The notes under the pieces: generated by a model
Told to the model about the DNA's origin: nothing
The model's input: only the letters and a program-made list of their open reading frames with translations
Database searches by the model: none
Part shown: positions 1 through 64,000 of the stretch, piece by piece
Position numbering within the stretch: position 1 is the first letter of the stretch
How the letters are laid out: each line of letters opens with the position of its first letter
Program-made: the position numbers and the translations under genes
From: Basidiobolus meristosporus CBS 931.73
Taxonomy: Eukaryota; Fungi; Basidiobolomycota
Assembly (NCBI GenBank): GCA_002104905.1
Contig: MCFE01000043.1
Location: forward strand, 124,001 to 188,000
Reading direction: 5' to 3'
Length of the DNA stretch: 64,000 nucleotides

Positions 1-386
1 ACCAAAGACCTCAGACTATTGAAGAAGCCATCAAGATTGCCATTGACTATAACTCAGCTATGTTTGGATTTGGGAAGCCTACAGTGACTAATCAGAAAGG
101 CTATAATCCTTATGAAAGAAGACAATCAGAAGCAGTACCAATGGAAATAGACGCTATGCAGAAGAATCCTACCTCAGAAGAATGTAAGAAGAAAGGACTT
201 TGCTTCAATTGCCACCAGCAAGGACATATTGCAAAGTACTGCCCTCAGAGAAGAAATGGACACCAGCCAACAAGAACCTTCAACCATATTGAGTCCCATG
301 AACACAGTAATGTGGAAGATGAGCTTGAAGAAGACTTGGAACTCACCTTCCATATGACAGAAGAGTACTTGTCCCAAATGACTTGA
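1..386 (+). pseudogene. Gypsy-1 gag C-terminus with zinc knuckle
   Basis: ORF 60-386 has PMEID and CFNCHQQGHIAKYC (CX2CX4HX4C); ends at TGA 384-386. Confidence 0.9.
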
Positions 387-853
387 AACTCAGGGAAGTT
401 ATTGTACTTGAATGGAGTAATCAATGGAGTACCTGCCAAGATCATGATTGACTCAGGAGCATCGCATGAGTACATGTCAGAGCAATTTGCTTTGAAAGCT
501 GGAATCAACTTGGAACCTACCAAATCAACTTCAGTTTCCACAGCTGATGGGAACTCCCACATAATCAACCGTATTACCCAGCCAGTAGGAATGAAGATCA
601 ATGACTATGAAGAAGACCAACCGGCTTATATATTTGGGAACTGCAAGTTTGACCTTGTACTTGGAAAAACCTGGCTATTTTGTCGTAATCCATCAATGAA
701 CTGGAGAACCCATGCTACTCAGATCCAAAAAGACAACAAGACCTATGAGCTATTACCTGCCATGCTGGATTTCAACTTGGTCAATTCCAGTGTGTGTGAG
801 ACAAGTGAACTTAGCAAGACCCAGTTCTGTAGAGCACTTAGAAAAGTACCGAG
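387..853 (+). pseudogene. Gypsy-1 aspartic protease region
   Basis: IMIDSGASHEYM motif; same frame as gag after one TGA; 1-nt frameshift near 841-847 relative to RT. Confidence 0.9.
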
Positions 854-3565
854 ATGTTCCTCATGGCGGTATTACAGGAGGATTCCTCTACCCCAGCACC
901 CCAGCAGGTCCAGACTCTCTTGAAGAAATATTCAGACGTGTTTCCAGATGAGCTTGTAAGCCTACCACCAGTCAGAGACGTGGATCATGCCATTGACACA
1001 GGAGATAGCCCTCCAGTGAGCAAGACACCTTACAGAATGAGTCCATTGGAATTGGAGGAAATGAAGAGACAAATTGATCAGCTATTGGAGCAAGGATACA
1101 TCAGGCCCAGCAAGTCACCTTGGGGAGCACCAGTGCTTTTTGTGAAAAAGAAGGATGGAACACTTAGGATGTGCATTGACTACAGAGCCCTGAACTCAGT
1201 TACCGTCAAGAATAAGTACCCTATACCTTGGATTGATGAGCTTTTGGACCAACTCAATGGAGCCACTATTTTCAGCAAGATAGACCTCATGTCAGGATAC
1301 AACCAGATTAGGGTGAAACCAGAAGATATCCCTAAGACAGCATTCAGGACCAGATATGGACATTACAAGTACTTAGTCATGAGTTTTGGCCTCACTAATG
1401 CCCCTGCAACATTCATGACACTGATGCAGACTGTCTTTCAGGAGTACTTAGACAAGTTTGTGATAGTCTACCTGGATGACATATTGATATACAGCAAGAC
1501 AGAAGAGGATCACGTAGTGCACATTGAAAAGGTCTTGAAGAAACTAAGAGAGAATGAGCTATATGGCAAGCTAGCCAAGTGTGAATTCTTCAAGGAACAC
1601 ATTGAATACCTGGGACACATAGTGACTAGCACAGGAGTAACCTTGGACCCAAAGAAGGTGGAAGTAATCAAGAATTTGAAGCAGCCCCATAGCATATCAG
1701 AACTCAGATCATTCCTTGGAATGGTTTCCTATTATCAGAGATTTGTCAAGTCTTTTGCAAGTATTGCAGCCCCTTTAACTGATATCCTCAAGAAAGACAA
1801 TACCTACAAGTGGGACATAGCTTGTGAGACTGCCTTCCAGATGCTCAAGAATGAACTTGCTAAGCTGCCAAGCCTAAGAATACCAGACTTCAGAAAAGAG
1901 TTCACTCTGTGCACAGATGCTTCAGATTATGCAATTGGTGGAGTGCTGAGCCAAGAACACAAGGGAAAGGACTACCCTGTTGCCTTTGAATCCAAGAAAC
2001 TGAACTCAGCAGAACAAAACTATCCAGTCCATGAGAAGGAGATGCTTGCTATAATACACTGTTTGAAGACATGGAGATGCTATATTGAAGGAGTCAAATG
2101 CACTGTGAAGACTGATCATGCCTCCCTCAAGTATATATTTACTCAGAAGGTACTCTCTAGAAGAATGACAAGATGGAGTGAATACATTCAGCAATTTGAC
2201 CTGGAGATTGTCTACTGCCCTGGAAAAACCAACATGATTGCGGATGCCTTATCAAGATTAGATCATGTTGCACAACTCAACTTGGTGCATGAATCAGATT
2301 GGCCTAGCCTATTACCAAAGTACTTGGAAGACCAAGCCATTCCTAATGAGGTGGATGAAGATATCAAGAAGATAATCCGTGATGAAGCCAGCAAATTTGT
2401 TGTACAGGATGAAACACTCTACCAAATTGTTGATGGAAGCCCTATTGCCTATTGTCCTTATGTTGCTTGCCTGGATTTAATACATAAGCTACACAACGGA
2501 TATGGACATCTTGGGATTGAAGGAACCCATAGCCTTGTGAAAGCCAGAGCATGGTGGCCCAGAATGAAACAAGATATTGAGAAGCTAGTGAAAACATGCC
2601 CAAACTGCCAAATCAATCAAGGCCAGCCACAAAGAATTGCCGAACTCTTCCCTTTGGAGCCTGTAAGACTGTTTGAGAGATGGGGAATCGACTTTATTGG
2701 AAGACTGCCAACTACCAGGAAATGCAACCGTTGGATCCTAGTAGCAATTGACCATGCCACTAAATGGCCAGTTGCTAAAGCTGTACCAATAGCCAGTGAA
2801 CAAGAAGTTGCAAGTTTCATTTACCATGAGATCCTGATGAAGTTTGGATGCCCTGTGGAGATCTTATCTGATAGAGGAGCAAACTTTATGGCAAAGACAT
2901 TAGAGGCTTACCTGGAAATGCAGCAGATCAGACACCTGAAAACCTTGGCATATCACCCCAGAACTAATGGAGTCACTGAGCGGTTTAATGGATTATTTGG
3001 AAAAATGCTGACCAAGTATGCAAATGGAGTTGTTGGTAGATGGGATGAGTATATAGACCAAGCACTCTTTGCACGCAGAGTCAGAGTACACAGCACCACC
3101 CAGCAATCACCATTTTACTTAGTTTATGGATGTGAACCAAGGATTCCAGGAGATCTCACACAACCAAAGCTTACAGACACTTTAGAAGATGAACTCAGTC
3201 AGCCAAGTAGACACAAGCAACTGGAACAAAGACGTCAAGAGGCACAGACCAAAGTATCTCAAAGTGCAGAAAAGATGAAGCAGAGATTTGATAAGACTAT
3301 AGCACCAGAAGCATTGACAGTTGGGAACTTTGTATTGCTAAGAAACAACACTCGGAAGAAGTTTGAGCCACAATGGACAGGACCATTCAAGATCATCAGA
3401 GAATGTCCATTTGCAACTTACCAACTGGTGGACAAACAAGGCAATATCCGGGAAGACTTAGTTCATAGGGACAGACTCAAGCTTGCAAGACTTGCTGATA
3501 ATACTGAACCATCAAGATATTGGTATCACAAGAAAAGAGATTCAGGAGAACCCTCTCAACTGTAG
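854..3565 (+). CDS. Gypsy-1 pol: reverse transcriptase, RNase H, integrase
   Basis: 903-aa ORF with [27 protein letters not shown]...[31 protein letters not shown]; no chromodomain seen. Confidence 0.95.
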
Positions 3566-3575
3566 TAGGGGAGAA
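3566..3575 (+). other. Polypurine tract of Gypsy-1
   Basis: TAGGGGAGAA between the pol stop and the LTR start. Confidence 0.85.
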
Positions 3576-3943
3576 TGTTATGATCTACCGCTTGAATGTT
3601 TAAGTTAGATCAGTTTTTAGTCAAATCAATTAGTATATGTTTAGGTTATCAGTATATCAGTATTATCTATGAAATCAGTAGCATTAGTCAGCAAATGAAT
3701 CAGCAGATCCTTATCAGACAGAGATAGATATATTAAGTAGGATCTTATTGGGTGATGATGATGCAATCAAATGAGCCATCAGCCACAACCTACATTAGGA
3801 AATACAATTAGTCAGCAATTGATCTGGCCAAATGTATATAAGGAGCTGCTGGAACCTCAATAAAAATCAGTTCAAGTTTTAGTGAATACAATACTAGCTA
3901 AACTCCCTATTCCTCTACAACTCTTATACCAAGACTTGTAACA
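3576..3943 (+). repeat. Gypsy-1 3' LTR (368 bp)
   Basis: TGTTA...TAACA termini; closely similar inverted copy at 63210-63578. Confidence 0.93.
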
Positions 3944-4172
3944 GAGGCACTACTTGTGAGAAATACCCAGAGTAGGTATCTTTTATCATATTTGATTTTC
4001 TCCCAAGTTTGTTCTTGTATAGGCAGAGATACCTTTCTGTCTTTGTAACTATTGACCACAGCTGCATTCTTATCAAGTCCCTGCTGGCCAAGTTTACAGT
4101 TGCTCAGACATTGGAAGCTTTAGTACAATGTCATCTAAAATGATGCTGAACCCAGCACATACTTTTGTTACA
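3944..4172 (+). repeat. 3' part of an LTR-like repeat (family B) into which Gypsy-1 inserted
   Basis: Matches ~14755-14980 and reverse-complement ~23161-23310; ends TTACA followed by PBS-like TGGTATAAAGC. Confidence 0.6.
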
Positions 4173-4249
4173 ATGGTATAAAGCTCTAGCATTCCTGTCT
4201 AAGTCATAAAAAAGGGCACTGCAGCAGAAATACTGGCTGAATGGAGGAT

Positions 4250-4560
4250 TTTGATGGAGTTACATGTTGAGTGTTGGGTTGGACTTAGTGCTGGTGTTGG
4301 GTATAGGGATTTGTTTAGGTTAGCACAATTGACAGTTGAGTTACAGCTGAATATTGAAAGGAAATAAACCAATTTTTATGCATCAAATGTAAGAGAATTG
4401 GTTGAGTCAGGAAGCAAAGAGTGTGAGAAAGAAGCAATAGCCAATCAGTGTACACAAATGTAGGAGGTGGCTGAGTCCAGGATGTGAAAGTGAGAGAATT
4501 GGCAGCAAACCAATTAAAAGTCACTTATGGCCTGTTGTTGTGAAAAGTTTTGACTAGGGC
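4250..4560 (+). repeat. Unclassified repeat (family C)
   Basis: Reverse-complement homolog at ~10770-11105; boundaries approximate. Confidence 0.55.
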
Positions 4561-6594
4561 TGTTGAGAACACTGAGGTACAACTTTTTTTAGTGGTCTTT
4601 GCACAGTGTCATGATAGCATCAATACCTCTTAGTCACCAGGTTTAAATTTGTGACTGCCTTTTGACGGGATCATCACAATTATCTCTCACAGGGTGTTTG
4701 AGTGGTGATCCTAATGGGGTTACTTGTTATGTGTGTGACTGGACTCAATGTTGCCTTAAGAAAAAGTTCACCAGAGGCCAGCAGGTATAGGGATCATTCT
4801 AGGTCAGTGCAAACTGTGTTTGAGTTACAACCAGAGATTCAATGGAATTAGATTAACTTCTATGTATGAAAGTAAGAGCACCAGTGGAATTAGGAAGCAA
4901 GGTGTATGATGAAAAGGCAACAGACAATTGGTGCATACAAATATGGGAGATGATTGAGTGCCTGTGATCAGAGAGTGAGAGTAATTGCATTGCATTAATC
5001 AAAAGCACTTAGGGATTGTAGTGATGAGAATTTGATGAAGTATTTGAAATCTCAAGTAAGTTGTATTTTAGTTTTGCATGGTGGGCTAGCAGTGTGGTTG
5101 TGTATTGATCCAGGGGAGAGATGAATTTGCAACTTTGCTAGTGCTTTGTATGCCTACTGGGTGCAATGATTGTGGGCAAAAGCTTGCCTGTCTCTACTCT
5201 GGTGTGAACGGGAATAAAGCCCTGAGCTTGTCAAGGGTAAACTATTGAGCATCAATCTGTTTCTTGTTCAGATTTTCAATTGCAATTTTTTATGGAAGCA
5301 GTGGCAAGCTATTGACCAAGTTTGGTATGCATGCTGATTGGTCTATTTCACTGTTGGAAAGCTTGTCTGCATTTCTGCCCAACTGCAAGAACCTGAGATA
5401 CTGAGAGTTGTCAACTTTGAGAAACTTGGAACTCAGCTGATATTTATTGGTATTGTGCAGAAATTGACTTTGTATTTTTCTCAAGGTATATTTTATGGAG
5501 TTTCTTATGAAGCAGATGAGCAGGGAGATGTGGTGAAGAGCCAAGTTACAAGTACTATCTGATCCTAACTACAGCAAGCACCTTATTTTCTATTCTACCA
5601 TAGTTGTTATTAGCTGAGACATGAAGGACAGGCATGTTGGATGTATTACCATGTCTAAATTACTTTGAAAATATTGCACTCAAATCTGTCATAGATTCAG
5701 TGAGTCAGTTTATGGAAGATGGTGAGGTAGCTGTGGAAATCCATTAGTCAGGTGCTCTTACTGAGATACCTATGCCTTTAGTATTTGGATGTCATGTTGC
5801 CAAAATGTGTTGTTATTGATAGAGTGATAATAGATTACATTAGATGCAAAAAATCATTAGTCTTATAATAAGGCAAGTCTTCCAGAATACAGATGAAACT
5901 AAATATCCAGGTACAGAGAGGTATTTTGCTGCTATGCAAGATACATTCATAGCCTATATAGTGCCAATTGGGCTTATGTTGTAAAGATATTTATGCAATC
6001 AGCACTATAAGGCATGTGGCAGCTTTGCAATTGTAGCACTGAAAATTCACACAGTCAAGGTGATAGATTTGTGTCAATTGAAGCACACTTGAATGTATGT
6101 CAGGGCTGATAAGCAGAAGTCCATGGTATCTTGGAGCTCCAACAATATTTGGAATACCCATGGTAATAGTGGGTACAAAAGTATGGCATCATTATTCTGC
6201 AGTAGAATACAGGAATGGTGCAAGCAGTGGTAGACACTCAATCACCATTTGGTAAATCTATATAAGTATTATTGTACCAGATTATGCAATTTGATGTATC
6301 AGCCAGCTAGGTCCTGTCAATATAATGCAGGCTGCAATAGGGCCATTACAAGGCCATTGGAAATTTGCATCAGGGGCACTGAGACACTGCTTAATCTATA
6401 GCTATATTAGGCAGTCTGGATGTTGCTACACCACTACAATCCAGCTTCTACCTGGTTAAGAAGATCAAGAATTTTGGGCTCCTTGCATGTAATGGATTCC
6501 TTGCTGGATATTGATTGCTGGTCGGCACTGGATTTATTCATAAGAACAAGTTATATCTTTTGTGCAGTTTGTTGCAGCAGGGTCTATAAGACAT

Positions 6595-6840
6595 TTTAAA
6601 AACTGATGATAGGGCTAAGAGATATAAAGTAAGACTTGTAGCCAAGTATATTGTCAGAACATATGATCAGACTACACAAAAATGCTTTCATGCACACTTA
6701 AGTTTGATTCCATCAAATTAATACTGGCTAGTGCTGCCAGCTATTAGTTTCACATTCACCAAAAGGATATAAAAGCCAAGCTCTTAGTAAGTAACTCAAT
6801 GAGGACATGCATATAAGCCAGCCCAGTGGGGTTTCTGAAA
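6595..6840 (+). pseudogene. Highly decayed Copia RT fragment
   Basis: Aligns by eye to the RYKARLVAK...SIRLILA...DVYM.QP segment of the Copia at ~28420-28650. Confidence 0.7.
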
Positions 6841-7449
6841 AAATGGCCCCTACTTGGGAAGTCAACAGATAGTTCTTCCTTTGGTTTTTAGCAGTTGCCA
6901 AGAGCTTGACAGTGTTAGATAAACATATATTTGGAATTTATAAGCCTCCTAATAAATACTGCTGCCTAAAATATCACTCTGATCAGATAAGTAAAATCCA
7001 TATCCATTTACTCAATAAACCTGTTCTATTAGATAGTGCCACATAGTACCAGCTAGTTTGTAGTGGTAAATCAATCTGGCACCCTACAACTTTCTGTGAT
7101 GTAAAAATCCCAACTGTGATGCCAGTGGTAGGATGCAGGTATTAATATTTTTGCTTGGTCACACTTATGTAGCCCCAAAATAGTGCTTTTCATGCCTTAT
7201 TTTCTCCTCATAATGATTTAGAAACATTTCTCTTGGTGGCTGTTGTCTTGCATGAATATACTGTGCATTAATATATATCTTGACTATTTTACTTAGTTTG
7301 CCTTCTTCTCTTTTATATGACTTTCCTGTATACTGACCTGCCAATATGCTAAATCTCATCAGATATCCAAATGTATGCTATGCTCCCACTTTGAAATGAA
7401 TAAATCAATTATTTTAGAGTTTCTCCTTCCTGATAAGCTCACTATTCCT

Positions 7450-8100
7450 TGGCTTTGTATAACCTGTAATAAATCCTAATCTCTGACAATCCTTTACTAA
7501 TTAAGCCAATTCTGCCATACATTTTTCCCATTTGCTGAATTTTGGATGATATGCTACCCAGAGTGCTTCATTGGTGCTACTTTCAGCAAATGGCCCACTA
7601 AACCAGTTGATGCCAACCACAATGTTAGACAGTTCTTAAAACTTGACACAGCAACCCTTGTGTTTGCCAGAATAAAAGTTCCTCTGCCCTCCAGAGGGTC
7701 CTTTAATCCTCACCAAAATACTCCTGAATTGGACTGTTTGGCTGAATACTCTTGCATATGGAAGCCTATTTGAGCTTCTGAGCCAGGTATTACAGTCTTG
7801 CTCAAAGTCTTTCATATACTTTGCAAGGTGGTTCCCTATCACTGTCAGCAGGTAATAAATGCTTCTAGGACTTTTGTTGCTTTGGACATTTGGGTTAAAT
7901 CTCACAGGGCAATAGTCCTTGTGATAGCAGAGAACCTAAACAAGTGATCTCCTTGAGTAGACTGAGGTAGATGGTCCTGAGCACTTGGTATAGATCTCCT
8001 CTGATGTGTCAAAAGGAAACTCATTTGTGGTGATGGGATCGATGACAATAGACTATTCAGATGAGTAAGTCGTATCAATGCTAGTGAGTGATCAAGCAGC
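7450..8100 (-). pseudogene. Unclassified repeated coding relic (family E), copy 1
   Basis: ORF 7636-7905 shares F.P....NK.PRS....LTV..N.LA..M with ORF 19620-19904, and NHL...RSSNRLPY with ~22330-22420. Confidence 0.6.
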
Positions 8101-9794
8101 AATGATTTGAGCTGGTTTTACACAACCAGCTTACTTTATCTGGTTCTTCATGCGCAATAGACTTGTTCCACCATCCTGTGCAAAGGCATGCAGCATGATT
8201 TGTGGTCTTTAAGAACAATTGGGTACCATACTAAAGTTACCAATATGCAAGATCATTCTTGGACAATTCTCCACTCTATGGGACAATCTTGCATACTTCT
8301 CAGAATCTAACACAACAAGGTTAGCACAGATGATTGTGCCTACTTGTAATGCTTGTATCACATGTGTTATTGAATAACGCCATTATGGTAGGTAAAATTG
8401 GGTAGAAGGATATGCTTCTTTAATGAAATTGGAAATAAATGCATACTCTACTCAATACTGATACACTATTTTGGTACCATCATTCTGATAGGATGATATT
8501 TCAGCAGATAATGGGTCCAATAGTCTCCTGAAGCTGTGGCACCCAATTAGCCCATTGGCCTACAAACCAGCTACGTAAATTGTCATCAAATATCCCATTT
8601 TGCCTATCAATCAGGTAGTCCCTCAATTTAGTGATTGGACAAGATGTCTTAGCTAGCACTCAATGAATTGGGTGACTGTGAGACATATTGAATTGCTGCT
8701 ATGGTGTTACATATGGTCTATATGTATGCAGGGTGTTTATTTGTAAGGGTTTTGTCTCAAGTTGGTGATAACCTTGATATCACATATATCAAGAATTTAG
8801 TATTTATTGGCTTGCAATATACTGATCTGGATCACAAAGAGAAGACTTACACTGTTTGGATTATGACTAATGATAGCAATTCAATACTATCACATCATCT
8901 TCTCATAGTTTTTTTCTTATAGGGATAACTGCTAAAGCATTTGGTAGTATATGCTTTGCACACTTAGACCACTTCCTTGCTGATTATCATCATTACTGCT
9001 TGTGTACTTGTAACCACATTTTTCCTGCTGGTTGTTGAGTAAAGTGCTGTAACTTGGCCACACTGAATTGCACCAGACAATATTCCAGAGCCAGTTTGGA
9101 GTGCCATGTGCTGACACATTCTTTTACCTACCAAAGGCTGCTATTGGGGAAGTATTTCTAGCAGGTCTTTATCAGTCAGCTCACCAGAAGTAAATTGCTG
9201 ATGGTCTGATGTGATGGCATGTCTGAGTACAACATGACCTGCTGGCCTGGCCTTTTGCTGAGTTCAATGCAATGCAACAGGTTAAATTGACTTTACCAAT
9301 TCCAGTGGACTTGTGTCTAGCTTAGTAGTTTTGCAAGTTCTGGAAATCTTGCTTTGAGCCACACAAGCTGACTTGATGCACAGTGTAGAGTGGATTGACT
9401 TGTTTTGATGCATTGGCATTGCAATGCTAGATAAAGGCTCCAGTGAACTATGCTGGTTTAATCTTAGCACTGTTGCCCACGGTCTGTATTCTTCCTCTTC
9501 AAGCTCACTTTCTGATTTTGCAAGGTATTCAACTCGTTTAACTGGATAGGCTGGAGCGTATTGCCAGATTGATCTGATATTCTATGGCATTATATGGCAC
9601 TGTAATCTCTTCTATGATGCCAGTGGTGGGATACAGTTGCTGGTAATTTTACTCAATCTTACTTATGCAGCTCTGAATAGGCTTCTCTTGCTTTGTTTAC
9701 TTTTCATAATGCTCTAGACATGTTTCTCTCAGTGGATGTCTTCTTGTATGAATATACTGCGTACTAATAAGTATCTTGATTATTTTACCTACTA

Positions 9795-10504
9795 GACTTG
9801 TTCTGTGGGGTAGTACAACGTGGAGCCACAAGTGCCAAATGATGACATAGTATGCTTGGGAGGCCAAGTGGACCTTAATTTGGCCACAGAGTGTGAGACA
9901 TAGCTCTTCATCTTCATGCAAAGCAGCCCGTGTATTTCACCTATTTTGCTTGAGAAAATCCATTTTTTGACTTTTTTTTGGGATCAATGTTGTGCAGGAT
10001 GTAGGCAAGCTCAGGAGGACTGAAGATATCTTTATGGTGCCCAATACCCATGGCACTCTGAATCTAGCTCCTGTGGCTTGTAACATGTCATAAAAATGCA
10101 TGATACTATCTAGCAATATATTTAGATATTGGCTCTAATGTAAAATCTATAAAAAGCACTGATAGTGCCCAATAGTACCAGTGGACCAAGATAGTGCCAT
10201 ATATTTTTGTGCTATGTCATAAGCCACAGGAGATAGATTCAGAGTGCCATGGGTACTGAGTACCAGATAAATATCTTAAATCCTTCTGTGTTCTTCTACA
10301 TCCTGCAAAGCATTGATCCCAAAAAAAGGTCAAAAAATGAACTTTCCCCTGCTCAATGGGTGGAACATAGGGGCTGCTTTGCATGAAGATGAAGAACTAT
10401 GGTTCACACTCTATGGCCAAGTTTAGGTCTGCTGTGCCTCTCTGGCACACAATGGAACTATTTGGCACTCATGGCTCAATGTGGCATACTCAATGGAACA
10501 AGCC
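9795..10504. mobile_element. Foldback/MITE-like element, copy A (~710 bp, ~300-bp inverted arms)
   Basis: Termini GACTTGTTC...GAACAAGCC, flanked by TA; an empty-site paralog of the flanks lies at ~7216-7440. Confidence 0.85.
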
Positions 10505-10769
10505 TATTCTGCTGTTTTCTCCTTTATATGAGTTTCCTCTTTATATACTGGTCTATATACTGAATCTCCTAAGATATTCAATGTATGCTCTGTTCTTACT
10601 TTGAAAATAATAAATATCTAAATGTAGAGCTTCTGCTTCCTACTATGCACACTATTCCCTATGAAGAATTATTGTAATGATTCCATCAAAAGGCTGTCAT
10701 AAATTTAAAATCCTGTGACTTAGAGGTACTGATCCCTCAGGTCACTATGCAGGGACCATTGAATAATAG

Positions 10770-11105
10770 TTGCACCCCAGATTTCACAAAAAACTTAGTC
10801 AAAATTTTTCATTACAGCAATATATAAGTGGCTTTTGATGGTTTCCCTGCCAATTTACTCATTTTCTGATCCCAGAAACTCTATCACCACCTACACTTGT
10901 GTGCATTGATTGGTTAACACCTCTTTTTCACACTCTTTACTTCCTGACTCAACAGTTTCTCTTACTTTTCATGCACACAAACTGATTTATTTCCATTGAA
11001 ACTTTTGTTTTACCTCAATTGCTAATTGTATTGACCTATATAAGTCCATATACCCTACGCAAACATTAAGCCCAACCCCACACTCAACAAGTAACTCAAT
11101 TAAAA
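10770..11105 (-). repeat. Family C repeat, inverted copy
   Basis: Reverse-complement similarity to ~4250-4560. Confidence 0.55.
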
Positions 11106-11119
11106 TGCACCACTCAATA

Positions 11120-11828
11120 GACTTGTTCCATTGGATAGTGCCACATTAAGCCATGAGTGCCAGGGAGGCCAAGTGAGCCTATTCTTGGCCACAGAGTGCA
11201 AAACATAGCTTTGAATCTTCATGCAAAGCAGCCTCTGTGTTTCACCTATTGTGTTGGAGAAAATCTGTTTATTGACTTTTTATTGGATCAAGGTTGTGCA
11301 GGATTTGTAAGAGCACAGGAGAACTGAAGACATGCATCTGGTACTCACAACCAATGGCACTCTGAATCAAGCTCCTGTAGCTAGTATCATGTCACAAAAA
11401 TGAATGGCACTATCTTGGTCCACTGGTACTATCTGGCACTATATTTATATATAAGCCCTAAAGTAAGACCTGTACAAAGCACTTATTGTTTCAGATAGTA
11501 TCTGTGGACCAGGATAGTGCCATTCATTTTTGTGACATAATACAAGCTAAGGGAGCTATATTTAGAGTGCCATGGGTAGTGAGTACCAGATGCATGTCTT
11601 CAGTTCTCCTGTGCTCTTGCACATCCTGCACAACATTGATCCATAAAAAAAGGTCAAAAAATGGATTTTCTCCTACAAAATGGATGAAGCACAGGGGCTT
11701 TTTTGCATGCAGATGCAGAGCTATGTCTCACACTTTGTGCCATGTATAGGCCTACTTGGCCTCCCTGGCACACTATGGCATCATTTGGCACTCATGGCTC
11801 ACTGTGGCATTATCCAACAGAATAAGTC
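11120..11828. mobile_element. Foldback element, copy B
   Basis: TA-GACTTGTTC...AATAAGTC-TA; long inverted arms. Confidence 0.87.
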
Positions 11829-14115
11829 TAATATATATTTCTGCTGCAACACTCTGGTTCCAGAGCTTTGGTGGGAACCCAATGGCTTTATACCACTGTT
11901 CAGTCACTGGTTCTGGCATGTCCTTGTTTTTAGCCAATTCTGCAAGGTCTAGCACCTCATCTGCCAGTCATTGCAATAAATCCTTGCAATATTCAAGTGT
12001 GTTTTCTTGAGCACCGCTCCTGAAGAAGTGCTGCAGCCTCCTGGTATGCCTATTGATATTCCAAAACTCCACTGATATTGTCATGAGAGTCTTTTGAGTT
12101 CTTGATGTTGTAGCCTTGTCAATCAGTACAATCTCCACTCTGGCAACATTGGAGGATGCGGAGGATGTGGAGGCTGTGGTAAACAAATTGCCTTTTTCTG
12201 CAAACTCATCTATCTTCTTAGAGTGTAGCTTGACTAGTTTGTGCCTCCAACTGTTGGAAAAACAGCAGTTTTCTTGCTGGTAAATCTACTTGGCTATCAT
12301 GGGATTCAGTTGGTCCCAGGCTTGCAGAGTTATTTGGCATGAGCTATAGTTTTTTTGCTTGCTTCCCTGTCTCAGGCTTGAATATACATCTTCCCTTTAC
12401 TTTTTCCTTTATCACTGCCAGGTCAATCACTGCTACTTTGGCTGAGTGCTTGTTGTAGTGAGCTACACTTTCTCCTTGATAAACACTGCTCTGACGCATC
12501 TGTATTGGTCTGCTTGTCCCTTGCTGGCACTCTTCTGACAACTTGATGTTTCTTTCCTACTTCTTTTGAGCTCTCAACCATAGTAGTGATAGGCTCCTGT
12601 AAATCCACTGGCTTTGATCACTACCAGGTCCTTCAGTGCTACTTTAACTGAGTGCTTCTTGAGTAGCACTATGCTTTTTCTCTGATAAATGTTATGCTGG
12701 TGCATCTGTGTCTGCCTACTTGTCCCTAATGGGCATTCTTCAGCTACCTGACATCTCTTTAACAGGTGTCTGGAGCTTTTGGCCCCACTTGTGACAGGCT
12801 CTTGAGGAAGCTGCTGGTATTAGCCACAGCACCCATGTTCTTCTGCCTTTGATAGTTTCTGCTATTCTTAAGATACTTTTTTAGCATACCAATGCTGGCC
12901 AAAAACTGCTTGCTCATATAAATCCAGGATAAAGCTCATGGAACAAGTCAAGTGTATTATGCTTGGCCTTGAGATCCTGATGGTCCCATGGTATGCTAAC
13001 CATAAGGTGATGGCATGCTAGACTTCTGATGGCCTCTTGAATGGTAGCTCACTTTTCATTAATGTACTCAATGGCTTCATGGATCACTGATGTCTTTTGA
13101 TTTTTAGGCTTTGGTATAAATACCACATTATCTCCCTCCCACAATGTGATACGTTTTTCTGTGGGATTCATCTTTGGGCACTCTTGTTGGGCTTCAAAGA
13201 TTGTATGGTGTTCCTCTGCTGTTACATTGGGAAAAGGCTCATTTCTTGGCTGTGACAATGAGCTACTTGAGTTCCTTCTTTGCAGCAAAGATACTGCTTT
13301 GTCTACCTGGGATATTGATTGCTCTACCCATATTATCTGCTCATCCTGTTTCTGGACTATTTCCTGATTTTTCTGGGCCATTGCGCCTATCCTATCAGCC
13401 ACTGCACCTAATTACTTCATTAATGCTTTGGTATAAGCTGACAATAAACTTGCTAATATGGGTGGTGGTGATGTTATGATGGCCACTTGCTGGTCTTTAA
13501 CTGAGGGTACTGCATTTGCTACATTCTCTTCTGCCTGAGCATTACGCCCAGCTTGTGGCTTTGCGGAGGTTCTCAATAGCATACTTGACTGAGAGTCTGA
13601 GGAGTCTACATTATTACTTTCAGTGGGCACACTCTCAACATGGCCTTTTTTGTATGTAGCCCTGCTTGTTGCACATATTGCCAAGGATACTTTATGGAGC
13701 CAAGTGAGTCCAGTAATTCATCTTCTGGTTAATGATGTAATGTTGTGGCTAGAGAAGTGGTACATTTCCACTAATATCAGTAATGGGGGCTTTGAGGATT
13801 TATTACTACTTCCTGCCAAAATCATTCCAGGATGCAACTTACCATGTACATGGTACAAGTGTACAATTGTCATGCGGCTGGCAACATATGACCCGGAGAC
13901 TGTACTGACTCCAGCATGTCTTAACAGTTGTATGGCACTCACATCCAAAATGCTACCATTGCAACATGTCCAAGTAGTCAGGAATCCACCACCATTGGGG
14001 GAAAAAGTTGTTCACACTCTGGATATATTCCAGTCATACTGCATCCAAAGAAGCTCATGCAGTCTGAAAAATATTGAAAAGCTATAAAGTACCACACTCA
14101 ATATCAATCAAGCAC

Positions 14116-14980
14116 TGTAGTGGGGTCACAATGACACTCACTGACAGATGTGCTCATTCCCATATTTTCTACTTCCCTATTTCTCTGCTATATATATTTT
14201 AGTTTTATCCCATTTGTCTTACTTGGTCAGTGCTATCCCATTAGCCAGCTGACTATCACACTTGCTTACTTTATTATATAAGCTATCCCTCACTTTATGT
14301 AAGATTACTAGCTGTAAGTGCTTCTATATTGGGCAAGTACCCATGCCAGTACCTGTGACACATGGTCAACCTGTGTCAACATACCAACCATTTCTATACC
14401 GTATATGGTATCCCTATGCTACAAAGGTCTCAGAGTACTGATTCCTGTTTGGTTGGATGTGCTGTGCCCCTTAGAACCTTCCAGCACCTACTTAGAATAC
14501 TCTTAGCTCATTCTGGATGTCATTAAGGTTTCTATTGATCTCTGGAACCTTCTGGAACACCATGATTGGTAATCACTAAGCCAGTGAGAAAAGTACATAA
14601 GGGAGGCAATCCCTTGACAATAAATCATCATCCTTTCTATCTATATTCCAATTTATTGATTAGTGTGATCACTGCTACCTGCTGCTACCTGAACTTCCAA
14701 TCCCAGACCACAGGACACTCCCATGAAACCATGCTGAAAGCCAACTGACCTTAGAGGCACTACTTGTGAGGGATACTCAGAGTAGTTGTTTTTTTTGTTT
14801 TTGCTTCTTTCCCAAGTTTTTTCTTGTAGAGGCAAAGATACTTTTCTGTCTTTGTAACTATTGACCACAGCTGCATTCTTATCAAGTCCCTGCTGGTGGA
14901 GTTTACAGCTGTTCTGACTTTGGAAGCTTTAGTACATTGTCATCTCAAAGGATGCTGAACCCAGCACATACTTTTGTTAA
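14116..14980 (+). repeat. LTR-like repeat family B, longest copy
   Basis: Similar to 3944-4172 and reverse-complement 23161-23720; no convincing TSD; ends approximate. Confidence 0.5.
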
Positions 14981-16198
14981 GATGCCAACTAAGCTAGGGA
15001 TTGTAGCTCAATAGTTTTCCCTTGACAAGCTTTTGGCTCTAGTCCCCATCACATTAGATTAGAGATAGAACCTAAGTATTCCTAGCAAGCTTTTGCCAGA
15101 GGTTATTGCACCCGGTGAACACCTCACCCACAAAATACTTGAGAAGTGTTGGATGTATCTCTGCCTTGGACCTACACACCACCACAGAGCAAACATATCC
15201 AATATATTTGATGGCAAACATTTCAAACATCTAGGATGCAAGGGCTATTTTGAAGGCATGTATGACCATGCCTTTGCCTTAGCACTTGATGGATTCTCAT
15301 TAAATAAGTACTCTACCAGCAAATCCTGCTGGCTGCTGATTCTCATCAATCTAAATCTGCTGCCCATCTGACAATATCTGAGCAAAGATCTGATAGTAGT
15401 ATCAACTGGTATCTGGGCCTAAATCACTGTCCAATCAGGATAGCTACTGTATGCTTTCCAGCAGGATAACAGTAAATGGCTGTCATGCAAAAGCACATAT
15501 TATTATCTGCATTGGAGATACCCCAGCCATCAGCAAGATTGCAGGTTCTTCTGGGCACAATGAATGGTATAGCTGTCAAATGTGTGAGATTCAGGGGATT
15601 TACTCCATAGTTCACACACATTATTAATACCCAACTACCAACACTAAGAACATCATCTTCCCACAGAGAGAATTTACAGAAGTCAGCATGTCATTGCAGC
15701 AAAGTTGGCAAGCATTAACCCATCAGCTGGAATATGGAATCAATTAGAAACCAGAGATACTTAAGATAGAGGGTATCTGTTGGAGCAAAAGCTTTCCACT
15801 GGGAGCAGTGCATTTGCTTATCAACAATATTCCTATACTGATGACAAAGTTGCACATGGGGCATTTCAAGCTAAATGAGCCCTTCAAAATACCAGGGAAA
15901 TTTGAAAAAATTAGAAAAGTATTATAGAGTATCCACTACCCTAAGCACTTTTCACAGGCTACAATTGGTATTCATACACATATGCAACAATATAAAGGTA
16001 AAGACTGGATTAACTAGATATGTATTTATTCAAGTGGTGTTCTGAAGCCATTACTACCAAGTGTACATTGAAACTATTGGGAGTCATATGTACACATTAA
16101 AAGAATATTAAATCCAGAAGCAGATCACAAATGCAACTTGATGCATCTGTTGTGCAACAACATTTAAAACTTAGCCTATTTTACTCCTTTAGAAAATA

Positions 16199-17280
16199 CA
16201 CTTGTTCTGTTGAATAGCACCACATTGAGCCAAGGCTGTCAAATAGTGCCATTGCATGCCAGAAAGGTATAGCAGATCTAAACCTGGCCACAGAGTGTGA
16301 AACATGACTCTTCATCTTCATGCAAAGCAGCCCCTGTGTTTCACCCATTGTACTGGAGAAAATCCACTTTTTGACCTTTTTTGGATCAACATTGTTCAGG
16401 ATGTGTGAGAGCACAGCAGGACTGAAGACATGCATCTGATACTCAATACTCATGGAACTCTGAATCTAGCTCCTGTGGCTTGTATCATGACACAAAAATG
16501 CATGGCACCATCTTGGTTCACTGGTACTATCTATTGTAAAAATTTGTATTTCCACCTAAATATTCACCTAACATAGTCACTTACATCATTACCTTCATAT
16601 CCTAGAAAATACTGATCAAGTTCCTTGTTGGGATTTACTTAGAATATTTTCACCAAAATACCAGGTACCCAGAACATCAAAATCCTCAAAGTTGTCCAAA
16701 CAGCCCCAAACTTTGCACACATGTTCTTGGGACCTTCCTTAACCTATTCTACATGTTTGTAATGCCAAGACCAGGTAAAAGTATAAATATTACTTCTACA
16801 TTGAATTAATCATTAAGTGAAAATCATATAATCTACTTGTTCTCCCAATCACTTCTAATATCTCCAAGACTCTACAACACTATCTGGCACTATAAGTGCT
16901 TTATATGGGTTTTACTGTAAGGCTAATATTTAAATATTGGGCCTGATAGTACCAGTGGACCAAGATAGTGCCATGCATTTTTGTGGCATGATACAAGCTA
17001 CAGGAGCTAGATTTGGAGCGCCATGAGTACTGAGTATAAGATGCATGTCTTCAATCTTTTTGTGCTCTTACACATCCTGCGCAACATTGATCCAAAATTA
17101 AAGGTCAAAAAATGGGTTTTCTGCAGCTCAATGGGTGAAACACAGGGGCTGCTTTGCATGAAGTTGCAGAGCTATATTTCACACTTTGTAGCTAAGTGTA
17201 GGCTCACTTGCCCTCCTTGGCACACTATGGCATCATTTGGCACTCATGGCTCAATGTGGCACTATCCAACAGAACAAGTC
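16199..17280. mobile_element. Foldback element, copy C, carrying a solo Copia LTR
   Basis: TA-CACTTGTTC...GAACAAGTC-TA. Confidence 0.87.
16532..16879 (+). repeat. Solo Copia LTR with 5-bp TSD CTATC
   Basis: Similar to LTR 25510-25858; CTATC at 16527-16531 and 16880-16884; empty site readable in copy B (~11420-11445). Confidence 0.92.
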
Positions 17281-19199
17281 TAATCTAGTACCCTAACTGG
17301 TTTTCCCTATTCTAAATATAATAATTCCAGTTATTGTCTATTTTATCACTTCTCAGAATGTATTTTTGGCAGTCACACCTGATCAATTTTCATGTGGTCA
17401 TTACATCCTCAACTAATCTACTAAGGTTTCCCAGTGATTGGTCATCTGAGATCTATCCAACCACTTAGCATTTGCCAAGGCATCAGCTGATTGATGATTC
17501 AATTTCTCATTTATCTTGTGCACTTATAAACACGCCAACAGATTTCAATTAGTCCAGTCTCTTGGCACTCACTAATTCAACTTGATCAGAAAAATATAAA
17601 TAAAGCTTACTGAGCCTTTTGGTTTTGTGTGTGTCTCAACAAAAATCAGATTGTGCCTTGGCAAAATTAAAAATTCAACAATTCTGCTCTAGTTTCTACC
17701 CATGCCTAGCATATCTAGCACTCCCAAGAACATCAAGCATAGCTTGCATAGCTTGCATAGCAAACCAACTCTGTTGCCTTTATAGCCAAACTCAGCTATA
17801 TACAAGACCAATATTTGACCAGAACTTCTCTGCTAATATAACTGTCACTCTTAACAATTCTAAGATTCTGCACTTAGCTGTCACTTAGGTTCAGTTAACT
17901 CATTCAAGAGTTTATTGCTCTTTTCTCTTAGACAAAACAGCATCCGCAGCTATTGTGCAAGGAGTTTCTAACAGGATTTGAGTGGCTATACTTCCAACAT
18001 AAGCTGAACATGCAGATCTCTGCTGCTACTGTGTCTATTTTTGACTCCATCTTGCTTAATGTGTGGAGAGCATTAGGCCTTGCTTCACCTTTTGGGAGTT
18101 TCCTATGGAGCAGATGTGTGGAGAGATAGGAAAACAAGTTAAGTTGCAGGCACTATCATATCCCAATCTCATCAATAATATTACCTTCAAGTCTGTCATG
18201 CATGTGATGAGTTGGCACATGGAGGACAGCCAGGAAGAGTTGCAAAATACTGAGAACAGATGTGCACATAGAGACACTTATGCCTCTGGTATTAAGAAGC
18301 TAAGCAGCCCCAATGCATTGGTAATCAGTCAAGTATTGTAAAGTTGGGTTGGGTGCAACAAGCAACTAATTTTTATTAACAAAACTCTACCAAGGTATGC
18401 TGGATTTCTCATGGTCACAAGCCAACTTCTACAACATTTAATACAGAATTCACACAAACAAGAGCCAGAGTGCACCTATAAGAGGGACTAGAATCCAGCA
18501 GGGAGAAGAGATATATTGGCTAAATACCACAAAGTTCTTTGTGGATATTCTGGAGGTATTCATGGCAGAAGTGGCTACAACCAAGCATATGTTTGCAATA
18601 TGTAAATGTTACTTGAAGTACCAGGTATATGGTAAGTTTGCAAGTATCAAACTAAAAAGCTGTAATGCTAAGATGATAGACATATGTTAATTGTGGCAGG
18701 TGTGCATGTTTGTGGAGGTTATTAAACAGGAGGCCACAGTTTCTTTTGACTTGAACTATATGTGGAATAACCAAGGTAGTAGTGGGTAAGCAAATAAAGA
18801 GGGGTGATTCTACAATGGAATATTTAAAATCCACCAGGGGAGGTAGAAATAGGAAATACCATTTGGTAATTTGGTACAGTAGCATTATACAGAACTAGCA
18901 ATAGGCCACCATACTGCTGTTATAATGCCATTAGAGACTTGCTGTGAGGCCATCAAAATACCTCAAGTTCCTTGCCATATAAGACAATTGGATGTCCTGG
19001 CCAGTTAGATCCATTTAAAATAGTTGTAGAGCACATCAAGACCACAACAATGCCATGCAATTATTGTCACAGCACCAATCAAACTGTCTCAAGTTTTATA
19101 ACTTTATTTGGCAGAAAATTTTGCAAAATGCTGTTGTGATCCTGTCATAAGATTGTCAAGGGGGTCACTAATACCAAGCTGCTGCTATTATGATGGTCT

Positions 19200-19905
19200 C
19201 CAAATGGGATCCTGATGGCTGATCCAGATTGGATTCAACTGCAGAACCAAATTTTTCTTCATAGGGTATCCTGTTGCTTCCTATAAGCTGTAATACATCC
19301 TGTTCTCTGACCATCCTGTTGTATATAAGCTAAGTCTGCCATATATTTCTCCACTCTACTGAACTTTGGATGATTCTTTACCCAGTGTACTTTGTCATGC
19401 CTACTCACTGCAAATGGCACACTGAACCAGGTGATGCAACCCTCCATGTCAGACAGTCCTTGATACTTTATGCAGCATGCCTTGAATTTGGCTTAATAGC
19501 AGTGTCTCTGCCCTCTAGAAGGTCTATTAAGCCTGACTAGAAAGGTACCCTAAATACTCCTGACATGGAACCTCTGGCTGACCACTGTGAGATATGGAAG
19601 TCTATTGGAGCATTTGAACCTAGTATTCTAAGCTTAGGCCATTCATACCCTCTGCCAGGCTGTTCTCCACTACTGTCAGCTTGGAATGAAAGCTTCTAGG
19701 GCATTTGTTTCCATTGATAGTGGGATGAAATATTGTGGGGCAATAGTTCTTGTAATAGCAGAGAAGCTTAACAAGGGTTATTCCTGAATAGATTGGGGTT
19801 GAAAGTCTACAGTTCTTGATAAAGATCTCCTCTAGTATGTTAAAAGGAAATCCAATGGTAGTGATGGAATTGATGAGAAAAAACCCTTTAGGAGAGTAAG
19901 TCAAT
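19200..19905 (-). pseudogene. Family E coding relic, copy 2
   Basis: ORFs 19259-19447 and 19620-19904 align with copy 1 at amino-acid level. Confidence 0.6.
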
Positions 19906-22149
19906 CTAAGATTGGTAGATGAATATATATATGTGATATGAATTGATTTGACACAATGAGCTTGATTTACCTGATTTTCCTTGCATTATGATTAAGTCTC
20001 CATCAATTGTCATTTATCCCATCATTAATTTGCAAAGATGCTCTGCAAACAATGAATAGGTGCTTTTACTGATGAATTACTCACATGTCTATATTCAAAC
20101 AGGCAATCTGCAACTGATGTGCTCTGATCCGTGTCAATGCAATCCAAGATGCATTGTGCATAATATATGGAAAATTTAACAATTACCTTAGTTTTCATAC
20201 ATATCTCATATAAGACCAGCTTGATGCCAATATACTCCAGTATTAGTATCCAAATCTGTCACTATGGTCCCTATACCAGGTCACAACTTATCTTTAGTAC
20301 AACCCAGACAATACCCATCCCCCAGCTCACTATTGTGGTGTGGACTAAAAAAGACAATGTTGGATCTGTTCAAGTGCTTGCTAAATGATTTAGTATAGCC
20401 CAAGTGTCTATGATGATCCTTCATACAGATATTTGGTCACTACTCATGAATCTATCAGAACTGCATATCTCTGAGAGTCACAGAGATGGAAGAATTCAAA
20501 TAGAAAGATGTGGTATGAGTTGTACATCAAAATGCCAGCAAATAAATGTCAGAAGATATTGGCAAGACAAGTATTGAAATCAAGAATGCACTGAGAGTAA
20601 AGGGACTTGGTGATAAAGCTGCATGCAAACATTCTTGCGCACAATCTGCAAAATATGGACTGGATACATCTGTTTGGCCTCAGCTTTGGGAATCAACAAG
20701 ATGCTGAATGCATTTATGCCTCAAATAACTAATGTACTGCATTATATATTAGTGGAGCTAAGTGGCTTCCAAGTGCAATAACCATTGGATTCATCAAGGC
20801 AACAGTTCCAAAGTATCAGAGAGAGGATAAGTGAATGCCTTGAGCAATAAGAAGGTGAGCTTCAAGAGAAAGAATGCAAACCAGAGGAAACTTCTCCACA
20901 TTGCAACAGCATGCCTTGCTGGATTCCTTAGCATCCCTTGCAATGCCAGCATACCAGCCTGTGTCAGTCCAATCTATGCCAACATGCTTTACAAGAGCAC
21001 CATTTACTGTGTTAATGTGCATGATTTAGAGCAAAACTACCATAACTTGCCATACTGCCCAATTAGACACAAGTTCATTGGAGTGGGCCAGTCATGTCAA
21101 CATATTGCATCACATGAAACTCAGCCAAGGGCCATGCCAGCTCATCAAGCTGCGCCTGCATGTGCTGATACACCTGACAATCAGCAAGTTACTTCTGGTG
21201 AACTGACTGACAATGACCCACTGGAAGTGCCATCACCACTGGAGCCTCTAATAAGTAAAAGAACATGTCAGCCCATGGCACTTTAGGCCAGTTCTGTAAC
21301 ATCATCTGGAGCAATTCTGCACAGCTAAGTCCTAGCACTAGACTCATCAACCAGGAGGCAAAATGCTGACTACAAGTACACAAGTAGCCAATGATGATAG
21401 TTAACAAGAAAGTAGTTTAGGTGTGCAAAGAGATTCACTACCAAATGCTTTGATTGTAATCTCTGTGAGAGAAAAACCTAGCAAAGATGATGCAATTGCA
21501 TTGAATTGCTATCATTTGTCATGATGCAAACAACGCATTTGTTTGCATTTCAAATTGAGACATTGCATGCCAGTGATCACTAAATCTTGATATGAATAAT
21601 GTTAAGGTGGTCTCACCTCTGAGACTGAACCCTTATAAACAAATGCCCAGCAAATGTATACACTGTCTGTGACACTAGTGCAGCTATATGATGCATTTTG
21701 CATTTGCTCAATTAATTGTGTACTAGCTGTGACACCTTGTCCAATCACCAAAGTCAGGGATCTACTTGCTCAGTGGGCAAAATGGGATATTTGATGGCAT
21801 ATCAGGTAGCTTGTTTATTGGTCAATGAACCAGTTGGGGGCTCACTGCTTCAGGAAACTCTTAAACCAATCAATCACTGATACTCCCCTCAATTGGGGCA
21901 TGGTAACCAAGATGGTAAGTACCAGTGTAGTTTACATTGGAATATGCATATGTTTCATAAGGTTCCCACAGTTGAGGGACAAGCAGAGACATCTGTTCTG
22001 TATTGCACACATTCAATCATAATGCATAGACAATCAGATAGGTTAAGCTGAATGCACCAATTTGACTCAACCCATTCTCACTCAATCACTTGCCAATCTT
22101 AATATGACTGGAACATCTGAATAGTCTTTTCTCACTAATCTTATTACTA

Positions 22150-22700
22150 CCACTGGAACTCCTTGTGACACATCTGAGGAGAACTATACCAAGTACTGTG
22201 GACCATCCACTACAATCTAGTGAAGGAGAACCTTCTTAAGCTTCACTGCTATTACAATAGCTGTTGGACTTCAAGGTTTCATTCATGGCTACAAAAGTCT
22301 TACAAGCTTTTATTCCCAGCTTACACAATGGAGAACCACCTTGAAGAGGGTATTAATGACTTAGAGTAAGCTTGGAATACTAGGCTCAGAAGCTCCAATA
22401 GACTTCCATATCCCAGGATGTTCAGTAGCAGGTTCCATATCCAGAATGTTTTGGATACCTTCCTGGGAGGGCTAAGAGACCTTCTAGAGGGCAGTGGTGC
22501 TTGTGTTCTGGCAAATACAAGGCACTATGCTTGTGGTTTCAAGCACTGTCCAACAGTAAGTGTAAATCATCTGGTGTAGTGGGCCATTTGCTGGAAGTAG
22601 GCATGACAATGTACTTGGGGTTGAAAATCATCCAGAGTTCAGTACAGGGGAAAAATGTATTGCAGACTTAGCTTATATAGGAGAAGATTGTCAGAGATCA
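22150..22700 (+). pseudogene. Family E coding relic, copy 3
   Basis: Manual translation ENHLEEGINDLE*AWNTRLRSSNRLPYPRMFS matches copy 1. Confidence 0.6.
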
Positions 22701-23160
22701 GGATGTATTGAAGTTTATAGGGAGCCAAGGAATAGTGTGCCTAGCAGGAAGCAGAAGCACTACAATGAGATGTATAATCATTGCAGAGTGAGGGTAGGCC
22801 ATACATTTGTATATCTGAAGAGATTCAGCATAAGTTATATAATTAAATCACCATCAGTTGCCATGTATCCCATCATTATATTGCAAAATCATTCCTTAAG
22901 CAATGATTTATTGATCTTGCTGACAAATCACTTTTAAGTCTTTAGTTAAATCAGAAATATGCAACTGATGTGATCTGATCTGTGTCAATGCAAGCCAAGA
23001 TGCATCATGCATAATATTTCAACAATTCAAAAATCATATTAGCTCTCAAATGTATATTTCATGTAGGTCCAGGCTGATGCCAATATAATACTGTATAGAT
23101 ATTCAAATCCATCACTAGAGTCACTATATCAAGTCTCAACTCATCTTTAGTACAACCCAG

Positions 23161-23720
23161 ACCAGCAGGAACTTGATGTGAATGCAGCTGTGGGCAAGGG
23201 TTACAAAGACAGAAAAGTATCTTTGCTTGTTCAAGAACAAGCTTGGGAAATAATTGTATATAATAAAAGATACATACTCTGTGTATTCCTCACAAGTAGC
23301 ACCTCCAAGATCAGTTGCCTGTCAGTGTGGCCTCCTGTAAGTGGCATCTGGTATGGGATTGGAAGTTCAGGTGGCAGCAGGTAGCCATGATCACACTAAT
23401 CAACAAGTTAGTATATTGATAAAATGGATGATGATTTATTGTTGAAGGACTGCAACAAGTTGGAATATTGATTTAAAGGGCCAATCATTAATTGGTGAGG
23501 GAGTGTCTCCTTTATATACTTTTCTCACTGAGTTGATGATTACTAAAAGTGAGGAATAAATTATGCATTAAAATAAGCAGTGGTGATAGTCAGCTAGCTT
23601 ATAGGATAGCACTGATCTAATAAGATATTTGGGATAAAACTAAATTATTGGTAGTAGAAAATATGGGAATGAGCACATATGCCAGTGGGTATCACTACAA
23701 CCCCACCACAGTGTGCTGTT
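23161..23720 (-). repeat. LTR-like family B, inverted partial copy
   Basis: Reverse-complement similarity to parts of 14116-14890. Confidence 0.5.
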
Positions 23721-24129
23721 ACATCTGACCATCAGCAAGTTAATTCTAGTGAATTTACTGATGAAGACCCACTAGAAATACCTAAACTACAGGAGCATTT
23801 AGCAAGTAAATAAATATCTCAGCTCACAGCACTCCAAGATGGTTCTGTAACCCCAACTGGTGCAACTCAGGGTGGCCAGCTACAGTACTGCACTCATCAA
23901 CCTGTACTCAAAACACTGACTACAAGTACGCTGGTAGTCAAGATGATGGTATACAAGGAAATTGTCTAGGTGTTCAAAGTAGATCACTACCAAATGCTTC
24001 AGTAGTAGTCCCTGTGAAAAAAATCCAGGAGAGGATGATGCCATTGAGTTGAATTGTTATGATTTGTTGCAATCCAAACAATTCAAGTTTTTTCTTAGCA
24101 GCCCAAATCAAACTGATGCAAACCAGTGA

Positions 24130-24315
24130 TTACAGGATTTTTAATATAAGTAACAATTTTGAGTACTTTGGTGCTCTGGGTACTGGGTATTTTGGTAAAA
24201 ACATGCCAAGTAAATCCCAACAAGGAATATGGTCAGTATTCTCTAGGACTTGTAGGTGATGTTCTAAGCAACCAGTTGGGTAGATATTCAGGTGGAATTA
24301 CAAATCTTTACAACA
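24130..24315 (-). repeat. Partial Copia LTR
   Basis: Ends ...TTTACAACA at 24315 (reverse complement of the LTR start). Confidence 0.7.
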
Positions 24316-24439
24316 AAGCTTATCTCACACTTGAGTCTGAACCCCTATAAATAAACACCCTGCATATATATGCATCATCTGTAACATCAGTCAGCTATAA
24401 GTATCAGTATATTTTGTAGTGTGATACACTTTTATAACC

Positions 24440-25380
24440 ATTGACATCAATGATGTCTAATCAAATACCAAATTGTACCTACCATAATAGTGGCATCCAA
24501 TTGTGCCTGCAATACAAACATTACAAGTTGGTCCAATTATCTCTGCCAACCTCATTGTGTCAAAATGTGCTATAGTGTTCAAGATTGTCCCACATAATGC
24601 CATATTGCCCAAGAGTGATCCTGCCTGCTGGTAGTTATATTATTGCACCCAATCATCCATAGAGCTCATGGATTGCGCTGTACACCCTGGCACAGTAGAA
24701 TGGAACAAGTTCAATACGTGGATGATCTTATTAGAAGCTACTAATAGCTCAAAAAAGCCCCAAAGTGACTAAATTCAGCCCATATGTGGAGTTCAATATG
24801 TCCAATCTGGGTGAGCCCTTTCACTGCTTGTGGATCAGGCTCTTCATAGGCAGATGTACTCCAATTGCTACCTTTACTCTGTCAAGGAATATTCAAGACA
24901 TACTGGCAAGTAGCAAATGGAAGACAGATAAACCAGCTGCCACCTCAATGAAGACACACCAAGATATGGTCAAACATCAGCCAAATCCATTGTCAGACTT
25001 TTGGAGATATAGTGATGAGGAGAGCATGTGGAATACATGGTTTTCACTTATTGATGTATTGGATGCAACATTAGAGTTTGTACTTTTAGATGGTCTTGGC
25101 AAATTAAACATATGGAATATGCTAGGAAGCTCCTAACAATGTGTGTGCACAATTTGGCGTTGTTTGGACAACTTTAGGAAATTTCATTTTCTTGATACCT
25201 GATATCTTGGTGAATATATTTTAGGTAAATCCTGGCAGGGTATTAGGTAAAGCTATCTATGATTTGTATGCTATGACATTGGTGACCAAGTTAGGTCAGT
25301 ATTCAGGTGTAATTATGAGATTTGCAAAAAAATCAAGAGTTGCTTGGTATCATTTGGATGCCCAGACCTCCCTTGTCAGT
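24440..25380 (+). repeat. ~1-kb direct repeat A (old Copia RT fragment plus inverted decayed LTR)
   Basis: Near-copy at ~32830-33780; EFNMSNLGE... resembles Copia RT EFKMSDLGE. Confidence 0.8.
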
Positions 25381-25509
25381 CTATGGTTGGCTGTTTGATG
25401 GGTATCATGCCAGAATTATGACCATATGCTCCATATTCAATGGAATACCCTAAGAGAAAAAAATCCAGAAAAGGCCAGTACAATACCGTCACATTACCAG
25501 CTGAATTCC

Positions 25510-25858
25510 TGTTGTAAAGATTTGTAATTCCACCTAAATATTCACCTAACTTAGTAACTTTAATTATTACCTTCAAATCCTAGAGAATACTGACCAAATT
25601 CCTTGTTGGGATTTACTTAAAATATTTTCACCAAAATACCAGATACCCTGAACATGAAAATTCTCTAAGTTGCCCAAACAGCCCCAAGCTTTCCATACAT
25701 GTTCTTGGGACCTTCCTTAGCCTATTCTATGTGCTAGCTATGCCAAGATCATGTAAAAGTATAAATAGTACTTTTACATTCAATAAATCATTAGGTGAGA
25801 ACCGCATAATCTACTTGTTGTCCCAATTGTTTCAAATATCTCCAAGACTCTTACAACA
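25510..25858 (+). repeat. Copia-1 5' LTR (349 bp)
   Basis: TGTTGTAA...TTACAACA inverted termini. Confidence 0.93.
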
Positions 25859-25872
25859 GGTTATAAGCCCTG
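25859..25872 (+). other. Copia primer-binding site (internal tRNA-iMet type)
   Basis: GGTTATAAGCCCTG matches 12/14 with GGTTATGAGCCCCG (59126-59139), the complement of the tRNA-iMet anticodon arm. Confidence 0.85.
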
Positions 25873-28800
25873 AGCTGTCACTCTCTGCAATGTTTACTAC
25901 TGCTATTACTAGAATTTTTCCCTCTGCTGAAAAGTTGGATGGATCCAACTACCAATTGTGGAAGGTGAAGATGAAGATGCTGCTACAAGAAAGAGGCATT
26001 TGGCATATTGTCATGGGAGAAGAATGCTCCCCTAAAAATGTGGGAGAGGAAGCCATGAAGTACCAGAAGAAAGAGCCAAGTGCCTTTAACTGCATTTGCC
26101 TAAATGCTAAAGACAAATTGCTCATGAGTAAAAACAGCAAAGAATGCCTGGAAGGCATTAGAAGACACCTACCAGTTGTGTTCAGCTGCTAAGAAAATGT
26201 ATCTTAGACAAAAATTCTTTACTATAAAGATGTAGCCAGGAGAAGAAATGAAAAATCTAATCAACAGAATTACCCTGCTGGTAGATGAAATGGAATCTGT
26301 AGGAGTACCAACTACTGCTGAGGGTGTGATAGTTACCATCTTGAATAGCCTGACAGACAGGTTTCAGGGCCTTGTATCAGCCCTAGAGTCCAGAACTGAA
26401 GATTTCACCTTAAATTGCATATATGGACAGCTCCAGGATGAAGAATTAAGAAAATCAAATGCCAATAAGAAGGAAGAAGAAAATGCCTTAATAAGCAAGG
26501 ATAACCAGCAAAGGAAGCACTCAAGACCCTACAAAGGCAATAGCAACCTGTTTTGCAACTACTGCAAAAGGAAAGGATACACATCTGACTGGTGTCTCAA
26601 AAAGAGAGATAATCAGCAAAAGCAGCATGAATATGGAAATGCTGCAACAACTGAAGATAGACTATTCATATCTGCACTAAATATGACCCCAAACAAGGAT
26701 TCTCAGATGTGGTACATTGACTCTGGAGCATCTCAACGCTTTGCACACCAAAAAGAATGATTTACTCAATATCCAGAAATTCCAATCAAGAAGGTTTCTA
26801 TAGGTGACAATAGAACACTTGATGCAGTGGGAGAAGGAACTATCCAAGTAAGCCTTAAAAGCAGTGAAGAATGCCATATACTGACTTTTAAAGAAGTACT
26901 CTATGTACCAGAAATGGCCAAGAACCTACTATCTGTAAGCAAGGCCACAGCAGAAGGACTCAGTTTCAGCTTTAACATTTCTGGTAGCAGGAACACTGAT
27001 CAAAATGGTGCTTATATTGCTTTGGGTATCAGAGATCAGAATCTGTATCAGTTGACTTCTATTCCATCATATCTGGAAGCTAATATAAGTAACTTAAATG
27101 AAGAAGCACCAATGCTTTGGCACAGAAGATTTGGACACACCAATTTTGATTCTTTGCACAAAATGATCAAAGATCTGCTAATTTCTGGAGTAAAAATTGA
27201 TCCCCTGGCTAATTTGGAGCACTGTGAAGCCTGCATATACAGGAAACAAGCCAAACAACTGTTCAAGAGCTCTGGTTTAATCAAAACTAAGGAAAAATTG
27301 GATTTAATTCATTCAGATCTGTATGAACCTATGCAAAATTCAACCTTAGTCATGATGAAGTATTTATTCACTATTATTGACTATTATATAAGATGCACAT
27401 GGGTCTACTTCATGGAGAGAAAGGAAGAAGCTCTGTCTAAGCTCAGGGAGTTTAAAGCCATGGTGGAGAGAGAAACTGATGAAAAAATCAAGAAAATATG
27501 CTCTGACAATGGTGGAGAATATACCTCAAAACTCTTCATCCACTTCTGCAAAATTCATGCAATAAAGCAAGAGACTACTGTACCATACTCCACACAGCAA
27601 AATGGAGTAGCAGAACAAGCTAACAGATCAATAATTGATATGGCAAGATCTATGATCCATGATCAAAAATTATCCTATGATTTTTGGGTGGAATCAGTTG
27701 CTACTGCTGTATACCTTAAAATAGGAGTTATAACAGAGTACTCTGTGATTCTACTCCATTTGGAGCATGGTATGGATACAGATCAAGTGCAGAACATCTA
27801 AGAATATTTGGGTGTACAGCATATGCCAAAAAACTGGCGGAAATCAGTCAAAATTTGAGCCAAAAAGTGTAAAATGCATATTTTTGGGCTACTGCAATGA
27901 GAATAAGGCATACAGACTCTACAATACCAAAGCAAAGAAGCTGATCAAGTCCAGGGATGTGTTGTTTGATGAAAATTCAAAATTTTCACAAAAAATGACA
28001 TTGGATGATGACAAAAATTTGATCTCAAGTCCAACAATTGTCAGGATTGAAGCAGAGCAAAACAATGAAAGTTTTTTTACTCCAGAGGACTCTACAACTG
28101 TGGTTCATCTAGAATCAGTGCCCAGCAATATCCCAGAAGTGATCATTCCAGTATCAAATGCCCGGAGATCCAATTGGTCAAGAAATAGCCCAAATTACTA
28201 TATAAATGAGGGTACAAACTTAGCCTATGCCTATTCAGTCCATATTGATGAATCCCAGACTGTAAAAGAGGCCCTAAATAGCCCTCAGACAAAGTTTTGG
28301 AGATCTGAAATGACTGAGGAATATCAGGCCCTGATGGAAAATCAAACTTGGGACTTGGCCAAATTACCAATCAACCAAAAATCAATTGGATGCAGATGGG
28401 TCTTCAAGACAAAATACAAGGCTGATGGTACAATTGAAAGATACAAAGCAAGACTTGTAGCCAAAGGATACTCTCAAATAAAAGGACTTGACTATACTGA
28501 GACCTTTGCACCAGTAGCCAAGTTTAATTCCATCAGATTAATATTGGCTATTGCAGCCAAATATAAGTTTTTTATTCATCAAATGGATGTAAAAACTGCA
28601 TTTTTGAATGGAGAACTTGATGAGGACGTGTATATGGACCAGCCTGATGGGCATGTTGACCAAGATAACCCCCATTTGGTCTGCAAGCTTAAGAAGTCAC
28701 TATATGGTCTCAAACAATCACCAAGAGCCTGGAATTGCAAGATAGATTCTTATTTGGAATCTTTGAGTTTCGTAAGGAGTAATGCTGACTATAGTATATA

Positions 28801-29880
28801 CTATAAGCCAGATAGAGCAAATCCAGTTCTATTAGCTCTATATGTGGATGATCTTATTATATCCGCCAATAACCTAGAAACATTGGAAGAGACTAAATCC
28901 AGCCTATCTAAGGAGTTCAAGATGTCCGATCTAGGAGAACTTAGTTACTACTTAGGGATTAAGCTCTCCATAGACAGAAGTACCCAGACTATTACCCTAA
29001 GCCAATCCAAGTATATTCAAGATATACTAAAGAAGTACAAAATGGAAGACTGTAAACTGGCAGCTACCCCAATGAAGACAAACCTTAACTTGGTCAAAAC
29101 TCAACCAAATCAAGAGAGCTTGGTGCCATCTGAAAGTCCTGACTTTCCTTATCAATCTATGGTTGGCAGTCTGATGTATATCATGCTTGGAACATGTCCA
29201 GATATCTCATATTCAGTGGGAGTTGTCAGCCAACATAATCAGAATTATGGATCTGATCATATTGCAGCAGTTAAGCGGATTTTTAGATACCTAAAAGGAA
29301 CTGCTGATATCAGCTTAAGATACACTTATAAGGACTCAGAACAGGATCTTGTGGGATACTCTGATGCTGATTTGGGACAAAATTTGGAAGACAGAAGATT
29401 CACCACAGGATACACCTTTCTTTACTGTAAAGGAGCAATTTCATGGAATTCAAGAAAGCAACCAACCATAGCACTTTCTACTACAGAGGCAGAGTATATG
29501 GCAGCCTGTGAAGCTACAAAAGAAGCAATGTGGCTAAGAAAGCTCTTTACAGATTTAGGCCTATGTCAAAAAACGCCTATTACTTTATTTCAAGATAATC
29601 AAGGATGTATACAATTAGGTAGAAATCCAACTTTTCATGCTGAACCAAGCACATAGATATTAGACATCATTTCATACGTGAAGCTATAGAGAATAACCTA
29701 GTTTACTTTCCTACAGATGAAATGATTGCTGACATATTTACCAAACCATTAGCTAGAGACAAGTTTGAATATCTTAGGTCAAAATTAGGACTAGTCAGTA
29801 TGAACATTTAGCTGAGTGGGAGTGTTATAAAAATTCGTATTTCCACCTAAATATTCACCTAACTTAGTCACTTAGATCAC

Positions 29881-32695
29881 TTTTATTGATGATTATACAA
29901 GATACACATGGGTCTACTTCATGGAGAGAAAGGAAGAAGCTCTGTCTAAGTTCAGGGAGTTTAAAGCCATGGTGGAGAGAGAAACTGGTGAAAAAATCAA
30001 GAAAATACGCTCTGACAATGGTGGAGAATATACCTCAAAACTCTTCATCCACTTCTGCAAAGCTCATGGGATAAAGCAAGAGACTACTGTACCATGCTCC
30101 CCACAGCAAAATGGAGTAGCAGAATGTGCAAACAAATCAATAATTGATATGGCAAGATCTATGATCCATGATCAAAAATTATCCTATGAAATTTGGGCAG
30201 AATCAGTTGCCACTGCTGTATACCTTAAAAATATCAGTTATAACAGAACGCTTTGTGATTCTACTCCAATTGAAGCATGAGATAGGTACAGACCAAGTGC
30301 AGAACATCCAAGAATATTTGGGTGTTCAGCATATACCAAGAAACCAACTGGAAATCAGTGAAATTTTGAGCCAAAAAGTGTAAGATGCATACATTCTGGG
30401 CTACTGCAATGAGAGGAAAGCATACAGACTCTACAATACCAAAGCAAAGAAGCTAATCAAGTCCAGAGATATGTTGTTTGATGAAAATTCAAATTTTCAC
30501 AAAAAATGACATCAGATGATGACAAAAATCTGATCTTGAGTCCACCAATTGTCCGGATTGAATCAGAGCAAAACAATGAAAATTTCTTCACTACAGCAGA
30601 CTCTACAACCATGGTTTCAGCCTGAAGCAGTGCCCAGGAATATCCCAGAAGTGATCATTCCAGTATCAAATGCCCGGAGATCCAATTGGACAAGAAATAG
30701 CCCAAATTACTATATCAATGAGGGTACAAATATAGCCTATGCCTATTCAGTCCATATTGATGAGACCCAGACTGTAAAAGAGGCCCTAAATAGGCCTCAG
30801 ACAAAGTTTTGGAGATATGCATTGACTGAGGAATATCAGGCTCTATTGGAAAATCAAACTTGGGACTTGGTCAAATTACCAATCAACCAAGAATTGACTG
30901 GATGCAGATGGATCTTTAAGACAAAATACAAGGCTGATGGCACAATTGGAAAATATAAGCAAGACTTGTGGCCAAAGGATACTCCTAAACAAAAGGACTT
31001 GACTACAATGAGACCTTTGCACAGGTAGCCAAGTCTAATTCCATCAGATTAATATTGGCAATTGCGGCCAAATATAGGTTTTTTATCCATCAAATGGATA
31101 TGAAAACTGCATTTTTGAATGCAGAGCTGGATGATAATGTGTATATGAACCAGCCTGATGGGTTTGCTGGCCAAGATAATCCTCATTGGGTCTGCAAGCC
31201 TAAAGGGTTTCTATCAGTGCTTAAGCATTTAGCAAGTGACTGGAATTGCAAAACAGATTCTTATTTGAAATGCTTGAGTTGCCAAAGGAGTAATGCTGAC
31301 TATAGTATATACTATAAGCCAGATAGAGCAAATCCAGCTCTATTAGCTCTATATGTGGATGATCTTATTATAGCTGCCAATAACTTAGAAACATTGGAAG
31401 ATACTAAATCCAGCCTACTTAAGGAGTTCAAGATGTCTGATCTAGGGAACTCAGTTACTACTTAGGGATTAAGTTCTCCATAGACAGATGTATCCAGACT
31501 ATTACCCTAAGCCAATCCAAGTATATTCAAGATATACTAAAGAAGTACAAAATGAAAGACTGTAAACCAGCAGCCTACCCCAACAGAGAACAAACCTTAA
31601 CTTGATCAAAACTCAACCAAATCAAGAGAGCTTCAGTGCCATCTGAAAGCCATGACTTTCCTTATCAATCTATGAGTTGGCAGTCTGATGTATATCATGC
31701 TTGGAACATGTTCAGATATCTCATATTCAGTGGGAGCTGTCAGCCAGCATAATCAGAACTATGGATCTGATCATATTGCAGCAGTTCAAGTGGATTTCAG
31801 ATAACCTAAAAGGAACTGCTGATATCTGCTTAAGATATGCTTATAAGAATTCAGAACAGGAACTTGTGGGTTACTTTGATGCTGATTGGGGACAAAATTT
31901 GGAAGACAGGAGATCCACTACAGGATACACCTTTCTTCACCGTAAAGGAGCAATATCATGGATACTCAAAAAAGCAACCAAATGTAGCACATTCTACCAC
32001 AGAGGCAGAGTATATGGCAGCCTGTGAGGCAACAAAAGAAGCAATGTGGCTAAGGAGGCTTTTTAAAGATTTATGCTTGTGTCAAAAACACCTATTACTT
32101 TATTTCAAGATAATCAGGGATGTATACAATTAGGTAGAAATCCAGCTTTTCATGCTAGAACTAAGCACACAGATATTAGACATCATTTCATAGGTGAAGC
32201 TATAAAGAGTAGCTTAGTTAACTTGGCTTATTGTCCTACAGATGAAATTACTGCAGACATGTTTACTGAACCCTTGGCTAGAGATAGTTTGAATATCTTA
32301 GGTCAAAATTAGGACAAATAAGTATAAACATTTACTTGAGTGGGAGTGTTGTAAAAACTTGTAACTCCACCTAAATGCTCTCCTAACTTAGTTGCTTAGA
32401 TCATTACCTCCAAATCCCAGAGAATACTGACTAAAATCCTTTTTGGGATTTACTTGGAATATTTTCACTAAAAAATCAGGTACCCAGAATATGATAATTG
32501 TCACAGTTGTCCAACCAGCCTCAACCTTTGCACATATGCTCTTGGGACCTTCCTAAACCTATTCAGCGTGTTTATTATGCCAAGATCATGTAAAAGTATA
32601 AATACTACTTTTACATTCAATATATCATTAAGTGAGATCCACACAATCTACTTGTTCTCCCAGTCACTTCCAATATCTCCAAGACTCTTACAACA
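29881..32695 (+). mobile_element. Second, more decayed Copia copy (integrase core to 3' LTR)
   Basis: Restarts at the position equivalent to ~27370; IN-RT-RH fragments; PPT; LTR 32347-32695. Confidence 0.95.
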
Positions 32696-32829
32696 GCTTA
32701 TTGGCCACTGAGTCAATTGGCAGCTCACAGCTTCACAATGCTTTTGGACTAATCAACCACTGTTATATCACTTAATCAGAATGATGGTAACCGAAATGAT
32801 AAATATCAGTATAATGTGTAGTGTGATAA

Positions 32830-33780
32830 GCTTTCACAACCATTAACATTAAAGACAAATGTCCAAATACCTGATTGTACCTACCATCATAGTGGTATCC
32901 AATTGTGCCTGCAATACAAACTTTACAAGTTGGTCCAATCATCTGTGCCAACCTCATTGTATCAGAATGTGCTATAGTGTGCAAGATTGTCCCACATAGT
33001 GCCATATTGCCCAAAAGCAATCCTGCCTGCTGGTAGCTATATTATTGCACCCAATCATCCATAGAGTTCATGGATTGTGCTGTACACCCTGGCACAGTAG
33101 AATGGAACAAGTTCAATACATGGATGATCTTATAAGAAGCAACTAATAGCCCAAAAAAGCCCCAAAGTGACTAAATTCAGCCCATATGTGGAGTTCAATA
33201 TGTCCAATATGGGTGAGCTCTTTCACTGCTTGAGGATAAGGCTCTTCATAGACAGAGGTACTCAGATTGTTACCTTTACTCTGTCCAGGAAAACTCAAGG
33301 CATACTGGAAGGTAGCAAATGGAAGACTGTACACCAGCTGCCACCTCAGTGAAGACACACCAAGATGTGGTCAAACATCAGCCAAATCCATTGTCAGACT
33401 TTTGGAGATATCCAAAGTGATTGGAACATATGGTTTTCACTTACCAATATATTGAATGCAACAGTAGTATTTATACTTTTAGATGGTCTTGGCAAGATAA
33501 ACACATGCTATATGCTAGGAAGCTCCCAAGAATGTGTGCGCACAACTTGGGGTTGTTTGCACAACTTTAGGAAATTTCATGTTCTTGATACCTGATGTCT
33601 TGGTGAAAATATTTCAAGTAAATCATAGCAGGGTATTAGGTAGAATTCTCTATGATTTGTAAGCTATGACCTTGGTGACCAAGTTAGGTCAGTGTTCAGG
33701 TGTAATTATGAAATTTACAACAAAATCAAGAGTTGCTTTGTATCATTTGAATGCCCAGACCTCCCTTGTCCTATCATATG
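32830..33780 (+). repeat. Direct repeat A' (copy of 24440-25380)
   Basis: Long near-identical stretches, e.g. gtgactaaattcagcccatatgtggagttcaatatgtccaat. Confidence 0.8.
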
Positions 33781-34737
33781 ACCATCAAAGGAGCATCTGG
33801 CCGGAGTTCACTGCTGTGGCTCACTTGGCCAATCCATACCTACCAGTAAGCGGGGGGAGGGGGGGTTCCACCTAGATCCAAGTGTTGGGGAAGACCAGAT
33901 CACTGTGGTACCCCCTTCCAGTTGGGTTTGGACAGGGAACACGTACCACTAGTCACCATATAGCAGCTTCATGGCAATTGGTGCGTGCTGTGTATTGATG
34001 AGCGAGTGACCAACATGAAAATCTACCATAGGGAGGGAGGAGGGCGACCGGACAAAGCACTGATCGCTCTCATGGGATGGTGTGAGCATCGCCACGGCAT
34101 GGGTACATCCATGTAGATCCAACATTGCCAGCCTCCCCCTAAAACCCGGTGGCTTGGCTCCATGGTAAGATTCAAGTCTCATCAACCATCTTCACGGCCA
34201 GTGGTGGGCCAGGTAGTTTGGATACGGAAGCGGTCATGGCATCTTGGGTCATCCAGGTGAGGGTACACACCGCAAGTACCAAGCTGTGACCACATTCGGT
34301 GGACTCGGTTGGGCGTCAACACAATTGAGGCGACGTGCAGCGTTCCAAACCCAATTTGGATCCCCACCCAACCAGGTAGGAACTTGTCTGGGGGGGTAGA
34401 TTGTAGCCCAGGGGGGGGGAATGATTGGCTGAAGGGGAAAATTCACGAGCCACCAAACCCATCCCGGACAGAGCGGGTAGCGTGCAGTGGTGGCGAACAT
34501 GGGTGAAGGATGAGATGATCCGGTGACGCGATGATGGTGGCATCCTAGAGTAACCACCACGGTGATGGCGAGATTGACCGGGCAAGTGGGGTGATTGGTC
34601 CACCAGCTTCACACTCACCGCACGTTATTTTTACCATCTGTCGGATGGGAGCGACCATCCACTGGCCAGGTTTGACCCTTGGTATGCATACGTAACAATG
34701 GCGAGGGGGAGAGAATGCAGTGGATGGTGGGCCAGAG

Positions 34738-34744
34738 TATAAAA
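34738..34744 (+). promoter_or_regulatory. Putative TATA box of the quinone reductase gene
   Basis: TATAAAA ~90 bp upstream of the ATG at 34828; position only. Confidence 0.45.
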
Positions 34745-34827
34745 TCCCTCCCGACATTCCCGACATGGGACTTCGTATCCAATCCTCGATCCTCGACCCA
34801 CTTCCCTCAATCCCACTTCCCTTCACC

Positions 34828-35439
34828 ATGGTCAAGATCTACATCATCATCCACACCGTTTACCACCACATCTACCAACTCGCCCTTGCCATCAAGGAAG
34901 GCGTCGAGAAGGTTCCCGGCGTGGAGGTCTCCCTCTTCCAGGTCCCCGAAACCCTATCGGAGGAGGTGTTGGCCAAGATGCACGCCCCACCCAAGCCGGA
35001 CATTCCGGTGATCACCCCGGCGCAGTTGGAGGAAGCGGACGGCTTCATCTTCGGCATCCCCACCAGATACGGCACCCAGCCAGGTCAGTGGAGAGCATTC
35101 TGGGACGCGACCGGCTCCCTGTGGGCCCGTGGCGCTTTGGCCAAGAAGTTCGCCACCACCTTCTTCTCCACCGCGTCCCAACACGGCGGACAGGAGACCA
35201 CCGCATTGACCTCGCTGACCACCTTGGCCCATCACGGAATCATCTACGTTCCCCTTGGCTACACCTCGCCCCATCTCACTGACAACAGCGAGGTGCTCGG
35301 GGGCAGCGCGTACGGCGCGGGCACCATCGCCGGTGGAGACGGCTCTCGCAAACCATCCGCCAAGGAGTTGGAGGTGGCCAACCACCAAGGGGAGTACTTT
35401 GCCAAGATTGTCCAGCAGTATGTCCGCGGTGCCCAGTAA
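34828..35439 (+). CDS. Flavodoxin-like NAD(P)H:quinone oxidoreductase, WrbA/Pst2/Ycp4 family (203 aa, intronless)
   Basis: FGIPTRYG, FFSTASQHGGQETT, GGSAYGAG...DGSRKPS..ELEVA..QG; start chosen at ACCATGG. Confidence 0.95.
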   Translation: MVKIYIIIHTVYHHIYQLALAIKEGVEKVPGVEVSLFQVPETLSEEVLAKMHAPPKPDIPVITPAQLEEADGFIFGIPTRYGTQPGQWRAFWDATGSLWARGALAKKFATTFFSTASQHGGQETTALTSLTTLAHHGIIYVPLGYTSPHLTDNSEVLGGSAYGAGTIAGGDGSRKPSAKELEVANHQGEYFAKIVQQYVRGAQ

Positions 35440-35840
35440 TTGCCCCTGGAGCGCGCTATCTGCAACCTTTCCCCCTTCCCGCGGCCCCTCCCCTCCACTC
35501 CAACATCCACACCACCCCTATGTCGCCACCCCCCCCTGGTGCTCACATTCTCCATAATAAACCAACTCAAACCAACAAACCCTGACATCAGTGTTACATA
35601 AGTTGTGTCAGCATGAGACGGACGGGACCTGATGTCGTCATTCGGCTGACGTCACCCAACCATCCCTTCCTACGCGTCCCAGCGGACCAGTGTTTGAGGA
35701 ATATATATTGTGGCCTGGCCATGGGCAGAGCAGAAAACTCCAGTAAACCAACGAAAGCCACGTTGGCTATATACACCCAAACACACCCAACCCACAGCCA
35801 TACCACAGCACCACATCACGTTACATCCCCCCCACCAACC

Positions 35841-36394
35841 ATGACATCCACTAACAAGGTAGGTTCATCGAGCTGCGACGAGAGAGAGGAGAGACTGACC
35901 CCTGGACAGGAAGGACCCTCAGGAAACACGCTCGCCGGTCTGAGAGACACGGTGTCCGGCAAGGCGAAGGTAAGGGTTGGGATTACGGGTGAACGGAAGC
36001 GATGGTAAGGGAACTAACCAAACCTTGGTTGCTTTCCGGTGTTTACCACGACCAGGAAGAGATCGGGGAGCTGACGGGGAACCCGGAGATGGGCGGGGTG
36101 GGGAGCTACGAGAAGCAGCTTGGTCAACAGGAGCTCGCCGCCCCGGACGGCCCGCGACTGAGAAAGGGTCTGGGAACGGGCGGCCCGAACGAATCCGCGG
36201 ACCAGACGAAACGAACGGTCGAGGATGATCAGGAGATCGATGTGGCCAGGGCCTCGGAGTACGCGGAAGGAGCGGGCACGAAGGTGGCGGGAATCATCGA
36301 GTCGGTGGTTGGAAGTATCATCGGGGACGAGTCGCTCAAGGACCAAGGGGAAAGTAAGAAGATCGAAGGGGAACTTCAGATGCGCAACGCCTGA
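35841..36394 (+). CDS. Small CsbD/UPF0337-like (Hmp1-like) protein, 138 aa, 3 exons (35841-35858, 35910-35969, 36056-36394)
   Basis: GT-AG introns with CTGAC/CTAAC branch sites keep the frame; two repeats, DTVSGKAKEEIGELTGN and GTKVAGIIESVVGSIIGDESLKDQGESKKIEG. Confidence 0.75.
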
Positions 36395-36643
36395 CCCCAA
36401 CCCTAACCCAATCTGACCTGATCATCCACCTATCCACTGACCGTTTGTCGCGTACACCCACTCGGGAAGGGAACCTCCGCCAATCATGGCACTTACGAAG
36501 GATCCAGACAACAAACCACCCACCTAATAAACACCCATTCCCAGACCGCAATCTTGATTGGTCCCTCGATCGGTAGTTGTAAATAAACCGTGGATCGAGC
36601 ATTTATTTGCCCATCACATATCGATATCGCCACTTACCGAGTC

Positions 36644-37678
36644 ATGACTCTACATCCACCCATCCCTCCCCCGAAGCCCATTTTCAGGGATTCGTCCGAG
36701 GGGCAGCCCGTCCCTCCGCCCAGACCGACGGCTCCCCCCGCTCCCTTTGACAGGGAAGACACGAACTTACACGAATGCGACCAAGAGGGCGTCGAGGGTA
36801 GTCAAGCCCGCACCTCACTCATCAGCGCGAAACAAGGTTGCCTACCCGTGGTGCCTCTGGAAGGGGGGAGGCGGCCCAACGAGAAGCCCGGATCCAGAAG
36901 AAAGGAGCTGCCCTCCCTGCCTGTGCACGAGAAACACGTCTACCGGGAGTTGGTGAGAGAGGGGCCAGAGAACGGGGCTGGACTGTTGTTGGAGGAAGAG
37001 GGAAGCGGGAGCGGGAACATGGCGAAGGTGGATCATATGAGCTTCGTCCGTGTCCAAACCGCGTCATCCCATCCAAATTCCCATGATACCAGGTCGGATA
37101 CCCATCCCGATACCGAATCCCCTCCTTACGTCAATCCAGCCGTACCCGTCAACTCTAAACCCCACAAATATGGTCAGTTGGTGGGACAAACCAGATCCAC
37201 CAAACCATTGCCGAAGCCTCGTACCACCTCGGGGGCATTGGAGCTGGCCCAAAGCGAGCTCAAGCTAGCCTACTTCCAGGTGAACTCTCTACAGCAGCGG
37301 GTGTCGAGCCAGCAGGAAGAACTGGACCGGCAGCGGGCACGGGAGGAGCAGCACGCGAGGGAGCGCTCCGAGCTGGTCCTGCGCAACCTGGAGATGTCGG
37401 AAACGGAGGCCCGCCTCAGGGCAGAGATATCGGGGATGCGGGAGGCGATGTCTCGGTTGGAAACGGAGAACGCCCGCCTGACCAGGGAGATGGAGAAGCT
37501 CACGGTGGAGAATGAGCGCCGATTGCTGGCGGTCGAGCGACAATCTGCCTACCTCAAGGCGGAGCTGATCAAAAGCGCCACGTTCGCCGACTCGGCGGTT
37601 CAGCAGATCCTGATGGGGGCCACGAACGTGGGCCAGGTGGCTGCCTGCTTGGGCAGCCTAGGTAAGATCGACCCGTAG
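36644..37678 (+). CDS. Hypothetical protein (344 aa): Pro-rich N-terminus, C-terminal coiled coil
   Basis: Long ORF in the GC-rich island; E/R/L-rich heptad-like C-terminal half; family not recognised. Confidence 0.75.
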   Translation: MTLHPPIPPPKPIFRDSSEGQPVPPPRPTAPPAPFDREDTNLHECDQEGVEGSQARTSLISAKQGCLPVVPLEGGRRPNEKPGSRRKELPSLPVHEKHVYRELVREGPENGAGLLLEEEGSGSGNMAKVDHMSFVRVQTASSHPNSHDTRSDTHPDTESPPYVNPAVPVNSKPHKYGQLVGQTRSTKPLPKPRTTSGALELAQSELKLAYFQVNSLQQRVSSQQEELDRQRAREEQHARERSELVLRNLEMSETEARLRAEISGMREAMSRLETENARLTREMEKLTVENERRLLAVERQSAYLKAELIKSATFADSAVQQILMGATNVGQVAACLGSLGKIDP

Positions 37679-38821
37679 GCCGGGGTCGGGAGTGTACAGT
37701 TGAAGGAAGAATACGTCGGGGATGGGATGCACGTATTATTGTGAATAAACAAGTCGGGTTTTATTGATGAATCTCGTTATGTCCATTGATCGGGTTGGTC
37801 CTGCTTAATGATGGACCACAGAAACATCCCGTTGTACCCCAACACCAAGGAGGCAACGCAGCCGAGAGTGATCAGCGGGCTTACGCTGGGCTTCCCCTGG
37901 CCTTGCTCTAGAAATGGAGGTTAGTCCTGGCTCGAACGACATCCCCCGAGAATTCCTTACCAAAACTGCTCTCCAAGCCTAGCGAGCAGCCCACGAGCGC
38001 CAGGACGAAGAGAAGCGCGGGTGTTGGGTGGTTCATGATGGCACGGAAGAGAGCGCGTGTCGGTGCGGCTATATATGGCACCGTCGGATGCAGGAGCGTT
38101 TCGAGGACCACTTGGAACCGCAATCCATGGTAACTTGGAGCGTTGAAACGCAGATGAGACGTACATGTCGCAAGCGGGCCTCACATCATTTCCAATTAGG
38201 AGCCAATCGATATCTGGGATCCATTTGATGGCCATTTGATGGCCATTTGAGGGATTAATTGAGCCAAAAGCTGGTCGAGCTATCTTTCCATAAATGGGCC
38301 ACCAGTTAGACTACATCAACATGGAATAGGAAGGCAGGAAAGGTGGACAGACTCTAGATGCGATCAGTGAATGCGTCATCAATAGGCATCCTCCTCAGCA
38401 CCCGCACCCGCGGTTGAATCTTGAACACCGCCACATTCCGGAATCAACGGCCAGGATCAGAAGCCACCAGGCTACACAGGTATCTGGCTCGTATCGTGTC
38501 GAGGATCAATAAGGATTGATTGAATGGAAATTCGACACCGCTTCTCGCCACGATGGCCATAAACAGCATTCTCGGATACGACCTGATCTACGTATTTTGG
38601 GAATGAGGTTGGGATCATGAACAAGCACTCAGATCTACGCATTTGGGAATGCAGTTGTGATCATGGATGAGCACTTCATTCGCTCACCGGTGATTCAGAT
38701 TCAATTTCAATACCAGGGACTTCGTAATGGGTGACATCAGGCGGTTCTGGCCAATCAGGGCCGCGATCCCGATAGCCACCTTATGGGGAGTCGCTGGTGT
38801 CGATAAAGCATGGCCGAGGAG

Positions 38822-38827
38822 TATAAA
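38822..38827 (+). promoter_or_regulatory. Putative TATA box of PGM
   Basis: TATAAA 58 bp upstream of the ATG at 38880. Confidence 0.5.
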
Positions 38828-38879
38828 TGGGCCGCACCCGCTGAATCATCCCCTCGTAATTCCCATTCGATCCATTGAA

Positions 38880-40559
38880 ATGCCTGGATTCACAGTCAAC
38901 ACTGTCCCCACCACTCCATACGAAGGCCAGAAGCCGGGCACCTCCGGCTTGCGTAAGCGAGTCAAAGTGTTCCAACAAAAGAATTACACCGAGAACTTCA
39001 TCCAGGCCACCTTGGCCGCCATGCCCGCGCCCGGGGCCAAGGGAAGCACCTTGGTGGTAGGTGGTGATGGCAGATACTACTCCAAGGACGCCATCCAGAT
39101 CATCATCCGCCTTGCCGCCGGCAACGGCGTCACCAAGCTCATCATCGGCAGAAACGGCATCCTCTCCACCCCCGCCGCCTCCAACCTCATCCGCAAGCGC
39201 AAGGTCTCCGGAGGCATCCTCCTCACCGCCTCTCACAACCCCGGAGGCCCCGAGAACGACTTCGGCATCAAGTACAACATCAGCAACGGCGGGCCTGCCC
39301 CCGAGGCCGTCACCGACGCCATCTACGAGAAGACCACCCAGATCAAGGAGTACTACGAGAGCAACATCCCCGAGGTTGATCTCAACCAGATCGGGGAGCA
39401 GAGCTTCGACGGATTCTCGGTCGAGATCGTCGACTCGGTCGCCGATTACGTCGAGATGTCCAAGGAGATCTTCGACTTCCCCAAGATCAAGGAGTTCTTC
39501 CAGAAGCGCCCCGAGTTCAAGGTTCTCTTCGACGGCATGCACGGAGTGACCGGCCCCTACGGACAACGGATCTTTGTCGAGGAGCTCGGCCTCCCCGCCA
39601 CCTCGGTCATGAACTGCGTGCCCAAGGAAGACTTCGGCGGTGGCCATCCCGACCCCAACCTCACCTACGCTCACGAGCTCGTCGAGAGAGTCGAGAAGGA
39701 GAACATCCACTTCGGAGCCGCCTCCGACGGTGACGGTGATCGTAACATGATCATCGGCAAGGGATGCTTTGTCACCCCCTCGGACTCTGTGGCCGTCATC
39801 GCCGCCCACGCCGAATCCATCCCCTACTTCAGAAAGAACGGTGTCAAGGGACTTGCCAGAAGCATGCCCACCAGCACCGCACTCGACCGCGTCGCCCAGA
39901 AGAAGGGCTTGGAGTACTTCGAGGTCCCCACCGGATGGAAGTTCTTCGGCAACCTCATGGATGCCGATCGTCTCTCCATCTGCGGTGAGGAATCGTTCGG
40001 AACCGGATCGAACCACATCCGCGAGAAGGACGGCATCTGGGCCATCCTCGCCTGGTTGAACATCTTGGCTGCCGAGAACGACAAGAACGCCCAGGTCGGG
40101 ATCAAGGACATCTTGGCCGAGCACTACCACACCTACGGCCGCAACTTCTTCACTCGCTACGACTACGAGGAGGTGGACTCCGCCGCTGCCGGCAAGATGG
40201 TCGACCACTTGAACGAGTATCTCACCACCAAGAAGGATGAGTTCATCGGCACCAGCTTTGGTGAGTTCAAGGTCGCCGACGCCGACAACTTCTCATACAC
40301 CGACCCCATCGACAACAGCGTTTCCAAGAACCAGGGCATCCGTATCATCTTCAGCGACAGCTCTCGCATCATCTTCCGTCTCAGCGGCACCGGCTCCCAA
40401 GGGGCCACCATCCGCTTGTACATCGAGAAGTACGAGTCCGATCCATCCAAGTACGACTTGGACGCCCAGGTCGCCTTGAAGCCATTGGTTGAACAGGCCC
40501 TCACTCTCTCGCAGCTGACCAAGTTCACTGGCCGTGAAAGACCCACCGTCATCACATAA
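38880..40559 (+). CDS. PGM: Phosphoglucomutase (559 aa, intronless)
   Basis: [11 protein letters not shown], catalytic TASHNPGG, metal-binding DGDGDR, sugar-binding GEESFG, C-terminal PTVIT. Confidence 0.98.
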
Positions 40560-40902
40560 GCGAACTCGTCCACCGACCATCACCTATGTACATACATATT
40601 CCCTTAATTCACCTCTTCCAATATCGTGAATAATAAATCCAATCCATTTTTCCATTCATTGTTGATTCCCCATGCCTCCGTAGTCGATTTGTTTTTCACC
40701 TGTCGACCGGCATCTTGATTGCCAAAAATATTGATGAAAAAATATCCCAGTCCGGAAGCCAATGATCGTTCTGTCGAGACTTCCAACGACAAAAAAATCC
40801 CAATTCCTGATGTGCGAGCGTTCGGCAACGAAGAGGGGGGGGGGGGGATCGCTATATCTGGATTGATCCAGGTTCGTTCTTGGAAGTGTCAGTATTTTCG
40901 AC

Positions 40903-43900
40903 ATGGACTACGCAAACGTGCTGAAGGAACTGGAGGAAGCCTGTGCCGACTTTCATGTGAGTTGACCTGTGAGTGTGCGGTCTTCGCTTTCGTTGGTTAA
41001 TGGACTTTGCTTGTTCAGGTGCCCGCCACCAGAGTGGCTGCGGAGCAGACGTTGCTAGCCTTCCAAAAGACCCCCAATGTTCTACCCGTTTGCCAATACA
41101 TTCTCGGTAAGTCCTCCCTTCCCCCTTCCCCCGTCCCCTCGGCCTCCGCCTCCCCCTTCAAGCCGAGCAAACCCCCTATCCCACCCTTCGTCGCGCCTTT
41201 GCTCACAGGTTTCTTCATTCCACTCCACCAAGAACACGCCACCAACTCCATGTTGCTCTTCCACGCGGTCACCGCGATGAAGGAGTGCTTCGCTCGGGAA
41301 TACGCCGACCTGGACAAACCGAAGGTCACCGAGTTGAAGAATTATCTTCTCAACTACGTTTTCCAGAAACCAACGTGAGTCACCCTCCCCCTCCTCATTG
41401 CATCTGCTCTCCGTACCCTCGACGGAGCCTACCACCCCGACCCTACCAACCTCGCTGACCCGCTTCAACCACCAATCTAGCCTGGAAAGATATGTTTGTG
41501 AGCAGGTTCTTCAGGTGATATCTCTTTCCAAGCCTTAGCCACCCCGTTACCTCGACTCAACACCCTTTCTCAGGTAGTTGCGGTTATCATGAAGAGAAGC
41601 TGGCAGGATCTCTCGGACGAAGAGAAGGAGTCGGCCTTCCAAGGGATCCTTGGGCTTATCCAAGCCAATGCTCACGGGGTAACTGCAACCATGCTCTTGA
41701 CTCCGCAAAACCAGCCATTCACCCAATCCACCTTCCACAGCAAACCCTCGGGATCCGATTGTTCAGTGCGCTGACCGACGAGTTCTCCAGCACGAAGGCC
41801 AGCAGCATCGGACTATCCTGGGATTTCCATTTTGCCTGCAAACAATCCTTCGAGGTAGGCCATCATTCCCTTCCCCTTCCCCTTCCCCTTCCTCCGCAAC
41901 CATTAACTGACCAACTCACTTCCCTCGATCTAGCGCGTTTATCTTCGAAAAATCCTGGAGCAGGACTTGAAGATCCTGCACGAGCAGCTCAGCCGTGGAG
42001 ACGCTCTTCACGGGGCCAAATGCTCCGAGGGGCTGAAGGCAACGGTCTCGCTGGCGGAGCGGATCCTGACTTGGGAGTTTAGTGAGCAATGTCGGTTCAG
42101 CGACCGCCACGCCGTTCATCTAGTTCGACCTTACTAACCCATCTGAACTCTACAGGCGGTCAGCTCATGGTCGGCTCCTTCGGGGACGCCAGCGACGAGT
42201 TGGTGAAGAAGTTGGTCCTTCCGGAAGATTGGACCGAGATCCTGTTGAACCACGATGTGCTGAACCTCTTTTTCCAGGTAGGTCGCTTTCCATCTCTCGT
42301 GACTCACGGTCCGCGGACTGACCTCGGACGTGGCGTAGCTTTATACAGTGGTCCAGAGGGACGAGGGGGCCGCCAATCACTCTAGACAATGCCTGGTTCA
42401 GCTGTCCGGGCTTCGGGGGCCCATGTTCGCGAATGAGGAGGTTCTTTGCTCGTACGCTTCGTGCATGCTGAGAGGGCAGCTGCAGTTGATCACCAGGTAA
42501 GCATGTGTGGCTTATTTCGCCAGCCCACCCTCCGCTTACACCCATTCCCTCAGCCTTTCGGGCATGATCCACCAAGAGAACTTCGAGTTCGGGCCAGCAG
42601 TGTTGGGCGTGTGCGAGATGATCAATCGCTTGGTCGATACCGTCAAGCTGGCCGTGCTCTGTCAGATGTCGGAGTTCTTCCAGTACATGACGGAGATCGG
42701 CAAGCTCACCTCCACCTGCCTCCAGCACGCGGCAACCGAGGTTGATGATACCTGGAATATGGAGGCGTTCGATCAGCTGCTCGAGATGTGGGTCACTCTA
42801 GGTAAGTGCCTAAACCGTATGCGTGCCGCTGCTCGGGCTAATCCCGGCTAGTTTCCAAGGCCACCGACCCTTACCAGTCGGACGCCGAGCCTCTGAAGTC
42901 GTCCGGATTCATCCCATTCCTCACCAACGCCAGCTCCCACGTGGTTGAAGCCTACGTCCAGGTGCGTCTAGAAATAGCCAAGCAGTTCATCGAGGACTTC
43001 GACGAGGACGACGGGAATTTCAAAGACCAGGTAGGCCGCTTCTCCTCCCGTCTGCTCGTTGCGCCATACGCTGACCCATTCTTCCAGGACATGTACGCCG
43101 ACCAGCTGATCGGCGTTGCCACGCTGGCTCGCATGAATCCCAAGCAGTCGATCGAGGCGCTCGACGGCCTGCTGAGACAGAAGTTCGATCTACTTCGCAG
43201 CCATTACCAGTCCAGCCACGCCCAGTTCGGCGACCAGCATTCGGTGCTGTTTCACGAGCAGATCCACTGGCTCTTGCTGATCGCGGGTCATGTGCTGTGC
43301 GATGGCGGGCAAGGCGAGAAGCCACTCGTCCCTGACTCCCTCATGCGGCTTTCCGTAGCGCAGGACAATTCCGAAAACAACGCGATCGTCTCTCTTTCCT
43401 CCGCAGTGTTCTCGATGCTCGAGTTCCTGTCTCTGGACCCACATGAGCCAATGGTAAGCCGTCCTCAATCCACTTTCCATCGCTGCTCCTGACCGGCCCC
43501 TCCAGGCCACCTTCTGCAGCCCTCTAGTCGCCGAAACCCTCTTCTGGTTCATCGAGCGGTGGTCGCGCACCTATCTTCTCATCGAGCCGCAAGAATACAG
43601 CCATATCAGGTAGCGCAGCGTGCAGACCCTTGATCCCTGCAACCTACTCATTCTCCTCCTCCACCACCCCAGCGCCAGTCTAGCACAGGCGTTCGGAAAC
43701 GGCGTCGGCGGCCAGGCTATTCTGGTCGCGCTCGTTGACAAGCTGCAGAGCAACTTCTACCAATGGAACGCCGAGGAAGAGGTGTTGATCCAGGTAGATT
43801 GGCCATTCAGAACCTCCTCATACACAGCAACTAACCATGACAACCCAGCTGATCAAAATCATCAACACGTTCGCCAAGACCGCCAACATCAGAAACGCCC

Positions 43901-45723
43901 TCCTTGCGTGTGGTAAGTTCTTTGCCCGGGCCTCTCCAGCAGTTCGATCGCTCACTCGACGTAGAAAAATTCCCGGTTCTTATCCAGTTCTTCACTCAAC
44001 ACCTCGGAAACTTCCCGGAGATCGTTCACAGGTAGCTGGTCGGACAACGGCTCGATTCCACCGCAACTCCTAACCCATCCCAAGTGCTTTGATTCAAGCC
44101 ATCACTCTAGTCATCTCGGGTGCTTCGTCGGAGGTGCAACGCCAGCAATACTTTGGCCTTGTGACTGGCGCCGTGGAGGTAAGTCCCGCCATCCTGCCCA
44201 TGGATTGTTCAGCCCCATTCACCTCGGCCGAGTAGAAGCAATTCGTCGCCGTGCTCCAGCGCCCTGATTTCAATCAAGTCTACCAGAACTCCGATGTCAT
44301 TTCCCAAGTGCTGAACTCGCTTGATGTACGTATTCTTGTTCCCTGCCGCCCGGCCGTTGCTAACACCCCTGCCCCAGATGCTCGATGGACTGGCCTTGGC
44401 TGCCGACCCCTTCAACACCAAGTATATCCACGCGTTTGCTTCCCGATTCTTCGAAAGCCTTGCCCAGCTTCTCAATATTTATCAACGCCACCCTGAAGTG
44501 GAGATCCAGATCATCCAGCTGCTTTCGTCCTTGTGCAAATATCTGGTGAGTGCCGCGGAGTCTGTATCGTTCTGCTGCGTCTAACCCCCCTCGGAACTCA
44601 GGACTTTAGTGAGCTCGAGGCGCACCAGGTCAGAGACTTCTATCTGGTCATCGGAAACGCCATCAAGGTCTATTCTACCCAGAGCCTTAGTAAGCGTCTA
44701 TTCAACCTCAACCTCAGCCTCAACCCTCACCACGCATCTGCCCTAACCCCTCCCAAGACAAGGCCAGGGATCGCAATTACGACAAGCAGCAGGAGAACCC
44801 TTACCAAGACATCGTTGCCTTCACCAAGCTGTTGTTGGCTCTGATCGTCTCTGAGCCCTCGGCCGCCGACGTCGCCGAAATCCTCTTCTTCGGAACAAAC
44901 CAACTGATTCCCCTGATGACCTTGGAGATGCTCGAGGTTGGTGCCTCGATGTAATGTGGGTGGGTCCCCGTCGCGCTAACCTCGTCTTTGCTTAGATCCC
45001 CAAGATCTGCGGCGATTATGTGGAGCTTATTGCCCAGTTGATTGACCGTTACCACGACAGACTGGTCAACCTTCCATCCGACCTATTCGTAAGCCTGATG
45101 CAGTCCCTGGAGTACGCGCTCAGACAATATCCTTTCTATGCCAGACACCACTGCTAGCTTCGTGGCCCCTAGGCTCCTTGACTCGTGTCCCCACCCCTAT
45201 CTATGACATCTCTAGGTTAGCCTTCCAGTCCATAGCCTCCCTGGCCCTATTCTTCGCCAACAACCCCTCTGCCAAAGGTACGCCCACTGTCCAGCTTCCC
45301 ATTCGTCGCTCTGACTAACTTCCCTGCAGAGTTCCTCCTTCCGACCATGCGGAAGTTCCTGGACCAGATCATGAACATGCTGCTGTACGAGGAATTCGAC
45401 ATGGACTTGCTCGAACCGGCTAGCGAAGCCTTGTACTTGCTAATCGCTTCCCAACAGGTAGCCACCCCTTCACATGACCTGCCCTCGCACCCCGTATTGA
45501 ACTCCCTTCCACTTAGGAGCAATTGAGCGTCATCGCCCACACCGTCATTCAGCAACAAGTCAACCCGCAAGTCCAGGTGAGATTGTCCGGCTACTTCACC
45601 CACCTCCAGCAATCCATACCCGCGGTGCAAACGTATCCGCTGATGGCGAATTGCTCCGCCGGCTTCCGAGACACCCTCACGAAATTCTTGATGGACATTC
45701 GAGGTGTCTTGCGAGTCAAATAA
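40903..45723 (+). CDS. XPO4: Exportin-4 (importin-beta family), about 25 exons
   Basis: Manual splicing through ~24 short introns gives a continuous frame: LERYVCEQVLQVVAVIMKR, EFSSTKASSIGLSWDFHFACKQSFE, LPSDLFVSLMQSLE, ...FLMDIRGVLRVK*, resembling animal XPO4 as I recall it. Confidence 0.9.
45127..45194 (+). other. U12-type (minor spliceosome) AT-AC intron in XPO4
   Basis: 5' site ATATCCTTT, branch site TCCTTGAC (45175-45182), 3' AC 13 nt after the branch A; removal restores LEYALRHPIYDISRLAFQ, retention hits TAG. Confidence 0.92.
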
Positions 45724-47534
45724 TTCCAATCCTCTATAATAAACCTTTTGTTTTCTTCCCATGGATGTATCTGCCGGTACTCTCGCAGCTGTCCTGTGCT
45801 TAGGGGTCTGCTAACCTGTGAATTCATTTAGATACATTGGCTTTTTAGCATAGGGTGGTTGGTTCATACTCTTTCTTGAATTCCTTGAAATTCCCAATCA
45901 TGCCAGTTTTCCATAATACTACAGTTCAAACAAGAAGGATATCATTGTCTTGTATATATATATCATCAAAGTTGGTGAGTTCCACTCCTGATTCACTCCC
46001 CAGTTGTGAAGTTCCATCTGGTAAACCACTGTATTATAGTTATATAAAGGTAACCCAAATGCCTACATGCTCTATAGACATTTAGTAAACCAGCAGATTT
46101 GTATCATCGCACTTGTTTTCCAGGCCACTGCTAATACTCCTAATATCCTGCAATCAAGGCATCATGTACACTCTCTGGGATGTGTCTTATGATCCATCAG
46201 GATACATGACCTGAACTTCTTTACAGAAAGATCAAATACAACACAATTCCTGGAAACACACATCTCCAGAATCATTTTAAAATTTGATACTTTGATGTTG
46301 TTAGTACTTACAAAACATAGTCACATAATGGTTTGGCAAAGAAACCTTATAGAATGAGTCAAAGAAGGTCTCTTAAGTGTAGATGTAGAATTCAGAGTCA
46401 CAAGCAGATCTTTAAGAAATATTTCAAACAGGATACATGACATTTTGGCAGTAAAGGTTTCAAGTCTTTGCTTATTGTTGAATCTAGCAATAGCACCACT
46501 CCTCAGCATGGATCAAAGTTGCCAAATAGATGTCCAAACTCAAATATAAAATTACAATAATAAGATAAACTCAGTAAGCCTTACAATGACTGCAAAGAGT
46601 TAGCATGAAAACTGAGGCATACATACTAATCTCAGTTTTCTGGCAATTTCATGCTAATTACAACCTTGATTAGCCTCTATCAAATTATGTTACAGATCAG
46701 CACTAACCAATATATTAGGATCAGGAGAAAGTAAGGGAAGTGGACTGAATATTTTGTCTGGTGCAAGCTTCAGCCTAAGTAACTTATCAGCACAATCAAT
46801 ATAGCTTGTTTTTGGAGCTAGCCTAAGTTGCTGCCTTGAAAGTAAAGCTATGTGTCAGTTCAGGTCAATACTCTTGGTGTGTTCTTTTCTATGGGATGTA
46901 CTTGCATAAAGAAGGTTCCTGAATATCCACTGCTTTCTCATGTATGTCTATATTCACTCTATGCACAATGTGCTGAGGGATCTCAGTATACATTATGCTC
47001 TAACTATATCATATTACTAAACTGGCTTATTCAGCTGGGTATACTCTGTCTTAGCTTTCTATATGCTCTAATACATCTCAATCTTGCACAAACCATTATG
47101 TATAGACCCAGTTGTCCATCTATTTCTTCCTCTGCAAAGCTCCAAATTACTTACTAACCAAAATTTTTGCCATATATGCTTCTAGCAATTAGCTCACTAG
47201 ACCATAGAACAATACCCTCTATGTCTGACAGTGCCTAAACCTTACTGCTTGATAGTAGTTAATACAGTAACAGATCCAAAGAAAAAGAAGTTGACTACAG
47301 ACCAGGTAGATACCAGCTTAGTATCCAATGAATATCAATTTGGTCCTGCTGGTGGATTCAATCCAGTTCAACAATCAGGATTCTGCAATAAGGCCATGAC
47401 AGTGCCAGCAGTTTGGAATTCTTGACCCTCTTAACAGTATTATGGTGAGTTTGTCACAATGTTTTGCTCTCTTTATTACCAAATAAACTTATAATATTTA
47501 GACAACCTTAAAACAGGGTATTAATGGCATTAGG

Positions 47535-48345
47535 TGCTGCAAAAGTCATGGAGGAATTGGAAGTAACTGGGGGAACAAGTGAATAATGTTGCCTTCACTT
47601 AATGATCCAAGGAATGTAAAAGTGGTATTTATACTTTAAATGCTCTTGGCAACTCAAGCACATAAATATGCTCAGGGAGGTCCCAAGAACCTATGTGCAA
47701 GGTTTTGGGCTGTTTAGACAAGTTTGAGAAATTTCATGTTTTGGATAACTGATGATTTTGTGAGAATATTCAGAGTAAATACCAACAATGAGTTTGGTGA
47801 GGATTCTCTGGGATTTGCAGGTGACAATCTAAGTGACTAAGCTAAGTGAGTATTAGGTGCAATTACACATTTTTACAACACTCCCACTCATCTAAACACT
47901 CATATTAACTAGTTCTTATTGCAATCAAAGATATTCAAGTTTGTCACTAGCAACAGTGTGGTAAATATCTCTGCAATCATTTCATCCTTAGGACCATATG
48001 TTGTGGGAAAACAAGTAGATTATGTGATTTTCACTTAATGATTTATTGTATGTAAAAGTAGTATTTATACTTTTACATGATCTTGGCATAAAAACATGCA
48101 GAATAGGTTTAGGAAGGTCTCAAGAGCATGTGTGCAAGATTTGGGGCAGTTTGGATAACTTTGAGAACTTTCATGTTCTGGGTACCTGATATCTTGGTGA
48201 AAATATTCCAAGTAGTCCCAACATGGAATTTGGTCAGTTATTTTCTAAGATTTGTAGGTAATGATCCAAGTGACTAAGTCAGGTGATTATTCAGGTGGAA
48301 TTACAAATTTGTACAGCACCATAAGCAATGATAACTAAGTTAGTA
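47535..48345 (-). mobile_element. 3' end of a Copia element (RNase H tail, PPT, 3' LTR 47535-47880), interrupted by a solo LTR
   Basis: CTCCCACTCA (reverse PPT) at 47881; reverse complement resembles ~32215-32340. Confidence 0.85.
47999..48318 (-). repeat. Solo Copia LTR with 5-bp TSD CCATA
   Basis: CCATA at 47994-47998 and 48319-48323. Confidence 0.9.
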
Positions 48346-49036
48346 TAATGGTATATGGCTGAATGGATTAGGATTCTTACAATTCAAGGAGCTTGTTTCT
48401 GAGATCTTTTTTCCATTAGCAGGTGGTCCAAAATGGTGGTTAACAGCTCCAATATTTGCATTCTTAGCCTCATTTTGAGCAGCAGCAGATTTGGTAAAAT
48501 CTTCCTCTAGCAATCATTCAATAATGATCTATTTTTTTGCAATTCAAGATAATATTCTATCCAAAAGCTTGTCTAACAGTCAGCTGAGGTCATATGAGTA
48601 CATATAACAATATATTTCATTGTAGATCTGGACCCTCAATTGCTGGAATTACACAATTTTCTTCAGTAGTGGTAGAGCACCAACACATTATATTTCTTGA
48701 CATATTTACATGTCAGCTTGATAGACTCTCCTTCATAACTAGCTTGAGTAGTTACTGAATGAGTCTATTGAAGGCAAGGCATTCTTCTCCACAGCAATAT
48801 CCCCATTAACATAGTCCTTTGAACAGTGGTAGTTGTCTTTAACTTTGGCAGAGCAATAGTGTGGAGGTCTTTCTCCAGACTAGCAGAAAAGGATCCAAGG
48901 CAAAGTAGACACCAAGAGAACAGCAAGCTTGGGGCTCATAACCTGTTGCAATATTCTGAGGAGTATTGGAAGTGATGTGGAGAACTAGAGGATTTACATG
49001 TTATTCACTTGTAGATTTATTGATCAAGATAAATTT

Positions 49037-49314
49037 ATAGTCTACCAGCTGGCAAGTATATGCTATAAGGGCATATGGCCAAATGGATAAGGTGCCTGAC
49101 TATGGATCAGGAGATTCCAGGTTCAATCCCTGGTATGCTTGTTATTTTGCAACCAAGATTTTGTAGTCTACAACTATGAGAAAATGTTACATGCAATGAA
49201 TCAATGAAATACCATTGAAGGAGAGGTCAATTCATCAAGTGTGCCAAGTTCTTAGTCACAAAAGCATAACGTTGGTGAATAAAATATTGGCTTATCTAGC
49301 CAAACATAGAGTGA
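49037..49314 (+). repeat. Fragment of a third copy of the tRNA unit
   Basis: Near-identical to ~56344-56620. Confidence 0.93.
49069..49141 (+). pseudogene. tRNA-Arg(ACG) pseudogene (anticodon now ATG)
   Basis: Copy of 56375-56447 with CpG changes, including B-box GTTCGA>GTTCAA. Confidence 0.88.
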
Positions 49315-49781
49315 TGTTATGTCCTAAAAACGCAGATTGGAGTGATGAACTACTGATTGGTTGATTTGACCAATTTCAGACTGTGAAAATGAACTGTCTT
49401 TATTTAAGGTGAGTGTCACTTTTGATAGTTATTAGCTTGAAGCACTATGTTGCAGTTTGCACAGGATTGTAGCATGATTTCCAATTGCTTGTATCTTGGT
49501 CACTAGTTGAGCTCTGTCTTTGAAACTATATAGCATTAAGGCTTAGTCACTGGGCTATATATAGTGCAAATTTCATGTTACAGGTCTTAGTAATTTTAGA
49601 GTAAATAAAATATTTATCAATAGTTTGATTGTGTCACAAGTAATGACGGTGTGCTTCTGAAACTTGGTACATGTCTTTGGAATTGGTGATGATGCATTGC
49701 TGCCAAGTTTCAGAATTGTACATTCATGGGTTCCTCTTTGCATGGGCTGTTTCTATGGTAGTATATTTTTATTTTGTAACA
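49315..49781 (-). repeat. Gypsy-2 3' LTR (467 bp)
   Basis: TGTTA...TAACA termini; GGTGGAAAAG purine tract adjacent on the minus strand. Confidence 0.85.
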
Positions 49782-50805
49782 TACTTTTCCACCATAATTG
49801 GTTTCTTCTCCTGAAGTAACTTGTTGGCCTTCCTTATTCCACCAGAATTGCTTGTTGCTTTGTTCTTCTGGTGTCATTCTTGCCCTAGTGAGGTAGTTTC
49901 TGTGTACCAAGGTTAGTCTGACTTTGCCTTCCCTATCACACAGCTTAGTATGTGTTAAATGGGCATTTTTGGAGAACTTTGTATGTTCCTTTCCAGTTAG
50001 ACTCAAAATTTTGCTTTGTTTTGTTTTTAATGAGCACATATTCTCCTTCCTAGTAGTTCAGAGTGTTTGCATCTCTTGTCATAGCAGATTTTCAATCTTT
50101 CTGAGGCTCCTTTTGCTCTGGATATGGCTGCTGCTCTATTTTGGCCCAGTTCTTCTTGTTCTCTTGTCTTGTATTCTGCTAGGTCCTCAGGATCCTTATA
50201 TATCCCATAGATCCGGTTTCTGGGTGTCTCCTGGTATGACTGGGTGTCTTCCATACATCATGTAGAATGGGAAGTACCCAGTTGTGGCATGAACTCATAT
50301 TCTGCAAGCAAAAAGTGCCTGATTAATGAACTGGTCACATTTGTGTGTTGCTCCCTTGCAGTATTTGGTTAGCATTCTTCCAAAGAGTTCATTGAATCTT
50401 TCTATGGCTCCATTAGTTCTTGGACAGTAGGCCAAAGTCTAGGAGGTGGTTAATGTTCAGTAACTCCTGGTAGTGTTCCAGGGATTTTGCCATGAAGTTG
50501 GCACCTCTGTCTGTTAGAATTTCAGCTGGGCAACCATAGTTCATTTCTATTTCTTCATATATGAACAAGGCTACTTCTTTGTGGCTTGCTTCTCTGAATG
50601 CTCTTGCTACTGGCCACTTAGTGCAATGGTCTATTCCCACCAGGATCCATTGTTTTACAGAATTTGTTTTAGGTAAAACTCCAATAAAGTCAAGTGCCCA
50701 ATTTGTGGAATGGTTCAACTAGCAGTAGTGGATACATTTGCAAGTTGTTCTGGTGAGCATTTTGGGTGAGTTGGCACTCTGGGCAGGTGCAGACTAGGTG
50801 CTTAA

Positions 50806-51136
50806 TGTTGTAAAATTTGTATTTCCGCCTAAATATTCACCTAACTTGGTCACTTAGATCATCACCTTCAAATCCTAGAGAATACTGACCAAATTCCTTG
50901 TTGGATTTACTTAGAATATTTTCACCAAAATACCAGGTACCCAGAACATGAAAATTCTCAAAGTTGTCCAAACAGCCCCAAACTTTGCACACATGTTCTT
51001 GGGACCTTCCTTAACCTATACTACGTGTTTGTAATGCCAAGACCAGGTAAAAGTATATACTACATCATAATCATAAGTGAAACACATAATCTACTTGTTC
51101 TCCAATCACTTCCAATATCTCCAAGACTCTTACACA
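50806..51136 (+). repeat. Solo Copia LTR with 5-bp TSD CTTAA inside Gypsy-2 integrase region
   Basis: CTTAA at 50801-50805 and 51137-51141. Confidence 0.92.
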
Positions 51137-54011
51137 CTTAATGTCCTTTGACATTCTTGGCCACCAAGCTTTTCTAGACACTGTTTCTGTGGTCCATTTG
51201 ACTCCCAAGTGTCAAAATCCTTGGTGGTACTTGGCTATTAAGTCTGTTCTCATGGCAAATGGTATACATGGCACATTTCCTGCACTGGTTTTCTTGTAGA
51301 TTACTTCTTGGTGTTGAGTGGAAGTGTCTACTGTTTTCTGTCCACTTTTCTTTGGATTTCTGGTGTGGTCTGAGTTGGAAAAGTTCCTGACTCCCAATGC
51401 ACTAGTAGTAGTTCTGGCCAGTCCTTTTCTTCTTGTAGCATAAGTGTTTTCAATGTGGGGTTTCTGGAGAGGGCATCAGCAACATTGATTCTTCTTGCCA
51501 TTGAGGTAAACAATGTCAAAGTCAAATGTCTGTAGGTATTCTACCCATCTTGCTACTTGTCTGGAGAGCTGTTTCTGTGTCCACAAATGTCTCAGGGAGG
51601 CATGGTCAGTTCTAACAGTTACTTTGGTTCCTTCTAGGTAACATCTCCATGTCTTGAAGCATTTCACAGTGGCAGAGAGTTCCTTTTCAGGTACTGGGTA
51701 GTTCAGTTCTGCTGCTTGTAGTTTCTTTGACTCATAGGCAATGGGGTGTTCTCTATTGATGTCATAGGATAGTACCTCTCCAATTGCAAAATCCAAGGCA
51801 TCTGTTGTAACTGGGAATGGTTGCTCAAAGTCAGGGAAGGCTAGCACTGGGGTGTTGCTCAAGCAGTCCTTTAACTGCTGTCAGGCTGTTTCTTGCCTCT
51901 TGGTCCATAGGTACGGTTCTTTGTTTTGCAGGAGTTGTGTCAGTGGAGCTGCTATTCTTGAGAAGTCTTTGATGAACCTTCTATAGTAACTTGTTAGTCC
52001 CAGGAATGATCTTAGTTCCTTTACTGTTTTAGGGCTGGGCCATGTCTTGATAACTTCTATTTTCTTTGGGTCTGTTCTGAGCCCTTTTGCAGAGAGTATG
52101 TGTCCCAAATATTCCACTTCTTGGATGAAAAATTCATATTTCTTTGGGTTTGCTACAAGCTTGTGTTCTTCTAGGATCCTTAGTACCTGTTTCAAGTCCT
52201 TTGTATGTTGTTCCTCATTCTTACTGTATATCAGGATGTCATCCAGGAAGATGATTACAGATTTGTCCAGGAGATCCTTGAGTATGTTGTTCATAATTGT
52301 CATGAATGTGGCTGGGGCATCAGTGAGACCAAAGCTGAGTACTGTGAACTCATAATGTCCATATCTTGTTCTAAAGGTGGATTTTGAGATGTCTTCTGGC
52401 TTAATTCTGACTTGATAATACCCTGAAGTTAAGTTAATTTTGCTGAATATCTTAGCTCCTTGTAATCTCTCTATTAGCTCTTGCACTTTTGACAGTGCAT
52501 ATCTATTCTTGACTGTTACTGAGTTGAGAGCTTGGTAGTCTACACACATTCTGAGTGAGCCATCTTTCTTTGGTACAAAGAGGATAAGAGATCCCCAAGG
52601 GGAATTGCTTGGCCTAATGAATGCCTGTTGCAGTAGCTTGGTTATTTGATTCTTCAGAGTATCCAGCTCCTTGGGACTTAGGCTGTAAATGGGTCTTACT
52701 ACAGGCTTGGCTGTACTAGTGTTGATTTCATGATCCACTTCTCTAGCTGGAGGAAATTTGGTTAATTTTCCTGGAAGACCCTGGGGAACTTGCTGGCTAG
52801 ATCTTGTAAGATCTTAGGGAAGTTTCTTGGGGTGATTTCCTCACAGCATATGGGATGATGGTCAATGTCTAGCCGGGCTGCCTGGGTCATTTGGGTGGTG
52901 GTCATCAAAAATTTCCAAGTGCTTTTTTTTTTTCACAAGGGCTGTGTATAACCTTCCTTTTATCCTTACTGGTAGATATACTAGCAGAGTGGATTGGCTT
53001 TGTGTTTGTGCTGTCATTGACTTGGCCAAATATAATGTTTCCTTAGCTTGGAAGTGGTCATGGTCATAGCTTCCTAGTGCACCTGGCTGATCCATTAGAT
53101 TTGCTTGGGAGTGCTCTGGTGAGTTCTTACAGGCGGTTCCTGCATGTTTTTCTTTCTGATCACTTTGTCTTTTTCTACAATCTTTGATGAAGTAACCAGA
53201 TTTTCTACAGTAGTAACACCTGTACCATGTTTTTGAGTTACTAGGGTTGTCTGTCTGCTGTATGTGATCTAATTCCATGGGAGTGGGGCCTTTGGGGGTG
53301 TTCTGCAAATGATCTGGCCAGTTGTGCTGATTCTTCTAGGAGGATGTATGGTAGAAGTGTGGTTTGGTTGCCCATATGGAGTCATAGGTGATGGCATAGT
53401 GTATTGCTGCTTCTGTGGTTGTGGGGAACTTGTAGCTTACTTCTGCTTTTGTTCTTCCCTTGAGACCTTTTAAGAAGTAATGTATCCTATCTCCTTCTGC
53501 CATTTCAAAGACTTGTGCAAAGATGTTCTTGAAGTTTTGTACGTACTCCAATACACTATTTTTCTGTATGAGATTTTCTAGCTCAATTCTTAGTGTTCCT
53601 TGAAAGTTTGGGGAAGGAAGAAGCTTATGATTTTGGTATTAAAGGAGTCCCAACTGGGGAAAGCACAAGTGTTGCTTGCATTTGCTTGTAGTAACTTCCC
53701 TTGGTACCATGATTGAGCTGTGCCTTGTAAGTAACTTCCTATGATGGCTATTTTCTTGTTGCCATCCATGACATTCTTTGCTTGGAACACCTGTTCCACT
53801 TGCACAATCCAGGCAGTTATATTCCCTCCAGTTTTATCACTATAACTATTTAGGTGTATAGGGATTCTGGTATCTTGCCTGTTCATTTCGTTCTTCATTT
53901 TAGTACACAGTGTTAGCTGTGCCCAAAGGATACCTTCCAAGGTGTGTTGCCAAGTAGTAGATTCATCTGTGGGCATGTTTTCTTAATGGCTTCTACCAGT
54001 GATAATGTATA

Positions 54012-54021
54012 GCTGCTACCA
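54012..54021 (-). other. Gypsy-2 primer-binding site (tRNA-iMet 3' end)
   Basis: Minus strand TGGTAGCAGC is complementary to GCTGCTA+CCA of the tRNA-iMet at 59093-59164; 2 nt from the LTR. Confidence 0.85.
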
Positions 54022-54023
54022 AA

Positions 54024-54190
54024 TGTTATGTCCTAAAAACGCAGATCGGAGTGATGAACTCTGGTTGTTTAATTCGACCAATTTCGGACTGTGAAAATCG
54101 ACTGTCTTTATTTAAGGTGAATGTTCACTTTTTATAGTTATTAGTTTGAAACACTTTCTTGCGGTTTGCGCGGGATTGTTGCATGATTCC
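54024..54190 (-). repeat. Gypsy-2 5' LTR remnant (167 bp)
   Basis: Aligns with 49315-49480; fused directly to a truncated tRNA-Arg(TCT). Confidence 0.9.
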
Positions 54191-54252
54191 GACTCAAACC
54201 CACAATCCTCAGATTAGAAGTCTGATGCCTTATCCAATTAGGCCACGGGGGC
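54191..54252 (-). pseudogene. tRNA-Arg(TCT), 3'-truncated by the LTR junction
   Basis: Matches 59416-59477 except one C-to-T-type change; acceptor 3' strand and part of the T-stem missing. Confidence 0.9.
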
Positions 54253-54411
54253 ATTTCGTTCTTGTTCCCTTTGTTTTGCGTATAGATGTAAACTAAATGA
54301 AGTACTATCCGGTGATTCCCTTGTGACTCTAGTGACTGTATTCTTATGACCGTCCAAATTTCTGCCAAACCTTAGCCAATTTTAAGTAACATTGGCTAAA
54401 AAAATAAAAAT

Positions 54412-54484
54412 TGCCGTCTCTGCGGATCGAACGCAGGACCTTCAGAACTTCAGTCTGACGCTCTCCCAACTGAGCTAAGACGGC
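54412..54484 (-). tRNA. tRNA-Phe(GAA)
   Basis: Cloverleaf, loop CTGAAGT, GTTCGA T-loop, downstream T-run. Confidence 0.95.
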
Positions 54485-54722
54485 TATACATTTGCTTGAA
54501 TATTGAGTATGAATTAGTTGGCTAATAGTGTAAGATAGTGTCATCACTACCTTGGGCAAGCCCTGTTTGCCTTAGTATCTGCAATACATCCCGTAGTCAT
54601 GGCATACTCTGGATAATAGTTATTTTAATGAATCGCAGTAACCCGTATGGATTTTGTACTACTTAGCCCCTTTGTAACTACTAAGGAGATATATCTGATC
54701 AAGATTTGGTTGCAAGCGTATT

Positions 54723-54796
54723 GCTCTTGTGGCGCAATTGGCTAGCGCGTCTGACTGTTAATCAGGAGGTTGGTGGTTCAAGCCCACCCAGGAGCG
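54723..54796 (+). tRNA. tRNA-Asn(GTT)
   Basis: GCTCTTG/CAGGAGC acceptor; loop CTGTTAA. Confidence 0.95.
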
Positions 54797-55017
54797 ATTA
54801 CCTTTTGCTTGAAGCTTTAGCACTCCCTTTTTTGCCATTCGGCTGGAAACGGGTTAGGAGTCTGGGGTATATTTGTATGTGCCACACACATGTTACTGTC
54901 AACTATCTATTTTAATGAATGTACTTGAATACTGAAGCGAAGAGCTGCACCGCCATTATCCAAGGAGTAAAACTCAAAACTTCTCAGCCAACTAATGTAG
55001 CTGGGACAAAACAAGAC

Positions 55018-55103
55018 TCCGAACACCCGGATTTGAACCAGGGACCTAAAGATTGCTATGGTAACACTACAGTCTTCCGCTCTACCAACTGAGCTATGTT
55101 CGG
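55018..55103 (-). tRNA. tRNA-Tyr(GTA) with 13-nt intron
   Basis: CCGAACA/TGTTCGG acceptor (C1-G72); intron TGTTACCATAGCA after position 37. Confidence 0.95.
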
Positions 55104-55203
55104 GAGTTCACGGGAGTGGGAACCAATATCAATGATAGACTAGATGTTTCAAATAATTGCAGCATTCCCATACATTCCTTTATAACATCTGGAACGTGAA
55201 AAT

Positions 55204-55286
55204 GGAGAGATGGCCGAGTTGGTCTAAGGCGTCACGTTAAGGCCGTGATCTCTTCGGAGGCGTGGGTTCGAATCCCACTCTCTTCA
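55204..55286 (+). tRNA. tRNA-Leu(AAG)
   Basis: Long variable arm; loop TTAAGGC. Confidence 0.93.
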
Positions 55287-55537
55287 TTAGTTTTTGCGCT
55301 CTTCTTTTTCCCGGTATTTCTCTTGACCTTTGGGATGTACACCACCGGTGATCAGGTAGAGCAACAATTTTATGACATGGCCACTTCACTATATGGATAG
55401 CCACTATGATTATGCTCAGTTTAGGCATTGATATGATTGATTTGCCCGCACAGCATTGATGGATATCTTGGCAAATCCCCACGCATACAAAAAAAACCAG
55501 CAGCAGCACCTACATTCAAGTAGAGCCGTTGGCAAAA

Positions 55538-55610
55538 TGCCTTCTGCCGGAATTGAACCAGCGACCTTCTGCTTACTAGGCAGACGCTCTGCCAACTGAG
55601 CCAAGAAGGC
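55538..55610 (-). tRNA. tRNA-Thr(AGT)
   Basis: GCCTTCT/AGAAGGC acceptor; loop CTAGTAA. Confidence 0.95.
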
Positions 55611-56177
55611 AATATGTCTGAGCGCACTAGATGGGCTCTATGAGGAAAATACCTAAGCAAGAGTCTTATTCTATAAAGCTATTTGGGGTGATAAACTGAT
55701 GTAGCACCAGAGCCATGATGTCAGAAGGTAGGGCGGCATGATTGTGCGCAACAACGATAGGTTCGAATTGCAGTTGGACATACCCTACGGAGTGGCTAAC
55801 CAGATGATAAACCGTAAGGCGGTTATGCCAAAAGTTTTGGCAGCCAGCAGTGTTGTTTTGAGGGGCAGTTTAGCCTTGATATTTTGCATTGATTAACTAA
55901 CCCTAATCAAAGGAGGAAACATGCACATTCCTGGAGCTTCGGGTATATGACTCGGCCATCCAAGTCCTTTTTCTGTTTTGTCAGCTTTATGGTGAGTAAG
56001 GTAAGAAGCAACACCTGCGTCCAAGCAGGCACATAACTCCTACTCTTGCCATTCCCAGCAAAACAGCAACGATACAGTAAGCCAGATGCAGCTAGCCAAC
56101 AAAAGAATGAAACGTATTATCTCATACGTCAAAGTATTGCTCAAAGAAAGGAAATCGCAAAGACACCTACAGCAAAA

Positions 56178-56248
56178 TGCATACTCGGGGAATCGAACCC
56201 CGGTCTACCGCGTGGCAGGCGGTAATTATACCACTAAACCAAGTATGC
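56178..56248 (-). tRNA. tRNA-Gly(GCC)
   Basis: GCATACT/AGTATGC acceptor; loop CTGCCAC. Confidence 0.95.
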
Positions 56249-56374
56249 AATTACAATAGGGGGGCGGAAAGGTAGTTCATGATAACATTCAGGGGAAGCA
56301 GTGCGCAACTTTGGATGTCACCACCAAAGGCTAAAGAGATTCATAGTCTACCAGCTGGCAAGTATATGCTATAA

Positions 56375-56447
56375 GGGCGTATGGCCAAATGGATAAGGCG
56401 CCTGACTACGGATCAGGAGATTCCAGGTTCGATCCCTGGTATGCTCG
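56375..56447 (+). tRNA. tRNA-Arg(ACG)
   Basis: Loop CTACGGA; GTTCGA T-loop. Confidence 0.95.
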
Positions 56448-56655
56448 TTATTTTGCAACCAACATTTTGTAGTCTACAACTATGAGAAAATGTTACATGC
56501 AATGAATCAATGAAATACCATTGAAGGAGAGGTCAATTCATCAAGTGTGCCGAGTTCTTAGTCACAAAAGCATAACGTTGGTGAATAAAATATTGGCTTA
56601 TCTAGCCAAACATAGAGTGTACTTAGTCAAGAACGTATTTAAATTCAAAAAGGTT

Positions 56656-56727
56656 TTCCCCATCGGGGAATCGAACCCCGGCCGTCTCGGTGAGAGCGAG
56701 AAATCCTAACCACTGGACCAATGAGGA
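56656..56727 (-). tRNA. tRNA-Glu(CTC)
   Basis: TCCTCAT/ATGGGGA acceptor; loop CTCTCAC. Confidence 0.95.
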
Positions 56728-57021
56728 CTTGTTGATGATACTACTATATGTTTATCTCTTAGTGAACTCGCCATAGTAATAGCACTTACCTAGGCTTAGT
56801 GCAAACCGATTGCTACATTGTGAATCTGGGCGTGTGCCTCCCAGTTGGAATCTTGCATTTTAGACCATCAATTCTATATCAAAACAGTAAGATACTCCGG
56901 AAGCAACGCAACTTAAGAGTGTATGTATTCGCATACCTCGCATACCAAGGGTTAAGAAGTGTGTAAAGTAGATGCCCTTTGCACATTACTAAATAAGCAA
57001 ATATTTGTATGTTATCGAACA

Positions 57022-57095
57022 GCTCGCATAGCTCAGTTGGTTAGAGCGTGGTGCTAATAACGCCAAGGTCGCAGGTTCGACCCCTGCTGTGAGCA
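57022..57095 (+). tRNA. tRNA-Ile(AAT)
   Basis: Loop CTAATAA; T-run terminator downstream. Confidence 0.95.
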
Positions 57096-57268
57096 AATTT
57101 CCTTTTTCGTTTTTTCCTTGCTAACTCATTTCCCTCAAGTTATCGTCGAAATAGATACATACACAAGTGTACTTTCACAAAGTTGTTGTTTAGTGGCTTT
57201 GTTATATTGTATGCTGATAAACACTTGGTAGAAATATACAGTTTATTCTTTATTTTATCGTAACTAAT

Positions 57269-57340
57269 TCTCAGATAGTATAGTGGTAAGTATCCCCGCC
57301 TGTCACGCGGGAGACCCGGGTTCAATTCCCGGTCTGAGAG
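57269..57340 (+). tRNA. tRNA-Asp(GTC)
   Basis: TCTCAGA/TCTGAGA acceptor; loop CTGTCAC; TTTTT terminator. Confidence 0.95.
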
Positions 57341-57699
57341 CTTTTTACATGCCACTCTAAGTATAGTAGTATAGGCAGTAGCAATATTTTATTACTCGAT
57401 AACCCGTTTATTTGAAAATACATAGATAATGTTTTTACAACAGTATTTCTGCCTCATATATATATATATACATGTATGTGCCTCCGTTTGCATCTTGGAC
57501 CATAGTTATAGGATATGGATCTTTACTGGGAATCGTACCAAAGATTTCACCCACACAAAGAGCGAGTATACCGCCAAATCCTCAAGGCAATACCACCCTA
57601 ACAAGATGCACAATACACTATCGGTCATTTTACAAAAGTCCTCAAGAATACACCAGTACCTAGCAATATCACCACTACTCCAGAAAGCCTAATATAAAT

Positions 57700-57772
57700 G
57701 GGGGTCTAGCTCAGATGGTAGAGCGCTCGCTTAGCATGCGAGAGGCACTGGGATCGATACCCAGGTCCTCCA
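57700..57772 (+). tRNA. tRNA-Ala(AGC)
   Basis: G3:U70 pair; loop TTAGCAT; one T:T mismatch in the acceptor stem; TTTTT terminator. Confidence 0.9.
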
Positions 57773-57889
57773 TTTTTGCCATGTTGCAGTAAAGAATTTT
57801 AATATTTGCAGCAATGCTATTTTCCATTCGCTCAAAGCCATTCATTTATATTTATCTCGGGCATAAAAAAACTGTTAAAGTGTGTAAAA

Positions 57890-57961
57890 AGGACGCAGGC
57901 GGATTTGAACCACCGACCTATTGATCTGCAGTCAATTGCTCTACCACTGAGCTATACGTCC
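57890..57961 (-). tRNA. tRNA-Cys(GCA)
   Basis: Loop CTGCAGA; U73 discriminator. Confidence 0.95.
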
Positions 57962-58085
57962 GTTACTTGGAGGGCTAATATTATACAGATTCACATATCC
58001 GTGAATGCAACAATGATCTGTCAATCTCATCAATTGCCGTTTGAAAAGTAAATCGATCAAAAGCGGATCAAGGCAAAAGTATAAG

Positions 58086-58158
58086 CACCCAACGTGGGGG
58101 TCGAACCCACAACCTTGAGATTAAGAGTCTCACGCTCTACCGATTGAGCTAGCCGGGC
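58086..58158 (-). tRNA. tRNA-Lys(CTT)
   Basis: GCCCGGCTAGCTCA start; loop CTCTTAA. Confidence 0.95.
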
Positions 58159-58435
58159 CACGTGGCTGTATGTGTAAAAGCTTAGTTATATTCCTTTTGT
58201 TTGCTTGAAAAGACCTGCGACCATTAATGCATAGCATAAAATCATACCACCTATATAGACATATATACTTCATCCCAAGGGATTTTCGAATATCTACGAT
58301 ATTTCACTGTGTGAAACAGACACCCAGAGCATGGTACTGCATATATTAGGAGAACCTGAGGTATAGAATCACCGCACAATTGTTGTTTTGTAATGCATAG
58401 TAACAACACAGAGTAAAAAAAATATCAAAAGAAAC

Positions 58436-58508
58436 TGCTCCCTGCCAGGATCGAACTGGCGACCTTCAGATTATGAGACTAACGCGCTGCCAACTGCGCT
58501 AAGGAAGC
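58436..58508 (-). tRNA. tRNA-Met(CAT), elongator
   Basis: G1-C72, U31:U39, normal GTTCGA T-loop. Confidence 0.95.
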
Positions 58509-58677
58509 ATGTATACCGGGGATATCTTATATCAATATATTACAAGCTCCAGACTATTTTGCGTGATTTAATACCCCACGGTAGGGTAGCAATAATCATT
58601 CAGGAGGTACAACATTGTGCCAGCAAAATTCAAACAACATTAAAAATGAGCCTTTACAACGTAGTTGAATGCAAAAG

Positions 58678-58749
58678 TTCCCCATCGGGGAATCGAACCC
58701 CGGCCGTCTCGGTGAAAGCGAGAAATCCTAACCACTGGACCAATGAGGA
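58678..58749 (-). tRNA. tRNA-Glu(TTC)
   Basis: Identical to the Glu(CTC) gene except at the wobble base. Confidence 0.95.
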
Positions 58750-59092
58750 ATACATGAAAACATTCTAACTACAATGCTGTGTTAATGTGTAAGTGTAATG
58801 TTGCACAGCAGTTCGATCGTTAATACATCCCTTTGCTAGGTCTATTTCGCATGATGAAAATTGCACCCTTGGCAGTACAATAAGTTATTGTGTGTGAGTG
58901 CTTAGAAGCCTCTGGTCAAGGTAAAGGCTTCTAGCATATACGGCAAGTTCTTGGGCAAGATTTGATTGCAGATTCTGTAAAGAGAAGCAATAAGTATACA
59001 TATTCTTCAACTCCTATTTAGCATTCACACATTTTCATGGTATAAATGTAATAGCGACACTCATACATTTGAGGAGTCAGCAAAAGATTAGA

Positions 59093-59164
59093 TAGCAGCG
59101 AGAGGTTTCGATCCTCCGACCTCGGGGTTATGAGCCCCGCGCGCTTCCTCTGCGCTACGCTGCT
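59093..59164 (-). tRNA. tRNA-iMet(CAT), initiator
   Basis: A1-U72, GATCGAAA T-loop (A54), consecutive G-C pairs at the base of the anticodon stem. Confidence 0.96.
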
Positions 59165-59404
59165 TTGTTGAATATCTAAGACAAAGACGCCCTTTGACCC
59201 TTTGGTAGGACTGTATTACAATCTGATATTTTGACTGTGCCCATGCACGCATACCTCCAGTTTAAATAGTATACAAACTGTAACCATTCAAAAGGGTATG
59301 ATTCACACCTCTGAAATGGCTCTTCCTACCCAATCCTATAAAACACATGTCAAGCAACAAAAGACTCTTGATGCCGACCAGTAATCAGTACAAAAAGAGA
59401 AAGC

Positions 59405-59477
59405 CACCCCGGTGGGACTCGAACCCACAATCCTCAGATTAGAAGTCTGATGCCTTATCCAATTAGGCCACGGGGGC
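59405..59477 (-). tRNA. tRNA-Arg(TCT), full-length copy
   Basis: Loop CTTCTAA; acceptor 3' strand appears one G short (GCCCCCG vs CGGGGT-G). Confidence 0.8.
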
Positions 59478-59636
59478 ATTTCGTTCTTGTTCCCTTTGTT
59501 TTGCGTATAGATGTAAACTAAATGAAGTACTATCCGGTGATTCCCTTGTGACTCTAGTGACTGTATTCTTATGACCGTCCAAATTTCTGCCAAACCTTAG
59601 CCAATTTTGAGTAACATTGGCTAAAAAAATAAAAAT

Positions 59637-59709
59637 TGCCATCTCTGCAGATCAAACGCAGGACCTTTGGAACTTCAGTCTAATGCTCTTCCAACTGAGC
59701 TAAGGCGGC
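59637..59709 (-). pseudogene. tRNA-Phe pseudogene
   Basis: 4 of 6 CpGs lost, including in the T-loop and acceptor stem. Confidence 0.9.
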
Positions 59710-59947
59710 TATACATTTGCTTGAATATTGAGTATGAATTAGTTGGCTAATAGTGTAAGATAGTGTCATCACTACCTTGGGCAAGCCCTGTTTGCCTTAG
59801 TATCTGCAATACATCCCGTAGTCATGGCATACTCTGGATAATAGTTATTTTAATGAATTGCAGTAACCTGTATGGATTTTGTACTACTTAGCCCCTTTGT
59901 AACTACTAAGGAGATATATCTGATCAAGATTTGGTTGCAAGCGTTTT

Positions 59948-60021
59948 GCTCTTGTGGCGCAATTGGCTAGCGCATTTGACTGTTAATCAGGAGGTTGGTG
60001 GCTCAAGCCCACCCAGGAGTG
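59948..60021 (+). pseudogene. tRNA-Asn pseudogene
   Basis: GGTTCA>GGCTCA in the B-box plus stem transitions. Confidence 0.85.
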
Positions 60022-60242
60022 ATTACCTTTTGCTTGAAGCTTTAGCACTCCCTTTTTTGCTATTCAGCTGGAAACGGGTTAGGAGTCTGGGGTATATTTG
60101 CATGTGCCACACACATGTTACTGTCAACTATCTATTTTAATGAATGCACTTGAATACTGAAGCAAAGAGCTGCACCGCCATTATCCAAGGAGTAAAACTT
60201 AAAACTTCTCAGCCAACTAATGTAGCTGGGACAGAACAAGAC

Positions 60243-60328
60243 TCCAAACACCTGGATTTGGACCAGGGACCTAAAGATTGCTATGGTAACACTACAGTCT
60301 TCTGCTTTACCAACTGAGCTATGTTTGG
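60243..60328 (-). pseudogene. tRNA-Tyr pseudogene
   Basis: Acceptor, D- and T-arm transitions relative to 55018-55103. Confidence 0.88.
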
Positions 60329-60428
60329 GAGTTCACGGGAGTGAGAACCAATATCAATGATAAGCTAAATTTTTCAACTAATTGCAGCATTCCCATAGAT
60401 TCCTTTATAACATCCGGAACATGAAAAT

Positions 60429-60511
60429 GAGGAGATGGACAAGTTGGTCTAAGGTGTCACATTAAGGCCGTGATCTCTTTGGAGGCGTGGGTTTGAATCC
60501 CACTCTTTTCA
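60429..60511 (+). pseudogene. tRNA-Leu pseudogene
   Basis: GTTCGA>GTTTGA and several CpG losses. Confidence 0.88.
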
Positions 60512-60758
60512 TTAGTTTTTGCTCTCTTCTTTTTCCTGGTATTTCTCATGACCTTTGGGATGTACACCACCGGTGATTGGGTAGAGCAACAATTTTATGA
60601 CATGGCCACTTCACTATATGGATAGCCACTATGATTATGCTCAGTTTAGGCATTGATATGATTGATTTGCCTGCACAGCATTGATGGATATCTTGGCAAA
60701 TCCCCATGCATACAAAAAAACCAGCAGCACCTACATTCAAGTAGAGCCCTTGGCAAAA

Positions 60759-60831
60759 TGCCTTCTGCCGGAATTCTACCAGCAACCTTCTGCTTACTAG
60801 GCATATGCTCTGCCAACTGAGCCAAGAAGGC
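60759..60831 (-). pseudogene. tRNA-Thr pseudogene
   Basis: T-loop disrupted (aattgaac>aattctac on the + strand). Confidence 0.88.
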
Positions 60832-61352
60832 AATATGTCTGAGCATACTAGATGGGCTCTATGAGGAAAATACCTAAGCAAGAGTCTTATTCTATAAAGC
60901 TATTTGGGGTGATAAACTGATGTAACACCAGAGCCATGATGTCAGAAGGTAGGGCGGCATGATTGTGCGCAACAATGATAGGTTTGAATTGCAGTTGGAC
61001 ATACCCTACAGAGTGGCTAACCAGATGATAAACTGTAAGGCAGTTTAGCCTTGATATTTTGCATTGATTAACTAACCCTAATCAAAGGAGGAAACATGCA
61101 CATTCCTGGAGCTTTGGGTATATGACTTGGCCATCTAAGTCCTTTTTCTGTTTTGTCAGCTTTATGGTGAGTAAGGTAAGAAGCAACACCTGTGTCCAAG
61201 CAGGCACATAACTCCTACTCTTGCCATTCCCAGCAAAACAGCAACAATACAGTAAGCCAGATGCAGCTAGCCAACAAAATAATGAAACATATTATCTCAT
61301 GCGTCAAAGTATTGCTCAAAGAAAGGAAATTGCAAAGACACTTACAGCAAAA

Positions 61353-61423
61353 TGCATACTTGGGGAATTGAACCCTGGTCTACCGTGTGGCTGGTGGTAA
61401 TTATACCACTAAACCAAGTATGC
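61353..61423 (-). pseudogene. tRNA-Gly pseudogene
   Basis: U33>A and several CpG losses. Confidence 0.88.
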
Positions 61424-61549
61424 AATTACAATAGGGGGGCGGAAAGGTAGTTCATGATAATATTCAGGGGAAGCAGTGCACAACTTTGGATGTCACCACC
61501 AAAGGCTAAAGAGATTCATAGTCTACCAGCTGGCAAGTATATGCTATAA

Positions 61550-61622
61550 GGGTGTATGGGCAAATGGATAAGGTGCCTGATTACAGATCAGGAGATTCCA
61601 GGTTCAATCCCTGGTATGCTTG
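61550..61622 (+). pseudogene. tRNA-Arg(ACG) pseudogene (anticodon now ACA)
   Basis: ctacgga>ttacaga; GTTCGA>GTTCAA. Confidence 0.88.
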
Positions 61623-61830
61623 CTATTATGCAACCAACATTTTGTAGTCTACAACTATGAGAAAATGTTACATGCAATGAATCAATGAAATACCATTGAA
61701 GGAGAGGTCAATTCATCAAGTGTGCCAAGTTCTTAGTCACAAAAGCATAACGTTGGTGAATAAAATATTGGCTTATCTAGCCAAACATACAGTGTACTTA
61801 GTCAAGAACGTATTTAAATTCAAAAAGGTT

Positions 61831-61902
61831 TTCCCCATCAGGGAATCAAACCCCGGCCGTCTCAGTGAGAGCAAGAAATCCTAACCACTGGACCAATGAG
61901 GA
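61831..61902 (-). pseudogene. tRNA-Glu(CTC) pseudogene
   Basis: CG>CA changes in the T-loop, T-stem and anticodon stem. Confidence 0.88.
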
Positions 61903-61904
61903 CA

Positions 61905-62421
61905 AACACAGAAGAGCTGAGGACATACATCAGGTACTCAATACCCAGGGCACTCTGAATCTAGCTCCTGTGGCTTGTAACATGTCACAAAAATGCATGG
62001 CACTATCTTGGTCCACTGGTATTATCTGGCACTATATGTGCTTTGTATAGATCTTACTTTAGGGCTAAGAATTATATATAGTGCCAGATAATACCAGTGG
62101 ACCAAGATAGTGCCATGCATTTTTGTGACATGTTACAAGCCACAGGAGCTAGATTCAGAGTGCCATGGGTATTGATCACCTGACACATGTCTTCAGTTCT
62201 TCTATGCTCTTACACATCCTGCACTACATTGACCAAAAAAAAAGGTCAGAAAATTGATTTTCTCCAACACAATGGGTGAAACACAGGGGTGGCTTTGCAT
62301 AAAGATGCAGAGCTATGTTTCACACTCTGTGGCCAAGTATAGGTTCACCTATCCTCCCTGGCACACTATGGCATCATTTGGCACTCATGGCTCAATGTGG
62401 TACTATCCAACAGAACAAATC
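61905..62421. mobile_element. Foldback element, copy D (left arm truncated)
   Basis: Right terminus GAACAAATC; inner arms form a perfect ~88-bp inverted repeat. Confidence 0.85.
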
Positions 62422-63950
62422 AATTTACTCAAGTGGCCTTTTGAAGCCATTTCTACTAAAAGTACATTGGAAGCATTGGGAGCCATATGTGGACACTGTA
62501 CAAATACTTATCCAGAAGCAGATCCACAATGCCAACTTGATGCATCTAGAGCCTTTGTGCAAAGAGTTTATGATGGGATTTGAGCAGCTATACTACAAGC
62601 ATAAAGCTGAATGTGTAGATATCTATTACTACTAGTTCCATTTCCTACTTCATCTTGCTTGGTGTGTTGAAAATAATAACCTTGCTTCACCTTTTGAGAG
62701 TTTCCAATCAAGCAGATGTGTAGTGACATGGGAAGACAAGTCAAGTTGCAGGCACTACCCTATCCCAATTTTGTAAAAGAATGTTACCTTCAAGCCCATC
62801 ATGGATGTGATGAGTTGGCAAATGGAGGACAGCCACAAAGAGTTGGAAAATACTGAGGACAGATGTACACATGGAGACACCTATGCCTATGGCTTTAAGA
62901 AGCTAAGTGGCACCTATGCATGGGTACTCAGTTAATAATCAAAATTGGGTTGGGTGCAACAAGCAACTAGTTTTCATTTGGAAACTCTACTAAGGTGTGT
63001 CTGATTTCTCTTGGTCACAAGCCAACTTCTACACCATTGAATACCATAGCCACACAAGCAAGAGCCTGAATGTACCTATAAGGGGGACTAGAATCCAGCT
63101 GGGAGAAGGAATCTATTGGTCAAGTACCAAGAAGTTCCTTGCAGATATTAAGGAGGTATTCATAGCAGAAGTGGCTTCAACTAAAAATATGATTGAAAGA
63201 TGTTTATATTGTTGCAAGTCTTGGTATAAGAGTTGTAGAGGAATAGGGAGTTTAGCTAGTATTGTATTCACTAAAACTTGAACTGATTTTTATTGAGGTT
63301 CCAGCAGCTTCTTATTTACATTTTGCCAGATCATTTGCTGACTAATTGTATTTCCTAATGTAGGCTGTGGCTGATGACTCATTTGATTGCATCATCATCA
63401 CCCAATTAGATCCTACTTAATATAACTATATCTGTCTGATAAGGATCTGCTAGTTCATCTGCTGACCAATACTACTGATTTGATTGATAACACTGATGTA
63501 CTGATAGGCTAAGCATAAAACTAATTGATTTGACTAAAAACTGATCTAACTTAAACATTCAAGTAGTAGATCATAACAATATTACCCGCAACACAAGGTA
63601 TATGGCAATTTTGCACACATCACACCACAAAGTTGCAGAGTTGAGGTGATAGAAGTATGTCAGTTGTAGTAGGTATGTGTGTTTGTAGAGGTTAGAAAGC
63701 AGGAGGCCATAGTATTGTTTGATTTAATCTAAATGTGAAATACCCAAGGTAGTAGTGGGTAAGCAAATAAACAGGGGCAACTCTAAAGTGGAATATGGAG
63801 TGAGCAAGGGTAGGTAGAAAAAGGAAATACAATTTTGATAATTGATATGGTGGCATTATGTATGACTAGGTGTAGGCCACCATACTGCTGTGATAACGCC
63901 ATCAGAGGTTGCAAAGAGGCTGTCAAAGCACTATTAAGTTTTGCGTCTTG
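62422..63950 (+). mobile_element. Second CACTA/EnSpm transposase relic, interrupted by a solo Gypsy LTR
   Basis: LLKPFLLKVHWKHWEPYV...EFMMGFEQLYY; DNA similarity to ~16025-16150 and ~17950-18960. Confidence 0.75.
63210..63578 (-). repeat. Solo Gypsy-1 LTR with 4-bp TSD ATAT
   Basis: Reverse complement of 3576-3943; ATAT at 63206-63209 and 63579-63582. Confidence 0.92.
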
Positions 63951-64000
63951 TAAAGAACTACATTTTCTCCTTGATAAATTCTGCTTTGACGCATCTGTTT

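Follow-up and report, generated by a model that had tools for sequence, protein, structure and literature searches.

A very probable U12-type AT-AC intron in the exportin-4 gene of Basidiobolus meristosporus, supported by motif, reading frame, homology and cross-phylum conservation

The exportin-4 (XPO4) gene of the fungus Basidiobolus meristosporus CBS 931.73 very probably contains a genuine U12-dependent AT-AC intron, its intron 22, which would be removed in vivo by the minor spliceosome. The presence of such an intron in a fungal XPO4 gene is supported by its sequence motifs, by the reading frame, by protein homology and by conservation across phyla. The call is decided by two observations: the intron sits at the frame change between two exons that are both homologous to XPO4, and it is conserved in Ambispora gerdemannii.

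Exportin-4 is a RanGTP-dependent transport receptor. In the minor spliceosome, U11 and U12 act together in recognising both the donor and the branch site, and U6atac displaces U11. The gene described here lies in a stretch of 64,000 nucleotides (the window) from contig MCFE01000043.1. Its features are collected in Table 1.

Table 1. Features of XPO4 intron 22, the adjoining exons and competing junctions, with positions counted from the first letter of the window.
Feature	Position	Strand	Basis
Exportin-4 (XPO4) gene, 25 exons and 24 introns, 1093 aa (hand-built model)	40903..45723	+	open frame, public gene with identical ends, profile tiling
Exon 22, 43 whole codons and the first 2 nt of the split His codon	44996..45126	+	mouse Xpo4 match, profile
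Intron 22, candidate U12-type AT-AC, phase 2, 68 nt	45127..45194	+	motif, frame, homology
U12 5' splice site ATATCCTTT	45127..45135	+	8/8 to RTATCCTT
U12 branch site TCCTTGAC, predicted branch A 45181	45175..45182	+	motif match
AC 3' splice site, without polypyrimidine tract	45193..45194	+	zero-gap continuity, His at profile state 1001
Exon 23	45195..45277	+	profile states 1002 onward
TAG in the exon-22 frame on intron retention	45155..45157	+	frame reading
Rival in-frame GT-AG pair, 56 nt, +4 aa; GTAAGC donor in exon 22, CAG in the intron	45089..45144	+	homology-disfavoured
Alternative in-frame AG, -7 aa	45214..45215	+	exon 23 drops from 10.0 to 2.3 bits

Splice Signals of Intron 22

A sequence-only reading of this DNA had assigned a U12 donor, a U12 branch site, a spacing of 13 nt and AC ends to the intron, and all of these coordinates proved exact. 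The upstream exon terminates in CTCAGACA at 45126, and the downstream exon opens with CCCTATC. The predicted branch A lies 13 nt ahead of the final intron base. U12-type AT-AC introns are recognised by an RTATCCTT donor, a TCCTTRAC element some 10-20 nt ahead of the 3' end and an AC acceptor, and intron 22 has all three.

When the introns of the gene are scored against the U12 consensus, intron 22 combines its full donor match with 8 of 9 positions at the branch site and is unique among the 24 XPO4 introns. The remaining 23 reach a maximum of 5/8 at the donor and 7/9 at the branch site. A donor of the form RTATC[CT]T has a single occurrence on the sense strand of the surrounding gene island (34000-45800), and this is the donor of intron 22.

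The composite of donor, branch site and A[CG] acceptor is found in 20 of 3000 Markov samples of the length of the gene (0.7%). Of 300 samples of the length of the window, 27 (9%) contain it one or more times, and the window itself holds a second match at 16597, in AT-rich DNA. Because the composite arises by chance and has this second match, the motif alone is suggestive but not decisive.

The remaining matches to RTATCCTTT within the window lie on its minus strand, in AT-rich DNA with LTR retrotransposons. The RNA of intron 22 folds no better than its shuffles (z 0.10).

Gene Model and Exon Homology

It had been claimed that removal of the 68 nt restores the frame and an XPO4-like sequence. 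Removal produces a stop-free model of 1093 aa, and the profile matches of the two flanking exons adjoin with zero gap. This hand-built model has one AT-AC intron and 23 GT-AG introns, exactly the number that had been given as approximate, with zero internal stops and a median intron length of 59 nt. The public annotation of the same interval carries Pfam PF28490 (XPO4) and has a product of 1096 aa.

Homology searches were run exon by exon, and exons were joined solely for the reading of stops, of length and of the Ambispora junction. The profile was obtained by a protein search with the 43 aa of exon 22, which led to a full-length XPO4 from Endogone and then to 30 orthologs. Of the five matches in that search, one (P0123) proved to be a repeat protein rather than XPO4 and was excluded. 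Pfam on single exons did not find XPO4; neither did a search of PDB sequences with exons 23 and 24, nor a word search across 42842-43489, a stretch free of stops.

Scored alone, exon 22 occupies states 958-1000 of the XPO4 ortholog profile with 44.7 bits, and it matches residues 936-975 of mouse Xpo4 (5DLQ_B) with an E-value of 1.8e-4. Exon 23 begins at state 1002, with 10.0 bits and an E-value of 1.9e-4 against the local profile. The two exons, scored separately, abut without a gap, and both assign the split codon to state 1001. This codon, CA in exon 22 and C in exon 23, encodes His; of the 30 orthologs with a residue at this state, 24 likewise have His.

Across the whole gene, the exons follow one another in sequence along profile states 2-1143, exon 4 being weakly placed. 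Of the 23 major introns, 21 have a position that also occurs in one or more of four fungal orthologs, which argues that the gene model is sound and that an old intron layout has been kept.

Tandem NAGNAG acceptors are present at introns 17 (44233-44238) and 24 (45514-45519), and homology favours the first AG at both.

Conservation in Ambispora and Other Orthologs

Comparison of the intron position with other fungi, as the sequence-only reading had proposed, identified an orthologous AT-AC intron in the XPO4 gene of Ambispora gerdemannii (Glomeromycota, CAJVPL010000023.1). It is 74 nt long (positions 5439-5512 of the retrieved locus, L005) and interrupts the same codon in phase 2. Its donor 9-mer, ATATCCTTT, is identical to that of Basidiobolus, and it ends in CAC; its interior has diverged. 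The branch site is ACCTTAAC, with the A 11 nt before the end of the intron.

No intron was found at this site in seven other ortholog loci, namely those of Endogone, Entomortierella, a Mortierella-like Logan contig, Umbelopsis, Phycomyces nitens, Dimargaris and the alga Trebouxia. Motifs of the form RTATCCT in the XPO4 genes of Endogone, Umbelopsis and Phycomyces fall inside exons or inside introns of the GT-AG type and were discounted. The sole match of a metagenome scan (L012) is a GC-rich, prokaryote-like gene without an XPO4 match and was attributed to chance. The XPO4 gene of Dimargaris verticillata (L010) has one annotated intron against 24 in Basidiobolus, a near-total loss within Zoopagomycota.

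A second genomic copy of the gene in B. meristosporus (MCFE01001146.1, L002) contains an identical intron at 14601-14668, in exons that are 99.8% identical, and is not independent. The Basidiobolus ranarum contig stops long before the site of intron 22. The cross-species conservation consists of one independent ortholog, that of Ambispora.

Intron 22 is probably old. Basidiobolus would have received it from an ancestor that it shared with Glomeromycota, and the remaining sampled lineages would have lost it. Inheritance followed by loss is the simplest reading since minor introns are rarely gained and commonly lost (PMC10639083), and it draws on a single independent pair, Basidiobolus and Ambispora.

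Alternative Junctions and Readings

Every canonical alternative to the AT-AC junction loses homology when it is scored against the profile. The best of them is the GT-AG pair 45089-45144. This pair could serve as a bypass whenever minor splicing is slow, and the intron would then switch, in a regulated way, between intact exportin-4 and a variant whose helix is damaged. Ambispora likewise has an in-frame GT-AG alternative that spans its intron (L005 5424-5509), at differing positions. Such a switch is unlikely.

It is highly improbable that the same pair is the real intron, an ordinary one removed by the major spliceosome, and that the AT-AC signals are coincidental. The pair does combine a strong donor and a CAG acceptor with a typical length, keeps the frame free of stops and, with a shift of one residue at a tandem acceptor elsewhere, accounts for the public length. 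However, its use removes the conserved segment SLMQSLEY, across which mouse Xpo4 aligns, and lowers the score of exon 22 by 15.8 bits, from 44.7 to 28.9. In exchange it adds 17 residues derived from the intron, of which 15 are unaligned. The pair also lacks a CTRAC branch site, and it cannot account for the recurrence of the same U12 signals, at the orthologous codon, in Ambispora.

The U12 donor might instead be joined to an acceptor farther downstream, either the AG at 45214-45215, giving an AT-AG intron, or the AT at 45199-45200, or both might be used. These acceptors are both in frame, and minor introns of the AT-AG and AT-AT types exist (PMC1557818). Such a junction is very unlikely all the same: Ambispora retains CAC at the orthologous acceptor, and the downstream AG deletes seven conserved residues, with the fall in the exon 23 score listed in Table 1. 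The AG at 45215 lies at a distance of 34 nt from the branch A, whereas a U12 branch site and its acceptor are usually closely spaced.

Finally, there is hardly any chance that the AT-AC intron is removed by the major spliceosome or that the gene is a decaying, frameshifted pseudogene, for although U2-type AT-AC introns exist (PMC1557818) and the putative, divergent U4atac of B. meristosporus is a low-confidence call (PMC11347168), the donor is not of the U2-like form RTRAGT, matching GTRAGT at 2 of 6 positions against 8 of 8 for the U12 consensus, and XPO4 is open throughout, with both genomic copies intact and annotated as full-length.

Public Gene Models

Mis-modelling of this exon by standard gene predictors had also been predicted. 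For the Ambispora ortholog it can be shown directly. There the AT-AC intron is unannotated in the public model, and the public protein is spliced at the GT-AG pair 5424-5509 of L005; the alignment has a gap exactly there, with 4 residues lost. The length of the public Basidiobolus product, 3 aa more than that of the hand-built model in both genomic copies, fits the prediction but does not prove it.

A gain of 4 aa through the GT-AG pair 45089-45144, combined with a loss of one codon through a tandem-acceptor shift (at 44238 or at 45519), gives exactly 1096 aa. Homology favours the hand-built acceptors over both of these alternatives. The pair is probably the source of the extra length in the public model, its junction being deduced from that length. 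Since further combinations of junctions likewise yield 3 additional residues, mis-annotation of the public Basidiobolus model is probable rather than certain, and the model may use a junction other than 45126/45195.

Proposed Splicing Mechanism

In the proposed mechanism, a U11/U12 di-snRNP would pair with ATATCCTTT at the donor and with TCCTTGAC at the branch site, leaving A45181 bulged. U4atac/U6atac.U5 would then join, and U6atac would replace U11. Attack of A45181 on the donor, with AC serving as the acceptor, would allow exons 22 and 23 to be ligated at 45126/45195. The product would be full-length exportin-4, with the His codon rebuilt and a C-terminal helical repeat left unbroken. If the RNA were left unspliced, translation would be expected to stop at 45155, and about 140 C-terminal residues would be lost. 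A regulatory role for intron 22 is not indicated, and Larue and Roy report that minor splicing in Rhizophagus is not linked to proliferation.

The Minor Spliceosome in Basidiobolus

That the organism has a minor spliceosome, as was supposed from the sequence, is right and was already published (PMC10639083, PMC11347168). B. meristosporus has in fact been described as the fungus richest in minor introns, with a count of 249 (PMC10639083) or 237 (PMC11347168). High-confidence U11, U12 and U6atac genes are reported from several mucoromycote and zoopagomycote fungi (PMC11347168). Neither the 64-kb window nor the retrieved loci contain genes for U11, U12, U4atac or U6atac.

Published surveys of minor introns classify annotated introns, so intron 22 may be absent from them. 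Should the public model follow the GT-AG pair, the intron would be missing from the published sets.

Genomic Surroundings

XPO4 is part of a GC-rich gene island at about 34-46 kb of the window, amid AT-rich DNA with LTR retrotransposons. Between 34828 and 45723 the island contains a flavodoxin-like FMN reductase gene, a CsbD-like gene, an unknown ORF with coiled-coil-like sequence, a small ORF, a phosphoglucomutase gene and XPO4. The phosphoglucomutase gene (38880-40559) is intronless, adjoins XPO4 and shows 100% identity to a protein of B. meristosporus CBS 931.73. The contig encoding that protein, MCFE01000043.1 of GCA_002104905.1, matches positions 28880-50559 of the window without a difference. 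The island is present twice in B. meristosporus, with about 99% identity (L002), and is syntenic in B. ranarum (L003).

The AT-rich DNA at 1-33000 and 46000-54000 carries pol ORFs of LTR retrotransposons, Gypsy-like at 854-3565 and 51881-52738 and Copia-like at 26248-29656. A dense array of 25 tRNA genes predicted by ARAGORN (26 Rfam hits) occupies both strands at 49069-61902. Within it, the series Phe-Asn-Tyr-Leu-Thr at 54412-55611 is found again, in the same order, some 5.2 kb further on.

Significance

The analysis corrects C-terminal XPO4 gene models, certainly in Ambispora and probably in Basidiobolus. It also provides a datum for the loss of minor introns in fungi, namely one minor intron that is common to Zoopagomycota and Glomeromycota and absent at seven other ortholog loci. 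The known distribution of the minor spliceosome is unchanged by intron 22.

Counts that are based on annotation can miss AT-AC introns. If such introns hide behind false GT-AG models, the published minor-intron counts for early-diverging fungi would be underestimates.

Comparison with Known Minor Introns

Intron 22 resembles U12-type AT-AC introns in its RTATCCTT donor, in the TCCTTRAC element near its 3' end, in its AC acceptor and in the lack of a pyrimidine tract. It is also like them in having a non-zero phase and in being the single minor intron of an old, intron-rich gene. No essential difference from the class is seen; the branch site TCCTTGAC has G at the purine position, which is within the consensus. 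At 68 nt the intron is short, as are the major introns of XPO4. The published set of minor introns from B. meristosporus is identical to intron 22 in species and in intron class.

The XPO4 gene of mammals is itself a minor-intron gene (PMC12956336), with a minor intron that is AT-AG in human and GT-AG in mouse (PMC1557818, Table 3). Its likeness to the Basidiobolus gene consists in a U12-type intron within the same gene family, whereas the terminal dinucleotides reported for mammals differ from the AT-AC of intron 22.

Follow-up and report, generated by a model that had tools for sequence, protein, structure and literature searches.

A 17-gene tRNA cassette and its CpG-depleted partial copies in Basidiobolus meristosporus

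Within a 64,000-nucleotide stretch of the genome of Basidiobolus meristosporus CBS 931.73 (contig MCFE01000043.1, positions 124,001 to 188,000; hereafter the window, in whose coordinates all positions are given), 17 intact and distinct tRNA genes of eukaryotic type, one of each and in mixed orientation, lie between 54191 and 59478. CpG-depleted partial copies of the same unit stand on either side, and mobile elements bound the pieces. The anatomy of the cassette, the one-sided decay of CpG, the CpG-retaining island and the mobile-element junctions are direct observations on the DNA. Most likely, in our judgement, the locus is the relic of a head-to-tail array in which one unit is live and the flanking units are silenced, methylated and decaying. 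We found no description of a 17-tRNA cassette of Basidiobolus in the searchable literature. The features on which the analysis draws are as follows.

49033..49313, plus strand: fragment of a third unit, 281 bp, corresponding to unit positions 2149-2429 and 97.2% identical to 56339-56619
49316..54190, minus strand: degenerate Ty3/gypsy LTR retrotransposon (LTR alignment, junctions, Pfam domains)
54191..59478, no strand assigned: intact cassette, unit 1, with a period of 5,225 bp (ARAGORN, Rfam, flanks, T-runs, CpG observed/expected ratio)
54191..54253, minus strand: relic of tRNA-Arg(TCT) (Rfam 30.3 bits over 54197-54252; junction alignment)
54412-59478: gene span of unit 1, containing the 17 intact tRNA genes
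59093..59164, minus strand: initiator tRNA-Met (Rfam 63.3 bits; sequence features)
59403..59478, minus strand: intact tRNA-Arg(TCT), the last putatively live gene ahead of the decayed copy (ARAGORN, Rfam)
59479..61903, no strand assigned: decayed partial copy, unit 2, with homology from 59416 (BLAST, 95.5-96.2% identity)
61896..62217, no strand assigned: foldback (MITE-like) element, an inverted repeat with 142-nt arms that are 90% complementary

Anatomy of the intact cassette

The genes of unit 1 are Phe-GAA, Asn-GTT, Tyr-GTA, Leu-AAG, Thr-AGT, Gly-GCC, Arg-ACG, Glu-CTC, Ile-AAT, Asp-GTC, Ala-AGC, Cys-GCA, Lys-CTT, elongator Met, Glu-TTC, initiator Met and Arg-TCT. ARAGORN and Rfam place 17 genes, one of each identity, as a preliminary description of this DNA had listed them. 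Their 16 anticodons serve 15 amino acids plus the initiator; six genes are on the plus strand and 11 on the minus strand (ARAGORN), the Rfam scores range from 53 to 72 bits, and the Tyr-GTA gene has an intron. The Met gene at 59093-59164 bears the marks of an initiator: A1:U72, an anticodon stem closed by three G-C pairs, and, in the T-loop, A54 and A60. Arg(TCT), which had been put at the start of the unit, does belong to it, but the copy found there is truncated, and the intact gene is the one at the opposite end.

The genes of unit 1 retain their cloverleaves and internal A and B boxes, and 15 of the 17 are followed within 8 nt by a T-run of at least four; the Thr and Gly genes have no such run in the 40 nt downstream. 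Their intact cloverleaves, boxes and T-runs make transcription of the genes by Pol III very probable, and unit 1 is probably free of methylation as well.

The anticodons of the cassette read 33 of the 61 sense codons. In the PGM gene they read 71% of all codons, and 92% of those for its 15 amino acids. The earlier suggestion that the set matches C- and G-ending codons agrees with these values, as 62% of the third codon positions of PGM are C and 23% are G.

Decayed copies and the mobile elements that bound them

The segment 54191-56728 (unit positions 1-2538) recurs at 59416-61903, a homology of 2,488 bp that covers 48% of the unit with 95.9% identity overall. The offset of +5,225 reported before holds at the beginning of this repeat and shortens to +5,221 and then +5,175 after deletions of 4 bp and 46 bp in unit 2; however, the second copy proved to be partial, ending at 61903, with all of its tRNAs mutated. 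It contains pseudogene copies of Phe, Asn, Tyr, Leu, Thr, Gly, Arg (ACG>ACA) and Glu(CTC), each of the eight with 4-9 changes and with an Rfam score below that of its intact counterpart. The Gly copy receives no ARAGORN call, and its Rfam score is 35.8 bits where the intact gene reaches 65.6. Since unit 2 is partial and its tRNAs are all mutated, there is a single functional-looking complement in the window rather than two or three.

The third fragment, previously placed at 49037-49314, is present with slightly different limits (49033-49313), and its Arg copy is also mutated (ACG>ATG). The LTR truncates the Arg-TCT relic at 54191-54253, which lacks 13 nt at its 3′ end and carries C56>T in the B box, the one difference from the intact gene (A at 54196, G at 59421). 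In annotation, the ARAGORN labels 'His(ATG)' in the third fragment and 'Cys(ACA)' in unit 2 denote mutated Arg pseudogenes, and the eight copies in 59637-61902 ought to be left out of any tRNA gene count.

All eight unit 2 copies, the Arg of the third fragment and the truncated Arg-TCT have a change at positions 54-57 of the T-loop/B box. The invariant T54, T55 or C56 is altered in six of the eight unit 2 copies (permutation P=0.007, a post hoc test). The sole B-box change in the unit 2 Gly, the unit 2 Arg and the third-fragment Arg is G57>A, which is still within the consensus; loss of the B box is therefore not universal among the relics.

The Ty3/gypsy element sits between the third fragment and unit 1. 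Its LTRs of about 165 bp (49316-49479 and 54025-54190) have TG...CA ends, and broken minus-strand ORFs encode, in this order, the Pfam domains Ty3 capsid, RVT_1, RT_RNaseH and rve. Its flanks correspond to unit positions 2429 and 1, which are not contiguous, and there is no matching target-site duplication, the flanking 5-mers being different; these observations point to recombination or deletion after the insertion. On the other side, the foldback element starts at the break of unit 2, 1 nt upstream of the 5′ end of the Glu(CTC) copy. Past it, BLAST detected no unit homology and there were no tRNA relics.

One-sided loss of CpG and its explanation

Among the 103 substitutions that separate units 1 and 2, CpG>TpG/CpA losses number 52 on the side of unit 2 and 2 in the reverse direction. 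Of 82 CpGs in unit 1, 55 are lost in unit 2 (29 to TG and 23 to CA), whereas 2 of the 29 CpGs of unit 2 are lost in unit 1. A three-way comparison finds unit 1 to be the odd one at four sites, and at all four it keeps a CpG that both other pieces have lost. The CpG observed/expected ratio is 0.67 in the duplicated half of unit 1 and 0.78 in the unduplicated half, compared with 0.27 in unit 2, 0.10 in the third fragment and 0.01-0.15 in the surrounding transposon DNA. The non-genic spacers are part of this pattern (0.58 over the 3.9 kb of unit 1 spacers vs 0.25 in unit 2), and the LTR adjoining unit 1 keeps 8 CpGs while its twin keeps 1. The CpG-retaining island comprises unit 1, its spacers and about 200-400 bp past the outermost intact genes; on the right it does not end abruptly but fades across about 1 kb. 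Retention in the spacers and the adjoining LTR suggests that CpG protection is regional and not at the level of the gene.

A single cyclic unit is collinear with all three pieces, which differ by about 1-2% outside CpG, and for these reasons we assign them to one former array; they fit a head-to-tail arrangement of at least three units of a 5,225-bp, 17-gene nuclear tRNA cassette. One unit would have survived whole, transcribed by Pol III, with occupancy by TFIIIC, TFIIIB and Pol III keeping cytosine methylation off its island. The flanking units lie in transposon DNA that we infer to be methylated; they would have been cut by the Ty3/gypsy and foldback elements and erased by deamination-type CpG>TpG/CpA transitions, including those at CpG within the B box. 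In this interpretation of the pattern, methylation is taken to be the cause, Pol III occupancy to be what protects, and the events to have come in the order given; the gradual right edge of the island, the relics whose B box has G57>A alone and the missing T-runs of Thr and Gly speak against it. CpG methylation is known to exclude TFIIIC, and Pol III occupancy anti-correlates with methylation (PMC11346459); a literature search gave no confirmation of 5mC in Basidiobolus.

The preliminary description had taken the cassette to be rDNA-like. With a unit homogenised and high in copy number, the locus would be part of a long, near-identical, functional array under concerted evolution. The whole unit with its spacers is indeed repeated head to tail, so that a duplicated multi-species cassette is borne out, and the low non-CpG divergence means that homogenisation may have acted until recently. 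At this locus, however, the rDNA-like reading does not hold: instead of many near-identical units the window has 1.5 units and a 281-bp scrap, every extra tRNA copy is mutated, and the copies, at 95.9% identity, have decayed one-sidedly rather than been homogenised. Mobile elements interrupt the series: the LTR element lies to the left of unit 1, and to its right the decayed copy breaks off in the foldback. Even with the Rfam threshold relaxed to E<=1, no more relics appear in the intervals 45.8-49 kb and 62-64 kb. We consider such an array improbable here. An error of assembly, in which unit 2 or the third fragment would be a haplotype put in the wrong place or a read consensus rich in errors, deserves almost no credence. 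The assembly does contain a second contig 99% identical to 33239-45973, which means that haplotigs or recent duplicates exist in it; but long-read errors are typically indels, while the copies differ by context-specific transitions with 2 indels in 2.5 kb, and the Arg-TCT gene runs continuously over the boundary of units 1 and 2.

Duplication-triggered, RIP-like mutagenesis with a preference for CpG, in place of ordinary methyl-CpG decay in silenced chromatin, would accord with a fungal host, with mutated stretches that are repeats and with C>T/G>A transitions as the type of change. RIP as it is known strikes both members of a duplicated pair, but here the losses are split 52 to 2, and the duplicated half of unit 1 has kept its CpGs as well as the unduplicated half. 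Outside CpG, C>T/G>A changes and their reverse occur in similar numbers (19 and 15), CpG depletion extends across all transposon DNA of the window and not just the local repeats, and the LTR adjoining unit 1 was spared while its twin was not. We regard this explanation as very unlikely. We also give a slight probability to unit 1 being kept intact solely by purifying selection acting on the tRNAs, or by conversion from another, active array, without any local shield against methylation. Strong selection does act on tRNA sequences, but it leaves the CpG retention in the spacers and the adjoining LTR unexplained, and conversion tracts are not expected to take in the LTR. Against the preferred reading, conversion by an active array at another locus could also keep unit 1 fresh.

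The preferred reading, one protected unit among decaying neighbours, turns the locus into a natural experiment, in which near-identical neighbours are CpG-rich and apparently live in one case and CpG-poor and dead in the others, with the edge of protection a few hundred bases past the last intact gene. It makes two ideas testable in Basidiobolus: occupancy of Pol III genes as a shield from cytosine methylation, and B-box CpG deamination as a lock on silencing. A broader proposal, which we think doubtful, is that much of the Basidiobolus nuclear tRNA repertoire resides in a few tandem-amplified cassettes, the 17-gene one and a companion for Ser, Pro, Val, Gln, His and Trp, whose units are kept or culled by a bistable switch. 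A unit with a TFIIIC-bound B box would stay methylation-free; a unit that lost the binding would become methylated, and deamination of the B-box CpG would make the loss permanent. If true, this would be a cassette-level, epigenetically policed system of tRNA gene dosage in a fungus.

Comparison with known clustered tRNA genes

The tandem tRNA unit of Xenopus laevis is 3.18 kb long and has 8 tRNA genes. Entamoeba histolytica has 25 array types with 1-5 tRNA types per unit (PMC6175992, PMC2888827). Like these, the Basidiobolus locus combines several tRNA genes and spacers in one unit, repeats it head to tail and forms a heterogeneous nuclear Pol III cluster. It differs from both in its fungal host, in having 17 different genes in 5,225 bp, against 8 in Xenopus or at most 5 in Entamoeba, and in consisting of one putatively live unit with decaying partial copies rather than a long homogeneous array. 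Its neighbouring genes form 9 parallel and 8 antiparallel pairs, whereas those of Xenopus are nearly all parallel (PMC2888827), and it lacks the short tandem repeats that lie between genes in Entamoeba.

The definition of a tRNA island or heterocluster asks for 5 or more genes in a stretch of 5 kb (PMC13578239). Unit 1, with 17 genes and 15 isotypes in 5.07 kb, resembles the islands of metazoans and Chlamydomonas, which have many isotype families in about 5 kb and varied orientation; those islands, however, are described as free of obvious repeated motifs (PMC13578239), while the Basidiobolus island has been tandemly duplicated as a whole. A 2026 review describes the tRNA genes of fungi as dispersed singletons almost without exception (PMC13578239). 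A 17-species cassette, tandemly duplicated in an early-diverging fungus, therefore widens the range of tRNA gene organisation known so far.

Among fungi, the centromeres of fission yeasts have tDNA clusters that mark transitions between chromatin states (10.1101/2022.12.06.519325). There, too, different tRNA genes are clustered in repeat-rich DNA, and live tDNAs stand at the border of two chromatin-like states, which in Basidiobolus are read from CpG retention; fission yeasts, however, have no CpG methylation, and their centromeric clusters are smaller, e.g. the three-gene 'RIA' (10.1101/2022.12.06.519325). In Arabidopsis, the Ser-Tyr-Tyr and Pro tandem tRNA clusters are silenced and methylated, as cited in PMC13578239. 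They share with the present locus, as we read it, surplus clustered tRNA copies under epigenetic repression; they differ in having 1-2 isotypes per unit and a repression described as reversible, whereas the Basidiobolus copies have already decayed by mutation. As a separate observation, the B. ranarum contig ends within exportin-4.

The intact unit and its tRNA genes

Across the window, ARAGORN predicted 25 tRNA-like genes, which fall within 49069-61902, and Rfam returned 26 tRNA-family matches. Seventeen different tRNA genes, placed by ARAGORN across 54412-59478, make up the intact unit (unit 1; 54191-59478), where the inter-gene spacers measure 99-565 bp. The preliminary description had listed these 17 genes correctly; ARAGORN recovered both the genes and their order, and Rfam scored the intact set at 53-72 bits.

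tRNA genes of unit 1, in order, with strand
1 Phe-GAA, -
2 Asn-GTT, +
3 Tyr-GTA, -, intron present
4 Leu-AAG, +
5 Thr-AGT, 55537-55611, -
6 Gly-GCC, 56177-56249, -
7 Arg-ACG, +
8 Glu-CTC, 56656-56727, -
9 Ile-AAT, +
10 Asp-GTC, +
11 Ala-AGC, +
12 Cys-GCA, -
13 Lys-CTT, -
14 Met, elongator, 58435-58509, -
15 Glu-TTC, 58678-58749, -
16 Met, initiator hallmarks, 59093-59164, -
17 Arg-TCT, ending at 59478, -

Five of the anticodons start with A34, CCA is encoded in none of the 17 genes and the Tyr gene contains an intron. These features identify the genes as eukaryotic nuclear-type and rule out a tRNA array of bacteria, phages or organelles. For 15 of the 17 genes, four or more consecutive T residues occur within 8 nt downstream; the exceptions, Thr(AGT) and Gly(GCC), are followed by only TTT, with no run of four or more within 40 nt downstream. 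Upstream of 9/17 genes, a TATA motif begins somewhere from -40 to -12 (own-spacer background, 21.5%; binomial P=0.004), a hint that TATA may assist their Pol III promoters as it does in fission yeast and plants. A scan for bacterial-type promoters and terminators was also run, and is irrelevant for Pol III genes. The two Glu genes differ solely at the anticodon wobble base and have a 3′ flank of about 20 bp in common (56632-56655 and 58658-58677). As judged from these sequences, the pair points to a recent within-unit duplication with a subsequent single-base change of the anticodon, or else to gene conversion between these genes.

Tandem multi-tRNA units are known from Xenopus. Those of Entamoeba contain 1-5 tRNA types per unit (PMC6175992), and heterogeneous tRNA clusters have originated repeatedly among eukaryotes (PMC2888827); fungal tRNA genes are described as almost exclusively dispersed (PMC13578239). 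The present locus differs from the Entamoeba and Xenopus units in its fungal host and in the unusually large number of tRNA species per unit. Our literature search found no publication describing tRNA arrays from Basidiobolus and no match to the assembly accession GCA_002104905.1.

Repeat copies and mobile elements

Self-comparison revealed a repeat period of 5,225 bp and two further pieces of the unit, namely a partial copy downstream (copy 2) and an upstream fragment.

Matching segments and associated elements
54191-55824 and 59416-61045: unit 1 and copy 2, 95.5% identity
55864-56728 and 61039-61903: unit 1 and copy 2, 96.2% identity
49033-49313 and 56339-56619: fragment and unit 1, 97.2% identity
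49316-54190, -: degenerate Ty3/gypsy element between the fragment and unit 1
61896-62217: foldback/MITE-like element, 142-nt arms, 90% complementary, 38-nt loop

Copy 2 corresponds to unit positions 1-2538 alone and contains deletions of 4 bp and 46 bp. It breaks off at the start of the foldback, 1 nt upstream of where its Glu(CTC) copy has its 5′ end. All three pieces can be placed collinearly on a single cyclic unit, and their non-CpG divergence is only about 1-2%. Within 61904-64000 and 45800-49032, self-comparison detected no unit-like sequence, and Rfam detected no tRNA relics even at E≤1. The simplest history consistent with these alignments would start from an array in which three or more units stood head to tail, with invasion and truncation following later. 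We rejected an assembly artefact as the source of the arrangement.

The Ty3/gypsy element has LTRs of about 165 bp, and its capsid, RT, RNase H and integrase ORFs are all broken. Its right LTR adjoins a tRNA-Arg(TCT) copy that lacks its 3′ 13 nt, and its left LTR adjoins unit position 2429. Comparison of the junctions showed that the flanks are non-contiguous and that a matching target-site duplication is absent; thus, the element is not a simple insertion, and about 2.8 kb of the array was removed by recombination or deletion there. The foldback element, which lies precisely where the last tRNA pseudogene has its 5′ end, gave sub-threshold Rfam matches to miRNA precursors, which we take to reflect the hairpin alone.

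One-sided CpG decay and the CpG island over unit 1

Unit 1 and copy 2 differ by 103 substitutions. In 52 of them copy 2 has lost a CpG to TpG or CpA, against just 2 such losses in the reverse direction (one-sided binomial probability, about 1e-13). Copy 2 lacks 55 of the 82 CpGs of unit 1. Non-CpG transitions were symmetric (19 vs 15), showing that the decay process is CpG-specific. In the segment where all three copies can be compared, the sites that set unit 1 apart are without exception CpGs that the other two copies lost independently.

The tRNA copies of copy 2 carry 4-9 changes each, and the change rate is higher in genes (7.5%) than in spacers (2.9%) because the genes are CpG-rich. All eight scored lower with Rfam than their intact counterparts. 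Two of the calls, 'Cys(ACA)' at 61550 and 'His(ATG)' at 49069, represent Arg(ACG) copies with a decayed anticodon CpG. The locus is a relic and not a working array.

Rfam scores (bits), intact gene and copy 2
Phe: 65.7, 47.0
Asn: 65.7, 56.4
Tyr: 59.8, 53.5
Leu: 56.1, 35.7
Thr: 69.3, 52.9
Gly: 65.6, 35.8
Arg: 60.8, 43.4
Glu: 59.5, 48.7

The composition of the window is sharply two-part: transposon DNA (1-34000, 46000-54000 and 62000-64000) has 36-43% GC and an excess of TpG/CpA, versus 52-58% GC in the 12-kb gene block (34000-46000) encoding FMN reductase, PGM and exportin-4.

CpG observed/expected ratios
Transposon DNA (1-34 kb, 46-54 kb, 62-64 kb): 0.01-0.15
GC-rich gene block (34-46 kb): about 0.9
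Unit 1: 0.67-0.78
Unit 1 spacers alone: 0.58
Copy 2: 0.27
281-bp fragment: 0.10

The CpG island over unit 1 has a sharp left edge near 54000, inside the LTR, and a graded right edge at about 59.4-60.4 kb. The LTR adjoining unit 1 kept 8 CpGs, compared with 1 in its twin. Protection extends 200-400 bp past the outermost intact genes and covers DNA without tRNA function, which favours a regional state over selection on the tRNA sequences alone. RIP mutates both partners of a duplication, and the retention of CpGs in unit 1, one of the partners, argues against it; we rejected this reading.

We propose that unit 1, the live unit, would form an open, Pol III-occupied and unmethylated domain, and that surplus units would have lost occupancy, become methylated together with the neighbouring transposons and then decayed through deamination. 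CpG methylation excludes TFIIIC, and Pol III occupancy is anti-correlated with it (PMC11346459); in the centromeres of fission yeasts, clusters of tDNAs mark transitions in chromatin (10.1101/2022.12.06.519325). Our literature search yielded nothing that directly addresses 5mC or DNMTs in Basidiobolus.

All eight copies in copy 2 (59637-61902), the Arg copy of the fragment (49069-49141) and the truncated Arg-TCT relic (54191-54253) are changed at T-loop/B-box positions 54-57, although in three relics the change is G57>A alone, which stays within the consensus. The invariant T54, T55 or C56 is altered in six of the eight, including all three genes without a CpG in the B box. In a permutation test holding each gene's counts of CpG-type and other changes fixed, the post hoc P values were 0.007 for at least six of eight copies altered at these invariant positions and 0.05 for all eight altered within positions 52-62. 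This pattern of damage is suggestive, and promoter loss may precede, or lock in, methylation-driven decay.

Codon coverage and the neighbouring gene block

The cassette would supply one major isoacceptor each for 15 amino acids, plus the initiator. Of the 61 sense codons, it reads 33 if wobble pairing follows the standard rules. It reads 71% of the codons of the PGM gene, and 92% of those specifying the covered amino acids.

Reference gene
38880-40559: PGM, database protein on record in MCFE01000043.1 of GCA_002104905.1; by this match the window spans 124001-188000 of the 201,235-bp contig

The assembly also contains a separate contig of 15.4 kb (MCFE01001146.1) that is 99.0% identical to 33239-45973 and ends 250 bp after exportin-4, where repeats and transposon DNA start; this contig is a haplotig or else a segmental duplicate that arose very recently. 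The orthologous contig of B. ranarum carries no tRNA genes and ends within the 5′ part of exportin-4. A search of a representative library with an exportin-4 exon gave nothing closer than 48% identity, and the remainder of the B. ranarum gene was not found. Contig searches by protein found no recorded contigs encoding the ORF at 62315-62635, the spacer ORF or the 610-aa PGM ORF. The longest PGM ORF begins 51 codons upstream of the database-protein start (38727-38879); the domain positions are consistent with the annotated start at 38880.
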